A DNA stretch of 64,000 nt from a bacterium (GTDB taxonomy: Bacteria > Actinomycetota > Acidimicrobiia > Spongiisociales > ZC4RG35). The number at the start of each line of letters is the position of its first letter. Within the stretch, counting starts at the first letter, position 1. Below the pieces are notes generated by a model. The model made no database searches and was not told the origin of the DNA. It was given only the letters and a program-made list of their open reading frames with translations. Made by a program: the position numbers and the translations under genes. The stretch is taken from the NCBI GenBank assembly GCA_028824015.1, contig JAPPFC010000030.1, positions 98 through 64,097 of the forward strand, written 5' to 3'. Shown piece after piece: positions 1 to 64,000 of this stretch.

Positions 1-2923
1 AGTATTCGGGGTTTTCGGCACGAAGGTCGTCTGCTCTGAGCGTCAACCACTCTATGGCTCTTTTGCTTTCGTCCGGCGTGATATGAGGCACCTGGCTTGC
101 GGCAATACCAGCGAACTGCCCCACGGTTGTGGTGGCGAACGGCTCTTCGGCTGTTACTTCCCAGGAGCATGCCACATAAAGGACACCGGTCAACGCGTCC
201 AAACCGAAACCTAAGTTGTGTTGGAGGGCACGGTCTATTCCGGCGAGTTTCGGGTTTACCTCTCTGATTGGTCTTGGATCCTCGGGAGGGGGTTCTGCGC
301 CCCTGGTTGTTGAAGTAGTGATAGGGACAGGATCAGGAAGGGTTTCAGCAGCCCACTGGTGTTCGTATGCTCGCAAGTCCACGTCTGTAGGATCTGGGCT
401 TTCATCAATCACTATTTCGTAGAATTCGTCCACAGTGATGCTGGCACTGGTCAGACCAAGGTGGAGGGACTCGCTGCGTAAGCAGGAAGCGAAGGCAAGT
501 TCGGCAACACTGAGAGCCTCAATCCATAAGAATGGCTCCGGCTGGGAGTTACCGCAGGGCGGGCGGGCGAGGATCTCTTCGAGAATCAGCGAAATGGCCT
601 TTACGAGATTGAAAACTGCTCTTGGTTGCTCCTCTGTAGGATCGGTAGCTGGGTCGATGTGAACGGGGAACCCTCTTCTCGTAGCCAGACCCTCAAAGCC
701 CACCGTTCGTTTGTAGTTCGCTCGCTCAAGCTGTAACAGGGCCATTGCCACAAGCCCGTCGGCACTGTAGTGTTCCAAAACCTGGTGGAGTCGGGCAATC
801 AACCACGGGTATATGGTCATGCTCTCAAGGTTCTTCGCTCGATCGTCTCCATATCTTCCTGGCTCAACAGCGGAATAGACCAGGTGTTGACCCAACTCCT
901 GCATGACAGCCGATAGTTGCGAACGGTGGCTTCTAATGGGTTCGGGGTAGCCGGATGCTTGGTGTGGGACATCCACTCTGTCAAGCCGGACTCCCGGTGG
1001 TGCGTCATCCCATGCACCTGTGAAGGTATCCCTGGCCTCGGGGGAGTCAAAGACCTCAGACAATAGCCGACCGGTTAATTCCTCAATACCTAGCGAATCG
1101 TCCTCGAGGGCTTGGAACAGGTAATCGTTCCAACCCAGCGTCACAAGTTGACGGTTTCGCTGGACCACTCGGAGAGGCTGACCTACGCTGGCCTGGTGGT
1201 CGCTTACAAAGCCGATTTGAAGAGCCTGAAAATCAGTTACTTCGGCTGCCGATTGCAAGGCTTTTTCCATGTGCTTTAACTTCCATAGGATGCCAGTAGC
1301 GAAAGCTGACAAGTTGGGCCCACCCGCGGACGGATCGATGAAGTCAACCATGCTGACCGCCACAGGGACCGGCCGCGGCAACACATGGTATTCGATGCCT
1401 AGGTTCAGGTTCGCTAAATGCCATCCGTCATCGGTCTTGTCCACCATAGGCCAAGCGGATAGCCATGGAAATTCTAGAAGTGCTAACGCACGTTCCACCG
1501 CGGCCGATTCGGCTGCGGCCGACCACTGAGTTTCACCCCACATGGGATCGATGAATATGCCCGAGGGAGGTCTGCCGCCCAGAGGAAATGTTTTACCGCT
1601 GCTTCGCCACAATTCCCACGCGGCAACCAAGTCAGGAGAGAACACTTCTGTGGCAGCTTCCATTCTCGCGAAGTCGCGGAGGAAATACCAAAGGTCCTCG
1701 GAGCATCGAGCAGAGGTACGCACCAACCAAAGAAAACCCCGAAAATGGCAAGAGGGATGCCCCCCTAGAGACAAGTGTTTGTCGGGGTGAGCGGTTATTT
1801 GGAGGGTGAACACCTGGGCGTCAGGCTCGATTGGAAACGCTCCCGCGTCGGATACCAGGGCGGCTCCCGGAGCAATACGCCGCAGACTCTCGACACCTGT
1901 TTGCATTCTGTTCAAGAAAGAGGGTGGCGACAGGCCTGCAACGACATCCACAATGAGCACCTGACGAGGGGAATAAACAACTGCCCAGTGGGGAGGGGAT
2001 CCGTGAGAAGCTCTTACGGGTCCAAAGACGTGATGGCCAGAGCCCGCCAAAAGGTAAGCAACTCCCCGTTCCATCTTACGAATCCAACGATGTTCCACAG
2101 CAGGGTCAAGACTGTGAGCCTTCTCCGCCAGCGCCTCACCCATCTGGCAAAGAGAATCAACGAGCATGCCCGCAGGGACGGGCACATATTCCTCATGAGA
2201 CAATCGGACAGCCAGCAAGGCTCCGAAGGGGGCACCAACGCCGGATGAATCAAAGGACAGATCGTCGGGTGTTGCCGACAGGTATTCCAAGGCGCGTCGT
2301 ACCCGGTCGGGAAATCGGGATGCCCCGACCTGGTCGGAAATGTCCAGCAGAGTTGCCGCAGCAGCGAATTCCTCACCGGTAATGAACGGCGTTGCATCAA
2401 GTGACTCCTCGCGGCTTGACCAGGTCGGCTCAAGGACCGAGGCAACATGATCAACCCTTCTCAGCACCAACTCCACCACGTCTTCCAAACCGAATCCCAA
2501 ATGCTCAACGAGAACCGGATCGATAACGTTTGAAAGAAGGCGAAGACTCTCGACAACCTCTACCGGTTGCTCGAGAGATCCGGGCAGGAGCCGATACAGA
2601 TCCCCTCCCCAGCGAACCACCACCTCCAAGCGGGCATCATATGGAAGGAAGTCCTCCCGTTGCCACAGATTGGGATCTTCCCGGCGAGCAGCATCAACCA
2701 ACACCGGAAGGAGGGCTGGAGTGGCTTGCAGGGACCCCGACCTGGTCCGCCTTATGACAGAATCGAACACCAACTCCAGCGAGGCAAGACGGTGACAGGA
2801 TGTCGGCGAGACACTGGCAGCTTCCAACAGGGCCAGTAGCGACGAAAGAGACACTCCATCAGCAGCGTCACCAACAGACCCGGCAGCCCGCTCCCTAAGT
2901 CCTCCGCCACCACAATCAGTCAC
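1..2923 (-). CDS. Large hypothetical protein (>970 aa; C-terminus runs off the window at position 1). GTG start at 2923 preceded by GAGGA.
   Basis: I read the minus strand by hand. From the GTG at 2921-2923 there is one uninterrupted frame to position 1 with protein-like composition (e.g. ...LEQPVEVVESLRLLSNVIDPVLVEHLGFGLEDVVELVLRRVDHVASVLEPTW...). The ORF track does not list it, presumably because the ORF has no stop inside the window. GC is ~55%, against ~68% for the rest of the window. No family recognised. Confidence 0.55.
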   Translation of the reverse strand, partial: MTDCGGGGLRERAAGSVGDAADGVSLSSLLALLEAASVSPTSCHRLASLELVFDSVIRRTRSGSLQATPALLPVLVDAARREDPNLWQREDFLPYDARLEVVVRWGGDLYRLLPGSLEQPVEVVESLRLLSNVIDPVLVEHLGFGLEDVVELVLRRVDHVASVLEPTWSSREESLDATPFITGEEFAAAATLLDISDQVGASRFPDRVRRALEYLSATPDDLSFDSSGVGAPFGALLAVRLSHEEYVPVPAGMLVDSLCQMGEALAEKAHSLDPAVEHRWIRKMERGVAYLLAGSGHHVFGPVRASHGSPPHWAVVYSPRQVLIVDVVAGLSPPSFLNRMQTGVESLRRIAPGAALVSDAGAFPIEPDAQVFTLQITAHPDKHLSLGGHPSCHFRGFLWLVRTSARCSEDLWYFLRDFARMEAATEVFSPDLVAAWELWRSSGKTFPLGGRPPSGIFIDPMWGETQWSAAAESAAVERALALLEFPWLSAWPMVDKTDDGWHLANLNLGIEYHVLPRPVPVAVSMVDFIDPSAGGPNLSAFATGILWKLKHMEKALQSAAEVTDFQALQIGFVSDHQASVGQPLRVVQRNRQLVTLGWNDYLFQALEDDSLGIEELTGRLLSEVFDSPEARDTFTGAWDDAPPGVRLDRVDVPHQASGYPEPIRSHRSQLSAVMQELGQHLVYSAVEPGRYGDDRAKNLESMTIYPWLIARLHQVLEHYSADGLVAMALLQLERANYKRTVGFEGLATRRGFPVHIDPATDPTEEQPRAVFNLVKAISLILEEILARPPCGNSQPEPFLWIEALSVAELAFASCLRSESLHLGLTSASITVDEFYEIVIDESPDPTDVDLRAYEHQWAAETLPDPVPITTSTTRGAEPPPEDPRPIREVNPKLAGIDRALQHNLGFGLDALTGVLYVACSWEVTAEEPFATTTVGQFAGIAASQVPHITPDESKRAIEWLTLRADDLRAENPEY

Positions 2924-3235
2924 TGTTCATCCTCAAGTATGCCGTTTCGGGACCTAACCGAACTCTCTGCCATGTGAAGGGACCCACCCCCCACTACGGC
3001 TCCTGACTCCACCCAAGCATCCCCCTGACGAAGACACCAGAAGGCTGCTCAGAATTCATCCGGTTTAGGGATGCTGGTGATCAAAGTGGGTCTCCTCGCA
3101 ACCCAGCCGCCTCCGCCAAATACCCGAAACCCTCCATGCCGTGCGAGGTGCAAGGTTCCACCCGCTTCGTGGTCACAGCGTAGTTCCGCTCCCCACGGAA
3201 AAAACTACCCTGCGTAGCCTGCCCGGCCTGGCGGC

Positions 3236-3790
3236 TCATATGGCGCCGCTGAACATCAAGCCAAAGATTGCTAGTAGCACTGCAGCGACGATGGTAGTTC
3301 CAACCACGATCCTTGCCGCCGTTTCCCTCGCCCAAGCCGCACCCGCGGTGTCAGCGGTGCGAGTCATGCCCCAAATGCCCGCCAGCACGGTCCAGGCACC
3401 GGTGCAGATCGCCCACCACATAACACCCAAACACCAGGCTCGGCCGTCACAGGGTGATGGGCCCCCAGACAGGATGCTCAAACCGATTAACGCCCCCACC
3501 GCAAAGGAGGCGGAGATCGCCATCAGCACTCCGCCGTAGCGCTCCACCACCTCGGTATAGCGCGCCGAGCCGTAGGACGCAACCGGCCCGCCGCACAGCA
3601 GCATGCCGAATAACGGCGGCACCACCACCACCGCATGCACTAGGTCGGGTACCCACTCCTGGGTACTAAGGGCCCACAAGAGCCCTACCACTCCTCCATA
3701 CCGGAACGCCCACCGCAAATAGGCCGCCATCATCTGATCTGGCACCTCGGCCAGCCACTCGACAAACTGCCCCAGCCACTGCCAGATCAT
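3236..3790 (-). CDS. Hypothetical multi-pass membrane protein
   Basis: 184-aa ORF with several hydrophobic helices (GGVVGLLWAL..., VLAGIWGM..., IVVGTTIVAAVLLAIFGLMF). It lies directly upstream of, and co-oriented with, the large ORF at 1-2923, inside the low-GC island. Confidence 0.45.
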   Translation of the reverse strand: MIWQWLGQFVEWLAEVPDQMMAAYLRWAFRYGGVVGLLWALSTQEWVPDLVHAVVVVPPLFGMLLCGGPVASYGSARYTEVVERYGGVLMAISASFAVGALIGLSILSGGPSPCDGRAWCLGVMWWAICTGAWTVLAGIWGMTRTADTAGAAWARETAARIVVGTTIVAAVLLAIFGLMFSGAI

Positions 3791-4417
3791 CGCAGCCGCC
3801 TTTCAGGCGGACTATCAAACCAGAAAGCAACCTCGTTAACGGCCGCCTCCCCCGACATTCGTGTAAGTTTCGAGGACGGCTCGGGTCCGGTGGCGGCTCT
3901 TGGCCTGATCGCGGACAGTACCCCACCAGACCCTGCACAAGAATCCGGTCAGTGATCCAAGTATACGGTTTCGCATCCCGCCACCACTGCCATCACCACC
4001 GCTGGAACAGCCCGGCACCACATCCGCCTCTAATTCTGTCACCGGCAACTCCATACGGATCTTCTCCTCAAGGAAGAAAACACCCTCCAATACACCACCT
4101 TCTTGTTAGCGGCGGTACTCGGATCGCACGACAGATACGGCTCCACCGCTTCCGGCCAGGCCAAGCGGGCAGACCTCACCCGCCACATCGCTAATCCCTG
4201 CAAACACTTCATCGACTCCCACTTCCCGCATCCTCCCTTTGTTGGTCCGATTTGTGATCTCGCTTCACGCAGCAAGCGTAATCGCGAAACGCCATCTAAC
4301 GCGGCAACTGCCCAGCGGGATTGTTCCAAGACATAGCGTAGAGATGCGGAGCAAGGAACCAGCGGCGTCGAATCTCGCCGCCTAAGTTGGTCTAAATCTG
4401 GCGTATCCCGACGTTAA

Positions 4418-4858
4418 CTACGGATTGTAGAAGTGCCATATGTTGAAGGCTGTCCCCTCTCCCAGTGTCGACGCTATTTGGTAGAGCGCGGCATCTGCAG
4501 TTACAAGAGGACGCTGGGGAGATATCTTCTCCAAAAGCACTGCATCGGCGAGGCCGACCTCCAAGTAGTAGGGGTTGCCGGCGGCCTCCCTACTCTCGAC
4601 TACCACCTCCTCACTCTCTTCGATTAGCTGACGCAGGCGCACCAGAAAACGAGCATCATCGGAGGCCTTTAGCAGATTGCAGGCCTCCGTAAGCGTGTTT
4701 GGAGTTACGATCACATGAGCAGTTACCTCAATGGCTCGCAACAGGGCGTCGTATTGTTCCGGCACGAAATTACGGGTTCTGCGATGCTTTCGAATCAGGG
4801 ATCTACTCACAGAGCCCACCACCAGTAGGACGAGTAGGTTGGCGTCGATAAACATCAA
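4418..4858 (-). CDS. PIN-domain protein (VapC-like putative toxin)
   Basis: 146 aa. N-terminal MMFIDANLLVLL has the conserved first Asp. Acidic residues are spaced as in PIN domains (D5, E in TEACNLL, D in GLADAV, D in VTADAAL). Its start overlaps the upstream small ORF by ATGA. Confidence 0.45.
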   Translation of the reverse strand: MMFIDANLLVLLVVGSVSRSLIRKHRRTRNFVPEQYDALLRAIEVTAHVIVTPNTLTEACNLLKASDDARFLVRLRQLIEESEEVVVESREAAGNPYYLEVGLADAVLLEKISPQRPLVTADAALYQIASTLGEGTAFNIWHFYNP

Positions 4859-5127
4859 CCCGAGGGATTGTCTCGATTCTTGACCGAAAGGACCTCACCC
4901 CGGCTATCCATCTCTACTACCTTGTGATACCGAGTACGTCCTCCGAAAGCCACCGCAATAGCATCCCCGCCACTTGAAAGCGGCCTCAAGAAGCTAACGG
5001 TGACTTTCCATCCGTCACCATAGGTCGCGAACACGACCTCCTCCAGACGAAGTTCCCCAACCCCTTCTCCAGCGAACACCTCTCCGACGGTCGCTTTTGC
5101 TTTCTTCACAGCCTCGGCTAAATCCAT
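4855..5127 (-). CDS. Small protein upstream of, and overlapping, the PIN gene (putative antitoxin partner)
   Basis: 90-aa ORF. Its stop overlaps the PIN start by 4 nt (translational coupling). Sequence not recognisable as RHH/AbrB/Phd. Confidence 0.35.
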   Translation of the reverse strand: MDLAEAVKKAKATVGEVFAGEGVGELRLEEVVFATYGDGWKVTVSFLRPLSSGGDAIAVAFGGRTRYHKVVEMDSRGEVLSVKNRDNPSG

Positions 5128-5713
5128 CCCTCTCTCATCTTACCCATTCCCTAGGGTGTGGCCGCCATCCCGATCTTCAGTCGAACCCGGCAGAAGGGTC
5201 GTGTCCCGCATGACGTGGACCCGGGAGGGAGGGCTTTGTAGGGCGAAGCTCGCTGATGGGACGGATCACATAGGGAGGCTCCGCACACGCGATTACTTCC
5301 CTTCCCGATAGCCCGCTGTCTTTAGCGCCCCTGCCTCGGTTAGCTGGTTCACAGCCGAGCCAACGACGACCGGAGGCCGACCGTTCATCCCAACGACCGA
5401 CGAAACGGTGAAGGTCGGACTTGCAGGGAACACGGCATTGAAGACACCGTAGGATTCGTGATGGCGATCATTGAAATTCCACTCCATACTTGAGTGGGCC
5501 CCTGGGCTGGGGCGGGTCTGACCCGATCGAAATTCGGCTTGGTGCCTTTTCTGGGATCTGTCGGCCTGCTCCCGGCCTGGGGGTGGGTAGTTCCCCTGAC
5601 AGAGCGGATGTGACCTGATAGGAGCCTTGCTCTTGCCACCGGAGTGGTCTGTCCACCGCTTTTTCAGGTCAAGGGGAAACAGGTAGCGGATTCTAGGAGA
5701 GGAGAAGAGGCTC

Positions 5714-6937
5714 ATGGCAGAGGATGATCGGGTTGTGTTCGGTGGGGTGGACACCCATCGAGATGTTCATGTCGCAGCGGTGGTGGATACGGCCGGTCGG
5801 GTGTTGGCGTCATCGCCGTTCCGAGCCGACGCCGCCGGCTATGAACAACTGCGTGACTGGCTGGGGTCACACGGCAATCTTGCCCGGGTCGGTGTGGAGG
5901 GTACCGGCAGCTACGGCGCCGGTTTGGCCCGCCATCTTATGAGAGTCGGTGTTGAGGTAGTGGAAGTGAACCGTCCGAACCGGCAGCTCCGCCGCCGGTA
6001 CGGCAAGACCGACACCACCGACGCCCAGGCCGCAGCGCGGGCGGCTCTGAACGGGCAGGCCAGCGGGGTGCCCAAAAGCAGCGATGGACCAGTCGAGGGG
6101 ATCAGGATGCTGTCGGTGGCTCGTCGTTAGGCGATCAAGGCCCGCACACAGGCCATCAACCAGATTCATGCTCTGGTGGTTACTGCTCCCGACCAGGTCA
6201 AACACCACCTATCGGGTCTTTCCCCAAAAGCCCGTGTCAAGGTCTGTGCCGCGTTCCGGCCTGGCACCGCTGACACCACCACCCGACACGCCAAACAGGC
6301 CCTACGACTGTTGGCCCGCCGATACCAGACCCTCACCGCAGAGATCAAAGAGATGGACACCGAGATCCGGCGTCTCTGCGCACAGGCCAATCCCGCGCTG
6401 TTAGCCACCCCCGGTGTAGGTCCTGACATCGCCGCCCCGCTGCTAATCGCCGCCGGTGACAACCCCGAACGGATGACCACAGAAGCGTCCTTCGCCGCGT
6501 TGTGCGGTGTGAGCCCCGTCCAGGCGTCCTCGGGCCATATCGTCCGCCATCGCTTGAACCGGGGTGGAAACCGCCAGGCCAACCAGGCGCTGTGGCGAAT
6601 AGCCACTATCCGCACCGTTAGAGACCAGCGCACCATCGCCTATGTGAAGAAACGCAAAGCAGAAGGCAAAACCCGCCGAGAGATCATCCGCTGCCTCAAA
6701 CGGCACATCGCCAGAGAGATCTATTACCTGTTGACCAACCCCCCGCCAACACCCTCCGGCGCCGATCTCCGCTGTCTACGCCGAAACGCCCAAACGACCC
6801 TTGCTCAGGCCGCCACCGCCCTCCACAGCCACGCCACGCGCATTTCACGACTCGAAAGAGGCCTCGACCACAACCACCAACTCGCTACCCGATACCACCA
6901 CTGGCTCACCACCCCCAAACCCGATTTGACAACATAG
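5714..6937 (+). mobile_element. IS110-family transposase gene interrupted by an in-frame TAG at 6128-6130 (N-terminal DEDD part 5714-6130; C-terminal part 6131/6176-6937)
   Basis: N-terminal GGVDTHRDVHVAAVVDTAGRVL...GVEGTGSYGAGLARHL is the IS110 DEDD catalytic region. Downstream ...PGVGPDIAAPLLIAAGDNPERMTTEASFAALCGVSPVQASSGHIVRHRLNRGGNRQANQALW... is the IS110 C-terminal domain. Both parts are in the same reading frame (5714 and 6176 both = 2 mod 3). The residues just after the stop (AIKARTQAINQIHALV) are the expected conserved linker. Confidence 0.8.
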
Positions 6938-6971
6938 GCGCATCCCACCCTGGGTTTGGTGGTTTTAGGCT

Positions 6972-7700
6972 AGCGGGTCTCCTTTCGGTCGGTGTTTTCT
7001 GGCTTGTGCTTGGTATGAGCGGAGGCGGTAGCTGTCGCCGGTGATGGTGAACACCACGCTTTTGTGGAGGAGTCGGTCGAGATGATGTCACGCCGAGGTT
7101 GGTGGTGAGGATGATCGATCCTTTCTGGTATCGGCGCGAGATCACTTGGAACAGTGTGGCGGCGTCTTCTGCCGGCATTGGGAGATAACCGAGTTCGTCG
7201 ATGATCAACACTTTCGGGGTGTTGAAGAACCGCATGGTTCTGGCCCATCGTCCTTGTAGGGCTGCTTTGCGGCAGCGTGCGGCCAGGTCGGCTGCGGTGG
7301 TGTAGTACACCTTGTGTCCGGTGTCCACCGCAGCCCGTCCGAGGATGACCGCCAGCATGGTTTTGCCTACTCCTGGTGGTCCGATGAATAACACGTTGGT
7401 GGCGTCAGCCAGATACGCCCCGGTGACCAGTTCCCGTATGAGTTTCTCGTTGATGCTGGGTTGTGCTCCGAAGTCGAAGTCTTCCAGTTTCCATCGGGTG
7501 GGGAAGTTCGCCAGTTTCAACCGGGTTGCCCATCGGCGGTGTTCGGCGGTTTCCACCTCGACCCGCAACAGCTCCTCGAGGAACTCGGTATGACCCGCAC
7601 GGTTCTGTCGTGCCCGTTCCAGGTGGGTGGGGAGCGCCTCGGCAGCAGCCGCCAGGTTCAGGTAGGCCAAATGTGAGAGGAAGGACTCTGCGCCAAGCAA
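6972..7700 (-). pseudogene. istB: IstB-like ATP-binding helper of an IS21-family element; frameshifted near the C-terminus and lacking a cognate istA
   Basis: Walker A GPPGVGKT, Walker B LIIDELGYLP and IILTTNL match IstB. The conserved tail SVVFTITGDSYRLRS sits in a different frame from ~7090. The next upstream gene on this strand is pfkA, not istA. Confidence 0.6.
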
Positions 7701-7833
7701 AGGTGACGGAGATTTGACTGGGGAGCCGTTTGTGGCTCCCTGGAGCGGTGTGAAGGCACCCTGGTCCCAAGAAACCCGCTGCCTTAGGTCTTGTGTAAGA
7801 CGCAGACGCGGTACGGTCCGTTACTGCCGATCC

Positions 7834-8949
7834 TCAGAACGCCATGGCGCCGTGGATGGCCTCCAGGCGATGGATCCGTTCGTTCTGGAGGTCTGAGGTC
7901 CCCTCGGTGAGGAGTTGGGTCTCCTGAAGGACGGAGTCGAGCGGGAAGAGCTTCACGAATGCGTCGCTGGTGGGCTCTCCCCGATCGGAAGTCGACCAGC
8001 ACACCATCACTCCCGATCTGCCGGCCAGGATGGCCTGGACGGCGACCAATCCGAACCGACTGGCCAACATCCGGTCGCGAAAGGTCGGGTTCCCGCCCCT
8101 TACGATGTGGCCGAGGACGGTCGCCCTGACCTCCACGTGTTGCAGGTCGGCCACCGCTTCCGACAACTCCGCCACCAAGGCTTCGGTCGGAATCTTCACC
8201 CCCTCGGCCTTCAGGACCAGCACTCGCCTCTTCTGCCGGCGCCCCGAAAAGCTGTGGCGGACCAGGCGTTCCAGCCTCTTCACCACCTCCGTGCGCTCCG
8301 GGTTCTTCTCGGGGAGCAAGACCGCATCGGCACCGGTAGCGACGGCGCCCGCCAGAGCCAGGTATCCGCAGTCGCGCCCCATCACTTCCACGATGAAGGC
8401 GCGATGATGGGACCGGGCGGTGTCGCTGATCCGGTCGCAGGCATCCAGGATGGTGTTCAGCGCGGTGTCGACCCCCACGGATTCGCGGCTGTGGCCGATG
8501 TCGTTATCGATCGAGGCCGGGATGCCCACCACCGCCAACCCGTGTTCCGACCAGAGTGCATGGGCTCCCTCCATGGATCCGTTTCCGCCAATGACCAACA
8601 GCGCCTCCACCCCGCTGTCCCGCATCACCCGAGCAGCGTGGCGTCGGTGCTCCGGATCGAAGAAGCGTGTGGAGCGTCCCGTGCCCAGCATGGTCCCCCC
8701 CTGCCCTCCGACTCTGGGAAGTTCAGGGATGGGCGCCAGTCCTCCCGAGTGTGGATCGGTTTGGACCAGAGGTCGGAACTTCCCATTGATCAGTCCCTCG
8801 TATCCCCCTTCCACTCCCACCACCTCAGCTCCGGCCGACGCCGCCACCTGCACGGCCGAGACGATGGCGGCGTTCATTCCGGGAGCGTCGCCTCCCGAGG
8901 TCAGGACGGCCATCTTGCCGATCTGGGGTCTGACGGTGTTACAGGGCAA
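7834..8949 (-). CDS. pfkA: ATP-dependent 6-phosphofructokinase
   Basis: MAVLTSGGDAPGMNAAI..., GGDGS-type motifs (VIGGNGSMEGA), MGRDCGYLAL. The real start may be the internal Met at ~8913. Confidence 0.85.
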   Translation of the reverse strand: MPCNTVRPQIGKMAVLTSGGDAPGMNAAIVSAVQVAASAGAEVVGVEGGYEGLINGKFRPLVQTDPHSGGLAPIPELPRVGGQGGTMLGTGRSTRFFDPEHRRHAARVMRDSGVEALLVIGGNGSMEGAHALWSEHGLAVVGIPASIDNDIGHSRESVGVDTALNTILDACDRISDTARSHHRAFIVEVMGRDCGYLALAGAVATGADAVLLPEKNPERTEVVKRLERLVRHSFSGRRQKRRVLVLKAEGVKIPTEALVAELSEAVADLQHVEVRATVLGHIVRGGNPTFRDRMLASRFGLVAVQAILAGRSGVMVCWSTSDRGEPTSDAFVKLFPLDSVLQETQLLTEGTSDLQNERIHRLEAIHGAMAF

Positions 8950-9075
8950 AGGGATCAGGGGGGTGTAGCGGGCGTCTCCTCAGGAATCAGGGTCTCACTT
9001 TACCCGGCCCTGCTCCCCTCCCCCGGTGGCGGCGTCTGCCGGTCCCGACCCCTTGGGGTTGTTAACCTTCGCCAG

Positions 9076-9738
9076 ATGACAGGTTTGCCGCCCGGGCGCC
9101 GGGTTGCAGTGTTCGCAGGCGGCGACTCACCCCCGGTCCAGGCCGCACGGTGGATTCCTGGAGGGACGTTCGTCATAGCCGCCGATTCGGGGCTCGACCA
9201 CGCTCACCGTTTGGGCTTCGACGCCGACCTGCTGGTGGGCGACCTTGACTCTGTGTCCCTGGGCGCTTCCGATCGCCACCGCGGAGAGGTGGAGGAGCAC
9301 TCGGAACACAAGGACCACACCGACCTGGAGTTGGCGTTGGAGGCAGGGCGGAGGAGAGCCGACGTCATGGTGGTGGTGGGCGGTCACGGAGGGCGACTGG
9401 ACCACCTGCTGGCCAATGCCGAGTTGCTGGGCGACCACCGTTGGGCTGGTTCGGAGATACTGTGGCTGGCCGGTGAGGATCTGGCGACCGTGGTCCGCCA
9501 TCGGGCCACGCTCCACGGGAGACCCGGAGACTTGGTGTCCCTCATTCCCGTGGGCGGTCACGCCATCGGTGTCACCACCAAGGGTCTACAGTGGTCCCTG
9601 CAGGAGGCCACCCTGGCGGCCGGAAGCACCCGGGGCGTTTCCAACCGGTTGACGGGCACCGTAGCCGAACTCGCCGTTCGCCAAGGGGTGCTGCTGGCTG
9701 TTCAACCGGGCGCAGTCCTGACCGGACCTGGGACTTAA
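9076..9738 (+). CDS. Thiamine pyrophosphokinase
   Basis: Motifs GDLDS, KDHTDLELAL, GGHGGRLDH, SLIP, TTKGLQWSL. This is the C-terminal in-frame part of the long spurious ORF 7915-9738. ATG at 9076. Confidence 0.7.
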   Translation: MTGLPPGRRVAVFAGGDSPPVQAARWIPGGTFVIAADSGLDHAHRLGFDADLLVGDLDSVSLGASDRHRGEVEEHSEHKDHTDLELALEAGRRRADVMVVVGGHGGRLDHLLANAELLGDHRWAGSEILWLAGEDLATVVRHRATLHGRPGDLVSLIPVGGHAIGVTTKGLQWSLQEATLAAGSTRGVSNRLTGTVAELAVRQGVLLAVQPGAVLTGPGT

Positions 9739-9826
9739 CCTTCAGCCAGAGACTGTGTCTATTTCTTGACTACATGGTTACTGTTGGCGATCCCGGAGCA
9801 ACGAGGCGAGGGCCTTCGGGCTCCTT

Positions 9827-10795
9827 TCAGTTGTAGACCCCCGGGTTTGCGCACCACGGCAGGCGTCTTCCCGCAACGCCGGCCAGGAGGTTCTCGACGG
9901 CTCGGGTGGCCATGGCCAATCGGGTGCCGCGGCTTGCCGATCCCAGGTGGGGTATCACCAGGCAGTTGGGTAGGGAGAGCAACTCGTGGTCGGCGGGGAT
10001 GGGCTCGGGTTCGGTCACGTCGAGCGCCGCCGATCCGATCCGGCCGGACCGGAGAGCCTGGTAAAGCGCGGCGGGATCCACCAGGGGCCCGCGGGCGATG
10101 TTGACCAGGGTGGCGGTGGGTTTCATCCGGACAAGGGCGTCATGGTCGATCAGGTGATGGGTCTCGGGGGTGTAGGCGGCGGTGACCACCACGTGGTCGG
10201 CCTCCGAAAGGAGGTCTGCCAAGCCCCTGTAGGCGGCCCCCGTCTGCTCCTCCACCTCCGGCTTGGGTGACCGGGAGTTGTACACCACCCGCATCGAGAA
10301 CCCCGACGCCCTTCGGGCTACCGCCGCGCCTATCCTGCCCATTCCCACGATTCCGAGGGTGGTCCCCCACAGGTCGCTTCCCAGCAGGAGGTCCGGGTCC
10401 CACTCCTGCCAGTGGCCCCCTAGCACGTAGTCCCTTCCCTCGGGGATGCGCCGGGCGGCGGCGGCCAGGAGCGCCCAGGCCATGTCGGCGGTGGTCTCGG
10501 TGAGGACGTCGGGTGTGTGTCCAACCGGTATTCCCCGGCGGGTGCAGGCGTCCAGATCGATGTTGTCGACTCCCACCGCCATCTGGGACACGACAGTCAG
10601 TCGATTACCCGCCTCCAGAAACTCGTCATCCACGCGGTCGGTGAGCATGACAAGTGCTCCGTGGGCGTCTGCGATTCGCTCCAGGAGCAGCCTTCGGGGC
10701 ATGGTCCGGTTCTCCGGCCAGGTCCAGACCTCGTGTCCCTCCAGCAATTGTGCCGCTCGAGGACTGATGGGCCTGGTTATCAATACCCTCGCCAT
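9827..10795 (-). CDS. D-isomer-specific 2-hydroxyacid dehydrogenase (glyoxylate/hydroxypyruvate reductase-like)
   Basis: NAD-binding GIVGMGRIGAAVARR, plus catalytic-region residues typical of the family. Confidence 0.8.
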   Translation of the reverse strand: MARVLITRPISPRAAQLLEGHEVWTWPENRTMPRRLLLERIADAHGALVMLTDRVDDEFLEAGNRLTVVSQMAVGVDNIDLDACTRRGIPVGHTPDVLTETTADMAWALLAAAARRIPEGRDYVLGGHWQEWDPDLLLGSDLWGTTLGIVGMGRIGAAVARRASGFSMRVVYNSRSPKPEVEEQTGAAYRGLADLLSEADHVVVTAAYTPETHHLIDHDALVRMKPTATLVNIARGPLVDPAALYQALRSGRIGSAALDVTEPEPIPADHELLSLPNCLVIPHLGSASRGTRLAMATRAVENLLAGVAGRRLPWCANPGVYN

Positions 10796-10852
10796 GGCAC
10801 CCGAGAGGATACCTCTCCCTGTGGCGGCCAGGTTGGCGGACCCTGCGGAGGG

Positions 10853-12043
10853 TCAGCTGCGGGGGATGTCCTTCCAGGCCAACTCGAGGTCCACCCGCGG
10901 CTCCCGGGGCAGACCGAGGACCCGCTCCCCTATCACATTGCGCAGGATCTCCGAAGTCCCCCCTTCGATGGAATTGGCCCGAGAGCGGAGAAACTCCCAC
11001 TGCGGACTGTGGTCCACCGCCATGCTCTCGGGGGTCCGGAATTCGTATGCCTCCGGGTAGAGCATCCCTTCGGCGCCCATCATGTCCACCGCCCAGGCGA
11101 AGGTCTGCTTGCGCAATTCCGCCCACTGGAGCTTGAGGGTGGATCCCTCCGGTCCAGGCGTTCCTCGCAACCGGGCCATCCGGTCCCTCAGGCTGGTGAG
11201 TCTCAGGGCCTCGGCATCCACCCACAGCCGGATGAGCTCATCACGGCGGGCCTGGTCGTCGCTGCCCGAGTCGCGCCAGACCTCCACCGCGGTGGCGATC
11301 GCGCCTTCTCCCCGGGGGCTGATGCTCTCCCCGATAGTCACCCGTTCGTTCATGAGGGTGGTTATCGAGACTCGCCACCCCTCCCCCACTCCTCCCAGCC
11401 GGTTGGCCTCCGGGACTCGGGCATCGGTGAGATACACCTCATTGAACTCGGCCTCGCCGGTTATCTGGCGTAGTGGCCGCACCTCCACGCCGGGCTGGTC
11501 CATGTCGATGATGAAGTAAGTCATGCCCCTGTGTTTGGGGACCCCGGGATTGGTCCGGGCGGTGAGCAGCCCCCATTTGGCGGTGTGCCCGAGGGTCGTC
11601 CATACCTTCTGGCCGTTCACCACCCACTCCTCGCCGTCACGGACAGCGCGGGTTCCTATGCCGGCCGCGTCGGATCCCGCCCCCGGTTCACTGAAGAGCT
11701 GACACCAGATCTCCTCGGCGGTGAACAGCTTGCGCAGCCACCGGTCCCGCTGCTCTGGGGTTCCGTGGACCACCACCGTGGGGGCGGCCATCCCGTAGCC
11801 GATCAGGTTGCGGCCGATGTTGTCGGTGGGGGCTCCCGCCTGCGCCAGTGCGCTGGTCACCGAGGCGGCTTCGGCGGGAGAGGCTCCCATCCCTCCCATT
11901 CCCTCGGGGAAGGAGGGCCATGCCAGCCCCAGGTCGAACTGCGCGCCCCAGAACTCCTCCCTGCCGGTCTCCGTGGGAGGATGCTCCGACAGAAGCCGGT
12001 GAACCCGCTCCTCTATGGAATCTTTCTCGGAGGTGTCACTCAT
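10853..12043 (-). CDS. Acyl-CoA dehydrogenase
   Basis: ACAD fold motifs (YFIIDMDQPGVEVRPL, GGTSEILRNVIGERVLGLP). The ORF track starts at 12466, but the protein-like sequence begins at MSDTSEK (ATG at 12041-12043). The upstream 141 codons are GC-rich junk. Confidence 0.8.
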   Translation of the reverse strand: MSDTSEKDSIEERVHRLLSEHPPTETGREEFWGAQFDLGLAWPSFPEGMGGMGASPAEAASVTSALAQAGAPTDNIGRNLIGYGMAAPTVVVHGTPEQRDRWLRKLFTAEEIWCQLFSEPGAGSDAAGIGTRAVRDGEEWVVNGQKVWTTLGHTAKWGLLTARTNPGVPKHRGMTYFIIDMDQPGVEVRPLRQITGEAEFNEVYLTDARVPEANRLGGVGEGWRVSITTLMNERVTIGESISPRGEGAIATAVEVWRDSGSDDQARRDELIRLWVDAEALRLTSLRDRMARLRGTPGPEGSTLKLQWAELRKQTFAWAVDMMGAEGMLYPEAYEFRTPESMAVDHSPQWEFLRSRANSIEGGTSEILRNVIGERVLGLPREPRVDLELAWKDIPRS

Positions 12044-12057
12044 CTCGGCCTTCCTGT

Positions 12058-12912
12058 TCAGGACACCCACATGGCCGCGTTGGAGAGGACGGTCCCCTCC
12101 CGTCCCTCGACAGACGCTTCCAGGAGGACCTTCTCCTCTTCTTCCCACATGCGGGTGACCACGGTCTCTCCGGGGAACACCACTCCTGTGAATCGGGCCC
12201 GGTAGCGTCGAGCCCTCGCCGGATCGCCGCCCAGCACGGCGTCGACCGCAGCCTTGCAGACTATCCCGTAGGTGCACAGGCCGTGGAGGATGGGACGGTC
12301 GAATCCTCCCAGGGCGGCGAAGGCCGGGTCGGCATGCAGGGGGTTCTTGTCTCCCGACAGGCGGTACAGCAAGGCCTGCTGAGGCAGGGTGGGTGATCGG
12401 ACTATGTGATCGGGTGATCGCGACGGAGCCTGATGTCCGGCCTTCGGGCCCGGGTCTCCTCCCCATCCTCCTTCTCCCCGAATGAAGAGCGAGGCGCGGT
12501 TGGTGAAAAGCAACTCCCCGGTCCGGCGGTCCGTGGACGTCACTTCCACCACCATCAGGGCTGCTCGGCCCTTGTCGTAGATGTGGGCGATGCGGGGCCG
12601 GCTGACCACCTCGCCGCTTGGCGGGATCGGTCGTTCGATCTCCAGGTCCTGCTCCCCGTGCAGCAGCAGCGCCCAGTTGATGTCCACCCCCCGGGCGGCA
12701 CCAATCGCAGCCATGGAGGTGGAGGCCGCGATCGTCCCGAAGGAGGGCAGCACCGCCAGGTCGCCTTCGTATGCATAGGAGAGTTCCCGGGGATCGGTGG
12801 GGGGCGACCCGGCGCCCAATCCAAGTTGATAGAGGATCACCCGGTCCTCGTCCCAGGAGAAATTGCGGGCCGGGAGTTCGGACGCCAGCGCGGCCTCGAC
12901 ATCGATGGGCAA
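12058..12912 (-). CDS. MaoC-like (R)-specific enoyl-CoA hydratase/dehydratase, double hotdog
   Basis: C-terminal GDKNPLHADPAFAALGGFDRPILHGLCTYG is the MaoC dehydratase signature. It ends 14 nt before the ACAD start. Confidence 0.75.
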   Translation of the reverse strand: MPIDVEAALASELPARNFSWDEDRVILYQLGLGAGSPPTDPRELSYAYEGDLAVLPSFGTIAASTSMAAIGAARGVDINWALLLHGEQDLEIERPIPPSGEVVSRPRIAHIYDKGRAALMVVEVTSTDRRTGELLFTNRASLFIRGEGGWGGDPGPKAGHQAPSRSPDHIVRSPTLPQQALLYRLSGDKNPLHADPAFAALGGFDRPILHGLCTYGIVCKAAVDAVLGGDPARARRYRARFTGVVFPGETVVTRMWEEEEKVLLEASVEGREGTVLSNAAMWVS

Positions 12913-12913
12913 C

Positions 12914-13819
12914 TCAGCCTCCCATCGCCTTGCCGATCAGCATGATCTCCTCGGTGGAGCTCATCGGGACCTCGTAGGCGGAGATGTCCCGGATCTCATC
13001 GAGATGATCGCGGACCTCCTCCACCGAAGGCACTACCTTCATCCCCGAGAACCAGCCCTGGTTGGTGCCGATGAAGATGCGTCCGTAGCGGCCCCCTCCG
13101 GCGGTGAAGATCTCATGGGTGTACTGGTTGGCTTCCGAGCACAGATACACCACCATGGGTGTGACCTGGTCCGGATCAACCAACTCGGTGAGGGGTCCCA
13201 GAAGCTCCTCGGTGAGACGGGTCCGGGCAACCGGCGCGATCACGTTGGACTTGATGTTGTACTTGGCGCCTTCGATGGCCAGAACGTTGGAGAACCCCAC
13301 CAGCCCGGCCTTGGCCGCGCCGTAGTTGGTCTGTCCGAAATTGCCGAAGATCCCGGCGTTGGAGGAGGTGAACACGAACCGCCCGTACCCCTTCTCCTTC
13401 ATGATCGGAAAGGCCGGCAACGAGACATAGAAGGCGCCCAGCAGATGGACCTCCATGACGGCCTGCAATTCATCGACAGTCAGGTTGCCGAAGCTCCGGT
13501 CCCGGAGAATCCCGGCGTTGTTGATCACCACGTCCACGGTTCCGAAGGCTTCGACGGCGGTTTGAACGATCCCCGCCCCGCTCTCGGGGGTGGCGACCGA
13601 ATCGTAGTTCGCCACCGCCTCCCCGCCTCGGTCGACGATCTCCTGGACCACCAGGTCTGCCGGGCGGTTGGAGCCGCCCGTCCCGTCGATGGCTCCCCCC
13701 AGGTCGTTGACCACCACCCGGGCTCCGCGGCGGGCAAGCTCCAGCGCGTAACTGCGACCCAGGCCGCCACCCGCGCCCGTGACGATGGCCACCCTTTGGT
13801 CGAATGTGATATCGGACAA
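12914..13819 (-). CDS. SDR-family 3-hydroxyacyl-CoA dehydrogenase-like oxidoreductase
   Basis: TGAGGGLG Rossmann motif, NNAG, YGAAK catalytic motif. Confidence 0.8.
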   Translation of the reverse strand: MSDITFDQRVAIVTGAGGGLGRSYALELARRGARVVVNDLGGAIDGTGGSNRPADLVVQEIVDRGGEAVANYDSVATPESGAGIVQTAVEAFGTVDVVINNAGILRDRSFGNLTVDELQAVMEVHLLGAFYVSLPAFPIMKEKGYGRFVFTSSNAGIFGNFGQTNYGAAKAGLVGFSNVLAIEGAKYNIKSNVIAPVARTRLTEELLGPLTELVDPDQVTPMVVYLCSEANQYTHEIFTAGGGRYGRIFIGTNQGWFSGMKVVPSVEEVRDHLDEIRDISAYEVPMSSTEEIMLIGKAMGG

Positions 13820-13847
13820 AGCCAGGTCTCCTGTCTCTTTGAGGGGT

Positions 13848-15704
13848 TTAGGTGGTCTCTTCCTGATAGAGATCGTCGATCAGACCGGAGTACTTGTTGA
13901 GCACGACATGGCGTCTGACTTTCATGGTGGGGGTGATCTCGCCGGAATCGGGGTCCCACACGTCCGGTACGATGGCAGTCTTCTTGATCTGCTCGGCCCG
14001 GGCGACCATGAGATTGGCCTCCTCCACGGTGGAGGTTATCTCCGCCACGACCTCGGGATGGCTGGTGAGACCCGCCCAGTCGTCAGCGGCTATGCCTTTC
14101 TGCTCGGCCCAGCCGGGTGTCTCCTGGGGGTCGAGCGAAACCAGCATGGTCAGGTAGGGCCGGTTGTCCCCCACCATGCACACCCCCGCAACCAGGGGGT
14201 GACTGGAAAGGGCTGTCTCCAGAGTGGCAGGCGCCACGTTCTTTCCGGAGGAGGTGATGATGATCTCCTTCTTCCTTCCCACCACCTTCAGGTTTCCGGC
14301 ATCGTCCCACTCCCCCAGGTCTCCCGAGTAGAGCCATCCGTCCTCGGAGAAGGTGCTGGAGGTCTCCTGGGGCATGCGGTAGTAGCCGGCGGTCACCACT
14401 CCTCCCCTCACCCGGATCTCGCCGTCCTCGACGGTCTCGACCTCCACTCCCATGAAGGGCCTGCCCACCGTGCCCAGGGCTGGGTTGTCGGGGGTCGTGC
14501 AGGTGGACGGGCCGGTGTTCTCGCTCATCCCGTATACCTCGTAGAGCGGCACCCCCAGGGCGTGGAAGAAGACCAGGAGGTCTCGGCTGATCGGCGCGGC
14601 GGCGGTCACCGCCAACTGCAGTTCGTCCATCCCGAGGCGCGCCCTGATCTTGGAGAAGATGATCCGGTCGAACAGGGCGTGCTTGATCCGGCTGCCCAGG
14701 GAGGCTTTCTTCCCCGACACCCGGCCCTCCACCACGGCCTTGCCGTTGGCGATGGCCTTCATCACCAGGTCGCGGCGCTTCGGATCGGCCTCCAGGGCCT
14801 CGAGCAGCCGAGCCTGGAACTTCTCCCAGACCCGCGGCACGCCCAGGAAGGCCTGGGGGCGGCAGGCCCGCGCATAGTCGGCCACCTGGGTGAGGTCGGG
14901 GCAGTAGTAGATCTCCCCGGCCGCGTAGATGGGTATGTAGTGGGTGCCGGCCCGCGTGGCGATGTGGGCGAAGGGAAGGTAGGCAAGGGTTCTGACATGG
15001 TCGGGCATGTCCAGGGTCGAGAAGATGCACTCGGCGGTCCAGGCCACGTTGCGGTGGGTGATCATCACCCCCTTGGGGTGGCCGGTGGTGCCCGAGGTGT
15101 AGATCAGGGTGGCCAGATCGGAGGGCGTCACCTCCGCGGCGGAACTGGTCACCGTGTCGGGATCGGAGGCCAGGTGTTCGGCGCCCCGGGCCAGGAGCGC
15201 CTCCCAGGAGGTGACGCCGTCGGGGAGGTCGTCTTCCGAGGCATCCAGGAGGACGACATGCTCCAGCCGGGGAAGCTGTGCCCGGACCGCCTCCCAGCGC
15301 TCCAGCACCTCCCGGTTCTCCAGGATGGCCACCTTCACTCCGGCCTGGTGGCCGATGTAGGCGATCTGGGGAGGGGCGAGGGTGTCATAGAAGGTGATTG
15401 GAACCGCTCCGGTGTGGACGATCCCCAGGTCGGCGATGGCATGCTCGGGCCGGACGCCGGCCATGATCCCCACGAAGTCGCCTTTTCCCACTCCCAGGGT
15501 CTGCAAGCCTGCTGCGGCTTGGTGGGAGACGCCCCGCATTTCCTCCCAGGTGAGGCTTGCCCACTCCCCGTCCCCGCCCTGCCACCGGGCAGCGGAGCGC
15601 TCGGGGTGGTTGTCCGCCGCGCGGTCGAGAAGGTCCACCAGGGTTAGACCCTCCACGGCCTCGTCGATCCGGCGGCGCTCGGATTGCAGGTTTCGGTCAT
15701 TCAT
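13848..15704 (-). CDS. Long-chain fatty-acid--CoA ligase (AMP-binding)
   Basis: YTSGTTGHPKGV AMP-binding motif, YGMSE, GDLGEWD, 618 aa. Confidence 0.85.
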   Translation of the reverse strand: MNDRNLQSERRRIDEAVEGLTLVDLLDRAADNHPERSAARWQGGDGEWASLTWEEMRGVSHQAAAGLQTLGVGKGDFVGIMAGVRPEHAIADLGIVHTGAVPITFYDTLAPPQIAYIGHQAGVKVAILENREVLERWEAVRAQLPRLEHVVLLDASEDDLPDGVTSWEALLARGAEHLASDPDTVTSSAAEVTPSDLATLIYTSGTTGHPKGVMITHRNVAWTAECIFSTLDMPDHVRTLAYLPFAHIATRAGTHYIPIYAAGEIYYCPDLTQVADYARACRPQAFLGVPRVWEKFQARLLEALEADPKRRDLVMKAIANGKAVVEGRVSGKKASLGSRIKHALFDRIIFSKIRARLGMDELQLAVTAAAPISRDLLVFFHALGVPLYEVYGMSENTGPSTCTTPDNPALGTVGRPFMGVEVETVEDGEIRVRGGVVTAGYYRMPQETSSTFSEDGWLYSGDLGEWDDAGNLKVVGRKKEIIITSSGKNVAPATLETALSSHPLVAGVCMVGDNRPYLTMLVSLDPQETPGWAEQKGIAADDWAGLTSHPEVVAEITSTVEEANLMVARAEQIKKTAIVPDVWDPDSGEITPTMKVRRHVVLNKYSGLIDDLYQEETT

Positions 15705-15725
15705 TTCTCGGTCATCCTTTATCAG

Positions 15726-16847
15726 TCAAACAACAACGCCTTCGTCCCGAAGTTTATCTATCTGCGCGGGTGAAAGCCCGAGGTCAGCCAGGATCCCGTT
15801 GGTGTGTTCTCCACGGGTCGGGGCCGGAGACGGGGATCCGGCGACGGTTTCGGAGAACCGCGGCGCCGGGGCGGGCTGCGTCCACCCTCCCACCTCTATG
15901 AAAGTCGATCGCGCCCGGGTGTGAGGGTGCCGGGTGGCCTCGGTCAGACTGAGCACCGGCGAGACGCAGGCGTCGCCATCGGCGAACTCCTCCGCCCACT
16001 CGTCGCGGCTCTTGGTGCGAAAGGTCTCCGCCAGGCGCCGGCGGAGTTCCGGCCATCCACTCGGGTCGAACCGGTGAGGCAGGCCGCCGCGGTCCACGCC
16101 CAGTCGGGAGCACATCTCCTCGAGGAACTTCTCCTCGAGGCAGCCCACCGCCACGTGCCGGCCGTCCGAGGTCTCGTACACGTCATAGAAGGGCGCCGCG
16201 CCGTCCAGGAAGTTGGACCGGCGCCGCGCTGTCCACCAACCGCCCGCCAACCCGGCGTGCATGATGGCGGTGAGAAGGGCGGTCCCGTCCAGCATGGCGG
16301 CGTCGACGACCTGTCCCTGCCCGGTGGTGCGGGCCGACACCAGCGCGGCCAGCACCCCCGAGACCAGCAGCATCCCTCCCCCGCCGTAGTCGGCGATCAG
16401 GTTCAGTGGGACCGCGGGCCGTTCCGGAGCGCCGATCGAATGCAGGGCTCCCGCTATCGCAATGTAGTTGATGTCGTGACCGGCCGTATGCGACAGCGGT
16501 CCTTCCTGTCCCCAGCCGGTGATCCGCCCGTATACCAGTTGCGGATTCCGCTCCAGACAAGCGTCGGGACCCACGCCGAGGCGCTCGGCCACCCCGGGTC
16601 TGAAGCCTTCGATGAGTATGTCGGCCCTCTCCGCCAGCCCTAAGGCAAGTTCGGTACCTTCCGGCATCTTGAGATCAACTACGATCGAGCGCTTGCCCCG
16701 ATTGAGGATCACCTGGCCCGCCGCGTAGTCCACTCCCCCGCTCGGGCGGTCCACCAGCGTCACGTCGGCGCCCAGATCGGCTAGGACCATGCCGGCGAAC
16801 GGTCCCGGTCCCAGTCCCGCCAGTTCGATCACCGAGACTCCCGCCAA
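15726..16847 (-). CDS. CoA-transferase family III (CaiB/BaiF / alpha-methylacyl-CoA racemase-like)
   Basis: N-terminal VIELAGLGPGPFAGMVLADLGADV and overall length and composition of family III CoA transferases. Confidence 0.75.
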   Translation of the reverse strand: MAGVSVIELAGLGPGPFAGMVLADLGADVTLVDRPSGGVDYAAGQVILNRGKRSIVVDLKMPEGTELALGLAERADILIEGFRPGVAERLGVGPDACLERNPQLVYGRITGWGQEGPLSHTAGHDINYIAIAGALHSIGAPERPAVPLNLIADYGGGGMLLVSGVLAALVSARTTGQGQVVDAAMLDGTALLTAIMHAGLAGGWWTARRRSNFLDGAAPFYDVYETSDGRHVAVGCLEEKFLEEMCSRLGVDRGGLPHRFDPSGWPELRRRLAETFRTKSRDEWAEEFADGDACVSPVLSLTEATRHPHTRARSTFIEVGGWTQPAPAPRFSETVAGSPSPAPTRGEHTNGILADLGLSPAQIDKLRDEGVVV

Positions 16848-16899
16848 GGGTCCCGGACCGCGGGAAGCGTGAGATCGGTCTGGCTGTCCGATGGTGTGC

Positions 16900-18000
16900 C
16901 TACCCCTCGGGTCTGTCGTTCTCTTCCAACTCCACCACCAGTTCGTGTCGGCGACGAGAGGTGGAGATCAAGGACTGCACGATGGCGGCCACCGGCAGGG
17001 CCAGCACCGCCCCCAAAGCCCCCAGGAGGGATCCGCCGGCGATCACCGCTCCCACCGAGACCGCGGGATGGATGGCCATGGTGCGGGAGGTGACCCGGGG
17101 AGCGATCACCAGGTTCTCGATCTGCTGATAGGCAATGATGAGCACCAGCACCCACAGCGCGGTGATCGGGTTTTCGAGGAGGGCGATTACCACCGGCAGC
17201 GCTCCTCCGATGTAGGTTCCGATCACCGGCATGAACTGGGACAGCACTCCCACCCAGATTCCCAGGGCCACCGGGTAGGGCACCGACAGGAAGGCAAGCG
17301 CCGTGGCCGTGACCGCCGCCGACACCACCGCCAGGATCAGTCGCGAATAGACGTACCCTCCGGTCTTCTCTATGGACACTTCCCAGATCCGGAGGAGCAG
17401 GCGCTGGCGGGGGCCCGGGAAGAGCGACAACACCAGACGGAGCATCTTGGGCGCCTCCGCCACCATGTAAAAGGCAAAGAGCAGAATGGTCACCCCCTGG
17501 AAGACGACGTTGGCCAGGGTGCTCCCCACCGCCAGCACTCCCCCGGCGACCTGGCTTCCGTACTTCTGCAGGAGCGATCCCAGGTCTTCCAGTTGGGAGC
17601 GGATCTGGACATCCAGCAGGTCGATGTCCATGAACCTTCCCAGCCAACTCTCTATGGTGGATAGATAGTCGGGTAGGTTGGCTGCGATGGCGGCGGTCTG
17701 GTTGATGAAGAGCGGCAGCAGGGAGGCCAGGAACAGGGCTGCCAGGACGAAAGCCGCCAGGAAGACCACCGCGGTTGCCCAGTGGCGGTTCCATCTCCTC
17801 TTCTCCAGCCAGTCCACCGCGGGACCGAGGGCCACCGCCAGGAAGAGTGCGATGAAGATCATCAGCAGGAGGGTGGCCAATTGCAGGATCACCCAGACCA
17901 CCGCCGCCACTCCCAGCAGGGTTGCACAGGCGGTGATCAGCCAACGATTTAGCCAGGGAGGAGGCTGGGCAGACGGGGTGGGTTTGTCTTCCAGCGCCAC
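16900..18000 (-). CDS. AI-2E family transporter (PerM/UPF0118)
   Basis: 366-aa polytopic membrane protein with the AI-2E pattern (FMPVIGTYIGGALPVVIAL..., LVIAPRV). Confidence 0.7.
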   Translation of the reverse strand: MALEDKPTPSAQPPPWLNRWLITACATLLGVAAVVWVILQLATLLLMIFIALFLAVALGPAVDWLEKRRWNRHWATAVVFLAAFVLAALFLASLLPLFINQTAAIAANLPDYLSTIESWLGRFMDIDLLDVQIRSQLEDLGSLLQKYGSQVAGGVLAVGSTLANVVFQGVTILLFAFYMVAEAPKMLRLVLSLFPGPRQRLLLRIWEVSIEKTGGYVYSRLILAVVSAAVTATALAFLSVPYPVALGIWVGVLSQFMPVIGTYIGGALPVVIALLENPITALWVLVLIIAYQQIENLVIAPRVTSRTMAIHPAVSVGAVIAGGSLLGALGAVLALPVAAIVQSLISTSRRRHELVVELEENDRPEG

Positions 18001-18083
18001 GGGACTCCAGTGTACCTTAAAAGGGGAAACCGGGGAGGGAGTGCTCCCGCCCCGGTCGTCCGGTTGAGTAGGTCCTGATCAGG

Positions 18084-18959
18084 TCAGGGCTTCTCTATGG
18101 GCACCCCCACGGTGTTGCCGTACTCGGTCCAGGACCCGTCGTAGTTGCGGACGTTCTCGAACCCCAGAAGATGGGTGAGCACGAACCAGGTGTGGCTGGA
18201 TCTCTCCCCGATCCGGCAGTAGGTGATCACTTCGTCGCCCGATGACAGGCCGATCTCGCTCTCGTAGATGGATCTCAGTTCATCGGCGTCCTTGAAGGTG
18301 CCGTCGTCGTTTGCGGCCCGCTTCCAGGGCACGTTGTTGGCCGCCGGGATATGCCCGCCTCGGGTGGCTCCCTCGTTCGGGTATCCGGGCATGTGGAGAC
18401 GCTCCCCGCGGAACTCCTCGGGAGACCGGACGTCCACCAGCGGGTTCCCGGCCTTGGAGTGGTCGAGAACCAGGGGAAGGAAGGCGCGGATTTGCGAGTC
18501 GTCCCGGTCGACCTCCGGGTAGTCGGCGGCGTCACGCTGGGTGGGGGCGGTGGTGAGCGGACGGCCCTCCTCTTCCCACTTCATGCGTCCGCCGTCCAGG
18601 ATCCGCACGTCGCGGTGACCGAACAGCGAGACCACCCACAGGGCGTAAGTGGCCCACCAGTTGAAATTGTCTCCGTAGAAGACCAGGGTGGAGTCAGGAC
18701 TGATTCCCTTGCTGCCCATCACCGCTGAAAAACCGTCGCTACCCAGGTAGTCCCTGATCAAGGGGTGGTTGAGATCAAGATGCCAGTCGAGGTTGACCGC
18801 TCCGGGGATGTGCCCGGTGTCGTAGAGGAGGGGATCCTCGTTCGACTCCACCGGTATGACGTTCGGGTCATCCAGATGCTCGGCCAACCACTCGGTGGTG
18901 ACCAGCATTCCGGGGTGGGCGTAGGCGGAAAACTTGGGGTTGGGTGCGGTGTCAGACAT
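18084..18959 (-). CDS. sseA: Thiosulfate/3-mercaptopyruvate sulfurtransferase (tandem rhodanese)
   Basis: Two rhodanese domains. Active-site CRIGERSS with the catalytic Cys. Confidence 0.85.
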
Positions 18960-19062
18960 GCTTCTTCTCCGGGTTGAGGCTGCAGGGGAAAGGTCGAGGC
19001 CGTGTTACTACTTAGGCTTTAACCCTACGGGTACTGTGAGTATTCCCGCCCCGGCCAGTGTT

Positions 19063-19518
19063 ATGATTCCTCGGATCATGGCCCTTCCCGCCCGCTTGGA
19101 ACGGACGCTCACCCTTTTGAAGAACACTCCCAGGTCCATACGCGGGCATGCCCTGCTGGATTTCTCCCGCACTCTCCCGCCTCTCCCTCCGGAATACCAC
19201 GGTGAAATGAAGGACCAGTTGGAGCGAGTGGTCGAGTGTCAAACCCCCTTTTTCCTGGCCACCCGCCTGGAGGACGACCAGACGGTGAGGATCTTCTTCG
19301 ACGCGCCTCCCCAGTCTCCCACCATCCGCGGGTACGCCGGGTTACTGGCCGTGGGACTGGACGGCGAATCCGCCCAGGCGGTGCTGGATCTGCCCGAGGA
19401 CTTCTATTACGGCGTGGGCCTGGAGGAAGTGGTCTCGCCGCTCCGCCTGCGGGGAATGGGTGCGATCGTGGCCACGTTGAAGAACCAGGTCAGAAGACAT
19501 CTGGAGCAGGCTGCCTGA
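19063..19518 (+). CDS. SufE-like / Fe-S metabolism-associated domain protein
   Basis: ~151 aa after trimming to MIPRIMALP. Arranged with sseA as in the mycobacterial sseA/SufE-like pair. The track ORF start at 18934 would overlap sseA. Confidence 0.55.
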   Translation: MIPRIMALPARLERTLTLLKNTPRSIRGHALLDFSRTLPPLPPEYHGEMKDQLERVVECQTPFFLATRLEDDQTVRIFFDAPPQSPTIRGYAGLLAVGLDGESAQAVLDLPEDFYYGVGLEEVVSPLRLRGMGAIVATLKNQVRRHLEQAA

Positions 19519-19539
19519 AACTCGATCGGTGCTGAGATC

Positions 19540-20043
19540 GTGTCCGGCCGACTAGACCCCTGGGACCGTGCAATCTATAAGGCCCTGCAGGAAGGCGGTG
19601 CTGGGTCGGGGACGCTGGATTTGGAGGGGCTGTCGGCGGCGTCGGGGCTCCCCGTCACTGTCCTGGAGGCGCTGGAGAGGCTGGGAATCCTCATCCCCGA
19701 GAGCGTCTCCCCCACCAGGCTCTACAGCAGTCAGGACGCCTCCGCCCTGCGGGCCGGCAAGATGCTCCTCGAAAGAGGAGTGCCTCTCGATGAGTTGATG
19801 GCGCTGGCCACCCAAATGGACGAGGCGATGCGTCCCGTGGCGGAGCGGACGGTGGAGGTCTTCGCCCGTTTCGTGCGAGATTCGGTGGAGTTCACCGCAG
19901 GGTCGGATCAGGAAGCCTCCGAACGGTTGGTGGAGGCGTACCAGACCATGATGAGCGCGGCCGGTGAACTGGTGGCGGGCCACTTCAGGAGGGTGCTCCT
20001 GCAGACCGCTCGAGCCGCGTTGGAGAGACCCATCGTCCTGTGA
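19540..20043 (+). CDS. Hypothetical protein, translationally coupled to menF
   Basis: 167-aa ORF. Its stop overlaps the menF GTG start (GTGA). No recognisable family. Confidence 0.45.
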   Translation: MSGRLDPWDRAIYKALQEGGAGSGTLDLEGLSAASGLPVTVLEALERLGILIPESVSPTRLYSSQDASALRAGKMLLERGVPLDELMALATQMDEAMRPVAERTVEVFARFVRDSVEFTAGSDQEASERLVEAYQTMMSAAGELVAGHFRRVLLQTARAALERPIVL

Positions 20044-21263
20044 GTCTCCTGGTTCGTTCCGTCCCCCTGGAGGCAAGCAAACTCTCGCCCGAGCGGCTCC
20101 ACTCTCCATCCTTCGCCTGGATGGTCGGGGACTTCTCCCTCGAGGGATTCGGTGAGGCGTGGCGGTTCGATCCGGGCGTGGGAGAGGGACGATTCGATAG
20201 GGCGCGGGACGCATGGAGCGACTGGTTGGCCGGAACGGAGATCGCCGATCAGGTGTCCGAGGTGGGGAGCGGTCCGTTGGGATTCGCCTCCTTCACCTTC
20301 GACCCGGGGTCGCCGGGTTCGGTGGTGGTGGCGCCCGCAGTGGTGGTGGGTCGGAGGGCGGGCCGATCATGGGTCACCACCGCCGGAGATCTCGACTCCG
20401 CGCCTTCGATCGCCCAGGGCGCGCCCGGCGCCGACCCGCCGGATCGGCCCCGTTATGTGGGTCCCTCCCATCCGGACTGGGAGTGGATGGAGTCTGTGGC
20501 CCGGGCGCTGAAGCTGATCGAATCGGGCCGCCTGCAGAAGGTGGTGCTGGCCCGGGATGTCGAGGTGTGGAGCAAGTCTCCCTTCGTCGTGCATAGGCTT
20601 CTCCGGAGGCTCCATCGTTCCTTCCCGGAGTGCTTCACCTTCCTGGTGGATGGCTTGGTGGGGGCCAGTCCCGAACTTCTGCTGAAACAGTCGGGCAGAA
20701 CGGTCGAATCGGTCGCCCTGGCCGGGACCGCTCCCCGCCACCCAGACCCGGTCCGGGACGAACAACTGGCTCGCCGTCTCCTTGAATCGGATAAGGACCT
20801 CCGCGAACACGAGTTGACTGCCCGTTCGGTGGAGCAGGCTCTCGGAGAGGCGTGTGCCCGGCTGGAGCGAAGCCCCGAGCCGACTCTCCGGGAACTGGTC
20901 AACCTGCGCCACCTCTGCACTCGAATCACCGGTGTCCTGGCCGAAGGCCTGTCGAGCTTCGAAGTGGTGGACAGGCTTCATCCCACCGCGGCAGTGGGCG
21001 GTGTCCCGCGCCGAGGCGCCATGGAGGCCATCGCCGGGTTGGAGAGGATCGACCGCGGCAGGTATGCCGGTCCGGTGGGGTGGTTCGACTCGGCCGGCGA
21101 CGGAGAGTGGGCCATCGCCCTCCGCTGCGCGCAACTCAACGAAACCGGAGCGCGTCTCTATGCGGGGGCCGGAATCGTAGCCGGGTCACTGCCGGAGGAG
21201 GAGTTGGCCGAGACGGGGCTCAAACTCCGGGCGATGAGCAGCGCTCTCGACCTACGGGCCTAG
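20040..21263 (+). CDS. menF: Isochorismate synthase
   Basis: Chorismate-binding enzyme motifs (GTAPRHPD, AVGGVPR, GRYAGPVGW, AGAGIVAGS). Adjacent to menD and menC. Confidence 0.75.
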   Translation: MSLLVRSVPLEASKLSPERLHSPSFAWMVGDFSLEGFGEAWRFDPGVGEGRFDRARDAWSDWLAGTEIADQVSEVGSGPLGFASFTFDPGSPGSVVVAPAVVVGRRAGRSWVTTAGDLDSAPSIAQGAPGADPPDRPRYVGPSHPDWEWMESVARALKLIESGRLQKVVLARDVEVWSKSPFVVHRLLRRLHRSFPECFTFLVDGLVGASPELLLKQSGRTVESVALAGTAPRHPDPVRDEQLARRLLESDKDLREHELTARSVEQALGEACARLERSPEPTLRELVNLRHLCTRITGVLAEGLSSFEVVDRLHPTAAVGGVPRRGAMEAIAGLERIDRGRYAGPVGWFDSAGDGEWAIALRCAQLNETGARLYAGAGIVAGSLPEEELAETGLKLRAMSSALDLRA

Positions 21264-22984
21264 CCGAGGATCGGCGCCAGGCAGCGAGCCGCCCGGTTGG
21301 CGATTGTCTCGTGCATCCGGCGGGTTTCCTCCCGGTCGGTGCCCACCTCCACCAGCCAGATGCCTCCATCCTCCAGTCCGGTGCGAACCGCCGGGACCAG
21401 GTCCGAGGCTCGTTCGAGCTTCCGGTAGCCGAGATCGTGGAACGCCGCCAGCTTCCCGAAGTCCCGCCCGTGCGGGGTGCCGAACAACTTCTCGAAGTGA
21501 GGGAAACGGGATTGGGGCAGGAAGCTGAAGATCCCGCCGCCGTCGTTGTTGAGGACCACGAACACGCATGAGGGACGCTCATCGCCCAAAAAGCCGTTGG
21601 AATCATGGAGGAGGCCGAGGTCGCCGATCAGGCAGGTCACCCGGCCCGGCCGGGCCCAGGCGGCCCCAAGGGCGGTGGAGACCAGCCCGTCGATGCCCGA
21701 CGCACCCCGGTTCCCGATCACCGTGGCCGGTGTGAGGGACGCGAACGTGTCGACTTCCCGGATGGGCATGGAGGAACCCACCACCAGCGCGTCTACCTCC
21801 AGGGCTGCCAGGTCGCGGGCGGTTCGAGGCTCGCTGGGCGTGTCCCGACTGTCCAGGACGCGGTCGATTACCAGGCGGCAGGCGCGGTCGGCCTCCCGCC
21901 ACCTCTCCAGCCAAGACCCTCCTCTACGCTCTTCCAAGCGATCCAACATGGCTTGCGCCACATCCGAGGGTGGGGCCGCCACCATGTTGGAGAGCGACCG
22001 CTCCGGGTCGGCCCAGCCTCCCGGTGCGCCGCACGCCATCTGGGGTATCGAGGAATCGGAGAGAAGGTTGGAGAGGTTGCGGCTCAGCCCCGTCTTTCCG
22101 AAACACAGCACCAGATCGGGCCGGAGTGCGGGCGGCAACCCCTCGAGCAGGTGGTGGAATGTGGAGATGGCCGGTGGACGGCGGGCTCCCGAAAGGCCTT
22201 CTGCGATGAGCGGCCATCCCAGTCGTTCCGCAAGGGCGGCATAAGTCCCCGATCCTCCGGCGCCCTCCCCCACCACCACCAATCCCCTCCGGGCCTTCTC
22301 GACCTCAGACAGGAACGAGAGGTCGGTACCGGGGGGCCGCCGGGCCTCCAGCCATGGTTTACCTCCCGGACGGCCCTCGGTTCCCGAGGTGAAGGGTTGG
22401 GCCTTCGTGCGGCCGTCGTCGGAGACAGGAACGGTCGGCTCTCTAAAGTTCAAGTTGAGATGCACAGGCCCGGGGCGGCCTTCCCATCCCCGGGCCTCCG
22501 CCACCGCCCGAGCTGTTGAAGCTCGCCAGTAGGCGTTGGACTCCGGACGGTCCTCGGCCGGTCCCGCTTCCCAGAACCACCTCACGGCCCCTCCGAACAG
22601 CTTCAACTGGTCGATGGTCTGATTGGCGCCGGTCTCCCGCAGTTCGGGAGGCCGGTCGGCGGTGACCAGGATGAGAGGAACCCCGGCCGCGTCGGCTTCC
22701 ACCACTCCCGGGAACAGGTTGGCGACCGCGGTGCCCGAGGTTGTGATCACTGCCGTCGGAGCCCCACCGATCCGGGCGGCGCCCATCGCGAAGTAGGCCG
22801 CCGAGCGCTCATCGATGAGGACCGCAACCTCGGCTTCGGGATGTTCTTGCGCAGCCCTGGCCAGAGCAGCCGACCGGGAACCCGGTGACACCGTGAAGCG
22901 GGTCACCCCTCCTCTGACCAGTTCATCCACCACCACTTCGGCCAGCGCCACGGACGGGTTGGGGTGGGACGGTTTCACAGACAA
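21260..22984 (-). CDS. menD: 2-succinyl-5-enolpyruvyl-6-hydroxy-3-cyclohexene-1-carboxylate synthase
   Basis: 574-aa ThDP enzyme. N-terminal NPSVALAEVVVDELVRGGVTRFTVSPGSRS is typical of MenD. GDLGLLHD is the TPP-binding motif. Confidence 0.8.
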   Translation of the reverse strand: MSVKPSHPNPSVALAEVVVDELVRGGVTRFTVSPGSRSAALARAAQEHPEAEVAVLIDERSAAYFAMGAARIGGAPTAVITTSGTAVANLFPGVVEADAAGVPLILVTADRPPELRETGANQTIDQLKLFGGAVRWFWEAGPAEDRPESNAYWRASTARAVAEARGWEGRPGPVHLNLNFREPTVPVSDDGRTKAQPFTSGTEGRPGGKPWLEARRPPGTDLSFLSEVEKARRGLVVVGEGAGGSGTYAALAERLGWPLIAEGLSGARRPPAISTFHHLLEGLPPALRPDLVLCFGKTGLSRNLSNLLSDSSIPQMACGAPGGWADPERSLSNMVAAPPSDVAQAMLDRLEERRGGSWLERWREADRACRLVIDRVLDSRDTPSEPRTARDLAALEVDALVVGSSMPIREVDTFASLTPATVIGNRGASGIDGLVSTALGAAWARPGRVTCLIGDLGLLHDSNGFLGDERPSCVFVVLNNDGGGIFSFLPQSRFPHFEKLFGTPHGRDFGKLAAFHDLGYRKLERASDLVPAVRTGLEDGGIWLVEVGTDREETRRMHETIANRAARCLAPILG

Positions 22985-23967
22985 TGCAGCAGGGCGGCGG
23001 CCTCTTCGGTGCGGGAGATCATCTCACAGGCTACATCCCCGGAGGGGCGCCACCTCTCCAGCAACTCCGGTGCGGGGGTCGGCCGGCGAAGATGTATCTC
23101 TCCCCCTTCAGGGGCGAGGGGGCGGCGGACCACGTCTCCGGCCAGGAGAGAGGAGGTGGCCAGCCCGCAGGCATATGGAAGTTCCGGCAGCGCTGCCGCG
23201 GCGGCCAACCCGGCGGCGAGTCCCACCGAGGTCTCGAGCGCCGAGGAGGGGACCACGGCCAGTCCCGTCCGGGAAGCCCACTCGAGTAGCCGGGTCACCC
23301 CTCCCATCGGCTGCACTTTCATCACCAGTATGTCGGCCGCTTGGGAGGTGACGATCTGCTCCGGTGAGGCGCCGGAGCGGATCGATTCGTCGGCCGCGAT
23401 CGGAATCTCGGTCCTGCGACGCAGTTCCGCCAGTTCGGGGAGGGTGGCGCAGGGTTGCTCGACGTATTGGAGATCGAACTCCTCCAGGCGGCGCAAACGG
23501 GTCTCCGCCTCATCCACCCCCCAGGCTCCGTTGACGTCCAATCGCAGGAATCCCCTCTCCCCCAGGGCTTCGCGCACCGCAGCCACCCTGGAGAGGTCCT
23601 GGTCAAAAGCCTGGCCTGCCTCGGCCACCTTCACCTTGGCGGTGCCGCATCCCGAATCCCGCACCAGCGCTGCGGCTAGGAGGGCGGGGACGGGAGGGAC
23701 CGTGACGTTCACGGGTATCCGGTCTCGCACCGGCGTCGGAAGGCGTTCGAGGGCCGACTCGAGGGCGGAGGCCAGCCAGCGGGCAGCCACCAGGCCGCGG
23801 TATTCATCGAAGGGCGAGAACTCTCCCCATCCGCCCGGACCCCGTAGGAGGACCGCCCGACGCTCCCTGAGTCGCCGGTATCGAAGCTGCATCGGAATCA
23901 TCACCGCCCAGGCCTCCAGTCCGGCCAGGGGACCGTCCGTGAACACCCGATCCGGTGGAAGGGTCAT
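22975..23967 (-). CDS. menC: o-Succinylbenzoate synthase (enolase superfamily)
   Basis: Enolase-superfamily metal ligands (RLDVNGAW, DESI). Overlaps the menD start. Confidence 0.7.
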   Translation of the reverse strand: MTLPPDRVFTDGPLAGLEAWAVMIPMQLRYRRLRERRAVLLRGPGGWGEFSPFDEYRGLVAARWLASALESALERLPTPVRDRIPVNVTVPPVPALLAAALVRDSGCGTAKVKVAEAGQAFDQDLSRVAAVREALGERGFLRLDVNGAWGVDEAETRLRRLEEFDLQYVEQPCATLPELAELRRRTEIPIAADESIRSGASPEQIVTSQAADILVMKVQPMGGVTRLLEWASRTGLAVVPSSALETSVGLAAGLAAAAALPELPYACGLATSSLLAGDVVRRPLAPEGGEIHLRRPTPAPELLERWRPSGDVACEMISRTEEAAALLHCL

Positions 23968-24305
23968 GGTCCGGCCTGAACGTCCCGGAGGAAGGTGATC
24001 AACCGGCCTACCTGGTCTTCACTCAGGTGATCGAAAGAAGGCATCGTTCCGATTCCCCGGCGAATCGAGGTGGCCAGATAGGAATCGGGCAGGGCGGCGC
24101 TCGGAGAGCCGACGCCCAGGGGAGGGCCTACGTCTCCTTCCAGGCCGGCCCCGTGGCAGGAGGAGCACAACTGGCTGTACAGTTCCGGTCCGGTGGCGGT
24201 CTCGGGGGGCGGAGAGGAACAGGCCGCCATCAACCCGACGAGGACCGTCAGGGCGACGATCCAGCGTCTCCCGGTCCCCGCTGTCCGGTCAGAAGAGGCT
24301 CTCAA
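23964..24305 (-). CDS. Lipoprotein c-type cytochrome (single CxxCH)
   Basis: Heme motif CSSCHG. Lipobox-like VLVGLMAAC after an RR n-region. The probable TTG start at 24303-24305 overlaps the manC stop. The ORF-track start at 24461 is spurious. Confidence 0.5.
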   Translation of the reverse strand: MRASSDRTAGTGRRWIVALTVLVGLMAACSSPPPETATGPELYSQLCSSCHGAGLEGDVGPPLGVGSPSAALPDSYLATSIRRGIGTMPSFDHLSEDQVGRLITFLRDVQAGP

Positions 24306-25326
24306 GTCGCTCAATCGTCTCACCGGCTTGTTCCCACATCTCCCGGCTGGCGACCAGCACCCTTCCGTTGGCGACCGCCACCACCACGTCCGAGACTCCC
24401 ACCACTGCCGTCTTGGCGCCCCGGGCATGGACTTGCACGCCTTTGCCGGCCTCCACCACACCTGTCCCGCTCACCACATTCCCCAGGTCGTCTCGCCCCA
24501 GAGCCTCACCAAGCGCCTCCCAGGACCCGATGTCCGACCACCCGGCGTCCATCGGAACCGCCAGGATCCGCCCGGCGCGCTCCCACAGCCCCTTGGCCAC
24601 CGAGACCGACGGCGCTTCCTCGAAACGGTCCCCGAGCCTGAGGGTCCCGTCACCGGTGTCCATGGCGGTCACGAACGCCTCGGTCACCGTCCGGGCGACC
24701 CCGGGGAGCAGGCGGGCAATCACCTCCCGCAACACCGCCGCCCGGGCGAGGAACATCCCGCCGTTCCACAGGTAATGTCCCGAATCCACCATCTGCCGGG
24801 CTGTCTCGATGCCGGGCTTCTCCACGAACCGGCGGACCTGGCGTATTCCCCGGCCGGCGCCCACCTCCATGTACCCCAACCCGGGGTGGGGGTGGGAGGG
24901 TTCGATGCCGAAGATCACCAACTCTCCCCGCTCCGCCGGCGGAATTCCCTGCCGGATGGCGGCCCGGAAGGCCTCGACGTCGGTGACCAGATGGTCGGTG
25001 GGAAGTCCCAGTAGGAGATCGTCGGGATCGGCCCAGAGAGCGGCCGCCATTGCGGCCGGGGCGGTGTTCCGGCCCACCGGCTCGGTCAGCACCGCGGCCG
25101 GTGCACAGCCTATCTCCTCCAGGTGCTCGATCATCCGGGGCCCGAGGGAGTGGCTGGTGATCATCACCGGAGGGAAGGCTTCCTCCATGCCCATCACCCG
25201 TAGGGCGGCGGCTTGAAGAAGGGACTCATCGCCGGAGATCCGCAGGAGTTGCTTGGGGGACTCCGGCGTGGAGATCGGCCAAAGACGGGAGCCGACCCCT
25301 CCGGAGAGGAGCACAGGGGTGATCAT
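24289..25326 (-). CDS. manC: Mannose-1-phosphate guanylyltransferase (GDP-mannose pyrophosphorylase)
   Basis: MITPVLLSGGVGSRLWPIS nucleotidyltransferase motif. Start trimmed from 25419 to 25326. Confidence 0.75.
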   Translation of the reverse strand: MITPVLLSGGVGSRLWPISTPESPKQLLRISGDESLLQAAALRVMGMEEAFPPVMITSHSLGPRMIEHLEEIGCAPAAVLTEPVGRNTAPAAMAAALWADPDDLLLGLPTDHLVTDVEAFRAAIRQGIPPAERGELVIFGIEPSHPHPGLGYMEVGAGRGIRQVRRFVEKPGIETARQMVDSGHYLWNGGMFLARAAVLREVIARLLPGVARTVTEAFVTAMDTGDGTLRLGDRFEEAPSVSVAKGLWERAGRILAVPMDAGWSDIGSWEALGEALGRDDLGNVVSGTGVVEAGKGVQVHARGAKTAVVGVSDVVVAVANGRVLVASREMWEQAGETIERLESLF

Positions 25327-25364
25327 TGCAAGAGAGACTACCTCTGCGCCGGGTGATCGCTTTT

Positions 25365-26117
25365 CTAGAAGAACAGCATGCGTATCGCCACCCCGATCGA
25401 CGCCATGGCCAGGAGCCACCGGATCAGCCCGGCGCCCTTTTCAATGGCGAGACGGGTACCGAAGTACGCCCCCGTGGAGTTGCCGATCGCCATGACCAGG
25501 CCCACCCCCCAGTTGATCTGGTCGGCCAGGGCGAAGATCCCGACCGCCAGGACCGTATAGCAGGCGATCAGGAACATCTTGGCTGCGCTGCCCTTCACCA
25601 GGTCCAGTCCGCATCCCAGCACCAGTCCGCTGATGAGGAGGAACCCCACCCCCACCTGGATGAAACCCCCGTAGAAGCCGATGGCCAGGAAGGCCGCCGC
25701 CCTGCCCAGCCCACCCAGCCGGGGCTCCATCCGCTCCTTCAGCCAGGCCGACGGCTTCAAAAGCACCGACAGCGCCACACCGACCAGCACCACCGCGAAA
25801 GCGGTGCGCATCTGCTCGTTGGAGACCCGGGTGGCGACCCAGGCTCCCGCGCCGGTGCCGATCATCGCCGGGATGATCAGGCCGAAGGACATCTTCCAGG
25901 GAACCAACTGCTTTCGCGCGAAGTTGGCGGTACCCAGGATGTTGGCGCAGGCGATGGCCACCCGGTTGGTGGCGTTGGCGACGTTGGCCCCCAGCATGGG
26001 TTCGAGGATTATCAGGCTCACAGCCGATCCTCCCCCGGCCATGACGTTGATGAAGGCGGTTGCGAAGCCCGCCAGCACCAGCAAAACTCCGGTGAGCAGG
26101 TCCAACTCAACGGTCAT
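25365..26117 (-). CDS. TSUP-family (TauE/SafE) sulfite/anion exporter
   Basis: 250-aa 7-8 TM protein with the duplicated 4-TM pattern of TauE/SafE. Confidence 0.7.
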   Translation of the reverse strand: MTVELDLLTGVLLVLAGFATAFINVMAGGGSAVSLIILEPMLGANVANATNRVAIACANILGTANFARKQLVPWKMSFGLIIPAMIGTGAGAWVATRVSNEQMRTAFAVVLVGVALSVLLKPSAWLKERMEPRLGGLGRAAAFLAIGFYGGFIQVGVGFLLISGLVLGCGLDLVKGSAAKMFLIACYTVLAVGIFALADQINWGVGLVMAIGNSTGAYFGTRLAIEKGAGLIRWLLAMASIGVAIRMLFF

Positions 26118-26139
26118 TTATGCGGACCTGCAGGACATA

Positions 26140-26940
26140 CAAGGAGGGATGTTAGGTGCGGTGGGTACCATCTCGAAGCGAGAGGAGACAGTACGACTCG
26201 GTTACCCGCCCGGGCTCGGGCTTGATGAAAGAACCGGCGCGCAATTCGGTGACAGGAGGAACGGCGTGAACATCGACCGTGTGGAAGAGGCTCTGTCTGC
26301 GTCGGAGCGGGCCGTGGCGGAAGGTAGGGGGCTGGCGGGCACCGGGTTTTGGAAGGCGGTTGGCACCGTCAAGCGCAATCCCGACCTGATCAATCGATAC
26401 GCCTCCCGGATCGCCGAGATCGATCGCCGGGCCTTCCTCGGATGGGCCGTCTTCTCGGTGGGCGCCGGCGTCGGCACCGCACTGATGGCGCTGGCCACCC
26501 TGGCGGGCGCGGTTCTGGTGGTCTGGTCCTACGGCCTTCCCGATCCCTGGAACGGGTTGGTGATGCTGGGGGGCGGAGGCGGGGTGCTGGTGACCACCAC
26601 CCACGGCCTCGGCCACCTGGCGGTGGGACGGTTGGCGGGCATCCGGTTCACTCATTGGTTCGTCGGGTCGCTGAGCAGGCCCCAGCCCGGGGTCAAAGTG
26701 GACTACGACACCTATCTGCGGGCCGGTCCCCGTTCCCGGGCCTGGATGCACGCCTCCGGGGCGCTTGTCACCAAAGCGGTTCCCTTCGTGCTGCTGGGAC
26801 TGGCTCTGGCCGCCGACTTTCCCTCATGGGTCGCTTGGCTCCTGGCGGCCCAGGGGGTGTTGCAGGTCATCACCGACGCGCTGTGGTCGGTGAAACTTTC
26901 GGACTGGAAGAAGTTCCGCCGGGAGATGTCCTACCGCTGA
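26140..26940 (+). CDS. Hypothetical integral membrane protein
   Basis: ATG at 26140 preceded by AAGGAGG. Several TM helices. Start trimmed from the track's 25681. Its start lies 22 bp from the divergent TauE start. Confidence 0.5.
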   Translation, partial: QGGMLGAVGTISKREETVRLGYPPGLGLDERTGAQFGDRRNGVNIDRVEEALSASERAVAEGRGLAGTGFWKAVGTVKRNPDLINRYASRIAEIDRRAFLGWAVFSVGAGVGTALMALATLAGAVLVVWSYGLPDPWNGLVMLGGGGGVLVTTTHGLGHLAVGRLAGIRFTHWFVGSLSRPQPGVKVDYDTYLRAGPRSRAWMHASGALVTKAVPFVLLGLALAADFPSWVAWLLAAQGVLQVITDALWSVKLSDWKKFRREMSYR

Positions 26941-27070
26941 AGCCTTGCGGCCTCGGACGCGGCGGCTCTTCTAATGCTGGAGCAATCCCGAACTGGAGGA
27001 CAACAGGGGTTGCTTGCGCTCCTGCGGGTCGACTGCCGCAGCGCCGAACGACCGCCTGGACAGGCGGGTC

Positions 27071-27586
27071 CTACCCCTCAATACGCCGGTAGGTGGTGCC
27101 CAGGGTCAGGTACTCCTCCACTCCCAAATCCGCCCGCTCGATCTCCTGGGGCCGGAGTTCCCGGACGGGGCGGGCGGGAGTCCCGACCGCGATCGTCCAG
27201 GGCGGTATCTCTTTTCCCTCCGGCAGCACGGAACCGGCCGCCAGCCAGGACCCCTCCCCCATGACCGCTCCGTTCAGAGCGATGGCGCCCATTCCCACCA
27301 GGCAGCGATCTCCGATCACCGCCCCGTGAATAACCGCCGAATGGCCGATGCTGATTCGACGCCCCAGGACCGTGGGAAATCCCCGGTCGGTGTGGAGGAC
27401 GGAATTGTCCTGGATATTGGTCTCCGCCCCCACCACGATCCGCTCCGTTTCCGCCCGGATCACCACGCCGAACATCACCACCGCTTGGGCCTCCACGACC
27501 ACGTCGCCGAATATCCGGGCCGTGGAGGCCACGAAGGCGCTGCGATGGATGACGGGAGCGGCCAGTCGGCGCGGAACACGGTCCAT
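27071..27586 (-). CDS. Gamma-class carbonic anhydrase family (hexapeptide-repeat) protein
   Basis: Left-handed beta-helix hexapeptide repeats and a HTD-type motif (NSVLHTD). 172 aa after trimming. 7 nt downstream of the gcvP stop. Confidence 0.7.
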   Translation of the reverse strand: MDRVPRRLAAPVIHRSAFVASTARIFGDVVVEAQAVVMFGVVIRAETERIVVGAETNIQDNSVLHTDRGFPTVLGRRISIGHSAVIHGAVIGDRCLVGMGAIALNGAVMGEGSWLAAGSVLPEGKEIPPWTIAVGTPARPVRELRPQEIERADLGVEEYLTLGTTYRRIEG

Positions 27587-27593
27587 TATGCGG

Positions 27594-30455
27594 TCACTCC
27601 TCCATGTAGGACTCGATGGGAGGACAGGAGCACTGGAGGTTGCGATCACCCTCCACCGAGTCCACCCGGCCCACGGGCGACCAGTACTTGTCATGGGACT
27701 GGCCCGATCCCGGATAGGCGGCCACGGAACGGGGGTAGGAGCGATTCCACTGGTCGGCGGTCACAATCCGGGAGGTGTGGGGGGCGTGGTGCAGAGGGTT
27801 GTCATCCCGAGGCCACTCCCCCGTCTCTATCCGCCGGATCTCCTCCCGGATGGAGTGCATCGCGTCACAGAACCGGTCCAGCTCGGCCAGCGGTTCGGAC
27901 TCGGTCGGCTCGATCATGAGGGTGCCGGGCACGGGAAAGCTGAGCGTCGGGGCGTGGAATCCGTAGTCCGTCAGCCGCTTGGCCACGTCCTCGGCGCTCA
28001 CTCCGGCCGAGTCTCCGAACTCTCTCAGGTCGATTATCACCTCGTGCGCAACTCTGCCTTGGTCTCCTACGTAAAGTACTCGGTAGTCTCTGGAAAGCCG
28101 GGCTGTCAGGTAGTTGGCCGCCAGGATGGCAATTTCAGACGCCCGCTTCAGGCCGTCTCCACCCATCATTCTCATGTACATCCAAGGGATTGGGAGAATG
28201 CCCGCCGATCCCCAGGGAGCCGCAGAGATGGGACCGATCCCGGTAGAGGGGCCCGCATCGGGCTGAAGGGGATGGTTGGGGAGGTACGGCGCCAGGTGGG
28301 CGCCTACAGCCACCGGCCCGACCCCCGGTCCCCCTCCCCCGTGAGGGATGGTAAAGGTCTTGTGGAGGTTGAGATGTGAGACGTCAGCCCCGAACCTTCC
28401 CGGTTGGGCAAGACCCACCAGCGCGTTGAGATTGGCTCCGTCCACATACACCTGTCCCCCGGCGCCGTGGACCATCTCGCAGACCTGGGCGACGCTCTCC
28501 TCGAACACTCCGTGGGTGGACGGATAGGTGATCATGATGGCGGCCAGTTGTTCCCCGTGGCGGACCAACTTCTCTTTCAGATCCACCAGGTCGATGTTCC
28601 CCTGGTCGTCGCAGTTGACCACCACAATGCGCATGCCGGCCATCGCCGCCGAGGCGGCGTTGGTCCCGTGAGCGGAGGAGGGAATGAGACAGACCCGACG
28701 ATGGTCTTCCCCCCGGTCCAGGTGATAGGCGCGTATCGCCGCCAATCCGGCCAATTCCCCCTGGGAGCCGGCGTTGGGCTGCAGAGACACCGCCGCGTAC
28801 CCCGTGATCTCGGTCAGCCAGTCCTCGAGGTCCCCGAAGAGTTGGAGATACCCCTGCGCCTGGTCGATGGGGACGAACGGATGGATGTCGGAGAACTCCG
28901 GCCAGGTGACCGGGATCATCGACGACGCCGGGTTGAGTTTCATGGTGCATGACCCCAGGGGGATCATGGTGCGATCCAGGGCGAGGTCCCGGTCGGAGAG
29001 ACGCCGTATGTAGCGGAGCATCTCGTGCTCGGAGTGGTAGGTGTTGAAGACCGGGTGGGTCATGAAATCGCTCTGCCGGGACAGTCGCCGGGGGAAGGCA
29101 TGCTCGGTGCCTTCGGTGGGAAGGGTTGCGGCGAAGGCCGAGAGAGCCCGGGATGCTATCTCCTCGTCGGTTGTCTCGTCCAGGGAGATGCCCACCGTCT
29201 CCCGGTCGATGCGTCTCAGGTTGATCCCGGCCGAAAGCGCCCTGTCCATAACGAGGTCAGCCGCTCTCCCGGCTCTGATCGAAAGCGTGTCGAACCATGC
29301 GGAGTTCTCCACTCCCCACCCGGCAGAACGGAGACCCGCCGCCACCCGGGAGGTGAGTCCGTTGATCCTCTGCGCGATGGCGGTGAGTCCCTTCGGACCG
29401 TGCCAGGCGCCGTAGAAGGAAGCTATCACCGCCAAGAGAACCTGTGCGGTGCAGATGTTGGAGGTGGCGCGTTGGCGACGGATGTGCTGTTCGCGGGTTT
29501 GGAGCGCAAGACGTAGGGCGGGGTCCCCGTTCGCGTCCTTCGACATTCCCGCCAACCGGCCGGGCAGCGAGCGGACGTGCCGCTCCAGGGTGGCGATGAA
29601 ACCGGCGTGGGGACCGCCGAACATCATCGGAACTCCGAACCGCTGCGACGATCCCACCGCGATGTCCGCCCCCCACTCCCCCGGCGGGGACAGCAGGGTG
29701 AGAGCCATGAGGTCGGTGGCGACCACAACCACCATTCCCGCAGCCTTTGCCTCTTCCACGGTGGCGATCAGGTCCCGTATCTCGCCGCTGGCCCCCGGGT
29801 ACTGCAACAGCAACCCGAAAGACTCTCCGTCGAGGAAGTCCATATCGTCGGGGTGGGCCACCGCCACATCGATGTCCATCCAGCGGGCCCGGGCCTGGAT
29901 CACATCGATGGTCTGGGGGAACGCATCGACGTCCACCCAGAAACGCACGGCGCGGCGGCGCCGGGAGATCCGGCGGGCCATGGTCATGGCCTCGGCGGCG
30001 GCGGTACCCTCGTCGAGCAGGGAGGCGTTGGAGATCTCCATTCCGGTCAGGTCGGAGACCATGGTCTGGAAGTTGAGCAGCGCTTCCAGGCGACCCTGGG
30101 AGATCTCCGGCTGGTAGGGGGTGTAGGCGGTGTACCAGGCGGGATTCTCCAGCACCGTCCGGAGGATCACCGAGGGGACATGAACGTTGTAATAGCCCAT
30201 TCCGATGAGGGAGGTCATCGCCCGATTGCGGGAGGCGATCTCCCCCAGGCTGCGAAGGGCGCCCGGCTCACTGAGGGCGGTTGGCAGATCCAGCGAATCA
30301 CGCATCCGGATGGAGGAGGGAACCGTCTGGTTCATCAACTGGTCGATTGAATCGGCGCCCACCCTCTCCAGCATCGCCGCGATGTCATCGGGGCGGAGAC
30401 CGATGTGCCGGGAGGAGAAGTCGAGAATCTGGCGGGAGGTCATTGGGATCTCCAT
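27594..30455 (-). CDS. gcvP: Glycine dehydrogenase (decarboxylating), glycine cleavage system P protein
   Basis: 953 aa. Two PLP-dependent halves. GSCTMKLNP region. Preceded by a tandem glycine riboswitch. Confidence 0.95.
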
Positions 30456-30464
30456 TGGGACGCG

Positions 30465-30655
30465 GTCGGATTCCTCCTCCCCGCTGTCCCGGTTGCCTGA
30501 GAGTTTCGCTCCGTTGGGCGGAGGTTGCTCCTTCGGCGGCGGCCCTGGTCCGCCCTCTTCAGCTCTGCCTATTCGACGCGGTCCCTTTTGCCTGAGAGAT
30601 TCTTGGGAGGTGCTTGCCCCTTCGGCGTCTCGACCAACGAGACTCTCCCGCGTCG
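30465..30655 (-). ncRNA. Tandem glycine riboswitch (two aptamers) in the gcvP leader
   Basis: The reverse complement reads CGGGAGAGUCUCGUUGGUCGAGACGCCGAAGGGGCAAGCACCUCCC...CUCUCAGGCAAAAGGGACCG, then GCAGAGCUGAAGAGGGCGGACC...CCGAAGGAGCAACCUCCGCCC...CUCUCAGGCAACCGGGACAG. These are the conserved GGAGAG / ACCGAAGGGGCAA / CUCUCAGGCAA-AGGACAG elements, present twice. Confidence 0.8.
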
Positions 30656-30755
30656 TTTCACTGGCTTAACACATTGTAAGACGCCTGGCGCCCGAACAGG
30701 GCGTCGGGCCGGTGGGAATCACGTCCGGACGGCGATTCTCCGGTTAACCTCACCG

Positions 30756-31193
30756 ATGGTGGGTGCGGCAGCGGTAGTTCTCATTGGGTTGCTGGGAGGG
30801 GCGGTGGCTGCCGTCCAGAGCCAGATGATGGGGACGCTGGAGCAGAGGGTGGGGATGGTGGCCGGGACCGCAGCCAATTTCGTGGTCGGGGCCGTGGCGA
30901 TGGCCGTGGTGTTGCTGGCCGTCAGGGGCCCGTCGCTGGAGGAGTGGCAGAGAGTGCCCCCCTATCTGTTTCTGGCCGGTATCGCAGGCATCCTGATCAT
31001 CGGCAGCATCGCCTTCACGGTCGCCCGGGTGGGAGTCCTGGCCGGTTCGATGCTCCTGGTCACCGCCCAGTTGACCGGCGGCACGATCATCGATCACTTC
31101 GGGTGGATGGGAGCGTCGGTCCGGGAACTCTCTTTGAGCAAGCTGCTGGGCATCATGTTCCTGGTGCTGGGCGCCCGGCTGGTGCTGCGCTGA
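30756..31193 (+). CDS. Small DMT-superfamily transporter (DUF606-like)
   Basis: 145 aa, 4-5 TM. The start was trimmed because the track ORF (from 30525) runs through the riboswitch region. Confidence 0.55.
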   Translation: MVGAAAVVLIGLLGGAVAAVQSQMMGTLEQRVGMVAGTAANFVVGAVAMAVVLLAVRGPSLEEWQRVPPYLFLAGIAGILIIGSIAFTVARVGVLAGSMLLVTAQLTGGTIIDHFGWMGASVRELSLSKLLGIMFLVLGARLVLR

Positions 31194-31205
31194 AGGCGGC
31201 CGTGT

Positions 31206-32036
31206 TCAGAGCACTATCAGGGTGAGGGCCACGACCGAGAGCGCCAGTCCCATCATTCGGTGCGGGGAGATTCTCTGCTTGTCCACGAACCGGCCCAGGA
31301 CCGCGACCACCACCGGATAGAAGGAGGAGGCCACCGCCACCAGCCCGAACGGGCCGATCTGGACGGCCAGCAGGTAGGTGAGGTTGGCCAGGACGGCCCC
31401 TCCCGCAACCAGCGCCAGCGCCCGGGCCTCAGGCGACAGGGAGAACGGGATCCGCCGGAGCCTCATGAGGACCGCCACCGACCCGAGGCCTCCCAATTTG
31501 ATGGTGACCAGGGGCCACAAACCGGCCTCCGGCGAGATCTGGGCCACTCCTATGAAGAACAGGGAGAAAGTCGCGCCGGCGGCAAGTCCGTAAAGCGCCA
31601 TTGCCGGGCGGGCTCCGCGGCTGCGTTCCTGGACGGTGAGCCACAGGGCGGGCATGGCGACCAGGACGCCCAGCCAGGACACCACCGAATGGCGCTCTCC
31701 CAACACCACGCCGAAGAGGAAGGGAACGATCGCCAGGGTGACCGCCGACACGGGCGCCACCACCGCCATCCTGCCTCTCGCCAGTCCCAGGAAATAGAAG
31801 GACACGCCGGCGACCCCCGCCACGCCGCTGATCAATCCCCAGGCGAAATCGGCAACGGTCATTGTGGCGCCCACCACCAGATGGTGGATGGTTGCTATAC
31901 AGAACGCCAGCCCCAGCCCCGCCATGTTGGCCCATGCCGCAACCGTCAGCACCGGACCCCGGCGGGTTGCCATACCCCCTGCGAAGTCGAACACCCCGTA
32001 AAAGATGGAGGTCAGAACCGCCAGCAGGAACGCCAT
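31206..32036 (-). CDS. EamA/DMT family transporter
   Basis: 276 aa, 10 TM. Paralog of the next gene. Confidence 0.7.
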   Translation of the reverse strand: MAFLLAVLTSIFYGVFDFAGGMATRRGPVLTVAAWANMAGLGLAFCIATIHHLVVGATMTVADFAWGLISGVAGVAGVSFYFLGLARGRMAVVAPVSAVTLAIVPFLFGVVLGERHSVVSWLGVLVAMPALWLTVQERSRGARPAMALYGLAAGATFSLFFIGVAQISPEAGLWPLVTIKLGGLGSVAVLMRLRRIPFSLSPEARALALVAGGAVLANLTYLLAVQIGPFGLVAVASSFYPVVVAVLGRFVDKQRISPHRMMGLALSVVALTLIVL

Positions 32037-32059
32037 CTAGGCTCGGCCCCCGACCACGG

Positions 32060-32905
32060 TCATCGGGTTATCAGCACCAGCGAGAGCACCGTGAGCGCCA
32101 GTCCTGTGAGCCGATATCGCGAGATTCGTTCTTTCTCCACCACCCGGGCCAGCAGGGCTATCACCACCGGATAGAAGGTGGAGACCACCGTGACCAGCCC
32201 GAACGGCCCGATCCTGACCGCCAACAGGTATGCCAGGTTGGCGAGGATGTCGCCGCCTGCGATGAAGGTCGGCAGGCGCGCTTCCGGGGGCAGACCGGGC
32301 CTGGCGCCCCGGGTGAACAGGACCCGTGAGTACACGAGAACCGTCAATAGAGTCAATCCTCCTATCCGCATGGCTACCAGAGGCCACAGTCCCGACTCGG
32401 CGGAGGTCTGGGCGATGGCGACCAGGAACAGGGAGAAGGCAACCCCGGCGGCCAGGCCGTAGAGGGCCTTCCCGGGACGGTTCTGGGAGGACCGCGTCTG
32501 GACGGTGAGCCACAGGGCGGGCATGGCCACCAGGACCCCCAGCCAGGCGACCAGCGGATAACGTTCCCCTGTCGCCACTCCGAACAGGAACGGCACCAAT
32601 GCAAGGGTGACCGCCGACACAGGCGCCACCACCGCCATCTGACCCCTGGCCATTCCTTGGAAGTAGAGCGCCAACCCGCTCACTCCGGCCACCCCGCTCG
32701 CCAATCCCCACGCCAGGTCGGCAAGGGCCACCGATGCACCCACGACCTGGTGATGGATCACTGCCACCAGGATCGCTATGACCAGCCCCACGACGTTGGC
32801 CCATAAGGTGACCGCCAGGACGTGGGCGCGGCGGGTGGCCAGGCCCCCGGAGAAGTCGCACACCCCGTATATGAGGGAACTCAGTCCCGCCAGCAGGAAG
32901 GCCAT
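32060..32905 (-). CDS. EamA/DMT family transporter (tandem paralog)
   Basis: Start trimmed to MAFLLAGLSS by analogy with the paralog (MAFLLAVLTS). Confidence 0.65.
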   Translation of the reverse strand: MAFLLAGLSSLIYGVCDFSGGLATRRAHVLAVTLWANVVGLVIAILVAVIHHQVVGASVALADLAWGLASGVAGVSGLALYFQGMARGQMAVVAPVSAVTLALVPFLFGVATGERYPLVAWLGVLVAMPALWLTVQTRSSQNRPGKALYGLAAGVAFSLFLVAIAQTSAESGLWPLVAMRIGGLTLLTVLVYSRVLFTRGARPGLPPEARLPTFIAGGDILANLAYLLAVRIGPFGLVTVVSTFYPVVIALLARVVEKERISRYRLTGLALTVLSLVLITR

Positions 32906-33091
32906 GATGCTCCGGAGAACCGAGACGAGTGGTAAAGACACATACAGGTAAAGCCCGGCCACCGGGACGGGACCGAGCGGAGATTAGCACGGCGGGTCGT
33001 CTTCCCCCCAAGAGGCCTTTACTTCGACGGTTCCCTGGATGCCATCCCGCCGACCGGGCCGGCAAAGGGCGGCCGTTAGTGTTTTGATCAG

Positions 33092-34405
33092 ATGCGAAAC
33101 GATCAGCGCACGATATTCGGCTGGGCGATGTACGACTGGGCCAACTCGGCCTTTGTTGTGGTAATAGTCGGGATCCTGCCTTCCTATTTCGGATCGTACA
33201 TCGTCCCCGAAGAAGGGTGGATGGGGCTGAGCGCCGAGTCCCTGTGGGGATACATGGTCGGGTTGATTTCCCTGGTTCTGTTTTTGATCACGCCGGTGCT
33301 GGGAGCCATAGCGGACTACAGCGCCCGGAGGCTGACCTTCCTGAAGGTATTCGCCTACGGGGGGGCGCTGTTCGCCACCTGCTTCGCTTTCGTCTCTACC
33401 GGCGACGTTCTCCTGGCCATGATCATGTTCTTGATCTCCCATTTCGGACTGGCGGCCGGCAACGTGTTTTACGACGGCATCCTGCCACTCATCACCACCG
33501 ACGACACCATCGATCGCGTGAGCTCCAAGGGTTACGCACTCGGGTATGTAGGAGGGGGAATCTATCTGCTCTTCGCCATGATGTTCATCTTTTACGCGGA
33601 CACCTTCGGAGTCGAGGAGTCCCTTGCTGCCCGGATCGGGATCGGCGGGTCGGGACTGTGGTGGGCGGGTTTCTCCTGGTATGCGCTCCGGCGTTTGAGG
33701 GAGGTCGGAACCGCCCAGGACATGTCCCTCCGCCAAAGCGAGAGTCGGTCCCTGGCCTATGTTCGTCTGGGGTTCAGCCGTACCTGGGCGACCGTCACCA
33801 GGTTGTCGCGCCATCGACACCTGTTGCTGTTCGTGGTGGCTTACATGTTCTACATAGACGGGGTGCAGACGGTTTTCAACATCTCGGCCATCTACGCCTC
33901 CGAGACCCTGCAGATAGGCACCGCTTTCATCGCTCTGGTTGTCCTGGTGGTGCAGTTCACCGCCTTCTTCGGAGCGCTCCTGTTCGGGCGGCTCTCTGAA
34001 CGGATCGGGCCCAAGCGGTCCATCGCCTTCGCCCTGGTGGTATGGACCGGAGTGCTGATCGCCGCCTACTACCTGCCGGTGGGTCAGAACTATCCGCTGC
34101 TGGCGGTCGGCATGGTGATCGGCCTGGTCCAGGGAGGCACCCAGGCGCTCAGCCGCAGCCTCTACGGATCCATGATCCCCCAGCAAGCCTCCGCCGAGTT
34201 CTTTGGGTTCTTCTCGGTGTTCACCAAATTCTCCGCCATCTGGGGGCCGATAATCTTCGCCACGTTCCGCGAACTCACCGGCTCCAGCCGCCCGGCGGTG
34301 CTTTCGCTGAGCTTCTTTTTCGCAGTGGGCTTCATCTTGCTGAGCTTTGTCAACGTTGAAAAGGCACGTGCGGGTCGCTCCGATTGGAGCGTTCTCGACG
34401 GTTAG
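33092..34405 (+). CDS. MFS transporter (UMF1-like)
   Basis: 437 aa, 12 TM. N-terminal IFGWAMYDWANSAF is typical of the UMF1/Atg22-like MFS family. Confidence 0.65.
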   Translation: MRNDQRTIFGWAMYDWANSAFVVVIVGILPSYFGSYIVPEEGWMGLSAESLWGYMVGLISLVLFLITPVLGAIADYSARRLTFLKVFAYGGALFATCFAFVSTGDVLLAMIMFLISHFGLAAGNVFYDGILPLITTDDTIDRVSSKGYALGYVGGGIYLLFAMMFIFYADTFGVEESLAARIGIGGSGLWWAGFSWYALRRLREVGTAQDMSLRQSESRSLAYVRLGFSRTWATVTRLSRHRHLLLFVVAYMFYIDGVQTVFNISAIYASETLQIGTAFIALVVLVVQFTAFFGALLFGRLSERIGPKRSIAFALVVWTGVLIAAYYLPVGQNYPLLAVGMVIGLVQGGTQALSRSLYGSMIPQQASAEFFGFFSVFTKFSAIWGPIIFATFRELTGSSRPAVLSLSFFFAVGFILLSFVNVEKARAGRSDWSVLDG

Positions 34406-34428
34406 CTCCTCCCGTCATTTGCCTCGAG

Positions 34429-35631
34429 TCAGTTGATGGCCATTCCGGTGTCGCTGTCGAAGAAGTGCAGTTTGGACAGATCCAGGACCAACTTGATGCG
34501 CTCTCCCCCACCGGGCGCGAAGTCGGGGTTTACCCGGGCGACGAATTTGGTGCTGTCTCCCAGGGAGGAGACGTCGCTTCCCTCGTCCTCGAGGAGTTCG
34601 CGGATGTCGGGGGTGATCACCGGCGGCGCAGGCTTTGTGAAGTGGACATAAGCCTCGGAGCCCAACTGCTCCACCAGGTCCGCCCCGGCGCTGATGGCGG
34701 CCGTACCGTCCGTCCCGGAAGCCGCCGATGAGATCTCGAAGGCTTCGGGCCTGATCCCCACCACCAACTGGGTCCCCGCGTAGGAAGTCAGACCGGGGTG
34801 GTTGGATAGCACCGCGCGGTTCAGGGGAACCTGCTCGTCTGCGAAGGAGAGGGAACCCCCGGCGCCATTGGAGGTAACGGTCCCGTAGACGAAGTTCATG
34901 GAGGGCGACCCGATGAATCCCGCCACGAACAGGTTGGACGGATGGTCGTAGAGAACCCTGGGGGTGTCGATCTGCTGGAGGTTGGTCTGGTCCTCACTGG
35001 CTTTGCGAAGCACCGCCACCCTGTCGCCCATGGTCATCGCTTCGACCTGATCGTGGGTTACATACAGGGTCGTGGTCTTCAGCCGGTTGTGGAGAAGTCC
35101 CAGTTCCGAACGCATCTGGACCCGAAGCTTGGCGTCGAGGTTGGATAGAGGCTCATCCATGAGAAAGGCGACCGGCTCCCGTACGATCGCTCTGCCCATC
35201 GCCACCCGCTGTCTCTGTCCTCCCGACAGGGACTTGGGTTTTCTGTCCATCAGTTCCGAGATCTCCAGGATGGCGGCGGCCTCGTCCACCCTGCGGCGGA
35301 TCTCGTCGCGGGGCATGCGGCGCATCTTCAGACCGAACGCCATGTTGTCGAACACGCTCATGTGCGGATAGAGGGCGTAGTTCTGGAAGACCATGGCGAT
35401 GTCGCGGTCCTTGGGCGACACATCGTTCACCACCTTCTCGCCGATCCTCAGTACTCCCTCAGTGACCTCCTCCAACCCGGCCACCATCCGCAGGAGGGTT
35501 GACTTGCCGCACCCCGACGGGCCGACCAGCACTACGAATTCCCCATCCGCGACATCAAGGCTGACGTCAGTTATCGCCCGGGTTCCTCCCGGATAGACCT
35601 TTCCGACGCTTTCAAAAGTGATCGAGGACAA
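34429..35631 (-). CDS. Sugar ABC transporter ATP-binding protein (MsiK/MalK/UgpC type), no permease partner in the window
   Basis: Walker A GPSGCGKST, signature LSGGQRQRV, Walker B FLMDEPLSNLD, C-terminal regulatory domain. Confidence 0.85.
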   Translation of the reverse strand: MSSITFESVGKVYPGGTRAITDVSLDVADGEFVVLVGPSGCGKSTLLRMVAGLEEVTEGVLRIGEKVVNDVSPKDRDIAMVFQNYALYPHMSVFDNMAFGLKMRRMPRDEIRRRVDEAAAILEISELMDRKPKSLSGGQRQRVAMGRAIVREPVAFLMDEPLSNLDAKLRVQMRSELGLLHNRLKTTTLYVTHDQVEAMTMGDRVAVLRKASEDQTNLQQIDTPRVLYDHPSNLFVAGFIGSPSMNFVYGTVTSNGAGGSLSFADEQVPLNRAVLSNHPGLTSYAGTQLVVGIRPEAFEISSAASGTDGTAAISAGADLVEQLGSEAYVHFTKPAPPVITPDIRELLEDEGSDVSSLGDSTKFVARVNPDFAPGGGERIKLVLDLSKLHFFDSDTGMAIN

Positions 35632-35756
35632 GTTGTGCTGCTCCTTCGGGATACATGGAATTCGTTACTAACTGTAACCAACCCTCTGGCGGGTGTCTTC
35701 TTAGTCGGATGACTATAGGGCAGACAACTGGAAACCCGGGACCTTCCGTGGCGATC

Positions 35757-36260
35757 TCAACTCCAGATCAGCAGGCCTGCATCCACCAGGGCCAGCACCG
35801 CGGTACCCGCCACCGCCACTCCCGTCGCGATCAGCCAGGATGCCCGGCGGAGGGGGACGCCGAAGACGTAGGCGGCCAAGACTCCGCTCCACCCTCCGGT
35901 GAGCGGTAGGGGGATGGCCACCACCATCAGCAGCGCCATGTCTCGCAGCCGGACGAACCGTGCGGTGTGGCGACGGCGGGTGTGGGCGTAGAGGCGGTCC
36001 AGCAACCGGCGGAGCCAGGCCAGGCGGTGGGGCGTGCAGTATCCGTCCACCACCCCCAGCAGCCAGAAGACCAGAGGCAGCGGCGCAAGGTTGCCCACCA
36101 CCGCCCAGATCCAGGTGGAAAGAGAACCCATCTCCAGCACGAGCCTCCCGAAAGGAACTCCTCCCCTCAGTTCAAGAACGGGAAGCGCCGAGATCAACGC
36201 CACTGCCAGCGGGTCGGCCACCCCCCATCCGTCGAGCAGTTCGACCAGGAATTCCCGCAC
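35757..36260 (-). CDS. Small membrane protein (COG2426 small multidrug export-like)
   Basis: 167 aa, 4 TM. Confidence 0.45.
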   Translation of the reverse strand: MREFLVELLDGWGVADPLAVALISALPVLELRGGVPFGRLVLEMGSLSTWIWAVVGNLAPLPLVFWLLGVVDGYCTPHRLAWLRRLLDRLYAHTRRRHTARFVRLRDMALLMVVAIPLPLTGGWSGVLAAYVFGVPLRRASWLIATGVAVAGTAVLALVDAGLLIWS

Positions 36261-36266
36261 GGGCGG

Positions 36267-38480
36267 TTAGCGGAGCGCCTTGAGATGGGAGGGCGCCGGA
36301 ATGGCCACTATCACCAGCGGGATGGTGACATGTTTGAGGACGAAGGACATCCCGTAGCCGAAGAACGGCCGGTTCGTGAGGGGCCGGTTGGCGGCGCCCA
36401 CCACCAGCAGGTCCCAGTCTTCGGAGTTGGCGGTGTCGGCGAGTTCTCCCTCGGGTTGGGCTACCGGCCGGACATCGGCGTGGACCCTGGCTCCCAGCCG
36501 CTGTCCGTATTCCACCGACTCCTCCACCAGGTCCCGGCCGGCCATGAAGTTCTCGGCGCTGGCCTTCATGTCGAAGTAGTAGGGACCATCGGCGGTCTCG
36601 TTGATCAGGTGCAATGCGAACACCATGCCGTCGTTGTGAGCGGCGAGGGAGTAAGCCACCTCCGCGGCCGCGCGAGAGGCTGGATTCGCCTCTACCGACA
36701 ACAGCACTCTCCGCACTTCTGGCATATCGCCCCCGGAGAGTTCGGCTTGCAACTCCGGGTACCGGAAGATCAGGGCGGGGACCTGCAGGCGGGCCAGGAC
36801 GCGGTCGATCACGGTCGAGAAGACTTCCGTCTCCCCGGTCTTCCCGGGGGCCCCCAGCACGACCAGGTCATATCCCAGGTCCGCTTCCTTGAGGATTGCG
36901 TCCGCCGGATCACGCGCCCGTCTTCTGATCAAGCGGTGTTCCTCGCCTTCCAACGCCCTGATCGCGGCCTCGGGGCCGGTCTCTACCTCCACCTCCTTGC
37001 CGATCAGGCGCTTCCACCATCCCCCCGAGGATCCGCTGACCTCCAGGACCGTCACCTCCGCGCTCTTGAACAGACGGCCGATCTGGCTGGCGGCGAAGAC
37101 GCTGTTGGCGCCGCCCCGGGTGGGCAGGAGAATGCGTTGGGATCCCAGGATGTGCGCCTGTGACCGGATAGCCTCCGACTCCAGCCGGGCTTTTTCCTCT
37201 CCTTCGGCTTCCATTCCACGTACCGACACCTTCAGCAGCACGGGAGCCAGGAGCGAGGTGACGATGGCGGCCAGCACTATCACCGTGTATCCGGTGTCGG
37301 ACAGCACCCCCAGACTGAGACCCACCAGGGCCACAACGATTCCCATCGCTCCCAGGGCGGACAGGCCCGAACCGAGCGCCAGCGACTCCTTCACGGTCAG
37401 GCCGGCCCGGCGGGCGCCGACCAGGGTGCCGAACATCTTGGCCGCCACCGCCAGGACGATGAGCGCCACCGTCCAGATGATGGCGCTGGGCGAGGCCAAG
37501 AGGGAGATGTCCACCCGCAGCCCGCTGAAGGCGAAGAACACCGGAGCGAAGAAGGAGTCGGTGATGGTCTCCAGGACATGGCGGACCTCCACCATCTGGT
37601 ACCGGAGCGTGGCGAGGATGATGCCGACGATGAACGCTCCCAGGATGGCCTCGAGACCCAGGGCATGGGTGACCGCGCCCCCTCCGATGGCAGCCACCAG
37701 ACCCACTGTGAGGGCCGCCTCCAGATTCGCTCCCCCCCGCAGGGCAAGACGCATCGCCTGATTGAGCAGCCACCTCCCAACGGTCGCCGCAAGGGCCACG
37801 AACACGACCAGGCCACCCAGTGCGGTCAGCAACTGGGCAGGCTCGAAACCCTCCTGTGCGATGCCGGCCAATCCCGCCAGGATCAGCCATCCCACCGAGT
37901 CCATGGTCATGCTCACCGCCAGCGTCACCTGGCCGAAGTTGCGTCGCAGCATGCCCAGGTCCAGGAGGATCTTCGCCACCACGGGAAGAGCCGCCACCGA
38001 AAGGGCCAGCGCCATGAAGGCCGCGTAGAGACCCCGGCCGGAGGTCCCCACGAAGGAGGAAGGCGTCAGGAGAGCCACCAGCCCCACCGCAACCAGGGGG
38101 ACCAGCAACGCCCCCGCGGAAACGTTCACGGCAGCCCGGCGGAGGCGGGAGATGATTCCCAGATCGGTCTCATAGCCGATCACTACCAGCACCATGATCA
38201 CTGCCAGCCATGCCACCCCGTACAGGACCGATTCCACGGTGGAGTCCGAGAAAATCCAATCGAAGGTCTCCGGATAGATCTGGCCCAGTACGCTCGGGCC
38301 GATCACCACTCCGCCCAGGAGTTGGCCCACCACCGGAGGTTGGCCGAGTTTATTGGCCACTCCCCCCAGGAAGCGCGCGGCGCCCACCAGCAGGGCCAAC
38401 TGCACCAGGAAGAGAAAGACCTGGTGCTCATCCAGCAGGCTCGATGAGCCCTGTTGATCAGCAGCGAGAATGACAGTCAC
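36267..38480 (-). CDS. CPA2-family cation:proton antiporter fused to tandem UspA domains
   Basis: N-terminal ~400-aa Na+/H+ exchanger domain, then two universal-stress-protein-like nucleotide-binding domains (VLLPTRGGANS, LVVGAANRP). GTG start at 38480. The first 30 codons of the track ORF look like junk. Confidence 0.7.
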   Translation of the reverse strand: MTVILAADQQGSSSLLDEHQVFLFLVQLALLVGAARFLGGVANKLGQPPVVGQLLGGVVIGPSVLGQIYPETFDWIFSDSTVESVLYGVAWLAVIMVLVVIGYETDLGIISRLRRAAVNVSAGALLVPLVAVGLVALLTPSSFVGTSGRGLYAAFMALALSVAALPVVAKILLDLGMLRRNFGQVTLAVSMTMDSVGWLILAGLAGIAQEGFEPAQLLTALGGLVVFVALAATVGRWLLNQAMRLALRGGANLEAALTVGLVAAIGGGAVTHALGLEAILGAFIVGIILATLRYQMVEVRHVLETITDSFFAPVFFAFSGLRVDISLLASPSAIIWTVALIVLAVAAKMFGTLVGARRAGLTVKESLALGSGLSALGAMGIVVALVGLSLGVLSDTGYTVIVLAAIVTSLLAPVLLKVSVRGMEAEGEEKARLESEAIRSQAHILGSQRILLPTRGGANSVFAASQIGRLFKSAEVTVLEVSGSSGGWWKRLIGKEVEVETGPEAAIRALEGEEHRLIRRRARDPADAILKEADLGYDLVVLGAPGKTGETEVFSTVIDRVLARLQVPALIFRYPELQAELSGGDMPEVRRVLLSVEANPASRAAAEVAYSLAAHNDGMVFALHLINETADGPYYFDMKASAENFMAGRDLVEESVEYGQRLGARVHADVRPVAQPEGELADTANSEDWDLLVVGAANRPLTNRPFFGYGMSFVLKHVTIPLVIVAIPAPSHLKALR

Positions 38481-38502
38481 TCGATTGATAACAATACAGA
38501 TT

Positions 38503-39570
38503 TCACACCGAGAACCTGACCTGCAGGACGTCTCGCGAATGCACTGGATAGTCGCGCCCCTCCACCCGGACCACACCTTTGACGCGGGCCGCCGCCCAGC
38601 CTCCCGCGTCGATCACCGCCTGGGCGTTGCCCACCTCGGCCCGGATGAACCCCCGCTCCATGTCGGAGTGGACCTTGCCGGCCGCCCGGCGGGCATTGGA
38701 CCCCACCTGAGTGAGCCACGCCCTGGTTTCTCGGGAGTTGGAGGTGTAGAAGATGCACATTGCCAGCGTGTCCAGCACGGCGTCGGAGATGGTGGCGGCC
38801 GCGCCTCTACCGAGCCCGAAGGCTTCCAGCGTCTCGGCCCGGTCCCGGGCGTCCAGCATCGCTGCCTCTGCCTCAAGTCGGAGCGTCATGGGCGCCACGG
38901 GGTCACTGGCGGGGACCACCTCCGCCACCGGATGCGGTGTTCCACTCACCTGTTCCTCATCGGCGTTGACAACCCAGATGACCGGTTTGAGGGTGAGGGG
39001 CGCGAAGTCCGCCAGAGCTTTCAGTTCGAGGTCCGACCACCGCGTCTGCCTCAGGAGGCCTCCGTCACCGCAGATTTCGAACGCCCTCGAGACCGTCTCG
39101 AAGGCCTCCCGTCGTTCGGGACGGGAGGTGGCCTGATTGCGGAGGCGAACAATCGACCCTTCGAACATCTGGGCGTCGCTTATGGCCATGGCGAGCAACA
39201 CCTCCTCGGCCTGGGAGCGGGGATCGGTTCCCGACCCCCCGTCGGGCACGGAGGGATCGGTGAAGGCTCGGAGGACGACAACAATGCAGTCCGCTTGGCG
39301 CAGCTTTCCCACCGTGCGGTTGTCCAGGTCTCCTCCCGGCTCCTGGAGGGGAGGGCCATCGGTCACCTCCAGGGTTGCGGGAGTGATGCGGGCCGACCCC
39401 TCCAGACGCCCCAGTTGCCGGAGGATCGGGTCGACGATGCGGGTGATGCCCACCCGGGTCTCGGTGGTTGAGAAGGGAAAGGACGCGATACCTTCCGGGC
39501 GGGCGGTGAGAGCCGCAAAGAGCGAACTCTTTCCGGTGTTCGACAGACCGGTGATTCCCAGGATGGCCAT
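38503..39570 (-). CDS. ychF: Redox-regulated ribosome-binding ATPase YchF
   Basis: G1 GLSNTGKSSLF, TGS-like C-terminus. Trimmed to MAILGITG. Confidence 0.8.
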   Translation of the reverse strand: MAILGITGLSNTGKSSLFAALTARPEGIASFPFSTTETRVGITRIVDPILRQLGRLEGSARITPATLEVTDGPPLQEPGGDLDNRTVGKLRQADCIVVVLRAFTDPSVPDGGSGTDPRSQAEEVLLAMAISDAQMFEGSIVRLRNQATSRPERREAFETVSRAFEICGDGGLLRQTRWSDLELKALADFAPLTLKPVIWVVNADEEQVSGTPHPVAEVVPASDPVAPMTLRLEAEAAMLDARDRAETLEAFGLGRGAAATISDAVLDTLAMCIFYTSNSRETRAWLTQVGSNARRAAGKVHSDMERGFIRAEVGNAQAVIDAGGWAAARVKGVVRVEGRDYPVHSRDVLQVRFSV

Positions 39571-39673
39571 CGCGTAACGAGAGTAGGCCGACCCCATCGC
39601 CCATGCTGCCTTTTGGGCGAAGATGGGACGAATGACCTCGCATTCCCACCCCGGCCTGCCAGAATCGGAGCCA

Positions 39674-40366
39674 ATGAGAACGGTGGCGATTACCGGAGGG
39701 ACCAGTTGGCTGGGGCAGGCGCTCACCGGAAGGCTGTTGAGTGATGAACGTCTCCGCCTGGCATTGACCTACCTGAGGCCCGTGGAGGCCGACCGCTTTG
39801 AGGACCGCTTCGGGACCTATCACCCCCGGATCATCCTGCGTCGGGTCGATGTGACCGATTCTCCGGCCGTGGAGGGGTTCTTGGCGGAGGTTGAAGCACG
39901 ATGGGGCGCCATCTCCGGACTGGCGTGCATTGCCGGTAGCTGGGCGGGGGGAACAGCGGTCGAACAGACTTCGGACCTGCGCCTCGAGAGGATGCTGGAC
40001 TCCAATCTCCGCTCGACATTCACGATGGTGCGGGCTGCCCTCCCCTATCTTCGCAGCGCCGAGTGGGCTCGGGTGATGTTGACGGCCAGCCGAGCCGCCT
40101 TCGACACCCCTCGCGACCAGGCTGCGTTCAACATCGCCAAGGCGGGAGTGGTTGCACTTGGTAGGAGTCTGGCCGCCGAGTTGGTGAAGACCAACGTGTC
40201 GGTTACGGTGCTGGTGCCGTCGATCATCGATACTCCGGTGTCCCGGGAGGCCATGCCGGACTCCGATCACAGCCTCTGGCCGACTCCCGACGAAGTTGCC
40301 CGGGTGGCGGAGTTCCTATTGAGCAGGGAGGCAGGGGTGATGAACGGCGCCGAGGTACCTGTCTAG
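39674..40366 (+). CDS. SDR-family oxidoreductase
   Basis: VAITGGTSWLG Rossmann motif, NIAKAG catalytic region. Confidence 0.65.
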   Translation: MRTVAITGGTSWLGQALTGRLLSDERLRLALTYLRPVEADRFEDRFGTYHPRIILRRVDVTDSPAVEGFLAEVEARWGAISGLACIAGSWAGGTAVEQTSDLRLERMLDSNLRSTFTMVRAALPYLRSAEWARVMLTASRAAFDTPRDQAAFNIAKAGVVALGRSLAAELVKTNVSVTVLVPSIIDTPVSREAMPDSDHSLWPTPDEVARVAEFLLSREAGVMNGAEVPV

Positions 40367-40384
40367 CCATTATCCTTCCCGATC

Positions 40385-40867
40385 ATGCGGTCTGATCAAA
40401 CCCTCCGTCCCGATCTGGTGGAGAGTGGGCAGGTTGGCGGGGACGCCGAAGAGTCGGGCTCCGATCAGGAGGTGACCGAACCCGGCAAGCTGATCAGGAT
40501 CGCCACGATGACCAGGTCGATACTCGAGGAGGTGCGGGCCGCCACCCCCGACGAACCCGGGAGGGAACTCATCTCCAAGATCCATGACCGCTCCCTCGAC
40601 GAACTCCGGGATGTGCTCAGCGAGCAGTTGCTGACCGAGTTCGACCGGATGTTCGAGCCGCTGCTGGGCGATGACCCACCCACGTCATCGGAGGTCCGGA
40701 TCGCCCAGGCCCAGTTGATCGGGTGGCTGGAGGGCCTGTTCCAGGGCATCCAGGCCAGCCTGGTTACCAGACAGATGATGGCCCAGGCCCGGGCCGCACA
40801 ACGCGCCAAGCTGATGGCGGGCCGCCCCGAACCCGAAGACCGGCCGCCAACCGGACTCTATCTCTGA
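40385..40867 (+). CDS. bpa: Bacterial proteasome activator Bpa/PafE homolog
   Basis: RIAQAQLIGWLEGLFQGIQASL closely matches mycobacterial Bpa (RIAQAQLVGWLEGLFHGIQTAL). The C-terminus GLYL corresponds to the GQYL proteasome-docking motif. Confidence 0.7.
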   Translation: MRSDQTLRPDLVESGQVGGDAEESGSDQEVTEPGKLIRIATMTRSILEEVRAATPDEPGRELISKIHDRSLDELRDVLSEQLLTEFDRMFEPLLGDDPPTSSEVRIAQAQLIGWLEGLFQGIQASLVTRQMMAQARAAQRAKLMAGRPEPEDRPPTGLYL

Positions 40868-40877
40868 GGCACACACC

Positions 40878-41996
40878 GTGACGCCTCTCCGGGTTGCGGT
40901 GATCGGGGGCGGTATTGCCGGCGCCGCCGCCGCTTTCTACCTGGCGGAGAGAGCCGAGGTGGTGTTGCTGGAGGCCGAGCCCACGCTCGCCTACCACACC
41001 ACCGGCCGCTCGGCCGCTCTTCTGTTCGAGTCCTACGGATCGCAGGGGATCCGACCCCTGACCTCGGCCAGCCGCGCCTTCCTCGACGACCCTCCTCCGG
41101 GCCTGGCCGACTTTCCGTTCCTGTCCCCGCGGGGCGGGATGCTGGTGGGCGGAGAGCAGCAGATCGGAGGGCTCGAGCAGTGGGAGGCCGATGCAAGGGA
41201 GCAGGGGGCGTGGGTGGAATTGCTGGACGCCGACAAGGCGCGTCAGATCTGTCCAGCACTCAAGCCCGAGATGGTGGCCGGCGCGATCTGGGAGCCCGGA
41301 GCCGCCGACATAGATGTGGCGGCGGTCCACCAGGCCTTCGTGCGGGGCGCCCGGCGGTGGGGCGCGGAGATCCGGGTCTCCTCACCGGTCAAGGCGATGG
41401 AGAGGACCGCCGGTGGATGGAGGCTGAGGGCCGGGGACGAGACCCTGACAGCCCAGGTGGTGGTGAACGCGGCCGGGGCGTGGGGGGACGAGGTCGCCCG
41501 GATGGCGGGCCTGGGTCCGATGGGCATTACTCCCATGCGCCGCACCGTCTTCATGGTTCCCGGATCGAACGATTACCGGTCATGGCCGATGGTGGCCAAT
41601 TTCGAGATGGGGTGGTACTTCAAGCCGGACGGGATCCAGCTGCTGTGTTCCCTGGCGGAGGAGAACCCCTCCCCTCCCTGCGACGCCCGCCCCGAGCCGC
41701 TCGACATCGCATTGGCGATCGAGCGCATCAACCATGCGACCACGCTGGGGATTCGCACGGTCCGCTCCTCGTGGACGGGGCTCAGGACCTTTGCTCCGGA
41801 CCGGGAGATGGTGATCGGTTTCGATCCCCGGACAGAGGGGTTCTTCTGGCTGGTGGGCCAGGGAGGCACCGGGATCCAGACTTCTCCGGGCGCCGGCGAG
41901 TTGACCGCATCCCTGGTATTGGACTCGGAGGTCCCCACCCGGCTGGTGGACCACGGGTTCGACGCCGCGGTGGTCGCGCCGGAGCGGTTCCTGTGA
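40878..41996 (+). CDS. FAD-dependent oxidoreductase (DadA/glycine oxidase-like)
   Basis: VAVIGGGIAGAAAAFYLA dinucleotide-binding motif. 372 aa. Confidence 0.7.
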   Translation: MTPLRVAVIGGGIAGAAAAFYLAERAEVVLLEAEPTLAYHTTGRSAALLFESYGSQGIRPLTSASRAFLDDPPPGLADFPFLSPRGGMLVGGEQQIGGLEQWEADAREQGAWVELLDADKARQICPALKPEMVAGAIWEPGAADIDVAAVHQAFVRGARRWGAEIRVSSPVKAMERTAGGWRLRAGDETLTAQVVVNAAGAWGDEVARMAGLGPMGITPMRRTVFMVPGSNDYRSWPMVANFEMGWYFKPDGIQLLCSLAEENPSPPCDARPEPLDIALAIERINHATTLGIRTVRSSWTGLRTFAPDREMVIGFDPRTEGFFWLVGQGGTGIQTSPGAGELTASLVLDSEVPTRLVDHGFDAAVVAPERFL

Positions 41997-42066
41997 TGCC
42001 GAAATCCACGGCTGTCTGGACGATGTGCCACCGGAGCAGGCCCAGGGTCTATGGGAGGACCGTGTG

Positions 42067-42885
42067 ATGTCCCAGACCTCTCTGCTCCGCACCTTCATTT
42101 CCTCCCCGCAGAATCCCCGGGTCAAGGCACTGGTGCGCCTTCGCACCCGGCGCGAGCGGGAGAGGAAGGCGACATTCCTGGTGGAGGGATACAGGGAGTT
42201 GCGAAGGGCGCTGGCCTGGAAACGCCACCTGGTGGCGGTGTATTGCTGCCCGCCTCTCTATCTGGGTGACAACGAGGAGAAACTTCTCTCGGAGGCGGCG
42301 CAGGCAGCCGAAGTGGTGGAGATGTCGGAAGCTGCATTCCGGAAGGTCGCCTACCGCGACCGTCCCGAGGGCCTCCTCGCGGTGCTCCGCCAGCCTCCCC
42401 TTCCGCTCTCCGCACTCAGGCTGGGAGCAGCGCCCCTCGTCCTGGTTGTGGAGTCGGTGGAGAAGCCCGGAAACCTGGGCGCCATGCTCCGGACGGCCGA
42501 AGCGGCGGGAGCGGACGCCGTGGTGGTGGCCGACCCGGCGACCGATGTCTTCAATCCCAACGTGGTCCGCGCCTCGCTGGGCTCGCTTTTCACCGTGCCG
42601 CTGGCAGTTGCGGAGGGTCCGGAGGCGCTGGAGTGGCTCCGCCAGGCAGACCTCCGGGTGATAGCCACCAGCCCTGCGGCCCCGGAGCCCTGCTGGAAAA
42701 CCGATCTCTCTGACAGGGTGGCGGTGGTGATCGGCACCGAACAGTACGGCCTGTCGGATCTCTGGCTGGATGGCGCCGACCACAGGGTGTCCATCCCCAT
42801 GTCCGGAACCGTCGACTCCCTCAATGCCGGATCGGCGGCGGCCGTCATACTGTTCGAGGCCCGACGTCAACGCTCACACGGTTAA
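42067..42885 (+). CDS. TrmH/SpoU-family RNA 2'-O-methyltransferase
   Basis: SPOUT motifs (VVESVEKPGNLGAMLRTAEAAGADAVV, IGTEQYGLS, GTVDSLNAGSAAAV). Confidence 0.75.
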   Translation: MSQTSLLRTFISSPQNPRVKALVRLRTRRERERKATFLVEGYRELRRALAWKRHLVAVYCCPPLYLGDNEEKLLSEAAQAAEVVEMSEAAFRKVAYRDRPEGLLAVLRQPPLPLSALRLGAAPLVLVVESVEKPGNLGAMLRTAEAAGADAVVVADPATDVFNPNVVRASLGSLFTVPLAVAEGPEALEWLRQADLRVIATSPAAPEPCWKTDLSDRVAVVIGTEQYGLSDLWLDGADHRVSIPMSGTVDSLNAGSAAAVILFEARRQRSHG

Positions 42886-42928
42886 TCCTGGATTACAATT
42901 GGACGATCTCGGGAGAGGAGGTACAACG

Positions 42929-43162
42929 ATGACAGTCGCCGTCCGACAAAACCACGATGCGTACAAAGAGCACCGGGAGGACATAGAACGAGAGCATCTG
43001 GGGAAGATCGTTCTGATGCACGATGGCCAGGTAGTGAGCACCCATGAGGACTACATTGAGGCCTACATCCAAGGTTGCGCAGCTTACGGGTTGGGCAACT
43101 TCTTGATCAAAAGAGTCGGAGAAGAACCCGCCAAACTCGGCTATCTCGCCTACAGACTGTAG
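42929..43162 (+). CDS. Small hypothetical protein (77 aa), low GC, upstream partner of the retropepsin-like gene
   Basis: ATG preceded by GAGAGGAGG. ~52% GC. 4-nt gap to the next gene. Confidence 0.5.
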   Translation: MTVAVRQNHDAYKEHREDIEREHLGKIVLMHDGQVVSTHEDYIEAYIQGCAAYGLGNFLIKRVGEEPAKLGYLAYRL

Positions 43163-43166
43163 GTCC

Positions 43167-43607
43167 ATGCCAACGTTCTCCGTTCCGGTTAGGAACAATG
43201 AGATCTTGATAAGGGTCGGTGTGGTTGGCGTGAGGCCTACGGACGGGAAACCCATCATCCCCGAAGACCTCCTTGACATCAACAGATGCGACGCCTTGGT
43301 GGACACAGGTGCTCAAATCTCGCTGGTCTCCCCCAAAGTGATCAGCGACGTGATGGCCATCCCCATCGGTGTGGGTGCTTATACAGCAGCCAACGGCCAA
43401 ACCCAAGAGGCGGACGAGTACTTGCTGGGAATTGACATCCCGATCCAACTGGGCGATGACGAGTCCACTTATGCCAGGGGGATGACACTAAGGGTTCTGG
43501 AAGTGCCGGCACTCCACCAGGAAGGCTACGAGGTGATCTTGGGAATGGACTGCCTTGGTCTATTCCACATCACCATGTGGAATAACACCTTCGTGCTCAG
43601 CAACTGA
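43167..43607 (+). CDS. Retropepsin-like (clan AA) aspartic protease
   Basis: ALVDTGAQISLVS (D-T-G-A catalytic motif) and the C-terminal VILGMDCL retropepsin motif. 146 aa. Low GC. Confidence 0.6.
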   Translation: MPTFSVPVRNNEILIRVGVVGVRPTDGKPIIPEDLLDINRCDALVDTGAQISLVSPKVISDVMAIPIGVGAYTAANGQTQEADEYLLGIDIPIQLGDDESTYARGMTLRVLEVPALHQEGYEVILGMDCLGLFHITMWNNTFVLSN

Positions 43608-43653
43608 CGCAAACCGGGCTGCAAGCGGACTGTGATCTCCCAGCCGGGAGAAG

Positions 43654-44352
43654 TTAGGCAACGGCTGAGATCGCTTCGCTCAGGGTGAATCGCCCCTCGT
43701 ACAGCGCTCTCCCCACAATCACGGCCTCGCACCCCAGGGCCGCCACTGCCTTGAGGTCGGAGAGATCACCCACTCCGCCCGAGGCGATCACCGCCATGTC
43801 CGAGAGCTTTCCCACCTGTGCCAGCAGGTCGAGATCCGGCCCCTTCATGGCTCCGTCCCGCTCGATGCCGGTCACCAGCAGCCTCACCACTCCCGCTTCC
43901 CGCAACCCTCTCAGTGCTTGGGAGACCGAACGCCCTTCGTCCAGCCATCCCGCCCCTCTCGCCCGGCCTGCTCGCACGTCGAGAGCCGCCACTACTCGCT
44001 CCACCTCCCCCACTTCCCCCAGGGCGGCCGGATTCCACACCGCGGCGGTTCCCATAACCACCCTCCGGGCGCCCGCCGCCAGTGCGGCCCGGGCGGCGTC
44101 CGGGGTGCGGATGCCCCCGCCCACCTGGAAAGGGACCCCCGCCTCGCCCATCCCTCGCCAGATCCGGCGGTCGGGATCACCCGTCTTCGCGCCGGAGAGA
44201 TCCACCACATGCACCAAATCGGCGCCCTGCTCCATCCATCGGCCCGCCACCTCGACCGGGCTGTCCGAATAGCGGGTCACCTTCCGGTAGTCGCCGTGCA
44301 GCAATCTGACCACCCTCCCCTCCAGAATGTCCACGGCCGGGATTATCTGCAT
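43654..44352 (-). CDS. hisA: 1-(5-phosphoribosyl)-5-[(5-phosphoribosylamino)methylideneamino]imidazole-4-carboxamide isomerase (HisA/PriA-type)
   Basis: MQIIPAVDILEGRVVRL, GGGIR, VIASGGV (beta/alpha)8 phosphate-binding motifs. Confidence 0.85.
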   Translation of the reverse strand: MQIIPAVDILEGRVVRLLHGDYRKVTRYSDSPVEVAGRWMEQGADLVHVVDLSGAKTGDPDRRIWRGMGEAGVPFQVGGGIRTPDAARAALAAGARRVVMGTAAVWNPAALGEVGEVERVVAALDVRAGRARGAGWLDEGRSVSQALRGLREAGVVRLLVTGIERDGAMKGPDLDLLAQVGKLSDMAVIASGGVGDLSDLKAVAALGCEAVIVGRALYEGRFTLSEAISAVA

Positions 44353-44395
44353 CGCTGGGCGCCCTCCTGGGATCATGAAACCGGGTTTGCGCTAA

Positions 44396-44423
44396 TGTGC
44401 TATTACGCTAATATGTTAGCACA
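44396..44423. promoter_or_regulatory. AT-rich operator-like inverted repeat TGTGCTA-N14-TAGCACA with GCTAAT direct repeats, between divergent hisA and the TrpR-like gene
   Basis: Seen directly in the 70-bp intergenic region: gcGCTAATGTGCTAttacGCTAATatgtTAGCACActaac. Confidence 0.4.
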
Positions 44424-44446
44424 CTAACATCAACCCTGGACATTAT

Positions 44447-44755
44447 ATGACGGTCGACAGATCATGGCGCAACCAGGACACCCGGGCGCTTTTCTCCGCG
44501 GTGCTGACCCTGGAAACGGTGGACGAAGCCGCGATCTTCTTCCGGGACCTCTGCACCCGCAAGGAAATATCGGACCTGAGCCAGCGATGGGCGGTTGTCC
44601 GCCAACTCGACCGGGGACTCTCCTACCGGCAGATCTCGGAGATCACCGGCGCCGCAACCGCCACCATAACCCGTATCAACCAGTGGCTGCGTCACGGCAC
44701 CGGCGGTTATCGCCTGGCCCTCTCCAGGGTCAAGACGACGCCTGATACGGAGTAG
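44447..44755 (+). CDS. TrpR/YerC-YecD-like small HTH regulator
   Basis: 102 aa. LSQRWAVVRQLDRGLSYRQISEITGAATATITR is the Trp-repressor-family HTH. Confidence 0.55.
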   Translation: MTVDRSWRNQDTRALFSAVLTLETVDEAAIFFRDLCTRKEISDLSQRWAVVRQLDRGLSYRQISEITGAATATITRINQWLRHGTGGYRLALSRVKTTPDTE

Positions 44756-44763
44756 CAGACCCG

Positions 44764-45627
44764 ATGAACAAGAGTGCACTAACCCTGGCGATACCCAACA
44801 AGGGTCGCCTCCGCGAGCCATCGCTCCGGCTCCTCAAGAGCGCCGGGATGTCCTTCGAGGTGACCGACCGGGCCCTGTCCCTGCGGGTCCGGAATGTCGA
44901 GGTGGATCTGGTGCTGGTCCGCACCGAGGACATACCGGGAATGCTGATTGAAGGCGTGGCCGACGTCGGGATAACGGGACTGGATCTCATGGAGGAGTCC
45001 GATCCGGATGCCGCTCTGGTGCCGCTGGTCAAACTGGACTTCGGGTTCTGTCGCCTGGCGGCGGCGGTGCCCAACGCCTCTTCGATCGACTCCCTGGAGG
45101 ACCTGAGGGGGCTGCGGGTCGCCACATCCCATCCCCGGACCACCGCCCGGTTCCTCTCTGATCGTGGCATCCCCGCCTCGGTCGTGGCCCTCAAGGGATC
45201 CGTGGAGGCGGCCACCAAGATCGCCCTGGCCGACGCGGTGGTGGATCTGGTCTCGACAGGGTCCACCCTCAGGCTCAACGGATTGCGGGACATCGGCGTC
45301 CTTCTCGAGTCCCAAGCGGTCCTGGCCGGACTCCCCGAGGTGAGGGACAACCGGCTCGTCCGCCAACTGGTGACCGCGGTGCGGGCGGTGACCGCCGGGC
45401 GGCGTAAGCGCTACCTGCTTCTCAACACCTCGGTCGACAACACCGCCGAGATCAGCCGGCTGATGCCCGGTCTCTCAGCTCCCACCATCGTTCCCTTGGA
45501 CGACCCGGAGATGGTGGCCATGCATTCGGTGGTGGACGCCTCGGACCTGTGGGATCTGCTGCCCCGCCTCGAAGACGCGGGCGGGAAGGGGATCCTGGTG
45601 CTTGACATAGGACAACTCGTCCCGTGA
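44764..45627 (+). CDS. hisG: ATP phosphoribosyltransferase (long form)
   Basis: 287 aa. LTLAIPNKGRL, VDLVSTGSTLRLNGL. Confidence 0.85.
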   Translation: MNKSALTLAIPNKGRLREPSLRLLKSAGMSFEVTDRALSLRVRNVEVDLVLVRTEDIPGMLIEGVADVGITGLDLMEESDPDAALVPLVKLDFGFCRLAAAVPNASSIDSLEDLRGLRVATSHPRTTARFLSDRGIPASVVALKGSVEAATKIALADAVVDLVSTGSTLRLNGLRDIGVLLESQAVLAGLPEVRDNRLVRQLVTAVRAVTAGRRKRYLLLNTSVDNTAEISRLMPGLSAPTIVPLDDPEMVAMHSVVDASDLWDLLPRLEDAGGKGILVLDIGQLVP

Positions 45628-46931
45628 TCGCCATCTCTCAACCTCGGCTGCGCCAGGTGCTGCTGAATGAGCTCACCGAAGCCGAGTGGACCGGATTGTG
45701 CCGCCGCAGCGCCGTGCCGGACCCCGATGTGCGGAGGATCGCCGGGGACATATGCGAGGAGGTGAGGAACGGGGGAGATCGGGCCATGGAACGTGTGGCC
45801 GCCCGCCATGGAGGCGGGTATTTCCCTGTGACGCGGTCGGAGTTGGAGCGAGCCGCCGGCGACATCCCGGAGGTAACCGCCGCTCTCGAGGACGCCAGAG
45901 ACCGGATAGCGTCCTTCCACCTCCCCCAGGTCCCTTCGGACATGCACCGCGAAGACGTTCGGGGCATCGCCATCACCCGCCGGTGGTCCCCCCTCGGTCG
46001 GGTGGGCGCCTACGTTCCCGGCGGAAAGGCCGCCTACCCCTCCACCGTCCTGATGACGGTGGTCCCGGCCAAGGTGGCCGGGGTTGGCGAGGTGGTGGTT
46101 GCCACCCCGGCCGGCCCCGACGGGGAGGTCCACCAGGCGACCCTGGCGGCCTGCTGGGTGGCCGGCGCAGACGAGGTGTGGGCCATGGGGGGCGCGGGCG
46201 CGGTGGCGACTCTCGCCTACGGGACCGGACTCGTGAAGCGGGTGGAGAAGATCGTCGGACCGGGCAGTCGGTGGGTGACGGCCGCCAAGTTGGCGGTGTT
46301 CGGGGACTGCGGAATCGACCTCCCGGCCGGCCCCTCGGAAGTCCTGGTGCTGGCCGACCACTCGGCCGATCCGGTACTGGTCGCCGCCGACCTCCTTTGC
46401 CAAGCCGAGCACGGACCGGACTCCCCCGCGATCCTGGTCACCACCGACCCGACCCTCCCCTCCCGGGTGGAGGAAGCGCTTGAGGAGCAGTTGGCGTCCC
46501 TCGATCGTCGGGAAGTCCTGGCCGAAGCCCTGGCCAACCACGGCATGACGGTGATCGCTTCCGACATGACCGAAGCTCTCTCTTTCACCAATCGATACGC
46601 AGCCGAGCACGTCTCCCTACTCACCTCCGACACCGAGACGCACGCCAAAGCGGTCACCGCGGCCGGTTCGGTCTACGTCGGGCGCTGGTCGGCGGAGTCG
46701 GCCGGCGACTATGCAACCGGGGCCAATCACGTGCTGCCCACCGGGGGTCTGGCGGCCTGTTACGGTCCCCTGTCGGTGGAGGACTTCGGTTCCTGGCGCC
46801 AGGAGCAACGTCTGACCCGCGAAGGTCTTGCCGATATTCTCCCCATCATCACCCGACTGGCCGATGTGGAAGGCTTCACCGCCCACCGCCGCGCGGCAGA
46901 GCTACGGTTCAGCACGGAAGGAGCACCATGA
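45624..46931 (+). CDS. hisD: Histidinol dehydrogenase
   Basis: 435 aa. Zn/NAD-binding motifs (GGAGAVATLAYGT, CQAEHGPDS). Confidence 0.9.
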   Translation: MIAISQPRLRQVLLNELTEAEWTGLCRRSAVPDPDVRRIAGDICEEVRNGGDRAMERVAARHGGGYFPVTRSELERAAGDIPEVTAALEDARDRIASFHLPQVPSDMHREDVRGIAITRRWSPLGRVGAYVPGGKAAYPSTVLMTVVPAKVAGVGEVVVATPAGPDGEVHQATLAACWVAGADEVWAMGGAGAVATLAYGTGLVKRVEKIVGPGSRWVTAAKLAVFGDCGIDLPAGPSEVLVLADHSADPVLVAADLLCQAEHGPDSPAILVTTDPTLPSRVEEALEEQLASLDRREVLAEALANHGMTVIASDMTEALSFTNRYAAEHVSLLTSDTETHAKAVTAAGSVYVGRWSAESAGDYATGANHVLPTGGLAACYGPLSVEDFGSWRQEQRLTREGLADILPIITRLADVEGFTAHRRAAELRFSTEGAP

Positions 46932-47512
46932 AGAGAACCGCACACCTGATCCGGGAGACCCGGGAGACCTCGGTGGAAGTCAGTCTCGATCTGGACGGAT
47001 CCGGGCAGGCCCGGATCTCCACGGGGGTGGGGTTCTTCGACCACCTCCTCACCTCCCTGGCCCACCACGCGCTGTTCGACCTGACGATCGCCACCCGCGG
47101 CGACCTGGAGGTTGACGATCATCACACCGTGGAGGACACTGCCCTGGTGCTCGGATCGGCCCTCTCCGAGGCCCTGGGCGATCGGGCGGGCATCAGCCGT
47201 TTCGGGGATGCGGAAGTGCCCATGGACGAGGCCCTGGGAAGGGCGGCGGTAGATGTGGGGGGCCGTCCCTACGCCGTGGTGGATCTCCCTCTCCGCAACC
47301 CGACCATCGGTAACCTCACCACCCAGAACCTCCCCCATGCGATCGAGGCGCTGGCTCGCAACGCAGGTATCACCCTCCACCTGAGCTCCACAGGCCGCAA
47401 TGACCATCACCAGGCGGAGGCTGCCGTCAAGGCGCTGGCCCGCGCCCTGCGACAAGCGGTGGCGCGCGACCCCAGACGGGTGGGTGTGGCCTCCACCAAG
47501 GGCGCCACTTGA
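46928..47512 (+). CDS. hisB: Imidazoleglycerol-phosphate dehydratase
   Basis: DDHHTVEDTALVLG and GRNDHHQAEAAVKA motifs. Confidence 0.9.
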   Translation: MKRTAHLIRETRETSVEVSLDLDGSGQARISTGVGFFDHLLTSLAHHALFDLTIATRGDLEVDDHHTVEDTALVLGSALSEALGDRAGISRFGDAEVPMDEALGRAAVDVGGRPYAVVDLPLRNPTIGNLTTQNLPHAIEALARNAGITLHLSSTGRNDHHQAEAAVKALARALRQAVARDPRRVGVASTKGAT

Positions 47513-48126
47513 CGAGAATCGCCGTGGTCGACCATGGCGCCGGAAACCTGGTCTCCATCACCCAGGGACTGGAGAGGGTGGGAGCAGAGACCATGCTGGC
47601 CGCGGGGCCCGGTCAACTGGAGGGCGCCGACGGCGTGGTGCTCCCGGGGGTGGGAACCACCGGCGCGGCCATGGAACGGCTGGAACAGGCAGGGTTCATC
47701 GACCCCCTGGTCGAATGGACGGGTCCGCTCCTGGGGATCTGTGTGGGCCTGCAGTTGCTCTTCGAGGGCAGTTCGGAGGATGACAGCACCTGTCTGGGGC
47801 TGATGCCCGGCCGGGTGGAGCGGTTGCGGGAGACTCCCCGCCTCCCCCACATCGGATGGAACGACCTGCTGATGACCGACGACGACCCTCTGTGGGAGGG
47901 CCTGCCGGAGCGTCCCACCTTTTATTTCGTGCACTCCTATGCGCCGGCGCCGGCCGACTCGGGCCTGATCATCGGCGAGGCCACCTATGGCACCCGGTTC
48001 TGCGTGGCGGTCAGGGACGGCCTTCGGGTGGGGGTCCAGTTCCATCCCGAGCGGTCCGGCCCGAACGGCCTTCGCGTGCTCTCCAACTTCCTGGCCGAGT
48101 GCCGAACCCGCTCGGAGGCCCCCTGA
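47509..48126 (+). CDS. hisH: Imidazole glycerol phosphate synthase, glutamine amidotransferase subunit
   Basis: GICVGLQLL catalytic-Cys motif and HPE catalytic His-Glu. Confidence 0.9.
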
Positions 48127-48887
48127 TGCTGCGCAAGAGAATCATTCCCTGCCTGGATGTTGCAGACGGCCGGGTGGTGAAGGGAGTCAACTTCGTCAAC
48201 CTCACCGACGAGGGGGACCCGATCGAGTTGGCCGGCCGCTATGCGTCCGAGGGCGCGGACGAGATCTGCTATCTGGACATCGCCGCCGCTCCGGAGAACC
48301 GCGACACCATGTGGGACGTCGTGAGGCGCACCGCCTCGGAGGTGTTCATTCCTCTCACAGTGGGTGGAGGGATCCGCTCCCCCGAGGACATGAAATCGGC
48401 CCTTCGGGCCGGAGCCGACAAGGTGAGCATCAACACCGCGGCGGTCCGTCGCCCGGAGCTTCTCCGGGATTGCCGCCGCCGGTTCGGGCGTCAGTGCGTG
48501 GTGCTGGCCATCGATGCCCGGCGTCGGCCCCAGGGGGGATTCGAGGTGGTGGTCGTGGGCGGCAGAGAGCCGATCGGCTGGGATGCGGTGGAGTGGGCCC
48601 GGCGGGGGGTCGAACTGGGCGCGGGTGAGATTCTCCTCACGTCCATGGACCGGGACGGGACCAAGGACGGCTACGACCTGGAGTTGACCGCCGCGGTCAC
48701 CTCGGCGGTGGAGGTTCCGGTGATCGCCTCGGGAGGGGCCGGCACCACCCAGCACTGCGTGGAGGCATGCCTGGAGGCCGGCGCCGAGGCGGTGCTGGCG
48801 GCTTCCATCTTTCACCGAAAGGAGATCGAGATCTCCGAGGTCAAGCGCGCCATGGCCCGGGCGGGCGTGCCGGTGCGCCTGGAGTGA
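48126..48887 (+). CDS. hisF: Imidazole glycerol phosphate synthase, cyclase subunit
   Basis: [12 protein letters not shown] start. The track ORF from 47856 is an upstream extension into hisH. Confidence 0.9.
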
Positions 48888-49522
48888 GCGACGTGTACCC
48901 GCCCCGAGCCGCCGATCTGAAGTGGAGTGCCGATGGCCTGATACCGGGGGTGGTGCAGGACGCCCGGACCGGCCAGGTGCTGATGCTGGCCTACCTCAAC
49001 CGGGAGTCGTACGCCGCGACGCTGGGCAGCGGCTACGTCCACTTCTGGTCCCGTTCCAGGCAGGAACTGTGGTTCAAAGGCGCCACCAGCGGCGCCACCC
49101 TGGAGGTGGTGACGATCAGGGCGGACTGCGACGCCGACACGCTCTTGATCACCGCCCGGCCCGCCGGTCCGGCCTGTCACCGCCACACCACCACCTGCTT
49201 CGACGACTCCCCGCCCGGAGAGGGATTCCAGTGGCTGGAGCACCTGTGGGATGTGATCGCATCCCGCGCCGCCCAGCGACCGGCCGGGTCCTACACCACC
49301 CGCCTCCTGGAAGGAGGGGTGGACCTGACCGGCCGCAAGCTGATGGAGGAAGCAACCGAGGTGCTGATGGCCGCCCGCGATCACGCTCGGGGGGAGGCGG
49401 ACAACCGGCGTGTCTCAGAAGAGATGGCCGACCTTGTCTATCACCTCCTGGTGCTGGCCGCCGATCGGCAGATCCGGCCGTCGGAGATCGTCGCGGTGTT
49501 GGAGGAGCGCTTCTCCTCCTGA
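48884..49522 (+). CDS. hisI: Bifunctional phosphoribosyl-AMP cyclohydrolase / phosphoribosyl-ATP pyrophosphatase
   Basis: GTG start overlapping the hisF stop (GTGA). Cyclohydrolase domain plus a C-terminal MazG-like PRA-PH domain ([21 protein letters not shown]). Confidence 0.8.
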
Positions 49523-49994
49523 GTTCCCACCCTTTCCGGGGTTACGCGAACCCCCTGTCCCTCCCCCATTTCGGAACGCCCGGGGCCAAACCCGCCGCAG
49601 ACCTGACCCGATACTGAGCGTTGGCCAGGAGGTGCCGAGGGCAACAACCGGTGTCGTAAGCACGGCGTAGATCCCGTTTACCCGGATCGGTTCGCGGGTT
49701 TTACCTGCAAGACGCGTCCACGTAGCCGTGAAACCAAATGCGGATGGCGCGAAAAGAGGCTACCGCCCTGCAGGAAGCCAATCCGTGTCCTTACACGGTG
49801 GCTGACGGTTTCGCCAAAGGCTGGCCCCTTGACCAAAAGAGGGGCGGTTCCGGACAAGCCTCACCGATGTCGGCTCTCGCGCCGGCGGCTATGTTTCATG
49901 CTTCCGGCTCGATCTTCGGGAGTTGCTGAGTCCCGGCCTTCGAGTTGGTTCTTTAATCCGGTTTCGCCCAGCACCGCACACGCCGCAGAACTAA

Positions 49995-50020
49995 AATAAA
50001 GTAGTGTCTACTAGTACTTG
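49995..50020. promoter_or_regulatory. Overlapping palindromes AGTAG-TGT-CTACT and TACTAGTA in the AT-rich promoter region of the ABC operon
   Basis: Seen directly: aaAGTAGtgtCTACTAGTACTtg, ~150 bp upstream of the lipoprotein start. Confidence 0.3.
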
Positions 50021-50167
50021 TCTTGAGGGAACAGCATCGGTTCTCTCGGCATCCACAAGCAGATAGTGCGAAAACAGTTGGTTCCGGAATTCGAAAGGAG
50101 CGTCATTCTTCACACTCCAACCCCAATAAACACGCTTTGGACCATTGGAAAGAGAAAGGAATGGCTA

Positions 50168-52228
50168 ATGAAGAGACTTTTAGTGTTGCTCTTGGTGGTC
50201 GGTCTGGTGGCGGCCGCATGCGGCGACGACGAGGCGGAAGTCACCCCGGACGAGATCGGCGACGAAGTTACAACCACCCCAGAGGAGTCGGACGAGGCCG
50301 AGCCGACCCCGACCGCGCCTGAGGAAGAGGCCGAAGTCACTTTGGATGAGTTGAATGTGGCTTACTTTTTGGAGTGGCCCACGGCCAACCAGGTTGCTCA
50401 GGCGGAGAAGACCTATGACCAGGCGCTCGGCGTGACCGTGAACTGGATACCGTTTGCCAGCGGAGGTGACATGGCACAGGCCATGGAGGCCGGAGACATC
50501 GACATCTCCTATTCCCAGGGGTTGACGCCCTTTGCCAACTTCGTGACGGGAGGTGCGGACCTGGTTCTTGTCGGGGTGGCAGTGGCTTACGCGGATGCCG
50601 ATAACTGCGTGGCCCATCCTGACTACGGCGTCACCAAGGAAAACGCCGCAGAGACCCTGGCCGGCCAGAGCATCTACACGCCGCTGGGGAACGTCACTCA
50701 TTTCAAGCTTTTGAAGATGTTGGAGCATCTGGGGGTTGAACTTGACAGTGTCGAGTTGATCCAGTCCGAGGGTGGACCGGCGGCGGTAGCCGCGCTTGAC
50801 ACCGGCAACGTGGCCATGGCGTGCGCGTTCGGCGGTGCCGTCAACGCCATGATCGCCAACGGCGGCAACCTGGTGATGACCGGTACGGAGCAGGAAGCCA
50901 TCGGGATCCGGGTGTTCGACATCATCTCGACAACCGGCACCTTCGCCGCTGAACATCCCGACGTCATAACTGCGTTCCTGCAGGTGACCGAGGACGCCAA
51001 CCGTGCTTACAACGATGACCGGGAACCGTTCATCGACACCATCGCAGGTGCGGCTGGTATGGACCGCGCTTCGACCATCGCTCTGCTGGACGCGTTCAGC
51101 TTCCCCGAAAAGGACGCGCAGCTTTCGGATGCGTGGCTCGGGGGAACCGTGCAGTCTGTGATGAAGGAGCAGATGGACTTCTTCGTGGAACAGGGCGAGA
51201 TCGACTCGGCCCTCGCCGACTACAGCCAGTTCGTGGACACCAGCTTCCTCGAAGGGGTCACGGCCAGAGAGGTCGCGATGACCGATGCCACGCCCGAGAT
51301 GACCTTGGATGAGTTGAATGTGGCTTACTTTTTGGAGTGGCCCACGGCCAACCAGGTTGCTCAGGCGGAGAAGACCTATGACCAGGCGCTCGGCGTGACC
51401 GTGAACTGGATACCGTTTGCCAGCGGAGGTGACATGGCACAGGCCATGGAGGCCGGAGACATCGACATCTCCTATTCCCAGGGGTTGACGCCCTTTGCCA
51501 ACTTCGTGACGGGAGGTGCGGACCTGGTTCTTGTCGGGGTGGCAGTGGCTTACGCGGATGCCGATAACTGCGTGGCCCATCCTGACTACGGCGTCACCAA
51601 GGAAAACGCCGCAGAGACCCTGGCCGGCCAGAGCATCTACACGCCGCTGGGGAACGTCACTCATTTCAAGCTTTTGAAGATGTTGGAGCATCTGGGGGTT
51701 GAACTTGACAGTGTCGAGTTGATCCAGTCCGAGGGTGGACCGGCGGCGGTAGCCGCGCTTGACACCGGCAACGTGGCCATGGCGTGCGCGTTCGGCGGTG
51801 CCGTCAACGCCATGATCGCCAACGGCGGCAACCTGGTGATGACCGGTACGGAGCAGGAAGCCATCGGGATCCGGGTGTTCGACATCATCTCGACAACCGG
51901 CACCTTCGCCGCTGAACATCCCGACGTCATAACTGCGTTCCTGCAGGTGACCGAGGACGCCAACCGTGCTTACAACGATGACCGGGAACCGTTCATCGAC
52001 ACCATCGCAGGTGCGGCTGGTATGGACCGCGCTTCGACCATCGCTCTGCTGGACGCGTTCAGCTTCCCCGAAAAGGACGCGCAGCTTTCGGATGCGTGGC
52101 TCGGGGGAACCGTGCAGTCTGTGATGAAGGAGCAGATGGACTTCTTCGTGGAACAGGGCGAGATCGACTCGGCCCTCGCCGACTACAGCCAGTTCGTGGA
52201 CACCAGCTTCCTCGAAGGCGTGGACTAG
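50168..52228 (+). CDS. NitT/TauT-family (NMT1/ThiY/SsuA-like) ABC substrate-binding lipoprotein containing an in-frame tandem duplication of the whole binding domain
   Basis: Lipoprotein signal MKRLLVLLLVVGLVAAACG. The mature region 50342-51254 is identical to 51305-52217 (offset 963 bp = 321 codons). Confidence 0.7.
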   Translation: MKRLLVLLLVVGLVAAACGDDEAEVTPDEIGDEVTTTPEESDEAEPTPTAPEEEAEVTLDELNVAYFLEWPTANQVAQAEKTYDQALGVTVNWIPFASGGDMAQAMEAGDIDISYSQGLTPFANFVTGGADLVLVGVAVAYADADNCVAHPDYGVTKENAAETLAGQSIYTPLGNVTHFKLLKMLEHLGVELDSVELIQSEGGPAAVAALDTGNVAMACAFGGAVNAMIANGGNLVMTGTEQEAIGIRVFDIISTTGTFAAEHPDVITAFLQVTEDANRAYNDDREPFIDTIAGAAGMDRASTIALLDAFSFPEKDAQLSDAWLGGTVQSVMKEQMDFFVEQGEIDSALADYSQFVDTSFLEGVTAREVAMTDATPEMTLDELNVAYFLEWPTANQVAQAEKTYDQALGVTVNWIPFASGGDMAQAMEAGDIDISYSQGLTPFANFVTGGADLVLVGVAVAYADADNCVAHPDYGVTKENAAETLAGQSIYTPLGNVTHFKLLKMLEHLGVELDSVELIQSEGGPAAVAALDTGNVAMACAFGGAVNAMIANGGNLVMTGTEQEAIGIRVFDIISTTGTFAAEHPDVITAFLQVTEDANRAYNDDREPFIDTIAGAAGMDRASTIALLDAFSFPEKDAQLSDAWLGGTVQSVMKEQMDFFVEQGEIDSALADYSQFVDTSFLEGVD
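50342..52217 (+). repeat. Near-perfect direct tandem repeat: 915 bp at offset 963 bp
   Basis: The 100-aa antisense ORFs 50698-51000 and 51661-51963 are identical. The 579-aa antisense ORF contains the same ~200-aa block twice. Direct comparison of 50342.. and 51305.. agrees. Confidence 0.85.
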
Positions 52229-52313
52229 AGGGCGACTCGTAAATGATCACCGGTGGGCCAGGATGCTCCTTGGGTTGGTCCTGGCTCACCGGCCCCCATT
52301 GAAGGAGCAATAG

Positions 52314-53687
52314 GTGCAAGGAGTCGTTGACGGGCTGGCAAGAGCCTTTGGCGCGGTCACACAGGGTGTTGCCGCCTCTGCCGACCTGTTTGCTTGGGTT
52401 GCGTTGGCCGCGGCGGCCGCGGCGACGGTGTGGATGATCGTCAATCTCCTGGCTACACCCTCGGGGCGGTTCGTCGCTGCCGACCGGGCTGCTTTGCCCA
52501 GCGACGGCACCCTGCTGGTCGGACAGGTCATGGCGTTGACCGCTCTGTTGGTCGGCGTGGTTCTCTCGTTCCAGGAATCTCCCGCGGTTTGGCAGTCTGT
52601 GGTCCCAATGGTCGGCGGCGGCGCCCTGCTGGCCCTGTTGGTGGTCTACCGGCGCTCCGCCGACGACCGCCAGGCCCGTATGGCGCATGCTGTGTGGCTG
52701 GCCCTGGCCGTGGCAGTCGCCGCGTCTACTCTCGTCGCCTATCTGGTGCGTTCGGGTTCGGCAATCGTCTATTTGACATTGCTCGGGTTGGCTCTGCTGG
52801 TCGCCAGGGCCTGGCTTTTCATCGGGCGCCCTGAGGTGCGTTTCGATCCCTCCCAGTTGACGGTGACCACCGATTCGCGGACGGATCATCCACTGGTGGT
52901 GGAAGACGTGGGGATGATCTACGACCTGCCCGACGGCGGTCAAGTGGAAGCCCTGGCCAATGTCAGCTTCACATTGGAACCGGGCCGGTTGCTGACCTTG
53001 CTCGGCCCGTCGGGCTGTGGCAAGACCACACTCCTGAACATAGCGGCGGGATTCCTGGCGCCCACCTCGGGCGTGGTGAGGCTGGGAACCCAACCCATCA
53101 CCGGACCCGGCCAGGACCGGGGCATGGTCTTCCAGCAGGGAGCCCTGTTCGAGTGGCTCACCGTCAACGACAACGTGGGGTTCGGCGCCCGCATGAACGG
53201 CAGGTCCCGGCCCGCGTCCCGCGAGGCAGTGCAAGACCTGCTGCGCACCGTCGGACTGCAGGGATTCGGGGACAAGGCCGTCTATGAGTTGTCGGGCGGG
53301 ATGCAACAGAGGGTGGCTCTGGCTCGCTGCCTGGCCAATGACCCCGAGATCATCCTGATGGACGAACCCCTGGGGGCCCTGGACGCTCTCACCCGGGAGA
53401 AAATGCAGGCGCTGGTGCTGGACCTGTGGAACAAGACCGGCAAGACCATCATCTTGGTGACCCACAGCGTCGAGGAGGCCCTGTACCTGGGAGACCAACT
53501 CTTCGTGATGGCCCCCCGCCCGGGCCGCATCGAACGGCGATACGACTTGCCCTTCGCCAAAGAAGCCCTCACCGCCGATGCCCGTGAGTTGAAGACCTCG
53601 TCGGAGTTCATCTCGACCCGCGAGGAAATCCTCACGATGATCTGGGAAATGGAGGAACAGATCATGGGGACCGAGGGAGGCCGCTGA
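52314..53687 (+). CDS. ABC transporter ATP-binding protein (SsuB/TauB type) with an N-terminal ~190-aa 4-TM membrane extension
   Basis: Walker A GPSGCGKTT, signature LSGGMQQRVALAR, Walker B ILMDEPLGALD. The upstream in-frame region has four clear hydrophobic helices. Confidence 0.75.
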   Translation: MQGVVDGLARAFGAVTQGVAASADLFAWVALAAAAAATVWMIVNLLATPSGRFVAADRAALPSDGTLLVGQVMALTALLVGVVLSFQESPAVWQSVVPMVGGGALLALLVVYRRSADDRQARMAHAVWLALAVAVAASTLVAYLVRSGSAIVYLTLLGLALLVARAWLFIGRPEVRFDPSQLTVTTDSRTDHPLVVEDVGMIYDLPDGGQVEALANVSFTLEPGRLLTLLGPSGCGKTTLLNIAAGFLAPTSGVVRLGTQPITGPGQDRGMVFQQGALFEWLTVNDNVGFGARMNGRSRPASREAVQDLLRTVGLQGFGDKAVYELSGGMQQRVALARCLANDPEIILMDEPLGALDALTREKMQALVLDLWNKTGKTIILVTHSVEEALYLGDQLFVMAPRPGRIERRYDLPFAKEALTADARELKTSSEFISTREEILTMIWEMEEQIMGTEGGR

Positions 53688-54748
53688 TGGCGGAGACAAG
53701 ACCCCCCGACAGCGGCGGCGTGGGAACCATTAGGGGCACTCTCGCCGCGCTGTTCAGGCGATTCGGGTACCGCCGTGGAGGCACCGAAAGCGCCGGGAAG
53801 ACGGTCACCTTCGGCGACGCGGCGGTGGTCAAAGGCTCCCTGGCATGGACCATCCCCAGCCTCCTGGTCATCTTGGCGGTGTGGTATCTCGCCACCAACG
53901 TCTGGGGGATGCCCCAAGAGTGGGTAGAGCACGGAGAACAGGTTCGAGCGGGCCTGTCCGCCGACGAGAGCTACGGCCAGCGGGACCTACTGAGGGACTG
54001 CGAAGCCTCCCAAGAAAACCCGGGTGACTACCCCGGTCTCCCGCCCTGCTCCTACACCCAGTGGGTGAGCGAACGGGTGCTGCCCAGCCCGGCACAACTC
54101 TGGGACGCCTCGTGGAACTTCGCCCTGTACGGCTACAGCGGATTCTCGATGTGGGACCACCTCTGGTTGAGCTTCAGCCGCCTGGCCAAGGGACTCTTCT
54201 GGGGAGTCATCCTCGGCGTGCCCATCGGCCTGGCCATGGGTCTCTCCAATCGCTGGCGCGGAGTATTCGATCCCATAGTCGAGTTGCTCAGACCGATTCC
54301 GCCCCTGGCCCTCATCCCGCTCTTCATCGTTTGGTTCGGAATAGGCGAAGAGGGCAAGGTGAACCTGCTCCTGTTCGCTTCGATCTGGATCATGGTCATC
54401 GCGGCCCGCTCGGGCGTGCTGGCGGTGAACATCAGCAAGGTCCATGCCGCCTATTCGCTGGGCGCCTCCAAATCACAGATCCTCCGACACGTCATCCTCC
54501 CAAACGCCCTGCCCGAAATACTCACCGGAGTCCGGGTAGCGATAGGAGTGTGCTGGGGCACCCTGGTGGCGGCCGAACTCCTGGGCGCCAGTGCCGGACT
54601 GGGATTCACCATCTTCAAAGCCCGCCAGTTCTTCCTGCTGGACCTCATGCTCTCCGCAGTGATCCTCATCAGCATCCTCGGCGTAACCATGGACATCGTC
54701 ATGCGCATGGCCGAAAAACGCCTCATCCCCTGGCGAGGAAGAGGCTAA
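53687..54748 (+). CDS. ABC transporter permease (SsuC/TauC type)
   Basis: ATGA overlap with the ATPase stop. EAA-like loop region (ASKSQILRHVILPNALPEI). An extended Cys-containing periplasmic loop after TM1. Confidence 0.75.
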   Translation: MAETRPPDSGGVGTIRGTLAALFRRFGYRRGGTESAGKTVTFGDAAVVKGSLAWTIPSLLVILAVWYLATNVWGMPQEWVEHGEQVRAGLSADESYGQRDLLRDCEASQENPGDYPGLPPCSYTQWVSERVLPSPAQLWDASWNFALYGYSGFSMWDHLWLSFSRLAKGLFWGVILGVPIGLAMGLSNRWRGVFDPIVELLRPIPPLALIPLFIVWFGIGEEGKVNLLLFASIWIMVIAARSGVLAVNISKVHAAYSLGASKSQILRHVILPNALPEILTGVRVAIGVCWGTLVAAELLGASAGLGFTIFKARQFFLLDLMLSAVILISILGVTMDIVMRMAEKRLIPWRGRG

Positions 54749-54873
54749 GGGCGAGCCTCCGGTCCTCGGGAGCCTCTTTCTTTAGAAGGGGAACTGTCGT
54801 ACCTGAGTGCCAAAAGAAACTGGGAGGAGCCACCCCGCGGCAAGGACACAACTCGATTTGGTCCGTCCGTCAA

Positions 54874-55512
54874 TCAGCCAGTCGATTCTGTTGTCGAACC
54901 TGGGGCAACACTGCCCATCAACTTCGCAAAGAGGGCAAGCCAGTTTTGTTCGGACGGAATGTAGGGATCCGCCAGTCCGGCAGCCAACAACAGATGGGTT
55001 CCGATTCCGATCGCTTGACAAAACAGCGTCAAGGCAGCGGTGTCCTGTTGGGAGTCGCAGAATCCCTCGTCCTTGCTCCTCTCGATCATCACGCCCAACT
55101 GGTGGGCTTGATCGTTTAGGAAACCCTTGAGGCGTTCTTGGATGACCTCGTTGTTGCGGGCGCTGCCGAACACCTGCACCAGCACGTCTTTTGTTTGTTC
55201 AGGCTGCAACAGTTGGGCTGCCCACCCCAGGACCATAACGGTTGTGGGCAAGTCCGCGATACCCATGTCCCTGATCCTCTGTTCGGGCAATAACTGCTCG
55301 AAGAGATGGTCGAGGGCAGCGGCCATCAGATCACTTTTGTGAGGCCACCGCGGGTATACCGCACCAGGGGTGACCCCGGCGCGGCGGGCGATGTTGCTGA
55401 TGACTGCCTTGTCATACCCGCGTTCTACGAACTCTTCGGCGGCAGCCTCCAGCACCCGCCTCGCGGTCTCCTCCGAGCCGCGTCGCCGACGTAATCTGAC
55501 TTCGGTAGGCAT
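54874..55512 (-). CDS. TetR-family transcriptional regulator
   Basis: N-terminal HTH (RRVLEAAAEEFVERGYDKAVISNIARRAGVTPGAVYPRWPHKSDL). Confidence 0.75.
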   Translation of the reverse strand: MPTEVRLRRRRGSEETARRVLEAAAEEFVERGYDKAVISNIARRAGVTPGAVYPRWPHKSDLMAAALDHLFEQLLPEQRIRDMGIADLPTTVMVLGWAAQLLQPEQTKDVLVQVFGSARNNEVIQERLKGFLNDQAHQLGVMIERSKDEGFCDSQQDTAALTLFCQAIGIGTHLLLAAGLADPYIPSEQNWLALFAKLMGSVAPGSTTESTG

Positions 55513-55789
55513 AGCACTCTCCCGGAAAGAACTATCTTAGATTACCTCCGAGGGGGCCCGTGGCACGGGAGAACTCAACCCTGCCCGCGCCGGACCAGCG
55601 AAACAAATCGCCTAAACCCCTCAACCCCCACCATCCCCTGGACCGGCGCGCACCCTGTTACCGACAACATCGGCCCTCACCACCAAGACCCTCCCCCGGG
55701 CAGAACAGACCCCGCTCACTCTCACAACCACCATGGAATTCCCCAATAGGAACGATTACGCACGACATTTCCCGCGCACGGATAGCGCT

Positions 55790-55960
55790 TCCCGTCGGGG
55801 TAGCCCCGGCCCCGCAGGCATAGGGGCCGTGTTGTGCAGAGGCGATCCAGGGGACTGCAACCACGTGGACGCTGTGGCGCGGAGCATCGGCCGGGCCACC
55901 AACAACGAAGCTGAATATCGAGCAGTTATAGGTGCTAGGGCACTCTGTGTTTCGGGCAGG
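55790..55960 (+). pseudogene. Fragment of an RNase H-like domain (first ~55 aa only)
   Basis: GSPGPAGIGAVL...VDAVARSIGRATNNEAEYRAVIGARAL matches the N-terminal half of RNase H (GNPGPAGYGAVV...GRATNNVAEYRGLIAGL). The sequence then degenerates. Lower GC. Confidence 0.35.
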
Positions 55961-56246
55961 CGATCGGCACCCAACCCGCAGCCTTGGTCTTGGAGGTTGT
56001 TTTCGGCTGGGCCGCATCCTGCAACTTCCCATCCGACCCCAAGAGGAGCCGCTTCCACGATCTCCCTCGGGTCACCCCCAAGGGTGCCTACGCACGGGGT
56101 TAGAAAGCAGCAAGTCCAGAGACAACGGGGTTGCCCGGCTTGTCTTTCGGCTGTTAATGTGGGCCGAGATGCTTGAGGTTCTTGCCGCTGCGGCGCTGTT
56201 GGCGGGCGGTTGGTTCCAGCGTTATAGCCCTTGAGGCATTTCGTTC

Positions 56247-56840
56247 TTGGGTCAGTTCGGCCCGACTTTTGCTACTAGTCGGGGTGTCCGGCGCTTCTCT
56301 CACAGCGGCCTGTACGCGTTGGGTGTGTTGGTGTCTTCAACGCTGTTCTTACTGGGGGTCTCGGCTGCGGGGGTGTGGTTCAAGGAGATGGCGGGCCGCC
56401 GGACCTCGGTAGCTGTTGCATTGGCGCTGGCTGGACTGCTGTTGCTCTTGGACGGGATGAGGTTGTGGGGCGGGCGTTCTACTTCTTTCGGGCCGAAGCG
56501 GCAGACTCCTTACGACTGGCGGTTGAGAGGGCGGGTGGGTGTTGTCGCCTGGGGTGTCGACACGGGTTTGCCTGTTTCGACGGTGAGAGCCACGCCGTTG
56601 CCGGTGCTCGGTGTGATCCTTGCTGCTACTGGTCATTCGCTCTGGTTTTACGGACTGTTCTATGGGTTCGGTTTGACGTTGGGTGTGCTGGCCGGGTTGC
56701 CGTGGGCCCGCTCGTTCGTCCGGATTGATTGGGCGATGGCGGAACTGCAACGCAGGCATCGTAGGATCAACCCGGTTCTACTGGTCGTTCCGAGTGGCCT
56801 GACGGTGGTTGCGTTGGTGTCAGCGTTAGTCCTTGGCTAA
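56247..56840 (+). CDS. Hypothetical membrane protein (4-5 TM)
   Basis: 197 aa, hydrophobic helices. First gene of the co-oriented cluster. Confidence 0.45.
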   Translation: MGQFGPTFATSRGVRRFSHSGLYALGVLVSSTLFLLGVSAAGVWFKEMAGRRTSVAVALALAGLLLLLDGMRLWGGRSTSFGPKRQTPYDWRLRGRVGVVAWGVDTGLPVSTVRATPLPVLGVILAATGHSLWFYGLFYGFGLTLGVLAGLPWARSFVRIDWAMAELQRRHRRINPVLLVVPSGLTVVALVSALVLG

Positions 56841-56872
56841 TAGTTGTAGCTACAACTTAGCTCACTAACATC

Positions 56873-57307
56873 ATGTCGAGTGTGAGCGACATGCGGCGTT
56901 ACACCCGACCACGCCCGGGCCTTTATGGATCGAGTGAGTTCCTCGAGTTTCTCGGACGGCCGCTGGCGCAACCCGCTCAGCGTGATCGAGGTGGGGCTGT
57001 TGAGTCCGGAGCGGAGGCAGGGCATGGTGTTCTGGAGTTGGGCGTCAGCGAATCAAGACCAGACAGTGGATTCGTGAACGTGAGGCTGGACAGCACCGGC
57101 CAAGTCGTGCGGGCCAGGTTCAGCGGCTTCATCCCGGGGTATCGGCTGGCACCCGGGGATGAGTTGTGCGTGGAACTCGTGGACGATGGGTGGCGGACCG
57201 TTCCCGAAGTGCGTCACACTATCAAGCACCGCGATCGCATTGAATTCTGGGGGGTTAACCGCCTGACCGGTGAGTTCCGGCTCCTAGCCGAGAATTATTA
57301 CGAGTGA
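56873..57307 (+). CDS. Hypothetical soluble protein
   Basis: 144 aa, no recognisable motifs. Confidence 0.4.
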   Translation: MSSVSDMRRYTRPRPGLYGSSEFLEFLGRPLAQPAQRDRGGAVESGAEAGHGVLELGVSESRPDSGFVNVRLDSTGQVVRARFSGFIPGYRLAPGDELCVELVDDGWRTVPEVRHTIKHRDRIEFWGVNRLTGEFRLLAENYYE

Positions 57308-57314
57308 TCAAGCC

Positions 57315-57926
57315 TTGAACCTGGAGTGGATGGGTGTTCCGGTGCTGGTGGTGGCCGCGTTGCTTCTCTTAAGCGGCCTGCCGAAGATCGCAGATCCCAG
57401 ACCCGTGGCCGGAACCATGGAGTGGCTGTACGATCAGGTATCGGCACGCTGGCGCGGTTCGGGCGGTTCCCCGGTGGATCTGTCTCGTCCGGGCCGGTTG
57501 CTGGGACTGGCGGAGGTGGGTGTGGCCGGTTGGGTGGTGCTGGGACCGTCGTGGGGGGCGGCGGTCGCTTTGACTCTGCTGGCCGCGGGGTTCGCGGCGG
57601 CGGGCCTTGTGGGCGCCTTGTCTGACGTGCAGGTGGCTTGTGCCTGTTTCGGCAGGCAGGGGCGACCGCTGGGTTACTTTCATGTCCTGCTGTTTCCGGT
57701 CTGGGTAGGAGCGGCGTGGTGCGTGGGTCGGGTCGAAGGGTTCGGAGGGTTGGATGAGCGTTTGCTGGCGTTGGGGCTGTGCTGTGTTGGTGTCTTGTGC
57801 GTGTACCTGGTGAGGATGTGGGCGGCGTTGATGCCGTTGGCTCAGCACCGGCGTCGGGCAGCGATGCGGGTGGGTACTGTGACGCGGGTCGCCCATGGAG
57901 AGGCAGAGTGGTTGTTGCCGCGTTGA
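57315..57926 (+). CDS. MauE/DoxX-like membrane protein
   Basis: 203 aa, 4-5 TM, with the N-terminal VAALLLLSGLPKIADP pattern of the MauE family. Confidence 0.5.
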   Translation: MNLEWMGVPVLVVAALLLLSGLPKIADPRPVAGTMEWLYDQVSARWRGSGGSPVDLSRPGRLLGLAEVGVAGWVVLGPSWGAAVALTLLAAGFAAAGLVGALSDVQVACACFGRQGRPLGYFHVLLFPVWVGAAWCVGRVEGFGGLDERLLALGLCCVGVLCVYLVRMWAALMPLAQHRRRAAMRVGTVTRVAHGEAEWLLPR

Positions 57927-58498
57927 TCGTCTCCATAGTGGCCCTGGTGGTGAGTGCTCTGTGCGCGCTGGCGGTGATGGAGTTGCTAGCAAGTCGGTCC
58001 CACGGCAGGACGGAGGTAGATGACTCTCTGATCGAAGAGTTCGAGGTGCCGGCGAGCGTGGCTGGCACCGCCGCCAGTTCCCACGGTCTGCCGGAACGGA
58101 TCGACCATCTGGACCGTCATCTGGCTCTGTTCCTGTCCCCCATGTGTGCTCACTGCGCGGCGATCGCCTCCTCCCTGGGCGGGATGGTGCCTGATGACTT
58201 GACGGTGGTGGTAACCGCTTCTGCTCCCGAACGTATGCGTGTCTGGTCCCGGGATCGGGGCTTGTCGACTGACGACGTGGTCTTTGACGACGACATGTCC
58301 ATCGTGGGAAGCCTCAAGGTGGCGTCCAGCCCTACGGTGGTGGGCTTCGGCGCGGGCCGGGTGGTCTTTGCGGCCGGCATCGGAGGTAAGGCCGCGTTGG
58401 AGAAGTTGTTGGAGCAATGCTCTTCTGGGTTCTCCGAGGACATCTCTGATCTCTTGGGGCCAACGTCCGGGCAGGAACCCGGCGGCTCCCCGGGGTGA
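57908..58498 (+). CDS. Membrane-anchored thioredoxin-fold thiol:disulfide oxidoreductase (MauD/TlpA-like, CAHC active site)
   Basis: GTG start overlapping the MauE stop by 19 nt. N-terminal TM anchor, then LFLSPMCAHCAAI (CxxC). Confidence 0.55.
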   Translation: MVVAALIVSIVALVVSALCALAVMELLASRSHGRTEVDDSLIEEFEVPASVAGTAASSHGLPERIDHLDRHLALFLSPMCAHCAAIASSLGGMVPDDLTVVVTASAPERMRVWSRDRGLSTDDVVFDDDMSIVGSLKVASSPTVVGFGAGRVVFAAGIGGKAALEKLLEQCSSGFSEDISDLLGPTSGQEPGGSPG

Positions 58499-61400
58499 TT
58501 GCTTCGGCGGGTCCTCACGGTCGCGGCCAGGCGGGTCTCTGCGGGCGGCTGGCAGTGATATTCGTGACGGTGTTGCTCCTGATCACCGCGTTGGGACCGC
58601 TGGCGGCGGCTCAGGATGGAACGGGATCGGGTTCGGGTGTGTTTGGGGATGTGGGTCCGGGGCCGCATTGGGCTGCGGTTGAGGCGTTGGCGTCGTTGGG
58701 GGTGTTCGAGGGTACCGAGTGTGGTGAGGGGTTCTGTCCTGACGACCCGGTGCAGCGTTGGGTGATGGCGGTGTGGTTGGTGCGGGTGCTGGACCTGGCT
58801 TTGCCGGCGGTCGATGAGCCGCGGTTCGTCGATGTTGAGGCGTCGCAGTGGTGGTGGCGTTATGTGGAGGCGTTGGCGGAGGCTGGGGTGACGCGGGGTT
58901 GTGCCGAGGAGCCGGCGCGGTTCTGTCCGGACGGTTCGGTGTCTCGGTCGGAGATGGCGTCGTTTCTGGTGCGGGCGTTCGGGCTGGAGCCGGCGTTGGA
59001 GAGCGCGGGGTTTGTGGATGTGCCGGTGGGTGGTGCGAGTTGGCTTGATATCGAGGCTTTGGCTGCGAGTGGGGTGACTTCTGGTTGCGATGCGGAGGGG
59101 CCTCGGTTCTGTCCCGATCAGCCCACCACCCGCGCTCAGATGGCAACGTTCCTGTATCGGGCCATGACTCTTGGTGCGGGTTTTGGTGTGTTTGGGGATG
59201 TGGGTCCGGGGCCGCATTGGGCTGCGGTTGAGGCTTTGGCGTCGTTGGGGGTGTTCGAGGGTACCGAGTGTGGTGAGGGCTTCTGTCCTGACAAGCCGGT
59301 GCAGCGTTGGGTGATGGCGGTGTGGTTGGTGCGGGTGCTGGACCTGGCTTTGCCGGCGGTCGATGAGCCGCGGTTCGTCGATGTTGAGGCGTCGCAGTGG
59401 TGGTGGCGTTATGTGGAGGCGTTGGCGGAGGCTGGGGTGACGCGGGGTTGTGCCGAGGAGCCGGCGCGGTTCTGTCCGGACGGTTCGGTGTCTCGGTCGG
59501 AGATGGCGTCGTTTCTGGTGCGGGCGTTCGGGCTGGAGCCGGCGTTGGAGAGCGCGGGGTTTGTGGATGTGCCGGTGGGTGGTGCGAGTTGGCTTGATAT
59601 CGAGGCTTTGGCTGCGAGTGGGGTGACTTCTGGTTGCGATGCGGAGGGGCCTCGGTTCTGTCCCGATCAGCCCACCACCCGCGCTCAGATGGCGACATTC
59701 ATCAAAAGGGCCCACCCTGCCCTGGTGGCGTGTCCCAACGACATGCGGGAATCCGACCCCGAGGACGACACCAGCGGAGGTGGAGGCGGCGCCGGTGTCG
59801 GTGTCGGTGGAGGCGGCGGTGGTAGCGGTGGAGGCGGCGGTGGTAGCGGTGGAGGTGGAGGTGGCGGTGGACGTAGAACCCCAACCCCCGTTCCGACTCC
59901 GCAAGTTCCCGGAACGCCCCAGAACGTGTCGGCGGTGGGAGGGGACGAGTCGGTTGCCGTGGAGTGGTCGCCGCCGACCGATGACGGGGGGTCCCCGGTG
60001 ACCGGCTACCTGATCCGCTGGAAGCGGGCAACGCGAGCGACGTACAGCGATTCGAGACTGGCTGGTGCTGCGGCCCGCAGCATCGAGATCACCGGTCTGC
60101 TGCCCGCCACGCAGTATGACGTGTCCGTGGCTGCTGTCAGCGATGTCGGGGAGGGTGGCGCCGCAATCGTGCGGGCCACTACCCTGGATCCGCCTCCCGG
60201 CGCTCCCGGCGCCCCTCAGAACGTGTCGGCGGTGGGAGGGGACGAGTCGGTTGCCGTGGAGTGGTCGCCGCCGACCGATGACGGGGGGTCCCCGGTGACC
60301 GGCTACCTGATCCGCTGGAAGCGGGCAACGCGAGCGACGTACAGCGATTCGAGACTGGCTGGCGCTGCGGCCCGGAGCATCGAGATCACCGGTCTGCTGC
60401 CCGGTACGCAGTATGACGTTTCCGTGGCTGCAGTCAACGCATTGGGCACCGGCAGGTTCGAGGTCGGGCAGGCCACTACATTGGGCACCCCGCCCGATCC
60501 TCCCGGCCCGCCCCTCTCTGTGAACTTGGTTCGCGGTGTCGAGAGTCTCACCGTCACATGGTCGCCGCCCGCCGACGACGGTGGTACCCCGATCACGGGC
60601 TATGCCATGAGGTGGAGGAAGGAGAGTCAGCCGACGTCCTGGCTGCAGCGGTCGGTCGGATCCAACGAGCGCAGCACCGTTCTCGCCGACTTGGAGCGGG
60701 GGGAAGAATATCGAGTCGAGGTCTGGGCTGTCAACGATGCGGGAAATGGAACCAAGGTCGTCGAAATGGCCGAGCCGCTTGAGCTACCGGGCACGCCTCT
60801 GAGTGTGGCAGTGGTCGGCGGCATGGGAAGCCTGACCGTCTCGTGGTCACCGCCAACCGAAGACGGCGGATCGCCGATCACCGGATACCAGGTCCGTTGG
60901 AAACGGACCAACGAGTCGAGCTTCACCGACTCGACGAATCTGGGATCGGCAGTCCGTAGCTACCAAATCGTGAATCTGGACCCGGGCGTCGACTACCAGG
61001 TTGCGGTGGCAGCCGGAAACGTCGTCGGTCTCGGACCGGATTCCCAGGAGCAGTCCAAGGTGCCCGACGTGCCGCAAGCTCCGCTACTGCAGGAACCGGT
61101 GGTGGGTGAGGACAGTTTCATGCTGGAGTGGGCGCAACAAGAGGATGACACGGTGCCAATAACCGGGTACGAACTGCGGTGGAAACTGGCAGGGGCCACC
61201 AGTTACACCAACGAGCGACAGCTCTCGGCCGCCGACCGCAGTGTGGAGGTGCGCAACCTGACCGCCGGCACCGACTACGACGTGGCCCTCAACGCCACAT
61301 CCGCCAATGGCGATGGGCGGATCTCCGAAACGGAGGCGCAACTTATCGACGGACCGGCGCCGCCGGGTCCGCCCCGGGAACTGTCCGCGGTGCTCAGCCT

Positions 61401-63432
61401 CGACGGTTCCACAGTGTCCTGGTCGGCTCCCTACAGCGACGGCGGCTCGGCCATCACCAAGTACAAACTCAGTTGGTCCGGTCACACCAGCGGAGAAGCA
61501 GAGGTCACCGGTCTGAGCTACGAATCCGACGCGTTCAGTCTGAGCACCACCCACATGTTCCGCGTCTCCGCAGTCAATGCCGAGGGCGAAGGCACGCCAG
61601 CCCTGGCTGCCGCCACCATCGCCGGTCTCCCGCCGCCGCCCCAGGATCTGAGACTCGTGCCCGGCGACGGGAAGCTAACGGTCGCCTGGCTTTTGGTAAG
61701 GGGACCCTCGATCCCGCTGATCAGCGCCGGGCGGGTGACCGCTTACCGCGTGCAGTGGAAAAGTGGGGACCAGGACTACAGCGAGGACCGGCAGGCCGAG
61801 GTGCCGTCTCTTGACGACCTGCGTCACGACGATGTCGCGGTGCGCCATCAGCACGAGATCCCGTCGCTGACCAACGGAACGGTCTACACGGTACGGGTCA
61901 TGGCAGTGAGCGAGACGGGGGTTAGCCCGGGCGCCGAGGCGTCGGGCGCTCCTGCCGCGCCCAACCCCAACGCACCCACCGACCTGACTCTCTCTGTAGA
62001 TGTCGAAGAAGTGGATGTGCAATGGTCCGCACCCTCGGTGTCGAGTGGCGTCACCGTGGACGGTTACCGGGTCCAGTGGCGTCTCGACGGCGAGGAATAC
62101 GGTACGGAGGACTGGACCGAGGTGTCCGACACCTCGGCCACCGTCGAAGACCTGACTCCGGGTGAGTTGTACTTCATCAGGGTGACAGCGCTGCTCTCGG
62201 ACGACTCGGGCGGGTGGGCCGAGGCCCGTATCGCGCCCTTGGCCCTGCCCGGCGAGCCACAAGACCTCACCGCAGTCGGCAGCGGCGGTCTGGCGACCGT
62301 ATCGTGGTCCGCTCCTGATCCGGTCGACGGGGGTCCGGTGCTCGCCTACCGAGTGAGGTGGAGGGCCTACATCAAACAGGAGATGTACACAACACAGACC
62401 CAAATCGTTGCCGACCTACCCAACCGGGTGGCGACAAGAGTCGGAGTGGAGGCGGTCAACTCACTGGGAATAGGTCCATTGGTATGGAAGTCGGTAACGC
62501 CCCCGGCGCCGACCCGTTCCATCCGGGACCTGCAAGTCCGGTCAGGCGACGGCGTCCTGGACATCTCATGGCGGGCACCAACAGGTCAACCGAGCCGCGA
62601 CTACACGGTGCAGTGGCGGGCTTCCGACGAAACCTATGATGACTCCCGGTCGGCTCAAACCACGGACCGCCAGTACGAGATCACCAGCCTGAGGAGCGAT
62701 ATCCGGCATTTCGTGCGGGTCCGGGCGGAGAAGGGCGCCGACCTCGGGCAGTGGACCGAGATCTCGGCTCAGCCGGAGGGCTTCACGGATCGGCCGGACG
62801 CGCCGACCGGGATCGCCACCGCGGGCTCCGACGAGCGGCTGCTGGTCTCCTGGTCGGCCCCGTCCAACATCAACGGCTCCACGATCGGCGGGTACCTCGT
62901 GGAGTGGCGAACGGCCGGAGGAGAATACAACTCAGACGACCAGGCGGAAACGGATGCGTCGACGCTCAACCACCAGATCAGCGCGCTGACGAACGGCACT
63001 ATCTATGAGGTGCGGGTCCGGGCGCTGACCAGCGACGACCAACCCGGCGCGGCCATAACGGCGAGCGCAGTGCCGCTAGGTACTCCCGGAGCGCCCACCG
63101 AAACCGCTGTCGATGCCCGCCACGACATGCTGCTGGTGTCGTGGCTGCCGCCCACCAGCGACGGTGGAGCGCCCATCGACCACTACAGAATCTCCTGGAG
63201 GAGCGAGACGCAGAGCTTCCCCTCCAATGACTGCTCCGACCGGGTAACCTATGTCAGGTGGCCGAATGCCGTCATCACATTCGAAGGGTTCACACACCTC
63301 ACCGGTCGCTTCTTCGATTCCGTCAACCTTGTTCAGGGCCGCGAGTACTTCGTGCGGATCCAAGCCGAGACCTCCGAAGGGCGCGGTCCGGCAGCCGAGG
63401 TCTCAGCAAGAGTGCGCTTTGCTCCCCGCTAA
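58495..63432 (+). CDS. Giant secreted cell-surface protein: signal peptide, 2 x (3 SLH domains), Gly-rich linker, ~12 fibronectin type III domains
   Basis: GTG start overlapping the upstream stop (GTGA). Signal LLLITALGPLAAAQD. SLH-like units (FGDVGPGPHWAAVEALASLGVFEGTECGEGFCPD..., FVDVEASQWWWRYVEALAEAGVTRGCAEEPARFCPD..., FVDVPVGGASWLDIEALAASGVTSGCDAEGPRFCPD...). Linker GGGGGAGVGVGGGGGGSGGGGGGSGGGGGGGG. Repeated FN3 modules (GSPVTGYLIRWKR...YDVSVAAV). Confidence 0.8.
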   Translation: MIASAGPHGRGQAGLCGRLAVIFVTVLLLITALGPLAAAQDGTGSGSGVFGDVGPGPHWAAVEALASLGVFEGTECGEGFCPDDPVQRWVMAVWLVRVLDLALPAVDEPRFVDVEASQWWWRYVEALAEAGVTRGCAEEPARFCPDGSVSRSEMASFLVRAFGLEPALESAGFVDVPVGGASWLDIEALAASGVTSGCDAEGPRFCPDQPTTRAQMATFLYRAMTLGAGFGVFGDVGPGPHWAAVEALASLGVFEGTECGEGFCPDKPVQRWVMAVWLVRVLDLALPAVDEPRFVDVEASQWWWRYVEALAEAGVTRGCAEEPARFCPDGSVSRSEMASFLVRAFGLEPALESAGFVDVPVGGASWLDIEALAASGVTSGCDAEGPRFCPDQPTTRAQMATFIKRAHPALVACPNDMRESDPEDDTSGGGGGAGVGVGGGGGGSGGGGGGSGGGGGGGGRRTPTPVPTPQVPGTPQNVSAVGGDESVAVEWSPPTDDGGSPVTGYLIRWKRATRATYSDSRLAGAAARSIEITGLLPATQYDVSVAAVSDVGEGGAAIVRATTLDPPPGAPGAPQNVSAVGGDESVAVEWSPPTDDGGSPVTGYLIRWKRATRATYSDSRLAGAAARSIEITGLLPGTQYDVSVAAVNALGTGRFEVGQATTLGTPPDPPGPPLSVNLVRGVESLTVTWSPPADDGGTPITGYAMRWRKESQPTSWLQRSVGSNERSTVLADLERGEEYRVEVWAVNDAGNGTKVVEMAEPLELPGTPLSVAVVGGMGSLTVSWSPPTEDGGSPITGYQVRWKRTNESSFTDSTNLGSAVRSYQIVNLDPGVDYQVAVAAGNVVGLGPDSQEQSKVPDVPQAPLLQEPVVGEDSFMLEWAQQEDDTVPITGYELRWKLAGATSYTNERQLSAADRSVEVRNLTAGTDYDVALNATSANGDGRISETEAQLIDGPAPPGPPRELSAVLSLDGSTVSWSAPYSDGGSAITKYKLSWSGHTSGEAEVTGLSYESDAFSLSTTHMFRVSAVNAEGEGTPALAAATIAGLPPPPQDLRLVPGDGKLTVAWLLVRGPSIPLISAGRVTAYRVQWKSGDQDYSEDRQAEVPSLDDLRHDDVAVRHQHEIPSLTNGTVYTVRVMAVSETGVSPGAEASGAPAAPNPNAPTDLTLSVDVEEVDVQWSAPSVSSGVTVDGYRVQWRLDGEEYGTEDWTEVSDTSATVEDLTPGELYFIRVTALLSDDSGGWAEARIAPLALPGEPQDLTAVGSGGLATVSWSAPDPVDGGPVLAYRVRWRAYIKQEMYTTQTQIVADLPNRVATRVGVEAVNSLGIGPLVWKSVTPPAPTRSIRDLQVRSGDGVLDISWRAPTGQPSRDYTVQWRASDETYDDSRSAQTTDRQYEITSLRSDIRHFVRVRAEKGADLGQWTEISAQPEGFTDRPDAPTGIATAGSDERLLVSWSAPSNINGSTIGGYLVEWRTAGGEYNSDDQAETDASTLNHQISALTNGTIYEVRVRALTSDDQPGAAITASAVPLGTPGAPTETAVDARHDMLLVSWLPPTSDGGAPIDHYRISWRSETQSFPSNDCSDRVTYVRWPNAVITFEGFTHLTGRFFDSVNLVQGREYFVRIQAETSEGRGPAAEVSARVRFAPR
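58636..59733 (+). repeat. 549-bp near-identical tandem repeat (a triple-SLH block duplicated). A further 297-bp near-identical repeat lies at 59917-60510 (first two FN3 modules).
   Basis: Identical 66-aa antisense ORFs at 58848-59048 and 59397-59597. Only a few substitutions between copies (e.g. CPDDPV vs CPDKPV). Confidence 0.8.
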
Positions 63433-63459
63433 GCGGATGAACCCACCCCACTTCAATAT

Positions 63460-63879
63460 ATGAAGGCCGCTGCGGGGAAGCGATCCGGCCGGGTTCCTCA
63501 GGCTTTGCCTTCAGCCGCGGAGCAGAGTCGTGAGGCCTTGGCCTTCCCGCAGGGCAGTCCTCAAAGCCGCCGACAATTCCTGCGCATCGCGTCCAGGGCA
63601 GCCTTGTTAGTTCTGGCCGCCGGGGCGCGGGTCGTTCTCGACGCGTCGCCGGCGAACGCAAGAGAAGACCTGGACGTGGGATGCTGCGTACTCGCCCAGT
63701 ATCCGTCCCAATGGTGTCCTTTCATGTGCCAGGACTCCGGTCTTGTCCTGCGGTGCTGGACATGCAACTCAGGCCAATGCAAGTGCTGCGAGTGCACTGC
63801 CTTCGCGAGCGACGAGGAGGAGCCCAGTTGCTTCACCGGTTCTGCGTTCGCCTGCTCCTACAGGTCGGGTTGCTGCTGA
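63460..63879 (+). CDS. Tat-signal, cysteine-rich small secreted protein (14 Cys in the ~70-aa mature region)
   Basis: Twin-arginine motif SRRQFLRIAS, then an h-region and an ANA cleavage site. Mature part DVGCCVLAQYPSQWCPFMCQDSGLVLRCWTCNSGQCKCCECTAFASDEEEPSCFTGSAFACSYRSGCC. Unusually long (~38 aa) n-region. Confidence 0.6.
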   Translation: MKAAAGKRSGRVPQALPSAAEQSREALAFPQGSPQSRRQFLRIASRAALLVLAAGARVVLDASPANAREDLDVGCCVLAQYPSQWCPFMCQDSGLVLRCWTCNSGQCKCCECTAFASDEEEPSCFTGSAFACSYRSGCC

Positions 63880-64000
63880 GGATCGCGGTCCCCACCGCCG
63901 GTTTCAACCACCAGCAGCGACACTTACGAAAGTAGCATCGGATGGTCGCCCGACGGAAACGCATCCTATTTGTGAGTAGAACAGATGGTGACGCTGAACT

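Follow-up and report, generated by a model that had tools for sequence, protein, structure and literature searches.

The first 2.9 kb of a 64,000-nucleotide stretch of an Acidimicrobiia contig (hereafter the window) contain no long ORF in an ATG-based call but can be read on the minus strand as one long open frame. This raises the question of which protein the frame encodes and whether this copy of the gene still works. With high probability, the ORF is the 5′ part of a divergent, Actinomycetota-type Upx gene whose copy here is most likely dead; that is, the gene is probably an inactivated, divergent member of an already known family. In Upx, an anti-phage defence system, a single protein combines the sensing of terminase with a PD-(D/E)xK nuclease (PMC13099982, PMC13601566).

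The reading frame and its genomic setting

Minus-strand translation gives 974 codons without a stop, and the gene runs off the window at position 1 (1..2923, minus strand), as a sequence-only reading of this DNA had proposed. The start codon is GTG at 2923-2921 (minus strand), and the GAGGA that had been taken as its ribosome binding site is present at 2934-2930 with a 6-nt spacer, the translation start thus occupying 2921..2934 (minus strand). Any start farther upstream is excluded because an in-frame TGA (2929-2927, minus strand) stands just ahead of this GTG, and the N-termini of homologs align from about residue 23. GTG 2923 is a better start than the one annotated by NCBI, which drops 74 conserved residues. 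The gene is not merely cut by the window edge, as had been supposed; in the window's strain the ORF reaches only 59 nt to the left of position 1 and ends at codon 993, with an inserted element at codon ~990.

This is not a chance frame, because 55 homologs span 97-99% of the window fragment (E down to 0), and a family profile (A2) finds 1,976 representative clusters, defined at 50% identity, with E<=1e-3; the superfamily comprises about 2,000 of them. The proteins of the family are about 1,200 aa long (1,176-1,270 aa among the homologs, most typically about 1,180-1,210 aa) and mostly from Actinomycetota, and all 45 full-length homologs (45/45) are one uninterrupted polypeptide. The window fragment is 100% identical to homologs P0001 and P0064, and the nearest intact relative, P0002, shows 79% identity. 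The ancestral protein, deduced from the frame-corrected lineage protein, would have had about 1,207 aa.

The gene has a GC content of 56.5%, with 58.8% for positions 1-8000 of the window and 65.3% for the remainder, so that the low-GC island described earlier holds in relative terms. The IS elements reported nearby are also there. The island is bounded by IS debris (5462..7700) that consists of an IS21-like terminus relic (5462-5478) and, by family scan, an IS110-type transposase split into two ORFs (5714-6130 and 6176-6937) and an orphan IstB_IS21 (6906-7700, minus strand). Upstream of the gene lies a 184-aa ORF (3236-3790, minus strand), which had been called a membrane protein gene; its strong hydrophobicity (GRAVY 0.85) agrees with this, but it matches no family in Pfam or PADLOC, and it is not kept beside the homologs in the other genomes examined. 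The pair of ORFs at 4418-4858 and 4855-5127 likewise has no Pfam or PADLOC match, which leaves their designation as a PIN toxin-like pair based solely on motif-level resemblance. The suggestion of an accessory or defence-island protein fared better: the protein is large and encoded in a low-GC, IS-ridden island, and the family's loci in other genomes are defence or mobile islands where Type I R-M, GmrSD, AbiE, integrases and transposases are its neighbours. The gene is solitary; neighbours vary across all 8 contexts examined, and a search for a conserved partner gene in the homolog neighbourhoods found none.

Relationship of the family to Upx

Scans of the 974-aa fragment gave no match in Pfam, NCBIfam or PADLOC and none in the PDB by phmmer, in keeping with the earlier remark that its readable part holds no familiar motifs. 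The link to Upx came out solely with full-length homologs and profiles. The family profile A1 (1,204 positions) has a sole match in the PDB, 9wuf_A (E 3.3e-7, profile 691-1163 to chain 755-1239), in an alignment that pairs GEIDLL…IWVIEAKD with GDIDLL…VLVIECKD. By hmmsearch, the broader profile A5 aligns to the same chain over 542-1178 to 576-1233 (E 6.4e-23), and when the family is compared with canonical Upx by hhalign, the probability is 99.8% and the E-value 2.6e-30 over 672 columns, the canonical set being 12 fragments, all PF28173, retrieved with the 9wuf segment as seed. [quoted passage not shown] The N-terminal ~500 residues show no sequence similarity to Upx by profiles, the canonical fragments being of 836 aa or less, and none that is detectable to anything annotated.

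The fold extends this relationship. [quoted passage not shown] In Foldseek searches against the PDB, the AF2 model of a full-length homolog (P0009; pLDDT 89.4, pTM 0.86) matches it with E 1.2e-29 and TM 0.60/0.58 over 1,349 columns, the next match having E 0.18, and the model of the window's 974 aa (pLDDT 88.2) has it as the sole significant match (E 3.9e-19, TMq 0.59, 1,094 columns); these global alignments, made with predicted models, have an rmsd of 8-9 Å. The N-terminal region appears to be included in the match, since a TMq of 0.59 exceeds what residues 500-974 alone could give, and the full-length match is specific, because for Upx itself the PDB reportedly contains no structural homolog (PMC13099982). 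[quoted passage not shown]

Profile and fold comparison both show this family to be a distant Upx clade, and the protein, previously regarded as uncharacterised, belongs to a family already published in 2026. A "hypothetical protein" can now be confidently assigned to a mechanistically characterised defence family; the assignment opens no new biological question, as the family, its fold and its sensing principle were published in that year (PMC13099982, PMC13601566), with a phylogeny of 2,093 PSI-BLAST homologs (Supplementary Data 5; PMC13601566). What it exposes is an annotation gap, for the Actinomycetota Upx clade goes unrecognised at threshold by PADLOC v2.0.0 (2023), by Pfam and by NCBIfam. 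The PADLOC Upx model (PDLC02221) gives weak, C-terminal matches (E 5e-6 to 5e-3) in 5 of 7 homologs and also weakly matches the frame-corrected C-terminus, with the window fragment unmatched. The Pfam set scanned was without PF28173 (Upx-like), for which there is a single weak precomputed match among the 55 homologs. Upx is therefore under-counted where surveys of defence systems in Acidimicrobiia or in antibiotic-producing actinomycetes depend on such models. Nothing but DUF6918, Mre11_2nd and HEF_HK came up when full-length homologs were scanned with Pfam, and these were rejected as sub-threshold noise.

The three putative domains can be placed on the window, all on the minus strand and with the two inner boundaries approximate. 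Residues 1 to ~500 (1424..2923) would be the N-terminal sensor or NTD-like region according to Foldseek. Residues ~501-655 (959..1423) would be the MD-like region, the hhalign alignment starting at ~497 and position 542 of profile A5 aligning to residue 576 of 9wuf, within the Upx MD (516-714). Residues ~656-974 (1..958) would form the helical front part of the CTD, judging from the A1 alignment given above. The PD-(D/E)xK core itself (D…ExK, family positions ~1068-1086) lies outside the window, beyond the IS insertion. Its residues D1068, E1083 and K1085 are invariant in the family, including an alignment of 21-48% identity, and align to GDIDLL…IECKD of 9wuf_A; the catalytic D…ExK of SeUpx is D1161/E1176/K1178 (PMC13099982, PMC13601566). 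A conserved charged cluster is found near the N-terminus (2456..2638, minus strand) in columns that are invariant or at least 90% conserved. Its members in window numbering are D96-x-R98, D135, D148, E151, R155 and R156, of which the D-x-R and D135 keep at least 90% conservation when the alignment is broadened (A5), and residues 96-156 sit on a β-hairpin/two-helix element of the predicted model. These residues are candidate equivalents of the DxR/acidic pocket in the SeUpx NTD, a non-canonical nuclease pocket made of D122, D127-x-R129, E147 and D173 (PMC13099982).

Like SeUpx, the family is a solitary single gene for ~1,200-1,270 aa in a defence-island context, with a full-length match to the 9wuf fold in predicted models (TM ~0.6), profile homology that runs colinearly through the middle domain and the CTD, and a D…ExK core that aligns residue by residue. 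Unlike SeUpx, to which its identity is ~13%, it is ~65 residues shorter and has an N-terminal ~500 aa beyond sequence detection; unlike canonical Upx, the clade is mainly found in Actinomycetota and is missed at threshold by PADLOC Upx, Pfam and NCBIfam. Two other kinds of defence protein invite comparison. Avs1-3, the antiviral STAND NTPases that sense phage terminase, likewise join a large sensor and an effector of the nuclease type in one protein and have the same island lifestyle, and a terminase response would be shared by analogy via Upx (PMC13601566), but the family protein differs from them in having no STAND/P-loop NTPase domain, Walker motifs or TPR sensor; no Pfam, NCBIfam or PADLOC match to a STAND/P-loop NTPase and no Foldseek match to STAND proteins was found. 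Other single-gene PD-(D/E)xK defence nucleases (AbiU-1-like and NucC/Can2/Card1-type effector domains) share the nuclease core fold, and Foldseek gives weak, non-significant matches to Can2, Card1, NucC and EndoMS (E 0.2-3, ~150-200 residues), whereas the ~1,000-residue N-terminal architecture is shared by none of these types.

By analogy with characterised Upx, an intact member of the family would have, in ~1,200 aa, a large sensor region at its N-terminus, followed by the middle domain and by a CTD ending in the PD-(D/E)xK nuclease. The N-terminal region would recognise a phage protein, and recognition would free the nuclease and halt the infection, probably at the cell's expense. ExK-dependent anti-phage activity and activation by the large-terminase ATPase domain of phages are known only for SeUpx, HpUpx and PbUpx, and both defence and toxicity of SeUpx require the C-terminal ExK (PMC13099982, PMC13601566). 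The two Upx papers are at odds over the trigger, gp16 or terminase; the earlier study proposed gp16, and published work has shown that what is recognised is the large terminase, through its ATPase domain (PMC13099982, PMC13601566). Because the sensor half has diverged past sequence recognition, this clade may sense another target.

Lesions in two closely related strains

Homologs P0062 and P0064 terminate with …TRPFVGDH*, and their contigs end 13-38 nt past that stop. Their divergence from a sister contig, L001, falls exactly at the beginning of an element (gene nt 2969/2970) whose first letters are TGGCGATCACTGAAAGT and which has an internal repeat; a second terminus, an imperfect match, lies at the end of L001, and in three further contigs from metagenomes the same terminus signature is followed by IstA-IstB or a DDE transposase. 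Judged by these termini, the element inserted at codon ~990 is probably an IS of the IS21 family. The insertion takes away the last ~215 residues, among them the nuclease core, and by creating the stop at codon 993 it parts the sensor from the residues that bear D…ExK. The junction is common to three assemblies, an NCBI MAG contig (64,351 bp), ENA scaffold_503 and a Logan contig, which may share one source sample.

The sister contig L001 comes from another metagenome of the same series (SAMN13943214; the window's strain, SAMN13943213) and lacks the IS. It carries a +1 frameshift just ahead of the nuclease core instead, with A6 where A5 restores the frame (GGG AAC AAA AAA CGA), beyond which the conserved nuclease domain can be read through 169 codons of the +1 frame. 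The frameshift is seen in two contigs of one sample, L001 and L042; the site lies in a mosaic block in which the two are 100% identical, which weakens L042 as an independent witness. After the frameshift, the frame is open in both copies with the catalytic residues intact, and among the 23 differing codons the ratio of synonymous to non-synonymous changes is 9:14, as against 67:45 before it, the differences being too few to decide on selection.

Two separate lesions, an IS and a homopolymer frameshift, each remove the nuclease in close strains, and this locus differs from Upx as described in that the window's copy is without its nuclease and that of the sister strain is frameshifted. No lineage assembly with an uninterrupted in-frame gene was found. 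Judged from its sequence, the copy in the window's genome is most likely non-functional, and it illustrates a rapid turnover of a toxic effector, with two unlike lesions in closely related strains.

Competing readings of the locus

The membership in Upx could be questioned on the grounds that PD-(D/E)xK domains are widespread, and that such a generic domain might be all that a novel defence or accessory protein, otherwise unrelated to Upx, has in common with it; the absence of matches at threshold in Pfam, NCBIfam and PADLOC, and an N-terminus of ~500 residues that resembles no annotated sequence, would fit such a protein. This is the least probable of the readings considered, since the ~640-670 columns of profile homology go well past a nuclease core of ~150 residues and reach the middle domain of Upx. 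Especially, the window fragment lacks the nuclease core and yet has Upx as its sole match, and that full-length match is to a protein described as having no structural homologs in the PDB (PMC13099982). A more serious objection is that the gene is intact and functional, the junction and the frameshift being minority alleles or products of metagenome assembly, such as strain mixtures, contig breaks induced by repeats and collapsed regions. All data are assemblies of metagenomes from short reads, contig ends lie no more than ~50 nt from the junction, which would be the case at any graph branch, an IS-free allele exists in L001, and the two frameshifted contigs derive from one sample, are 100% identical around the site and keep an open downstream frame with its catalytic residues. 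This reading is nevertheless unlikely, because the same junction occurs in three assemblies from different pipelines, the tail is a genuine IS terminus that adjoins transposase genes elsewhere, an A6 run is too short for the usual Illumina homopolymer error, and no assembly with an uninterrupted in-frame copy from this lineage was found, the closest intact relative being P0002.

If the lesions are real, the disrupted forms might still have a use. One reading takes the recurrent disruption just upstream of the nuclease core, by the +1 shift in an A-run seen in two genomic contexts and by the IS at codon ~990, not as decay but as a split or throttled Upx, in which the sensor would be a polypeptide of its own and its partner a toxic nuclease that is translated separately or rarely; this, or that the N-terminal half senses a non-terminase trigger, is very unlikely. 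Still less probable is that the disrupted forms are functional variants, be it as a 993-aa sensor-only decoy, regulator or NTD nuclease, as a split Upx, or with low-level +1 slippage on the A-run as a throttle on the expression of a toxic effector, although several observations can be cited for it. The 974-aa product folds confidently in silico, the SeUpx NTD alone has been reported to have exonuclease activity that is inhibited by the MD (PMC13099982), and the N-terminus here has its conserved DxR/acidic cluster; in two diverged copies the ORF after the frameshift has no stop for 169 codons, and a +1 shift on AAA-AAA-C restores the conserved GNK-NDELEN exactly. Against these stand the single uninterrupted polypeptides of all full-length homologs and the need for the C-terminal ExK in SeUpx defence and toxicity (PMC13099982, PMC13601566). 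A search for signs of programmed +1 frameshifting at the A-run found no stimulatory element and no canonical 0-frame slippery heptamer. A separately translated nuclease has no recognisable start or ribosome binding site, and the 124-aa ORF called there begins inside the domain. The ratio of synonymous to non-synonymous changes, lower after the frameshift than before it, also counts against these forms, though with few differences.

Reading frame and protein family

The long minus-strand frame that the sequence-only reading had traced from a GTG at 2923-2921 was confirmed: translation of window 2923..1 (-) gave 974 codons with no overlooked stop, preceded by a GAGGA at 2934-2930 (-) with a 6-nt spacer. 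No start is possible farther upstream because of the in-frame TGA at 2929-2927 (-), and it is only its run past the window edge that keeps the ORF off the mechanical ORF list. The low-GC setting was likewise verified; the gene has a GC content of 56.5% and the first 8 kb of the window 58.8%, against 65.3% in the remaining window. The MAG annotation (MDE0601250.1, "hypothetical protein", on a 64,351-bp contig; also MDE0231188.1) begins the protein at residue 75 (MVDAARRED…); the 74 residues cut by this start (window 2702-2923, -) are conserved and include an SLLALLEAAS-SPT motif common to full-length homologs.

As expected from the reported absence of familiar motifs, the 974-aa fragment by itself had no match in Pfam, PADLOC, NCBIfam or PDB sequences. 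Among 5.8 billion proteins searched, 55 homologs were found, most of them 1,176-1,270 aa long and covering 97-99% of the fragment; none carries a functional name and two are labelled "hypothetical protein". In an exhaustive profile search, 1,976 representative clusters matched at E<=1e-3, of which 415 reached E<=1e-30; for many the alignment ran from one end to the other. Judged by sequence comparison, the ORF is a genuine member of a conserved family of proteins. Among reference genomes, its close clade is almost wholly confined to Actinomycetota, namely Acidimicrobiia MAGs (including Ca. Poriferisocius, Aldehydirespiratoraceae and Microthrixaceae), Amycolatopsis, Lentzea, Glycomyces, Micromonospora, Actinoplanes and Pedococcus, with a single distant copy in Sorangium.

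A distant clade of Upx

Upx is an anti-phage system made of one protein (PMC13099982; PMC13601566, both 2026). The Salmonella enterica member, SeUpx, has 1,272 aa divided into N-terminal (NTD, 1-515), middle (MD, 516-714) and C-terminal (CTD, 715-1272) domains, has a PD-(D/E)xK core formed by D1161/E1176/K1178, and was reported to have a fold without PDB homologs (PMC13099982). Identity among Upx homologs falls to 16%, and the activator was described as the ATPase domain of phage large terminases (PMC13601566).

One homolog carries a weak precomputed Pfam tag, "Upx-like". In the PADLOC check, full-length homologs gave weak matches to the Upx model in their C-terminal part, and the window fragment gave none. 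When a 45-sequence family profile was compared with solved structures, the sole match was 9wuf_A, the cryo-EM structure of SeUpx (1,272 aa; E 3.3e-7); profile positions 691-1163 are colinear with chain residues 755-1239, and GEIDLL…IWVIEAKD of the family lies opposite GDIDLL…VLVIECKD. With a broader profile, which took in members of 21-25% identity, the match covered chain residues 576-1233 (E 6.4e-23), so that the similarity extends into the Upx middle domain. Profile-profile comparison with canonical Upx, represented by 12 fragments all carrying PF28173, gave a probability of 99.8% and E 2.6e-30 over 672 aligned columns. D1068, E1083 and K1085, in the numbering of the full-length homolog P0009, are invariant even in the broad alignment.

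Predicted folds agree with this assignment. The AlphaFold2 model of P0009 (pLDDT 89.4, pTM 0.86) had a single significant PDB match, 9wuf "Cryo-EM structure of Upx" (E 1.2e-29, TM 0.60/0.58, 1,349 columns, 13% identity), the next-best match having E 0.18. The model of the window's own 974 residues, which lack the nuclease core (pLDDT 88.2), again found 9wuf alone (E 3.9e-19, TMq 0.59, 1,094 columns); since residues 500-974 could give at most ~0.49 of this TMq, part of the N-terminal region must superpose too. Near the N-terminus, on a beta-hairpin and two helices (window residues 96-156), lies a conserved group of acidic residues with a D-x-R, a candidate counterpart of the non-canonical NTD pocket reported for SeUpx, which it resembles. 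By profile-structure match, profile-profile match and predicted fold, the family is therefore a distant clade of Upx. The description of the protein as uncharacterised did not hold; the family is already known, and the window gene is a new, divergent member. Standard HMM libraries miss the Actinomycetota clade, though its place with Upx is firm by both profile and fold.

By analogy with the published system, the large N-terminal region of intact relatives would bind a phage protein (the terminase ATPase domain), the C-terminal PD-(D/E)xK nuclease would then be unleashed, and infection would abort. The sensing step is the weakest part of this scheme, because the N-terminal half is alike in fold only and the SeUpx trigger is disputed between the two papers (PMC13099982; PMC13601566).

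Disruption of the gene

The gene is not merely cut by the window edge, as had been supposed. The 64,351-bp and 97,811-bp contigs encode 100%-identical proteins that finish …TRPFVGDH* at residue 993. The larger contig shares 12.9 kb of identical sequence with the window, and this contig and a separate Logan contig both stop 13-38 nt past that stop codon. The sequence parts from that of L001, a sister contig from a second metagenome of the same series, precisely at gene nt 2969/2970, a point 47 nt to the left of window position 1, and goes on as TGGCGATCACTGAAAGTCCCCACTCTCGATCACTGAAATTCCCCAC…. The last ~50 nt of L001 form, at another site, a second terminus that shares the 17-nt end and the internal GATCACTGAAA repeat but differs in the spacers, as expected of the two imperfect inverted repeats of one insertion sequence (IS). 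The 28-base terminus signature is present in three unrelated metagenome contigs; in one it is directly followed by IstA (HTH, rve and Mu-transposase C-terminal domain) and IstB, the IS21 organisation, and in the other two by a DDE transposase. The window's copy is thus broken by an IS, and in this strain residues 1-990 are split from the remaining ~215, including the whole PD-(D/E)xK core.

L001 is free of the insertion, and its gene reads GGG AAC AAA AAA CGA, after which the conserved NDELEN…GEIDLLAVD…IWVIEVKD runs on in the +1 frame for 169 codons. With A5 instead of A6 the frame would be restored to 1,207 aa, the usual length in the family. Another contig from the same sample, L042, also has A6, with 100%-identity blocks alternating with 88-92% blocks relative to the L001 gene and with different flanks (MTTB/DAO versus a membrane-protein context), suggesting recombination between strains or an assembly cross-over. 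Since the A6 site lies inside a 100%-identical block, L042 gives no independent confirmation of the frameshift. Synonymous and non-synonymous codon differences between the two contigs number 9:14 past the frameshift versus 67:45 before it, a trend towards relaxed constraint that is not decisive.

Taken together, the window gene is very probably a divergent defence gene of the Upx family, inactivated in this population. It is unlikely that the signs of a dead copy reflect an assembly artefact or a minority allele. A functional split or a sensor-only variant is still less probable. There is very little chance that the protein is unrelated and has the nuclease domain alone in common with Upx, as this is contradicted by the 672-column profile match, the match to 9wuf 576-1233 and the nuclease-less fragment, which still matches 9wuf.

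Disrupted-looking or fragmentary relatives were also seen in genome contigs (loci L032 6001-10512, L033 and L038), one match spanning a stretched 4.5 kb, and the Acidimicrobiales chromosome OX638350.1 holds both N-terminal-only and C-terminal-only pieces of the gene. These hint that genes of this family often decay.

Genomic setting

The proposed accessory or defence-island setting is supported: in eight contexts the gene is solitary among variable neighbours, which include phage-type integrases, Type I R-M (twice), GmrSD, AbiEi/AbiEii, DACNG/DACNH, Abi_C/Ymh, PemK and many transposases. Such a context fits a defence gene. In L001, the Upx-like gene is adjoined by a 1,205-aa DUF4062 + TPR + PIN (TPR-GreAB-C-PIN type) protein (7480-11097, -) and a 422-aa HEPN/Toprim N-terminal-domain protein (12031-13299, +), ~3-9 kb past the window's left edge in this sister strain; no NTPase domain was detected there. 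Upx has reportedly been associated at times with split-TPR Avs1 variants (PMC13601566).

In the window, the right flank of the island contains a hydrophobic 184-aa ORF, corresponding to the claimed membrane protein gene, and the claimed IS elements; for the supposed PIN toxin-like pair (90/146-aa ORFs), HMM searches gave no match to PIN. An IS110-type transposase lies in two plus-strand ORFs, DEDD_Tnp_IS110 (5714-6130) for the N-terminal part and Transposase_20 (6176-6937) for the C-terminal part, and is probably frameshifted or otherwise degraded. An orphan IstB_IS21 without IstA (6906-7700, -) lies directly beside a phosphofructokinase gene (7834-8877, -), 1.4 kb from a degenerate IS21-like terminus, TGGCGATCATTGAAATT (5462-5478). 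The orphan IstB and this terminus look as if they were left by an IS of the type inserted in the Upx-like gene, and as if the IS110 element had in turn disrupted them.

At the window's far end, a composition anomaly at 56001-60000 (strong GC skew, up to +0.30, and AT skew, -0.34) coincides with a run of plus-strand ORFs, comprising small hydrophobic ORFs at ~56.2-58.5 kb and a 1,645-aa ORF (58495-63432, +) that starts inside the anomaly. Read from its sequence, the latter has two kinds of repeat, duplicated S-layer-homology-like ones with a period of 186 nt and numerous fibronectin-III-like ones with a period of 297 nt, as well as a Gly-rich linker, and looks like a large surface protein.

Follow-up and report, generated by a model that had tools for sequence, protein, structure and literature searches.

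A DUF5678-like small protein and a retropepsin-like aspartic protease form a conserved two-gene cassette in bacteria: a candidate toxin–antitoxin-like module

The retropepsins (MEROPS clan AA, family A2) and the RVP domain of Ddi1 have a single-lobe fold and a psi-psi-D-T-G-A motif in common. Free-standing retropepsin-like proteases of bacteria are known from few and unrelated cases: APRc, encoded by RC1339 of Rickettsia, is a characterised enzyme of this kind (PMC4140852), RimB from Pseudomonas belongs to the rimABK operon and acts on polyglutamylated RpsF (PMC11957791), and the Rlo proteases of P. aeruginosa are secreted (PMC11957051). All of these are bacterial single-domain clan AA proteases, as is the protease that we describe here from an acidimicrobial genome (contig JAPPFC010000030.1, assembly GCA_028824015.1). 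In contrast to APRc, RimB and the Rlo enzymes, for none of which a DUF5678-like partner has been reported, it is found in a mobile-looking two-gene cassette together with a small protein that is a remote relative of DUF5678 (PF18929), a Pfam family without known function or structure. The gene arrangement recalls the spoIIG operon, in which the aspartic protease SpoIIGA is encoded beside its substrate pro-sigma-E, as in both cases the gene for a clan-AA-like protease adjoins that of its specific partner protein. SpoIIGA, however, is a membrane protein, its gene comes first and its partner is a sigma factor, and no homology of the cassette proteins to SpoIIGA or the sigE product was detected.

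The cassette lies in a stretch of 64,000 nucleotides, called the window below, which is the whole DNA that was analysed. The first-pass annotation of this DNA had proposed a 77-aa ORF with a strong ribosome binding site (RBS), followed 4 nt downstream by a 146-aa ORF, and both were found again at the coordinates given in Table 1. At NCBI the two products are OXI56_05785 (77 aa) and OXI56_05790 (146 aa), each named “hypothetical protein”. The flanking genes had been described as convergent trmH and hisA; their convergence is correct, whereas trmH is a call at the level of the SpoU/TrmH family only, because all NCBIfam equivalog cut-offs were missed. Within the leader of the small gene the AGGAGG at 42916–42921 is placed 7 nt 5' of the ATG, while the protease gene has no strong RBS of its own, which suggests translational coupling of the two genes. 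A consensus scan of the cassette region found no full sigma-70 promoter, so that the -10-like TACAAT in the leader can be called a putative promoter element only. The RBS is kept at the corresponding locus of a syntenic sister genome (L006, 89–91% nucleotide identity to the window), together with a CATAAT whose position matches that of the TACAAT in the window. Three relatives have a promoter-like TTGACG-17-TAGCCT in common, about 45 nt 5' of the small gene. A terminator-like site was not found in the cassette region by the consensus scan, and an Rfam scan of the region gave no credible element.

Table 1. Features of the two-gene cassette and its flanks, with positions in the window.
Feature	Position	Strand	Location or basis
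SpoU_methylase/MRM3-like gene	ends 42885	+	5' neighbour of the cassette
5' leader, 43 nt	42886..42928	+	from the SpoU-family stop codon to the start of the small gene; read from the sequence
-10-like TACAAT	42894-42899	+	inside the leader; putative promoter element
RBS GGGAGAGGAGG	42911-42921	+	inside the 43-nt leader
Small partner gene, 77 aa, DUF5678-like alpha/beta protein	42929..43162	+	ORF; TAG stop
Intergenic spacer GTCC, 4 nt	43163..43166	+	between small gene and protease gene
Retropepsin-like aspartic protease gene, 146 aa	43167..43607	+	ORF, Pfam, alignments, AF2, Foldseek
Segment absent from sister genome L006, 440 bp	43189..43628	+	blastn of the window against L006
3' spacer, 46 nt	43608..43653	+	from the protease stop codon to the stop codon of convergent hisA
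hisA	43654-44376	-	3' neighbour, converging on the cassette

The cassette differs from its surroundings in composition. Its GC content (42886–43653) is 55.1% compared to 66.8% in the 2-kb flanks, and the lowest 200-nt windows reach 53%. The dip in GC seen in the first-pass annotation is therefore real (z = -2.7 against 768-nt windows across the 64 kb, with a mean of 64.5% and an sd of 3.5), although it goes down to 55% and not to 52%. It makes the cassette one of the three lowest-GC spots of the 64-kb window, the windows starting at 4381 and 151 being equally low. Codon usage, which had been suggested as a check for foreign origin, points in the same direction with GC3 values of 0.67 and 0.71 for the cassette genes and of 0.80–0.86 for eight neighbouring genes. 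As for the proposal that the cassette was acquired horizontally, the anomalous composition (GC and GC3) speaks for it, but no insertion scars remain: the search for flanking direct or inverted repeats, where direct repeats had been anticipated as a possible trace, returned only short matches of a size expected by chance. Taken from the sequence, the locus is best explained as an operon of two genes that is self-contained and translationally coupled and has a foreign composition.

The retroviral-type signature that had been noticed in the larger protein is present, with ALVDTGAQ at residues 43–50 and VILGMDCL at residues 123–130, and the retropepsin fold was recovered with AF2 and Foldseek. The catalytic DTGA occupies residues 46–49 (nt 43302–43313) and the ILGMD, the second psi-psi-G motif of the protein, which resembles the LLGMD of Ddi1, residues 124–128 (nt 43536–43550). 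An HMM search had been proposed to verify the assignment and spoke in its favour. The window protease matches gag-asp_proteas with an E value of 1.1e-5 but with 26.4 bits stays narrowly below the Pfam gathering cut-off of 28.2, and likewise scores 20.9 against a cut-off of 24.3 for Asp_protease_2, whereas its ~40%-identical relatives P0002 (30.1) and P0003 (31.1) pass the cut-off of gag-asp_proteas. NCBIfam, including TIGR02281 and TIGR03698, which had been named for this search, gave no match to either cassette protein, and neither did PHROGs. At the sequence level the family profile matches Ddi1 (E 2e-6), HTLV PR and FIV PR. The AF2 model of the protease has a pLDDT of 90.6, and with this model Foldseek retrieved the proteases of FIV, RSV and HIV, APRc and the RVP domain of Ddi1 with a probability of 1.00 and E values between 1e-5 and 1e-3. 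The best of these (E 1.3e-5) were FIV PR and APRc, with the APRc structures 5c9b and 5c9f among the top structural matches. The similarity to retropepsins and Ddi1 is nevertheless limited to TM-scores of just 0.4–0.63 and identities of 13–21%, and the window protease differs from them also in being a free-standing bacterial protein which is not embedded in a polyprotein or multidomain protein and which has a separate small partner. We conclude that the 146-aa protein is an aspartic protease of the retropepsin fold whose active site is intact.

In an alignment of 53 family members D46, T47, G48, A49, G126 and M127 do not vary at all, and at least 90% of the members have D128. The invariant catalytic DTGA indicates that protease activity, as predicted from the sequence, is under selection. 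Family alignments also revealed a strong conservation of the extreme termini, MPTF at the N-terminus and FVLSN at the C-terminus, and it is probably through these terminal strands that the protein would dimerise. No obvious signal peptide or transmembrane (TM) segment was seen by eye in the window protease, which is probably a cytoplasmic and homodimeric aspartic endopeptidase. Among the characterised bacterial enzymes, APRc is reportedly membrane-associated, and RloA, matched by Foldseek through its structure 9g58, is periplasmic according to the title of that structure. The family had been thought to be rare, which was not borne out, as a profile search collected at least 181 clusters at 90% identity.

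For the small protein a single-sequence query against 1.84 billion cluster representatives led to 166 clusters at E<=1e-3, most of them 75–100 aa long and some of them tandem doublets. DUF5678 is the only Pfam family that is matched recurrently by this small family (15 of 110 homologues at E<=0.01). The window protein itself scores 16.4 bits (E 0.008) with a cut-off of 23.2 and is therefore a remote relative of DUF5678 and not a member by the rule of Pfam. No Pfam match to HTH, RHH or AbrB and no DNA-binding domain was detected in it, and a search for solved structural relatives gave no significant fold match. The AF2 model of the small protein (pLDDT 85.7) consists of two helices (residues 3–14 and 16–23), a beta hairpin (strands 27–31 and 34–39), a further helix (42–53) and a strand (59–62), and ends with a low-confidence tail in the monomer model (residues 63–77). 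This tail bears the conserved residues G64, P67, L70 and G71 (GxxPxxLG) followed by a variable hydrophobic end. Being conserved and at the same time modelled with low confidence, the C-terminal 15 residues show a pattern that is typical of a partner-binding segment.

Some members of the small family connect it to the protease in other ways. P0166, a tandem doublet, passes the DUF5678 cut-off with 28.2 bits and overlaps the start of a 153-aa protein, which in turn passes the gag-asp_proteas cut-off, and the distant member P0248 is followed by a protease-like frame downstream. P0236 is a genuine single-ORF fusion with two small domains N-terminal to the protease domain plus a TM helix, with faint matches to DUF5678 and weak matches to aspartic proteases. 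Two other candidates for fusions were rejected: in P0245 the gene caller had read through an in-frame stop, and P0144 looks degenerate with its VATGA and a duplicated motif.

To follow the pair through other genomes, a 14-sequence protease alignment was used as query with one genome per species, which resulted in 61 loci, and the upstream gene was detected with an HMM built from four small proteins. Of the 61 protease-anchored loci, 55 have the small gene directly upstream in the same orientation. In another four (L044, L048, L050 and L063) inspection by eye revealed a homologous but divergent upstream ORF, and the two remaining HMM misses (L046 and L051) are protease fragments. Co-occurrence of the small ORF with such proteases, which had been named as a check, is thereby established. 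Of 57 loci, 56 have a gap of between -26 and +18 nt from the small gene to the protease gene. Conversely, ten metagenome loci anchored on the small protein contain seven full proteases, two truncated ones and one locus with none. The identity matrices of both proteins correlate with r = 0.70 (45 pairs), a value reached in 0 of 2000 Mantel permutations, indicating that the two genes travel and diverge as a unit.

These data also decide about a chance neighbourhood, in which the cassette would consist of unrelated hypothetical ORFs, or the small ORF would be spurious and simply located in an AT-richer stretch 3' of the methylase gene. In the window alone such an explanation might find some ground, as the Pfam matches of both proteins are below the gathering thresholds, NCBI regards both products as hypothetical and two other regions are equally low in GC. 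It is refuted by the co-occurrence of the small ORF with the protease in 55–59 of 61 independent loci and we consider it extremely improbable, given moreover that both ORFs have large homologous families, that high-confidence models were obtained for both proteins and that they co-diverge.

The pair is carried by at least eight bacterial lineages, with carriers in Acidimicrobiia, Dehalococcoidia, Rhodothermales, Bryobacterales, Longimicrobiales, Spirochaetia and Alpha- and Gammaproteobacteria. Its neighbours differ from locus to locus. Among them are UDG and TsaE genes, IS elements with a KAP NTPase gene, a PIN gene, an HNH/DUF222 gene and genes for an ABC transporter and a sigma factor, and in the window the pair is located between SpoU and hisA. 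Several contigs have two copies of the cassette. In 55 of 57 loci it is poorer in GC than the 2-kb flanks, with an average deficit of 7 points (Wilcoxon p = 6e-11), so the dip observed in the window is a property of the related loci as well. On plasmids no copy of either protein was found by tblastn with both proteins, and a scan of viral contigs with the protease alignment gave no relative. The names of many carriers, among them Poriferisocius and Poriferisodalis, point to sponge symbionts, the latter being a genus of the Acidimicrobiales according to its taxonomy, and these names hint at an ecological enrichment of the cassette in sponge symbionts.

The sister genome L006 is informative for the relation between the two genes. 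Its small gene is intact and encodes a protein with 87% aa identity to that of the window, but the protease gene has been lost through a deletion of 440 bp that has a 3-nt CGG microhomology at its bounds and leaves only the first 22 nt of the ORF. Judged from the two sequences, the cassette, if it was acquired, was acquired before L006 split off. The orphan small gene has a dN/dS of 0.33 (10 non-synonymous and 8 synonymous changes) compared to 0.05–0.17 for seven neighbouring genes, and one of its changes is G49V at a glycine that is 91% conserved.

The same one-sided loss is seen elsewhere. A frameshifted, truncated or absent protease beside a full-length small gene was found in L006, L028, L043, L045, L047, L053, L055, L066, L068/69 and L070, and there are two solo small genes (L037:3-251 and L047:1560-1934 on the minus strand). 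The opposite, an intact protease with a broken small gene, has no clear case across all loci, L063 being ambiguous. Obligate pairing, as it had been assumed, therefore describes the protease, which comes with a small gene upstream, but not the small gene, which survives alone in L006 and other genomes. Taking into account that the two genes are 438 and 231 nt long, the probability that 12 of 12 decay events hit the protease is ~0.006, or ~0.02 for 9 of 9 events without the frameshift-only cases, where it has to be considered that the asymmetry rests on about a dozen events and that some frameshifts may be errors of long-read assembly. Since the protease served as the anchor of the genome search, the bias of this search acts against the detection of broken proteases. 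We infer that the asymmetry of decay favours an inhibitor- or antitoxin-like role of the small protein, although the same asymmetry would also be expected if the small protein had an independent function.

This asymmetry bears as well on the possibility that the two proteins are a dedicated pair of protease and substrate, in which the protease would trim the tail of the small protein after GxxPxxLG and thereby activate or inactivate it. Conserved adjacency and co-divergence of both proteins would agree with such a relation, and so would the floppy tail in the AF2 model and the P0236 fusion, which with its small domains N-terminal to the protease recalls a polyprotein. Retropepsins prefer hydrophobic residues at P1/P1', and a motif followed by a variable hydrophobic tail, as in LG-YLAYRL, LG-IVTAALQ and LG-FYSHAV, would suit this preference. 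In a substrate pair, however, first hits are expected on either gene, and loci with an intact protease and a broken small gene should exist, of which none was seen. In addition, the TA-like mobility and the GC anomaly have no obvious explanation here, and there is no apparent downstream function for a processed small protein, for which neither a Pfam domain other than DUF5678 nor a match to a known fold was obtained. We regard a substrate pair as rather unlikely.

The explanation that we prefer, although tentatively and with a confidence somewhat short of even, is that the cassette is a mobile toxin–antitoxin (TA)-like module whose protease is kept under control by the small protein. Retroviral proteases are toxic upon expression in E. 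coli. A small protein that protects the cell would account for the gene order and coupling, for the mobility and compositional signals and for the multiple copies, and equally for the frequent loss of the protease, the orphan small genes and the invariant catalytic site in those proteases that are intact. Against the TA-like reading stands the stability of the cassette at one site in two genomes that differ in ~10% of their nucleotides, and so do the negative searches of plasmids and viral contigs and the failure of the window proteins to match any PADLOC model.

According to the model that we propose, the upstream gene would encode the cognate partner of the downstream aspartic endopeptidase, and this partner would bind and restrain the protease in an antitoxin- or immunity-like manner. 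The contact would be made by the GxxPxxLG motif and the hydrophobic C-terminal tail of the small protein, and the tail might occupy either the substrate cleft as a pseudo-substrate or the dimer interface, where it would block dimerisation. The pair would then act as a TA-like selfish or defence module. That the two proteins bind, that the protease is inhibited, that it is toxic when free and that it dimerises are predictions of this model, as would be any trigger of the module. The more specific form of this model, a TA or abortive-infection module whose toxin is a cytoplasmic retropepsin-like protease held by the C-terminal tail of the DUF5678-like protein as a pseudo-substrate, is a possibility to which we give only about one chance in three. 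An opposite effect of the small protein is also conceivable: it might be an adaptor or activator, a cofactor which the protease requires and which recruits substrates or aids dimerisation, and the host would then benefit from a specific regulatory proteolysis performed by the pair. Analogies for such a cofactor are ClpS, which serves ClpAP, and the UBL domain of Ddi1. We consider this role improbable.

Several features of the TA-like module that we favour are those of type II TA systems. In both a small upstream gene and a downstream gene for an enzyme overlap or nearly do so, the context is variable, copies are multiple, GC is low and the distribution is patchy, and it is preferentially the enzyme gene that is lost to decay, with the small gene left behind as an orphan. 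The small protein differs from most type II antitoxins in having no detectable DNA-binding fold, and the effector would be an aspartic protease, with toxicity and neutralisation being predictions only. For comparison, a protease-type TA-like pair exists in COG2856 (the ImmA/IrrE metalloprotease) and Xre, and we know of no described TA toxin that is an aspartic protease.

A further connection to conflict systems comes from PADLOC. Its PDC-M08B models are matched by 41 of 53 family proteases with a best E value of 1.2e-7, which means that a small retropepsin-like protein related to them is already listed as part of a multi-gene defence candidate. The window proteins themselves gave no match in PADLOC, where the window protease does not reach E<=1. 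A scan of more than 120 small proteins with the PDC-M08A models gave no match, and the partner gene is thus a different one from that of PDC-M08, which is itself an unvalidated defence candidate. The likeness of the protease family to PDC-M08B fits a role in a conflict system, as far as sequence similarity can suggest it.

That the pair is an undescribed module, as the first-pass annotation had supposed, agrees with all databases and literature searched. Neither the small protein nor the pair is represented by a model in NCBIfam, PADLOC or PHROGs, and Pfam offers just a sub-threshold DUF. The literature searched contained nothing on DUF5678 in the context of a protease pair and nothing on PDC-M08, and it linked retropepsins neither with antitoxins nor with sponge symbionts. 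From the sequences, what looks new is a widespread family of a DUF5678-like protein with a retropepsin-like protease, a TA-like pair built on a known protease fold.

In summary, the DUF5678-like protein and the retropepsin-like protease form a conserved, co-diverging and compositionally foreign two-gene unit. If the proposed reading is true, this unit would represent a new toxin–antitoxin or defence family with an aspartic protease as effector, which would give DUF5678 its first function and add aspartic proteolysis to the effector chemistries of TA and defence systems. The small protein would then be a naturally occurring protein that inhibits a retropepsin or serves it as a pseudo-substrate, which would be relevant to the regulation of these proteases and to the evolutionary origin of the retroviral and Ddi1 proteases.

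Three relatives of the window cassette (loci L001, L009 and L028) share a promoter-like element, TTGACG and TAGCCT separated by 17 nt, which precedes the gene for the small protein by about 45 nt. This conservation suggests that the cassette carries its own promoter.

Regarding the genes beside the cassette, a gene for a YerC/YecD TrpR-like regulator is located immediately 5' of hisG-hisD in the window, whose hisA is encoded separately on the other strand. L006, the syntenic sister genome without the protease gene, has this arrangement of regulator, hisG-hisD and separate hisA as well.

The two families also occur in other architectures. P0236 is a single ORF of 385 aa in which two domains of the small family are joined to a retropepsin-like domain and, at the C-terminus, a TM helix. 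Six contigs carry this ORF, and among its neighbours one gene gives a weak Phage_depo_C match; the others are without a Pfam match. P0245, a database protein that looks like a fusion of small protein and protease, was rejected as an artefact, the gene caller having read through an in-frame stop four codons 5' of the protease ATG, and this is a warning for Rosetta-stone arguments built on metagenome protein sets. Locus L037 carries a solo small-family gene without the protease, followed by an ORF that appears macro-domain-like by eye. At locus L008 a 341-aa ORF, located some 1.4 kb 3' of the cassette, includes a second retropepsin-like stretch (profile positions 4–68, D[TS]G present).

Features in the window and at related loci
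Feature	Location	Strand	Description
TTGACG-17 nt-TAGCCT	L001:3680-3720; equivalent positions in L009 and L028		promoter-like
Regulator gene and hisG-hisD	window 44447-46931		
P0236	L085:3001-4158		fusion
P0245	L083:91-798		artefact
Solo small gene	L037:3-251		
Macro-domain-like ORF	L037, 3' of solo gene to about 700		
ORF with second retropepsin-like stretch	L008:4801-5826		341-aa ORF
Small gene pair	window 4418-5127	-	90 aa (4855-5127) and 146 aa (4418-4858)
Open frame	window 2-2926	-	975 aa; GC3 0.57; low-GC stretch at window start

The small gene pair, its members overlapping by 4 nt, coincides with the window's other GC minimum (54% GC) and might represent another toxin-antitoxin-like pair; neither Pfam nor the HMMs of the two cassette families gave a match to it. 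The long open frame, also without a Pfam match, may be of foreign origin, or it may not be a real gene.

Many of the carriers among loci L007–L067 are MAGs with sponge-symbiont-like names in their record titles (Candidatus Poriferisodalis, Poriferisocius), and it could be possible that cassette carriers are enriched in the sponge-symbiont habitat.

Follow-up and report, generated by a model that had tools for sequence, protein, structure and literature searches.

Tandem TauA-type binding domains on one lipoprotein of a sponge-associated Acidimicrobiia bacterium: an apparently old duplication, probably homogenised by gene conversion, and a perfect repeat most likely owed to assembly

One gene in the window, by which we mean the whole analysed stretch of 64,000 nucleotides, contains a long coding sequence twice without a single mismatch. 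Such a repeat may record a very recent duplication or an error of assembly, or both copies may be older than their identity suggests, and the question was which of these applies here. The gene (50168..52228, ORF and gene call, stop codon included) encodes a TauA-like two-domain substrate-binding lipoprotein of 686 aa, and it lies, like all features described below, on the plus strand. Comparison of the window with itself at an offset of 963 nt, corresponding to 321 codons, gave zero mismatches over 914 nt, 50342-51255 against 51305-52218. A unique spacer of 49 nt (51256-51304) separated the exact copies, and both were contained in one uninterrupted ORF. A run of 914 matches is impossible by chance. 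The sequence-only reading had described an exact in-frame duplication of 915 bp with this offset, joined by a short unique linker; exactness, frame, offset and linker stand, while the length is 914 nt and the second copy ends at 52218 instead of 52217. Beyond both ends of the exact copies the sequences were still weakly homologous, separated by synonymous changes (GAA/GAG and ACT/ACC to the left, GGG/GGC to the right), and the true domain unit was therefore taken to be 307 aa on each side of the linker. No other long exact repeat which could point to a generally faulty contig was found in a repeat scan of the whole window.

The binding protein is composed of an anchor, a tether, a first domain, a linker and a second domain. 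The predicted signal peptide runs to the lipobox Cys18, MKRLLVLLLVVGLVAAAC (50168..50221), and is followed by a tether of about 39 aa, acidic and rich in Pro and Thr (50222..50338), which leads from the lipid anchor to domain 1 (50339..51259). A linker of 14 aa, TAREVAMTDATPEM (51260..51301), connects it to domain 2 (51302..52222). Lipoprotein status is predicted from the lipobox pattern: MKRLLVLLLVVGLVAAAC followed by Gly, as read from the sequence, matches the usual motif, and A17-C18-G19 was almost invariant across 42 homologues. Full-length structure prediction from the 42-sequence alignment reached a mean pLDDT of 37.5 and was the basis for no structural conclusion. Each copy aligned to residues 7-297 of the 298-residue crystal chain of Escherichia coli TauA (PDB 6SSY/6STL; PMC6906117), which was the best solved-structure match (E=1.4e-25), so the sequence-only reading was right that the gene has two copies of the whole mature binding domain. 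Both domains were also detected by profiles, each matching the protein in two stretches: Pfam NMT1_2 (56.6 against a gathering threshold of 24.7), Pfam NMT1 (50.8 against 20.5, both above gathering), and NCBIfam TIGR01729 and TIGR01728. The proposed fusion of two binding proteins on one lipoprotein is thus borne out by Pfam, NCBIfam and the TauA alignment.

The gene is located upstream of a tauB-like ABC ATPase gene (52314..53687, Pfam and NCBIfam profile matches) and a tauC-like ABC permease gene (53687..54748, Pfam BPD_transp_1, syntenic in related loci). The best NCBIfam matches were PRK11248 for the TauB-like protein (273 bits) and TauC PRK10160 for the TauC-like protein (216 bits), both below the equivalog cut-offs. 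This gene order was kept in about 70 related loci. The locus itself is an ABC importer operon of the tauABC type, and its bacterium is a sponge-associated member of the Acidimicrobiia. The family HMMs and the downstream TauB- and TauC-like partners agree with E. coli TauABC, whereas TauA of E. coli consists of one domain, free in the periplasm, and the window protein carries two domains on a lipid anchor. Neither an Rfam scan nor a promoter and terminator scan gave a signal above background between 49.4 and 52.4 kb.

A taurine-like aminosulfonate is the probable ligand. Comparison with E. coli TauA considered its taurine-coordinating residues Gln30, Gly61, Gly79, Glu106, Thr132 and Asp205. Ser60, Gly61, Gly79 and the taurine-selective Asp205 are kept here, Phe takes the place of Gln30 and Asp that of Glu106, and Thr132 is ambiguous by one alignment column. 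The taurine equivalog TIGR01729 (cut-off 304.25) was missed both by one domain (141.6 bits) and by the whole protein with its two domains summed (270.5 bits). The cut-off of SsuA_fam TIGR01728 (163.5) was missed per domain (97.6 bits), and the whole protein, at 184.5 bits, exceeded it solely through the sum of its two domains. Since the taurine-family cut-offs were missed and two coordinating residues replaced, the assignment of the ligand is uncertain.

The two domains of one gene were much more alike than the same domain in different species. Within one genome, domain 1 and domain 2 were 89-99.7% identical at the nucleotide level, and the range across the whole family was 89-100%. In 595 species pairs the within-gene distance was 3-9%, the same-position distance between species reached up to 21%, and at depth same-position and cross-position distances converged to equal values. 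Restriction to contigs above 1 Mb gave the same pattern. The two closest relatives on long-read-style contigs, L081 and L080, differed from each other at 50 sites fixed in both copies, while the two copies inside each gene differed at just 28 and 16 sites. On variable sites, a runs test for conversion tracts gave p<0.05 in 21 of the 25 genes on contigs above 1 Mb, with identical tracts of up to 885 nt in this set. The longest tract belonged to L007, a long-read chromosome with only 3 differences in 918 nt, which shows that homogenisation can become almost perfect in nature. Of the 25 long-read genes, 24 had a dN/dS ratio between the domains of 0.10-0.38; the value of 1.57 in L007 derives from its 3 differences.

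These distances show a pattern of concerted evolution, which we attribute to intragenic gene conversion. Homologous recombination between direct repeats 963 bp apart, presumably of the RecA type, would repeatedly copy tracts from one domain onto the other, and the domains would stay nearly identical because of it. The same recombination would now and then delete or add one unit, which would explain why genes with one, two and three domains occur among relatives. Our overall explanation is an old two-domain TauA lipoprotein kept alike by gene conversion, in which the assembler collapsed the remaining differences, and we consider it probable as a whole.

Collapse by the assembler is suggested by a comparison with the same strain in a second sample, assembled independently by ENA and NCBI (L082 and L083). 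The second-sample contigs and the window differed at 0 of 8,233 flanking positions, and at 37 positions in each repeat copy, while the two copies in L082 and L083 were again identical to each other. The 37 sites fall within 50452-50968 in copy 1 and 963 nt further on in copy 2; the two samples are SAMN13943213 and SAMN13943214. One strain thus appears in two assemblies with two different perfect repeats. The identity of 100% noted in the sequence-only reading is accordingly a property of the assembled sequence and doubtful in the organism. At the most divergent stretch of the domain, both copies in the window had the domain-1 version of L081 and L080, and both copies in L082 had their domain-2 version. 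A second species was represented by ten assemblies with identical unique parts, in which 0, 0, 3, 3, 8, 12, 12, 13, 16 and 18 within-gene amino-acid differences were counted, every smaller set being contained in the set of 18 from the longest contig. Domains identical to 100% occurred in ten homologues, each on a contig of less than 135 kb; among the 38 homologues with contigs above 1 Mb the maximum was 99.7%. A short-read de Bruijn graph assembler would have fused the two domains, which differ by a few percent, into a single path and passed along it two times. The literal identity of 914 out of 914 nt is most likely not real in the organism, a collapse which we infer from assembled contigs and not from reads. 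Short-read assemblies of this family sometimes retained up to 16 of the 18 differences, so collapse is not automatic, and the nested differences among the ten assemblies could alternatively be real conversion polymorphism.

The strongest of the other readings accepts the identity as real: domain 1 would recently have been converted over the full length of domain 2 in the window strain, and domain 2 over domain 1 in the second-sample strain. Conversion tracts of 605-885 nt do occur in long-read chromosomes, L007 with its 3 differences comes close to full identity, two opposite conversions predict exactly the distribution of domain-1-type and domain-2-type patches seen in the window and in L082, and two assemblers yielded one sequence for the second sample. 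However, this reading requires two independent and opposite full-length conversions in genomes without any difference in the compared flanks, and a gene with zero differences was absent from contigs above 1 Mb, every perfect case being on a short contig. We regard real identity as rather unlikely, although it deserves serious consideration.

The number of domains is the next matter. Orthologues with one domain and with two, the comparison proposed in the sequence-only reading, were both found. Among the 120 best homologues, 118 were two-domain proteins of 629-702 aa, one of them an N-terminally cut fragment, and two had three domains. The two-domain layout was represented by more than 115 homologue clusters (661-702 aa) and by about 35 species, and 25 such genes from 25 species were located on contigs above 1 Mb. 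The one-domain gene was likewise found in about 35 species, which were interleaved with the two-domain species on a tree of TauB and TauC. Two single cases illustrate changes of copy number: the one-domain L069 retains the long tether of its two-domain sisters, and the second domain of L056 is frame-shifted. The window strain itself might carry three or more domains if the assembler went round the repeat loop only twice, since a loop in an assembly graph leaves the copy number unfixed and three-domain relatives do exist (P0001, 1041 aa; P0002, 1007 aa; and the distant P0121, 1020 aa). The three-domain proteins, however, carry two different linkers, while the window shows a single linker type, and L080 and L081 have exactly two domains each. 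A higher copy number in the window strain is for these reasons very improbable.

That the two domains arose in this strain by a brand-new tandem duplication of a single-domain gene was the first thought of the sequence-only reading. It agrees with zero differences over 914 nt, and in the genome collection the relatives nearest at species level (L037, L073 and L036) have one domain each. A fresh junction should however consist of flank sequence only, yet about 30 nt of the 49-nt linker matched neither flank, and the adjoining homology already bears substitutions. When the origin of the linker was examined against the post-stop sequence and the tether, only about 13 nt beside domain 2 resembled the tether end. 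Moreover, the linker and its reading frame are shared with the close relatives, at 46 of 49 nt in L080 and 45 of 49 nt in L081. Identity to the window gene was 94.5% for L081 and 91.9% for L080, that is, 5.5% and 8% different, and over the tauA-tauB-tauC alignment block it was 95.5% and about 92.5%, respectively. A common linker implies that the duplication preceded the split of the three lineages; the two-domain state is thus old, predating the divergence of the window strain from relatives 5-8% away. With this linker, and with the same layout in so many homologues, a very recent duplication has next to no probability. An equally negligible chance is left to a duplication created by the assembler in a single-domain organism, for although the contig looks like a short-read scaffold and short reads cannot span an exact repeat of 914 nt, domain sequence stands on both sides of the linker within 49 nt, less than one read, so that such a junction requires DNA carrying two or more tandem copies, and the layout is identical in the two long-read-style contigs of close relatives and in the 25 genes on contigs above 1 Mb. 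Of the suspected artefact, then, the false duplication falls away and the perfect identity probably remains as an assembly effect.

An equivalent two-domain architecture extends, as judged from the homologues, across a large clade of related species. On the TauB and TauC tree, the window and L080 were placed among single-domain relatives with a short tether, and the tether of L037, L073 and L036 comprises only about 7 aa. The window linker TAREVAMTDATPEM had only an Arg at position 3 and the terminal E-M in common with the linkers of the large clade (EGRAGGSMAAADEMM, TGRPAG..., EGRAKP). In a sequence of such low complexity this likeness is too weak to decide between a single and an independent origin. 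Given the position among single-domain relatives and the weakly similar linker, the duplication in the window lineage may have been a separate event from that in the large clade.

One short part of the domain departs from the general homogenisation. A patch of 66 nt at domain positions 595-660, about 22 aa after the ligand-binding Asp (50933..50998 in domain 1 and 51896..51961 in domain 2), was a hot spot of differences between domain 1 and domain 2 in 35 species. Within-gene divergence reached 24% here, the patch differed between the domains in most species, and its position-specific sequence was kept across species, which implies a duplication older than those species. In the window both copies had the domain-1 version, TFAAEHPDVITAFL, while domain 2 of the long-read relatives had TFADEHGAAITAFL or TFAEEHGAAITVFL. 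The protein cluster relevant to domain-2 patch fragments from the window's own sample had only three full-length members. Tentatively, the conserved sequence of these 22 aa may hint at a selected functional asymmetry of the domains, e.g., in docking.

Concerted evolution by gene conversion is known from duplicated bacterial genes such as tufA/tufB and from the identical repeats of Gram-positive surface proteins. The present family resembles these cases in that copies within a genome are closer than orthologues between genomes, in the mosaic of identical tracts and in the change of copy number by recombination between direct repeats. It differs in the repeat unit, a whole globular ligand-binding domain of 307 aa inside one transporter gene, and in the short patch retaining position-specific sequence. 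Among importers, the closest parallel is GlnPQ of Lactococcus lactis with SBD1-SBD2, where two binding domains on one polypeptide with a short linker are likewise held at the membrane beside a type I ABC importer, and for which the same advantage has been proposed, a larger number of capture sites close to the translocator. The SBDs of GlnPQ are covalently joined to the transmembrane domain, and their ligand specificities and affinities are not the same (PMC8025302). In the window, unlike in GlnPQ, the domains belong to the NMT1/TauA fold family and are placed on a separate lipoprotein, whose ORF is distinct from that of the permease, with no covalent fusion to a transmembrane domain. Also unlike those of GlnPQ, the window-family domains are near-identical, probably because they are continually homogenised, and would be expected to have no split in specificity. 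Our literature searches on tandem TauA, tandem binding-protein lipoproteins and the candidate genera returned no description of this architecture.

With two equivalent sites on each anchor, ligand-capture sites beside the translocator would become denser. Only for importers of the GlnPQ type, whose domains differ from one another, have tandem binding domains been studied well. That a whole clade of sponge symbionts has kept two almost identical TauA domains on a lipid anchor suggests selection for the dosage of binding sites. Between the sponge and its symbionts, taurine serves as a key currency (PMC10356861). About 60 genomes with one, two or three copies, many of them complete long-read chromosomes, constitute a clean natural data set, from which tract lengths, direction and rate of conversion within a bacterial gene could be obtained. 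For assembly, the example is a caution: several percent of real divergence can be masked where an internal repeat looks perfect in a metagenome contig built from short reads.

A wider reading is offered tentatively. The TauA domain of sponge-associated Acidimicrobiia might be a recombination-driven module, present in one, two or three copies and homogenised except for the 22-aa patch, of which a permuted unit was captured in TauB. In one sub-clade (L003, L004 and L010), a one-unit excerpt of the array would then form a circularly permuted binding domain in an outward-facing loop of the membrane anchor of the TauB ATPase. If true, duplication would here have led to circular permutation in nature, and the binding domain would be tethered to its ABC importer in a way that is new. 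The window ATPase, unlike that of E. coli TauABC, has an N-terminal extension of about 195 aa (52314-52898) with five hydrophobic segments in a hydropathy scan. The extension was missing from the four most distant tauB-carrying loci and was kept in 66 of 70, at 44-70% amino-acid identity.

Self-comparison of the window at an offset of 963 nt showed that 50342-51255 equals 51305-52218 over 914 nt with zero mismatches. The exact identity and the tandem, in-frame layout described in the sequence-only reading were confirmed, and the length proved one base shorter than reported. The copies are separated by a 49-nt spacer (51256-51304), and both are contained in a single ORF, 50168-52228, encoding 686 aa. 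The protein starts with a lipoprotein-type signal, MKRLLVLLLVVGLVAAAC, followed by an acidic tether of approximately 39 aa, domain 1 (residues 58-364), the linker TAREVAMTDATPEM, domain 2 (residues 379-685) and one last Asp. Homology of the units extends beyond the exact block, but there the sequences differ by substitutions that are in part synonymous (GAA/GAG and ACT/ACC to the left, GGG/GGC to the right). About 30 nt of the inter-domain linker resemble neither flank. Since a fresh tandem duplication is expected to leave a junction composed of flanks only, the anatomy alone speaks against a recent event. The first residues of the tether, DDEAEVTPDEI (50222-50260), resemble the lead-in to domain 1, EEEAEVTLDEL (50318-50356), with ca. 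24 of 33 nt matching by eye; in the nearest single-domain relatives CGDDESEI runs directly into TLDEL. Judged by these residues, the long tether may hold a remnant of an older domain start.

Each unit matched Pfam NMT1_2 and NMT1 as well as the NCBIfam taurine and aliphatic-sulfonate binding-protein models, and was aligned to residues 7-297 of the E. coli TauA crystal chain (298 residues, E=1.4e-25). The curated equivalog cut-offs were missed (TIGR01729, 141.6 per domain vs 304.25). Taurine is bound in E. coli TauA by Ser60, Gly61, Gly79, Asp205, Glu106, and Gln30, Asp205 being taurine-selective (PMC6906117); the window domains keep the first four, with Glu106 replaced by Asp and Gln30 by Phe. 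Because of the missed cut-offs and the partly kept binding residues we name the product TauA-like, with a taurine-like aminosulfonate as its putative ligand. The next two genes encode a TauB-like ATPase (52314-53687) and a TauC-like permease (53687-54748). At its N-terminus the ATPase is extended by about 195 aa that include five hydrophobic segments (52314-52898). This extension is kept at 44-70% amino acid identity in 66 of 70 related tauB-bearing loci, the four most distant loci lacking it; a membrane anchor is unusual for an importer ATPase. A TetR-family regulator gene (54874-55512, reverse strand) adjoins tauC downstream, is kept in the close relatives L080, L081, and L082, and is a candidate regulator of the operon.

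Searching 5.8 billion protein clusters yielded 285 relatives. Of the 120 best, 118 had two domains and a length of 629-702 aa (one being a fragment cut at the N-terminus), and two had three domains and lengths of 1007 and 1041 aa; many of them lay on 1-4.6 Mb contigs of sponge-associated Acidimicrobiia. A scan in which each species was represented by a single genome found 78 loci, every one in Acidimicrobiia. In 70 of them tauA was followed by tauB and tauC, and most of the others ended at a contig edge. Approximately 35 species had two domains and approximately 35 had one, the numbers being 25 and 15, respectively, when only contigs over 1 Mb were counted. The window contig (ROBB21-1_SAMN13943213 scaffold_503) has two close relatives, L081 on a 533-kb contig (95.5% identical to the window across the locus) and L080 on a 32-kb contig (92.5%), with contig names in what we take to be the style of the metaMDBG long-read assembler. 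Both have the 686-aa layout of the window, and their linkers match at 45/49 nt (L081) and 46/49 nt (L080). This shared layout, found in many homologues too, shows that the tandem binding protein truly exists and has been conserved, and together with the linker it excludes both a false duplication by assembly and a single-copy gene. The recent duplication suggested earlier is likewise refuted, as some 30 nt of the linker are foreign to both flanks and the linker recurs in both relatives.

The 100% identity of the window copies, in turn, is probably not real. A second sample of the same strain, SAMN13943214, is represented by an ENA assembly (L082) and an NCBI assembly (L083, GCA_028820285.1), which are equal throughout the tauA gene. 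Over the 10-kb locus L082 equals the window at 8,233 of 8,233 positions outside the repeat, whereas 37 positions differ within it, in both copies, the L082 copies being mutually identical. In one patch both window copies read TFAAEHPDVITAFL and both L082 copies read TFADEHGAAITAFL, while L081 has exactly TFAAEHPDVITAFL in domain 1 and exactly TFADEHGAAITAFL in domain 2. On the simplest reading, the strain would carry both versions, one per domain, and each short-read assembly would have merged them into a single path, traversed twice. Contig names in the SPAdes style occur in sibling genomes from the same accession series. The picture was the same in a second species, of which 10 assemblies with equal unique parts showed 0, 0, 3, 3, 8, 12, 12, 13, 16, and 18 within-gene amino acid differences, each set being a subset of the 18 on the longest contig, and the two zero-difference assemblies disagreed mutually at 6 positions, in both domains. 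All ten homologues with 100% identical domains were on contigs below 135 kb, and the 38 homologues on contigs over 1 Mb had domain identities of at most 99.7%. The suspicion of an artefact probably holds for the perfection of the identity, but not for the duplication itself. Against the merging of two versions stands L007, on a complete chromosome, with only 3 differences in 918 nt; a very recent full-length conversion, which would make the perfect identity real, is a less likely alternative.

Domains 1 and 2 of each homologue share 91.5-100% protein identity, whereas homologue and window share only about 80-87%. At the nucleotide level, within-gene identity was 0.877-0.997. Within-gene, same-position and cross-position distances were compared in 595 species pairs. 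In close species the orthology of domain 1 to domain 1 and of domain 2 to domain 2 was still visible. Beyond a same-position distance of 11%, the within-gene distance (5-6%) was the smaller one in 99-100% of pairs, and same-position and cross-position distances were equal. The outcome was unchanged with the 25 genes on contigs over 1 Mb. For the lineage of the window, judged by its two long-read contigs only, L081 and L080 have 50 fixed differences common to both copies, against 28 and 16 sites of internal difference between copies. A runs test on variable sites gave identical tracts exceeding the expected length, up to 885 nt, in 21 of the 25 long-read genes. The dN/dS between the domains was 0.10-0.38 in 24 of these genes, and 1.57 in L007 with its 3 differences only. 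A 66-nt patch at domain nt 595-660, beginning a few residues past the ligand-binding Asp, is position-specific in many species, typically TFAAEHPD (domain 1) and DFADTYPS (domain 2), and diverges by 24% within a gene. Its position specificity across species means that the duplication in the big clade predates those species; the domain outside the patch has since been homogenised. The distance, tract and patch patterns point to recombination between direct repeats as the probable mechanism.

One- and two-domain species are intermixed on the TauB+TauC tree. The one-domain locus L069 has a long tether and a C-terminus like its two-domain sisters, which is the expected outcome of recombination between units. 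The second domain is frame-shifted in L056, a complete long-read genome, where a full first domain is followed by a second one that is 77% identical, lacks the first 58 residues and lies in another frame (5121-5867); this unit looks like it is decaying. The three-domain proteins have linkers of their own, and distant relatives (55% identity) are also three-domain, with domains 88-89% alike. The window and L080 were placed among single-domain relatives with a 7-aa tether, and the window linker bears only a weak resemblance to the big-clade linkers. From this placement, the duplication in the window lineage may be independent of that in the big clade.

These genes are a variant of system types already known: inside a transporter gene, a complete binding domain undergoes concerted evolution and flux in copy number. 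Functionally, the nearest analogue is GlnPQ, which also has two binding domains in tandem (PMC8025302). In GlnPQ, however, they form one chain with the membrane domain and have different specificities, whereas those of the window protein are near-identical and carried on a putative lipoprotein. Our literature search turned up no account of TauA proteins in tandem, nor of such an architecture from the candidate genera. In sponges, taurine is known to serve as a currency between host and symbiont (PMC10356861), a role that fits selection for extra capture sites.

A circularly permuted TauA domain is contained in the TauB-like ATPase ORF (780-790 aa) of a sub-clade made up of Ca. Aldehydirespirator and its relatives (L003, 6188-8530; L004, ~6134-8503; L010, ~6136-8499; and L062). 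Within this domain the order is residues ~223-307, a KGRGDGGSAAAVDTGG linker and residues 2-226. The domain is inserted into the N-terminal membrane extension, within a predicted outward-facing loop that separates hydrophobic segments 2 and 3. The insert is in frame in L003, on a contig of 1.18 Mb, and in the chromosome-level L004 and L010, all apparently long-read assemblies. The permuted domain resembles a single unit cut out of the tandem array (domain 1, linker, domain 2), as permutation by duplication would produce. Two Ser/Thr protein kinases from the representative search, P0130 (721 aa) and P0136 (771 aa), have a C-terminal TauA-like domain 43-50% identical to the window domain, and may be sensor kinases using a sulfonate-binding domain. 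Two more near-identical tandem repeats were observed in a large fn3/SLH-type surface protein gene of the window, at 58628-59476 (period 549 nt, ~98%) and 59879-60439 (period 297 nt, ~92%). In the former, the differences are confined to the first ~120 nt from the left border, beyond which 398 nt match exactly.

Follow-up and report, generated by a model that had tools for sequence, protein, structure and literature searches.

A conserved gene cassette of Acidimicrobiia pairing a MauE-type membrane protein and a predicted thioredoxin-fold protein with a candidate Tat-exported, cysteine-rich mini-protein

In the mau cluster of P. denitrificans PD1222 (plasmid 1, mauF-B-E-D-A; locus L019 in our comparison), MauE is directly followed by a membrane-anchored CxxC thioredoxin-like protein, MauD, and a small Cys-rich subunit with a twin-arginine leader, MauA, is co-encoded. 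MauE proteins can replace DsbB in E. coli, where they act as an oxidase; MauE has been proposed to be a generalist DsbB-like oxidase in thousands of species without MauA, and its route to be the second most common one in bacterial oxidative folding (Gonzalez et al., bioRxiv 10.64898/2026.03.05.709764). The traits reported for active MauE are a CxC motif followed by FG, defined experimentally in two MauE proteins, a conserved Lys in the first transmembrane segment (TM1) and a Glu in TM2, and a thioredoxin-fold partner or fusion is frequent. In the same preprint, two proteins, from Calditrichota and Thermodesulfobacteriota, were tested in E. coli, their natural client was not named, and Actinomycetota are not mentioned in its text.

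Dedicated oxidoreductase pairs have also been described beside Cys-rich secreted products of other kinds. The sublancin operon of B. subtilis SPbeta (sunA-sunT-bdbA-sunS-bdbB), carried on a mobile element, encodes a secreted Cys-containing peptide together with the thioredoxin-like BdbA, the membrane oxidase BdbB and, separately, a membrane immunity protein (PMC6391423). This peptide, with two disulfides and an S-glycosyl group, leaves the cell through an ABC transporter/protease. In Streptomyces, candidate RiPP families found with decRiPPter have mauE, one of them also mauD, beside precursors with at least eight Cys and without the remaining mau genes (PMC7794033). With mauE/D-mauA, sublancin bdbA/B and the Streptomyces MauE candidates already described, the locus reported here overturns no concept. 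A sequence-only reading of this DNA had stated that no system with this composition was known, which, given these precedents and the generalist MauE proteins, was overstated.

The window analysed here was a stretch of 64,000 nucleotides of a bacterial genome assembly (GCA_028824015.1, JAPPFC010000030.1:98-64097). Reading of its ORFs between positions 56247 and 63879 revealed six genes on the + strand, g1 to g6, in the same orientation and densely packed. Direct reading of the sequence placed the start of g4 (57908) before the end of g3 (57926), and g4 and g5 overlap at 58495/58498 within GTGA, so that the packing and the overlaps were found exactly as had been claimed. These start/stop overlaps indicated co-translation. 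A scan of the + strand for promoters and terminators gave nothing informative. The same gene families were seen again at more than 15 independent loci and, since g6 is in addition under purifying selection (see below), the cluster is not a chance set of ORFs. Its conservation extends over uncultured Acidimicrobiia of marine and sponge origin, the group to which the window belongs; the host is a monoderm actinobacterium, whereas the mau host is a methylotrophic proteobacterium. As in the mau cluster, a MauE-type gene (g3) is directly followed by one for an anchored CxxC protein (g4), and a small Cys-rich protein with a twin-arginine leader (g6) is encoded with them.

The membrane protein g3 (57315..57926, +; alternative start 57330) matched the Pfam MauE model PF07291 with 34.4 bits, above the gathering cut-off of 27 (E 3.2e-8), and precomputed annotation lists the same match for the homologue at locus L005 and for the identical protein of three assemblies. 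Among nine members of the g3 family, K24, E67 and C109-A-C111-F112-G113 were invariant, and hhalign aligned the family with P. denitrificans MauE (E 0.005) through the Glu and the CxCF. The motif Cys109-Ala-Cys111-Phe-Gly, read in the sequence at 57639..57653 (+), is the proposed redox-active site. The proposal that g3 belongs to the MauE family was thus borne out by the Pfam threshold and by the CxC-FG, Lys and Glu features of active MauE (Gonzalez et al., bioRxiv 10.64898/2026.03.05.709764) and, judged by profile and motif, g3 is a true MauE. A tblastn search of plasmids with g3 gave zero matches. The pairing of g3 with g4 likewise recalls the thioredoxin-fold partners of other MauE proteins; unlike the tested ones, this MauE is embedded beside a specific candidate client.

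The 196 aa protein g4 (57908..58498, +) begins with a transmembrane segment that covers at least residues 1-19 by hydropathy, and hydropathy and the AlphaFold model give a hydrophobic helix over residues 1-32. Its catalytic domain would lie outside the cell, to judge from the flanking charges and the structural neighbours. The active-site motif Cys80-Ala-His-Cys83 was read at 58145..58156 (+), and SPxCxxC and SSSP, the cis-Pro motif, were invariant across 30 homologues. The model (pLDDT 89.8, pTM 0.77) gave 123 Foldseek matches in the PDB at E<=1e-3; of the listed best 50, almost all were of the TlpA, ResA, CcmG, DsbE/F, SdbA or FetE type, with a Foldseek probability of 1.00, target-normalised TM-scores of 0.55-0.63 and 10-19% identity. 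The N-terminal anchor, the CxxC and the cis-Pro are shared with the TlpA/ResA-type family. Profiles were far less informative: neither Pfam nor NCBIfam, including the MauD model TIGR02661, gave a match to g4 at E<=1, thioredoxin Pfam models matched 2 of the 30 homologues at E about 0.09, below threshold, and a PDB profile search found thioredoxins only at E 0.7-1.2. Against P. denitrificans MauD, hhalign gave a weak alignment of the g4 family (E 0.003, probability 11%, 128 columns) that includes EFELP and the CxxC, and a phmmer search with MauD matched only the g4 homologue of L027/L028 (E 0.0018). Hence, the earlier description of g4 as a membrane-anchored CxxC thioredoxin stands by fold, CxxC and cis-Pro, whereas its MauD-like label failed every thioredoxin and MauD HMM threshold. 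The structure model confidently predicts an anchored thioredoxin fold resembling TlpA, ResA and DsbE. Because these structural neighbours include both reductases (TlpA, ResA, CcmG) and oxidases, they do not fix the direction of electron flow at g4. In the TlpA/ResA family, several members are reductases that receive their electrons from CcdA/DsbD, which this locus lacks.

The last gene, g6 (63460..63879, +), was called in none of the three deposited assemblies. Its family comprises about 28 members with a dN/dS of 0.21-0.36, and g6 is a real gene under purifying selection that all three annotations missed; the doubt that this Cys-rich ORF might not be conserved is thereby removed. The twin-arginine signal (63568..63660, +) reads R37-R38-Q-F-L-R, preceded by Ser, followed by the hydrophobic stretch AALLVLAAGA and by A65-N-A67, and agrees with the Tat pattern of an S/T-R-R-x-F-L-K-like motif, a hydrophobic stretch and A-x-A. 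The mature domain (63661..63876, +) follows, with 14 Cys in about 72 residues arranged as CC-x9-WCPxxC-x8-CWxC-x4-CxCCEC-x11-C-x7-C-x5-CC, so that both halves of the Tat-type, 14-Cys description were recovered. The RRxFLR residues R4, R5 and R9 are at least 90% conserved in 21 aligned members. Tat HMMs matched these 21 members weakly (PF10518 in 5, best E 0.0035; TIGR02811 in 7; TIGR01409 in 4), and none of the three matched the copy in the window. The closest homologue starts where the in-frame TTG 63538 falls, and nothing upstream of there is conserved, which makes TTG 63538 the likely true start; the leader would then probably measure about 41 aa, as is ordinary for Tat signals. The leader that had been called unusually long rests on ATG 63460 and is probably a start-codon artefact.

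Leader length had also been offered as a hallmark of MauA-type precursors; g6 is unrelated to MauA. No relative of mature g6 was found by profile searches of Pfam, NCBIfam or the PDB, the light chain of methylamine dehydrogenase (MADH) was not among the PDB matches, and hhalign of the g6 family against P. denitrificans MauA aligned the RR motif alone (probability 0.3%). MauA or QhpC kinship of g6 was rejected, as Pfam, the PDB profile search and hhalign all gave no signal. These results speak against reading g6 as small subunit in a quinoprotein-like enzyme of a new kind, with a Trp/Cys-derived cross-link as in MauA (TTQ) or QhpC (CTQ) and with g5 or another protein as partner subunit. The parallel with the logic of mauE-mauD-mauA, the Tat leader and Cys richness of g6, and the conservation of W85 (at least 90% of the members) and W100 (all members) speak for it. 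The remaining machinery is missing: neither the window with the 4.6 kb that follow it nor any related locus yielded a homologue of MauA, MauB, MauG, MauJ or amicyanin, the window and the fetched loci having been searched by phmmer with P. denitrificans MauB, MauG, MauJ and amicyanin. The sequence-only reading, which saw no methylamine dehydrogenase large subunit or maturase in the window, was right in this, as no MauB or MauG homologue was detected. No modification-enzyme family, including radical-SAM or flavoprotein-type maturases, was recognised in g1-g6, in the 4.6 kb downstream of position 64000, where a search for such enzymes had been suggested, or in the scanned part of the flanking ORFs of relatives. 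Apart from disulfide formation, the scanned genes thus offer no recognisable tailoring step for a leader-core precursor of the kind that marks a RiPP cluster, although g1 or g2 might supply one. The available partner g5 has SLH and FN3 modules only, and we give the cofactor-enzyme reading hardly any credence.

The cysteines of g6 themselves suggested disulfides. All 14 are kept in 19 of the 28 members, and C99 and C110 are missing only jointly, in five members, a pattern that points to a disulfide; in the predicted model, of low confidence, C99 faces C110 across a hairpin. Some members have 11 or 13 Cys, so that not all Cys are in intramolecular disulfides. Trp, Pro and Tyr are conserved and the aromatics (two Trp, Tyr, Phe/Trp) invariant, with no conserved His in the alignment. 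The AlphaFold model, built with 13 sequences (pLDDT 61), places a helix at 86-92, carrying C86xxxC90, and a hairpin at 95-102/107-114, whose strand 107-114 carries a CxC. Foldseek found nothing significant with this model, the best matches being the plant defensin-like protein PDFL2.1 and brazzein (E 3.9-6.6), and a defensin-like resemblance is a lead only. Compared with the precursors of the Streptomyces candidates, which are about 55-65 aa long with cores of about 35 aa and have no twin-arginine motif (PMC7794033), g6 showed no evident similarity.

So dense a set of thiols could instead bind metal. Under that reading, g6 would be an extracytoplasmic thiolate protein that binds or stores Cu, Zn, Cd or Hg, metallothionein-like or a metallochaperone, exported by Tat in a folded or metal-loaded state, with g4 and g3 keeping its Cys reduced and g1 acting as metal transporter. 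The CC, CxC and CxxC motifs among the 14 Cys and the odd Cys counts of some members would agree with this, and Tat is a route for cofactor-containing proteins. Additionally, the best structural neighbours of g4 include complexes of TlpA with ScoI and CoxB, both of them copper proteins, one g1 member has a weak DsbD_2 match (E 0.37), and the location on mobile elements described below would suit a resistance trait. The strict joint loss of C99 and C110 is, on the contrary, what a disulfide predicts, and invariant aromatics without a conserved His are atypical for metallothioneins. Nor is there a CcdA/DsbD-type electron importer, g1 having no Cys, or a metal-related Pfam match in any member, and the activity shown for MauE is that of an oxidase rather than a reductase (Gonzalez et al., bioRxiv 10.64898/2026.03.05.709764). 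A metal-binding role is therefore held to be improbable.

The 1645 aa protein g5 (58495..63432, +) is predicted to be secreted, with a signal peptide and a hydrophobic N-terminus visible in the translation. Pfam gave SLH (PF00395) with 99.4 bits in six stretches and fn3 (PF00041) with 446.7 bits in 12 stretches, and a Gly/Pro-Thr linker is also present. The claim that every SLH module carries a Cys pair proved correct for all six (76/81, 136/144, 198/206, 259/264, 319/327 and 381/389). A tandem duplication of 549 nt (58628..59725, +), 98% identical, doubles the SLH triplet in g5; in most of the homologues the Cys-paired SLH modules number only three. The homologues retain the SLH Cys pairs, and most retain a lone Cys just past the SLH region and further Cys in the C-terminal region. 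Further Cys-paired SLH proteins are encoded elsewhere in related genomes (L005, 16671-19850; L010, 15317-17929; L008, 229-3519).

The two genes that open the cluster had been left uninterpreted by the sequence-only reading. The 197 aa protein g1 (56247..56840, +) is a polytopic membrane protein with at least four hydrophobic segments by hydropathy and no Cys. Its invariant motifs are an MGQFGPT N-terminus, RQTPYxWR, WGxDTGLPxSTxR and HGLxYGxG, and it was found at every related locus. The 144 aa protein g2 (56873..57307, +; alternative start 56891) has no hydrophobic segment, signal peptide or transmembrane segment by hydropathy and is read as soluble; its conserved part is a C-terminal domain of about 90 aa, and among related loci it usually stands directly upstream of g6. 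No relative of g1 or g2 was found in Pfam, NCBIfam or the PDB, 5.8 billion proteins yielded only close relatives of g2, and a Pfam scan of all g1 members gave only noise, in which the DsbD_2 match mentioned above is included. Two candidate identities of g1 were rejected. A single-sequence hhalign with MauF covered 48 columns, reading RQ..W...G..GL..T..TPL (E 0.31), and vanished with a six-sequence MauF profile (probability 1%), and kinship to MauE/DoxX as a Cys-less paralogue received a probability of 0.2%. On these searches, g1 and g2 represent new families and core members of the cassette. Neither they nor g5 have a sequence counterpart in the sublancin operon, and no g1, g2 or SLH/FN3 partner is described for the Streptomyces families, which are likewise bioinformatic candidates (PMC7794033). 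The cassette differs from the mau cluster by these two extra core genes as well.

The families were inherited together. In the Acidimicrobiia relatives with enough flanking sequence, g1, g2, g4, g5 and g6 were present in 10 of 10 and g3 in 8 of 10, since L011 and L013 have no MauE gene within 10 kb. The order of the genes took at least three forms among these relatives, and the genes thus co-occurred despite shuffling, which is the outcome of the neighbourhood comparison proposed earlier. The compact order g2-g3-g4-g6-g1 was found at three further metagenome loci, without g5. The unit g5-g2-g6 duplicates together, and some loci carry several g6 paralogues or tandem g6 copies. The suggestion that the giant SLH/FN3 protein belongs to the system was hence upheld for the Acidimicrobiia relatives, where it co-duplicates, and not for the distant cassettes, from which it is absent; going by this distribution, g5 is a lineage-specific partner rather than part of a universal core.

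The same distribution bears on whether g3 and g4 are merely a general disulfide system, or housekeeping pair, lying by coincidence beside Cys-containing envelope genes. That the same five or six families remain linked on mobile elements and in two orders of Acidimicrobiia, with their genes arranged in at least three ways, argues to the contrary, as do the start/stop overlaps and the failure to detect relatives of g1, g2, g4 and g6 outside the cassette context in 1.8-5.8 billion proteins. The generalist role proposed for MauE, the two clusters without MauE, the Cys-paired SLH proteins encoded elsewhere (L005, L010, L008) and the g4-g1 pair adjoining housekeeping genes in L008 can be quoted for the coincidence, which we nevertheless consider very improbable.

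At several loci, genes of mobile elements lie beside the cassette. A tRNA-Leu, an integrase, an excisionase-like HTH gene and IS110 are found at locus L027, and transposases together with a TrwC relaxase at L025. In L005 the cluster is bordered by transposase or toxin-antitoxin genes, and in the source contig it is followed by an HTH_38 gene. These flanks, and above all the g5-less core on the mobile elements of L027 and L025, raise the possibility of a bacteriocin, in which g6 would be a secreted, disulfide-rich, defensin-like antimicrobial peptide, g3 and g4 its dedicated oxidative-folding enzymes, g1 the membrane immunity protein of the producer and g2 a holder in the cytoplasm, the link to g5 being secondary. 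The tandem copies and paralogues of g6 would suit such a role. So would the predicted CxxxC helix and CxC hairpin, although the defensin-like protein and brazzein matches are non-significant. Precedents exist in the BdbA/BdbB pair of the sublancin operon (PMC6391423) and in the defensin-like bacteriocins of Actinomycetota (PMC6989792). The sublancin oxidase is, however, of the DsbB type, in contrast to the MauE type found here, and its peptide leaves by a transporter, whereas g6 has a Tat signal (PMC6391423). Selection on g6 is purifying and not diversifying, and g1, whose polar motifs are invariant, ranks with the best conserved genes of the set, whereas immunity proteins typically evolve fast. 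The cassette contains no dedicated exporter or leader peptidase, to our knowledge Tat export is unusual for bacteriocins, and the co-duplication of g5-g2-g6 ties the cassette to the surface protein instead. For these reasons a bacteriocin function is regarded as rather unlikely.

The evidence tips slightly towards oxidative folding, that is, towards a self-contained cassette that makes, Tat-exports and oxidatively folds a Cys-rich mini-protein through a dedicated MauE-thioredoxin relay. The precursor g6 would be made with its twin-arginine signal and cross the membrane by the Tat pathway, and the cytoplasmic g2 probably escorts or holds it. Outside the membrane, the CxxC of g4 would introduce and shuffle the disulfides of g6 and, in the Acidimicrobiia lineage, probably also oxidise the Cys-paired SLH modules of g5. 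We infer that g3 re-oxidises g4 through its CxC-FG loop and passes the electrons to quinone, in a DsbA/DsbB-like relay. For the obligatory fifth component, g1, the candidate roles are receptor, immunity protein and processing enzyme. What the analysis shows, by computation, is the gene set, the families, the motifs, the co-inheritance and the selection on g6; the direction of redox flow and the clients of the relay are inferred, and the roles given to g1 and g2 are guesses. In Acidimicrobiia, where the cassette is joined to the giant SLH-anchored FN3 protein, the mini-protein would most likely act with this fibre at the cell surface, and in distant carriers the five-gene core travels alone, on mobile elements. 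Among the points against oxidative folding are the absence of MauE from 2 of the 10 clusters, the failed HMM thresholds of g4, the 11 or 13 Cys of some g6 members, the poor structure model of g6 and the missing Tat HMM match of the copy in the window. Moreover, MauA apart, proteins that fold only once exported do not usually take the Tat route. The idea of a re-purposed MauE/MauD module serving a new Cys-rich cargo accordingly survives as the best reading for the MauE/thioredoxin pair with its non-MADH cargo, with g4 TlpA/ResA-like by predicted structure and only weakly alignable to MauD.

Just short of evenly balanced is our confidence in a wider proposal, that the five genes g2-g3-g4-g6-g1 form a portable system, not described before, whose products are Tat-exported mini-proteins of a new, multiply disulfide-knotted class. 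Since the core is coupled to giant SLH-FN3 fibres in marine and sponge Acidimicrobiia, the surface layer may have in the mini-protein a disulfide-locked partner or cap. Alternatively, g6 may act as a defensin-like effector whose receptor or immunity protein is g1.

We know of no specific MauE client other than MauA. If the oxidative-folding reading is true, the cassette would provide a natural MauE client genetically linked to its enzyme and, on the wider proposal, the first natural set of dedicated MauE clients outside methylamine dehydrogenase. It would also reveal a new family of small, Cys-dense, Tat-targeted proteins overlooked by gene callers and, in g1 and g2, two further conserved families, making three (g1, g2 and g6) without relatives in Pfam, NCBIfam or the PDB. 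Furthermore, it would offer a handle on envelope biology or competition in uncultured Acidimicrobiia, including sponge symbionts.

The six genes of the candidate cassette were ORFs located on the + strand: g1 (56247-56840, 197 aa), g2 (56873-57307, 144 aa), g3 (57315-57926, 203 aa), g4 (57908-58498, 196 aa), g5 (58495-63432, 1645 aa) and g6 (63460-63879, 139 aa). The start-stop overlaps described for g3/g4 and g4/g5 in the sequence-only reading were both legible in the sequence, and the non-overlapping junctions had gaps of 7-32 nt. A TetR gene, divergently transcribed, was found upstream of g1. From g1 to the 5' part of g5 (56000-59500) the GC skew rose up to +0.37 and the AT skew fell down to -0.48, a strand skew far above that of the rest of the window which probably reflects the use of G/T-rich codons for Gly, Val, Ala and Trp. 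The contig, part of a MAG, exists in three deposited versions, namely JAPPJU010000055.1 of GCA_028820285.1 and two ENA scaffolds. Further upstream, a gene for an ABC substrate-binding protein (NMT1/OpuAC-like, 50066-52228) carried a 963-nt tandem duplication at 50331-51593, 99% identical over 300 nt aligned, which gives the protein two near-identical halves; the length of this gene was equal in the three assemblies.

The identification of g3 as a MauE-type protein was confirmed by Pfam (MauE, 34.4 bits against a cut-off of 27). An alignment of nine members of its family revealed that K24, E67 and the motif C109-A-C111-F-G were invariant. Two MauE proteins have been reported to substitute for DsbB in Escherichia coli, with the CxC being essential, and in MauE an FG follows the CxC and two conserved residues, a TM1 Lys and a TM2 Glu, lie close to a docked quinone (bioRxiv 10.64898/2026.03.05.709764). 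All of these features, the CxC, the FG, the TM1 Lys and the TM2 Glu, were present in g3.

The nature of g4 was less evident from sequence searches. The Pfam and NCBIfam scans gave no match, thioredoxin HMM matches among its homologues (n=30) were only sporadic with E about 0.1, and a profile search of the PDB ranked thioredoxins at the top, yet with E of only about 1. Nevertheless, an SPxCxxC motif and an SSSP(T/A) cis-Pro motif were invariant in the family after an N-terminal hydrophobic helix. The AlphaFold model obtained from the 30-sequence alignment was confident (pLDDT 89.8) and had 123 Foldseek matches in the PDB at E<=1e-3, the best of them being TlpA, ResA, CcmG, DsbE and DsbF of Mycobacterium tuberculosis, SdbA and FetE (probability 1.00). 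Since the invariant CxxC and cis-Pro motifs, the model and its structural neighbors agreed, g4 was assigned as a predicted membrane-anchored thioredoxin-fold CxxC protein. The earlier description of g4 as MauD-like thus held for its position and kind of protein, but g4 fell outside the MauD HMM family, with no NCBIfam match.

The cassette was also compared with the mauF-B-E-D-A-amicyanin-J-G region of Paracoccus denitrificans. The g3 family aligned with MauE through the Glu and the CxCF (E 0.005), and the g4 family aligned with MauD over 128 columns including EFELP and the CxxC, with E 0.003 but a probability of only 11%. MauA, with its long RR leader and 12 Cys, was the precedent behind the original comparison with g6; however, the g6 family had the RR motif alone in common with it, and no link to MauA chemistry was seen. 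Neither the window nor any of the fetched loci yielded a homologue of MauA, MauB, MauG, MauJ or amicyanin. That g6 could be a MauA-like cofactor subunit found no support and is scarcely credible. A suggestive single-sequence alignment of g1 with MauF vanished when g1 was compared with the MauF profile.

In the product of g6, the sequence SRRQFLR precedes a hydrophobic stretch and ANA, after which come 14 Cys. This gene was not called in any of the three annotations of the contig (positions 15553-15972 in the version L004), and an exact look-up therefore gave no match; NCBI calls instead a 57-aa ORF across it in a different frame (L004 15855-16028). The g6 homologues were likewise uncalled in L005 and in most of the genome loci, which leaves the family under-represented in protein databases. 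A word-indexed search retrieved one homologue, P0001, located downstream of the 3' end of a gene homologous to g5, and when 1.8 billion representatives were scanned in full with HMMER, 13 proteins were retrieved at E<=0.001; ten of these were small proteins of the g6 design. Uncalled copies were also found in the related loci, and g6 is a real gene. The ATG at 63460 places 36 residues ahead of the RR. The start of P0001 aligned with the in-frame TTG at 63538 and similarity began only there, so the leader is probably about 41 residues long instead of 67, and its unusual length probably stems from the choice of start codon.

The 14 Cys of the window copy were all present in 19 of 28 family members. 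W85, P87 and S133 were kept in at least 90% of the members, and W100, E111 and G137 were invariant. Pairwise dN/dS was 0.21-0.36, with dS near saturation. C99 and C110 were replaced jointly in five members and never singly, and a low-confidence model puts them on the facing strands (95-102 and 107-114) of a hairpin; a disulfide would be expected to give this pattern. The pairwise loss of Cys and the conservation of aromatic residues, together with the absence of an electron importer, argue against g6 being a metal-thiolate protein held reduced by a TlpA-like reductase, a reading that we consider improbable. Regarding the remaining two genes, g1 encodes a protein with no Cys and at least four hydrophobic segments and g2 a soluble protein; nothing similar to g1, g2 or the mature g6 was found in Pfam, NCBIfam or the PDB sequences.

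The g4 family comprised 56 members, none of them annotated. When one genome per species was scanned with this family, 11 loci were obtained, 10 of them labelled as Acidimicrobiia (Candidatus Spongiisociaceae and Candidatus Aldehydirespirator among them) and belonging to at least two orders. When the neighborhoods with sufficient flank (n=10) were analyzed by profile searches of six-frame ORFs, g1, g2, g4, g5 and g6 were found in all ten relatives and g3 in eight, with L011 and L013 lacking it within 10 kb. The order g1-g2-g3-g4-g5-g6 of the window was shared with L005, whereas L006, L009 and L010 had g5-g2-g6-g3-g4-g1, and L012, L014 and L015 had g3-g4-g2-g6-g5-g1. L007 and L011 each had a duplication of the whole g5-g2-g6 triad, and L018 carried a tandem g6 and two g5 ORFs followed by g2. 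In L006, L009, L010, L008 and L016, g3-g4-g1 or g4-g1 were kept together. This co-inheritance through rearrangements makes it very unlikely that g3 and g4 are a housekeeping Dsb pair merely adjacent to Cys genes. In L016 (9699-12003, one MAG), g3-g4-g1 was broken over several reading frames with no g2, g5 or g6 nearby, and this copy is either decaying or affected by assembly frameshifts.

A metagenome scan seeded with g1 detected distant copies at 38-44% identity, which were compact g2-g3-g4-g6-g1 cassettes. One of them, L027 (9-4333), was accompanied by a tRNA-Leu, a phage-type tyrosine integrase, an HTH_17 protein, an APH kinase and an IS110 transposase, and another, L025 (2614-10218), by IS110 and Mutator transposases and a TrwC relaxase; these mobile-element genes suggest that the core cassette moves horizontally. 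The mobile context, the paralogue copies and the precedent of sublancin (PMC6391423) would also fit g6 being a defensin-like bacteriocin and g1 its immunity protein, but the strong conservation of g1 and the purifying selection on g6 speak against this, and we regard it as possible although rather unlikely.

Since no g5 was found near the distant cassettes, the universal core consists of g1, g2, g3, g4 and g6. The giant SLH/FN3 gene, initially proposed as a member of the system, lies outside this core and is a partner specific to the marine/sponge lineage of the window. In Pfam, g5 had 6 SLH and 12 fn3 stretches, and every SLH module carried a Cys pair. Additionally, a lone Cys413 (59731-59733) was located right after the SLH region and Cys1580 (63232-63234) in the last FN3-like domain; in most homologues a Cys also directly follows the SLH region and the C-terminal region adds one to three more, and these residues may form long-range or intermolecular disulfides. 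Two tandem duplications were observed in g5, one at 58628-59725 (549-nt unit, 98% identical) that doubles the SLH triplet and another at 59879-60439 (297-nt unit, 92% identical) that duplicates one FN3 domain. L005 also has six SLH modules, against three with Cys pairs in most of the other homologues. The relatives encode other large Cys-paired SLH proteins near the cassette (L005 16671-19850, - strand; L010 15317-17929; L008 229-3519), with different passenger domains, such as LRR or beta-solenoid, so that Cys pairs in SLH modules appear to be common among these Acidimicrobiia as a general trait.

The 4.6 kb past the end of the window contained an HTH_38 gene, Tricorn/PD40 genes and, on the opposite strand, a gene for a Cys-rich repeat protein of 649 aa; a modification enzyme, as sought by the sequence-only reading, was not visible in this stretch. 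The 649-aa secreted protein (16966-18915, - strand, in the contig version L003; about 1.2-3.1 kb beyond the window end) has dozens of cysteines in many copies of an RCC1-like pattern, H/F-x-C-A-[IL]...T-[IV]-x-C-W-G, and would probably be another client for an extracytoplasmic disulfide system. The HTH_38 (IS30-like) gene sits between g6 and this gene.

The best-supported model is a DsbB/DsbA-like relay from g3 to g4 that is reserved for, or inherited together with, a Cys-knotted client exported through Tat. The MauE protein g3 would oxidize the thioredoxin-fold protein g4, and g6 would be the client of this pair. The simplest reading of g2, because it is cytoplasmic and usually directly upstream of g6, is that of a putative escort for the g6 precursor, and g1 is an obligatory membrane component. 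In the lineage of the window, the Cys-paired SLH protein g5 would probably be a second client and functional partner.

The logic of placing the genes for an oxidoreductase pair next to that for a Cys-rich secreted product is already known, as in sunA-bdbA-bdbB (PMC6391423), in Streptomyces MauE candidates adjoining precursors with at least 8 Cys (PMC7794033) and in mauE/D beside mauA, and MauE has recently been proposed as a generalist oxidase (bioRxiv 10.64898/2026.03.05.709764). What is new is the particular cassette, with its Tat-targeted 14-Cys client family, two further families without known relatives and its mobility, and, in one lineage, its coupling to giant SLH-FN3 proteins.
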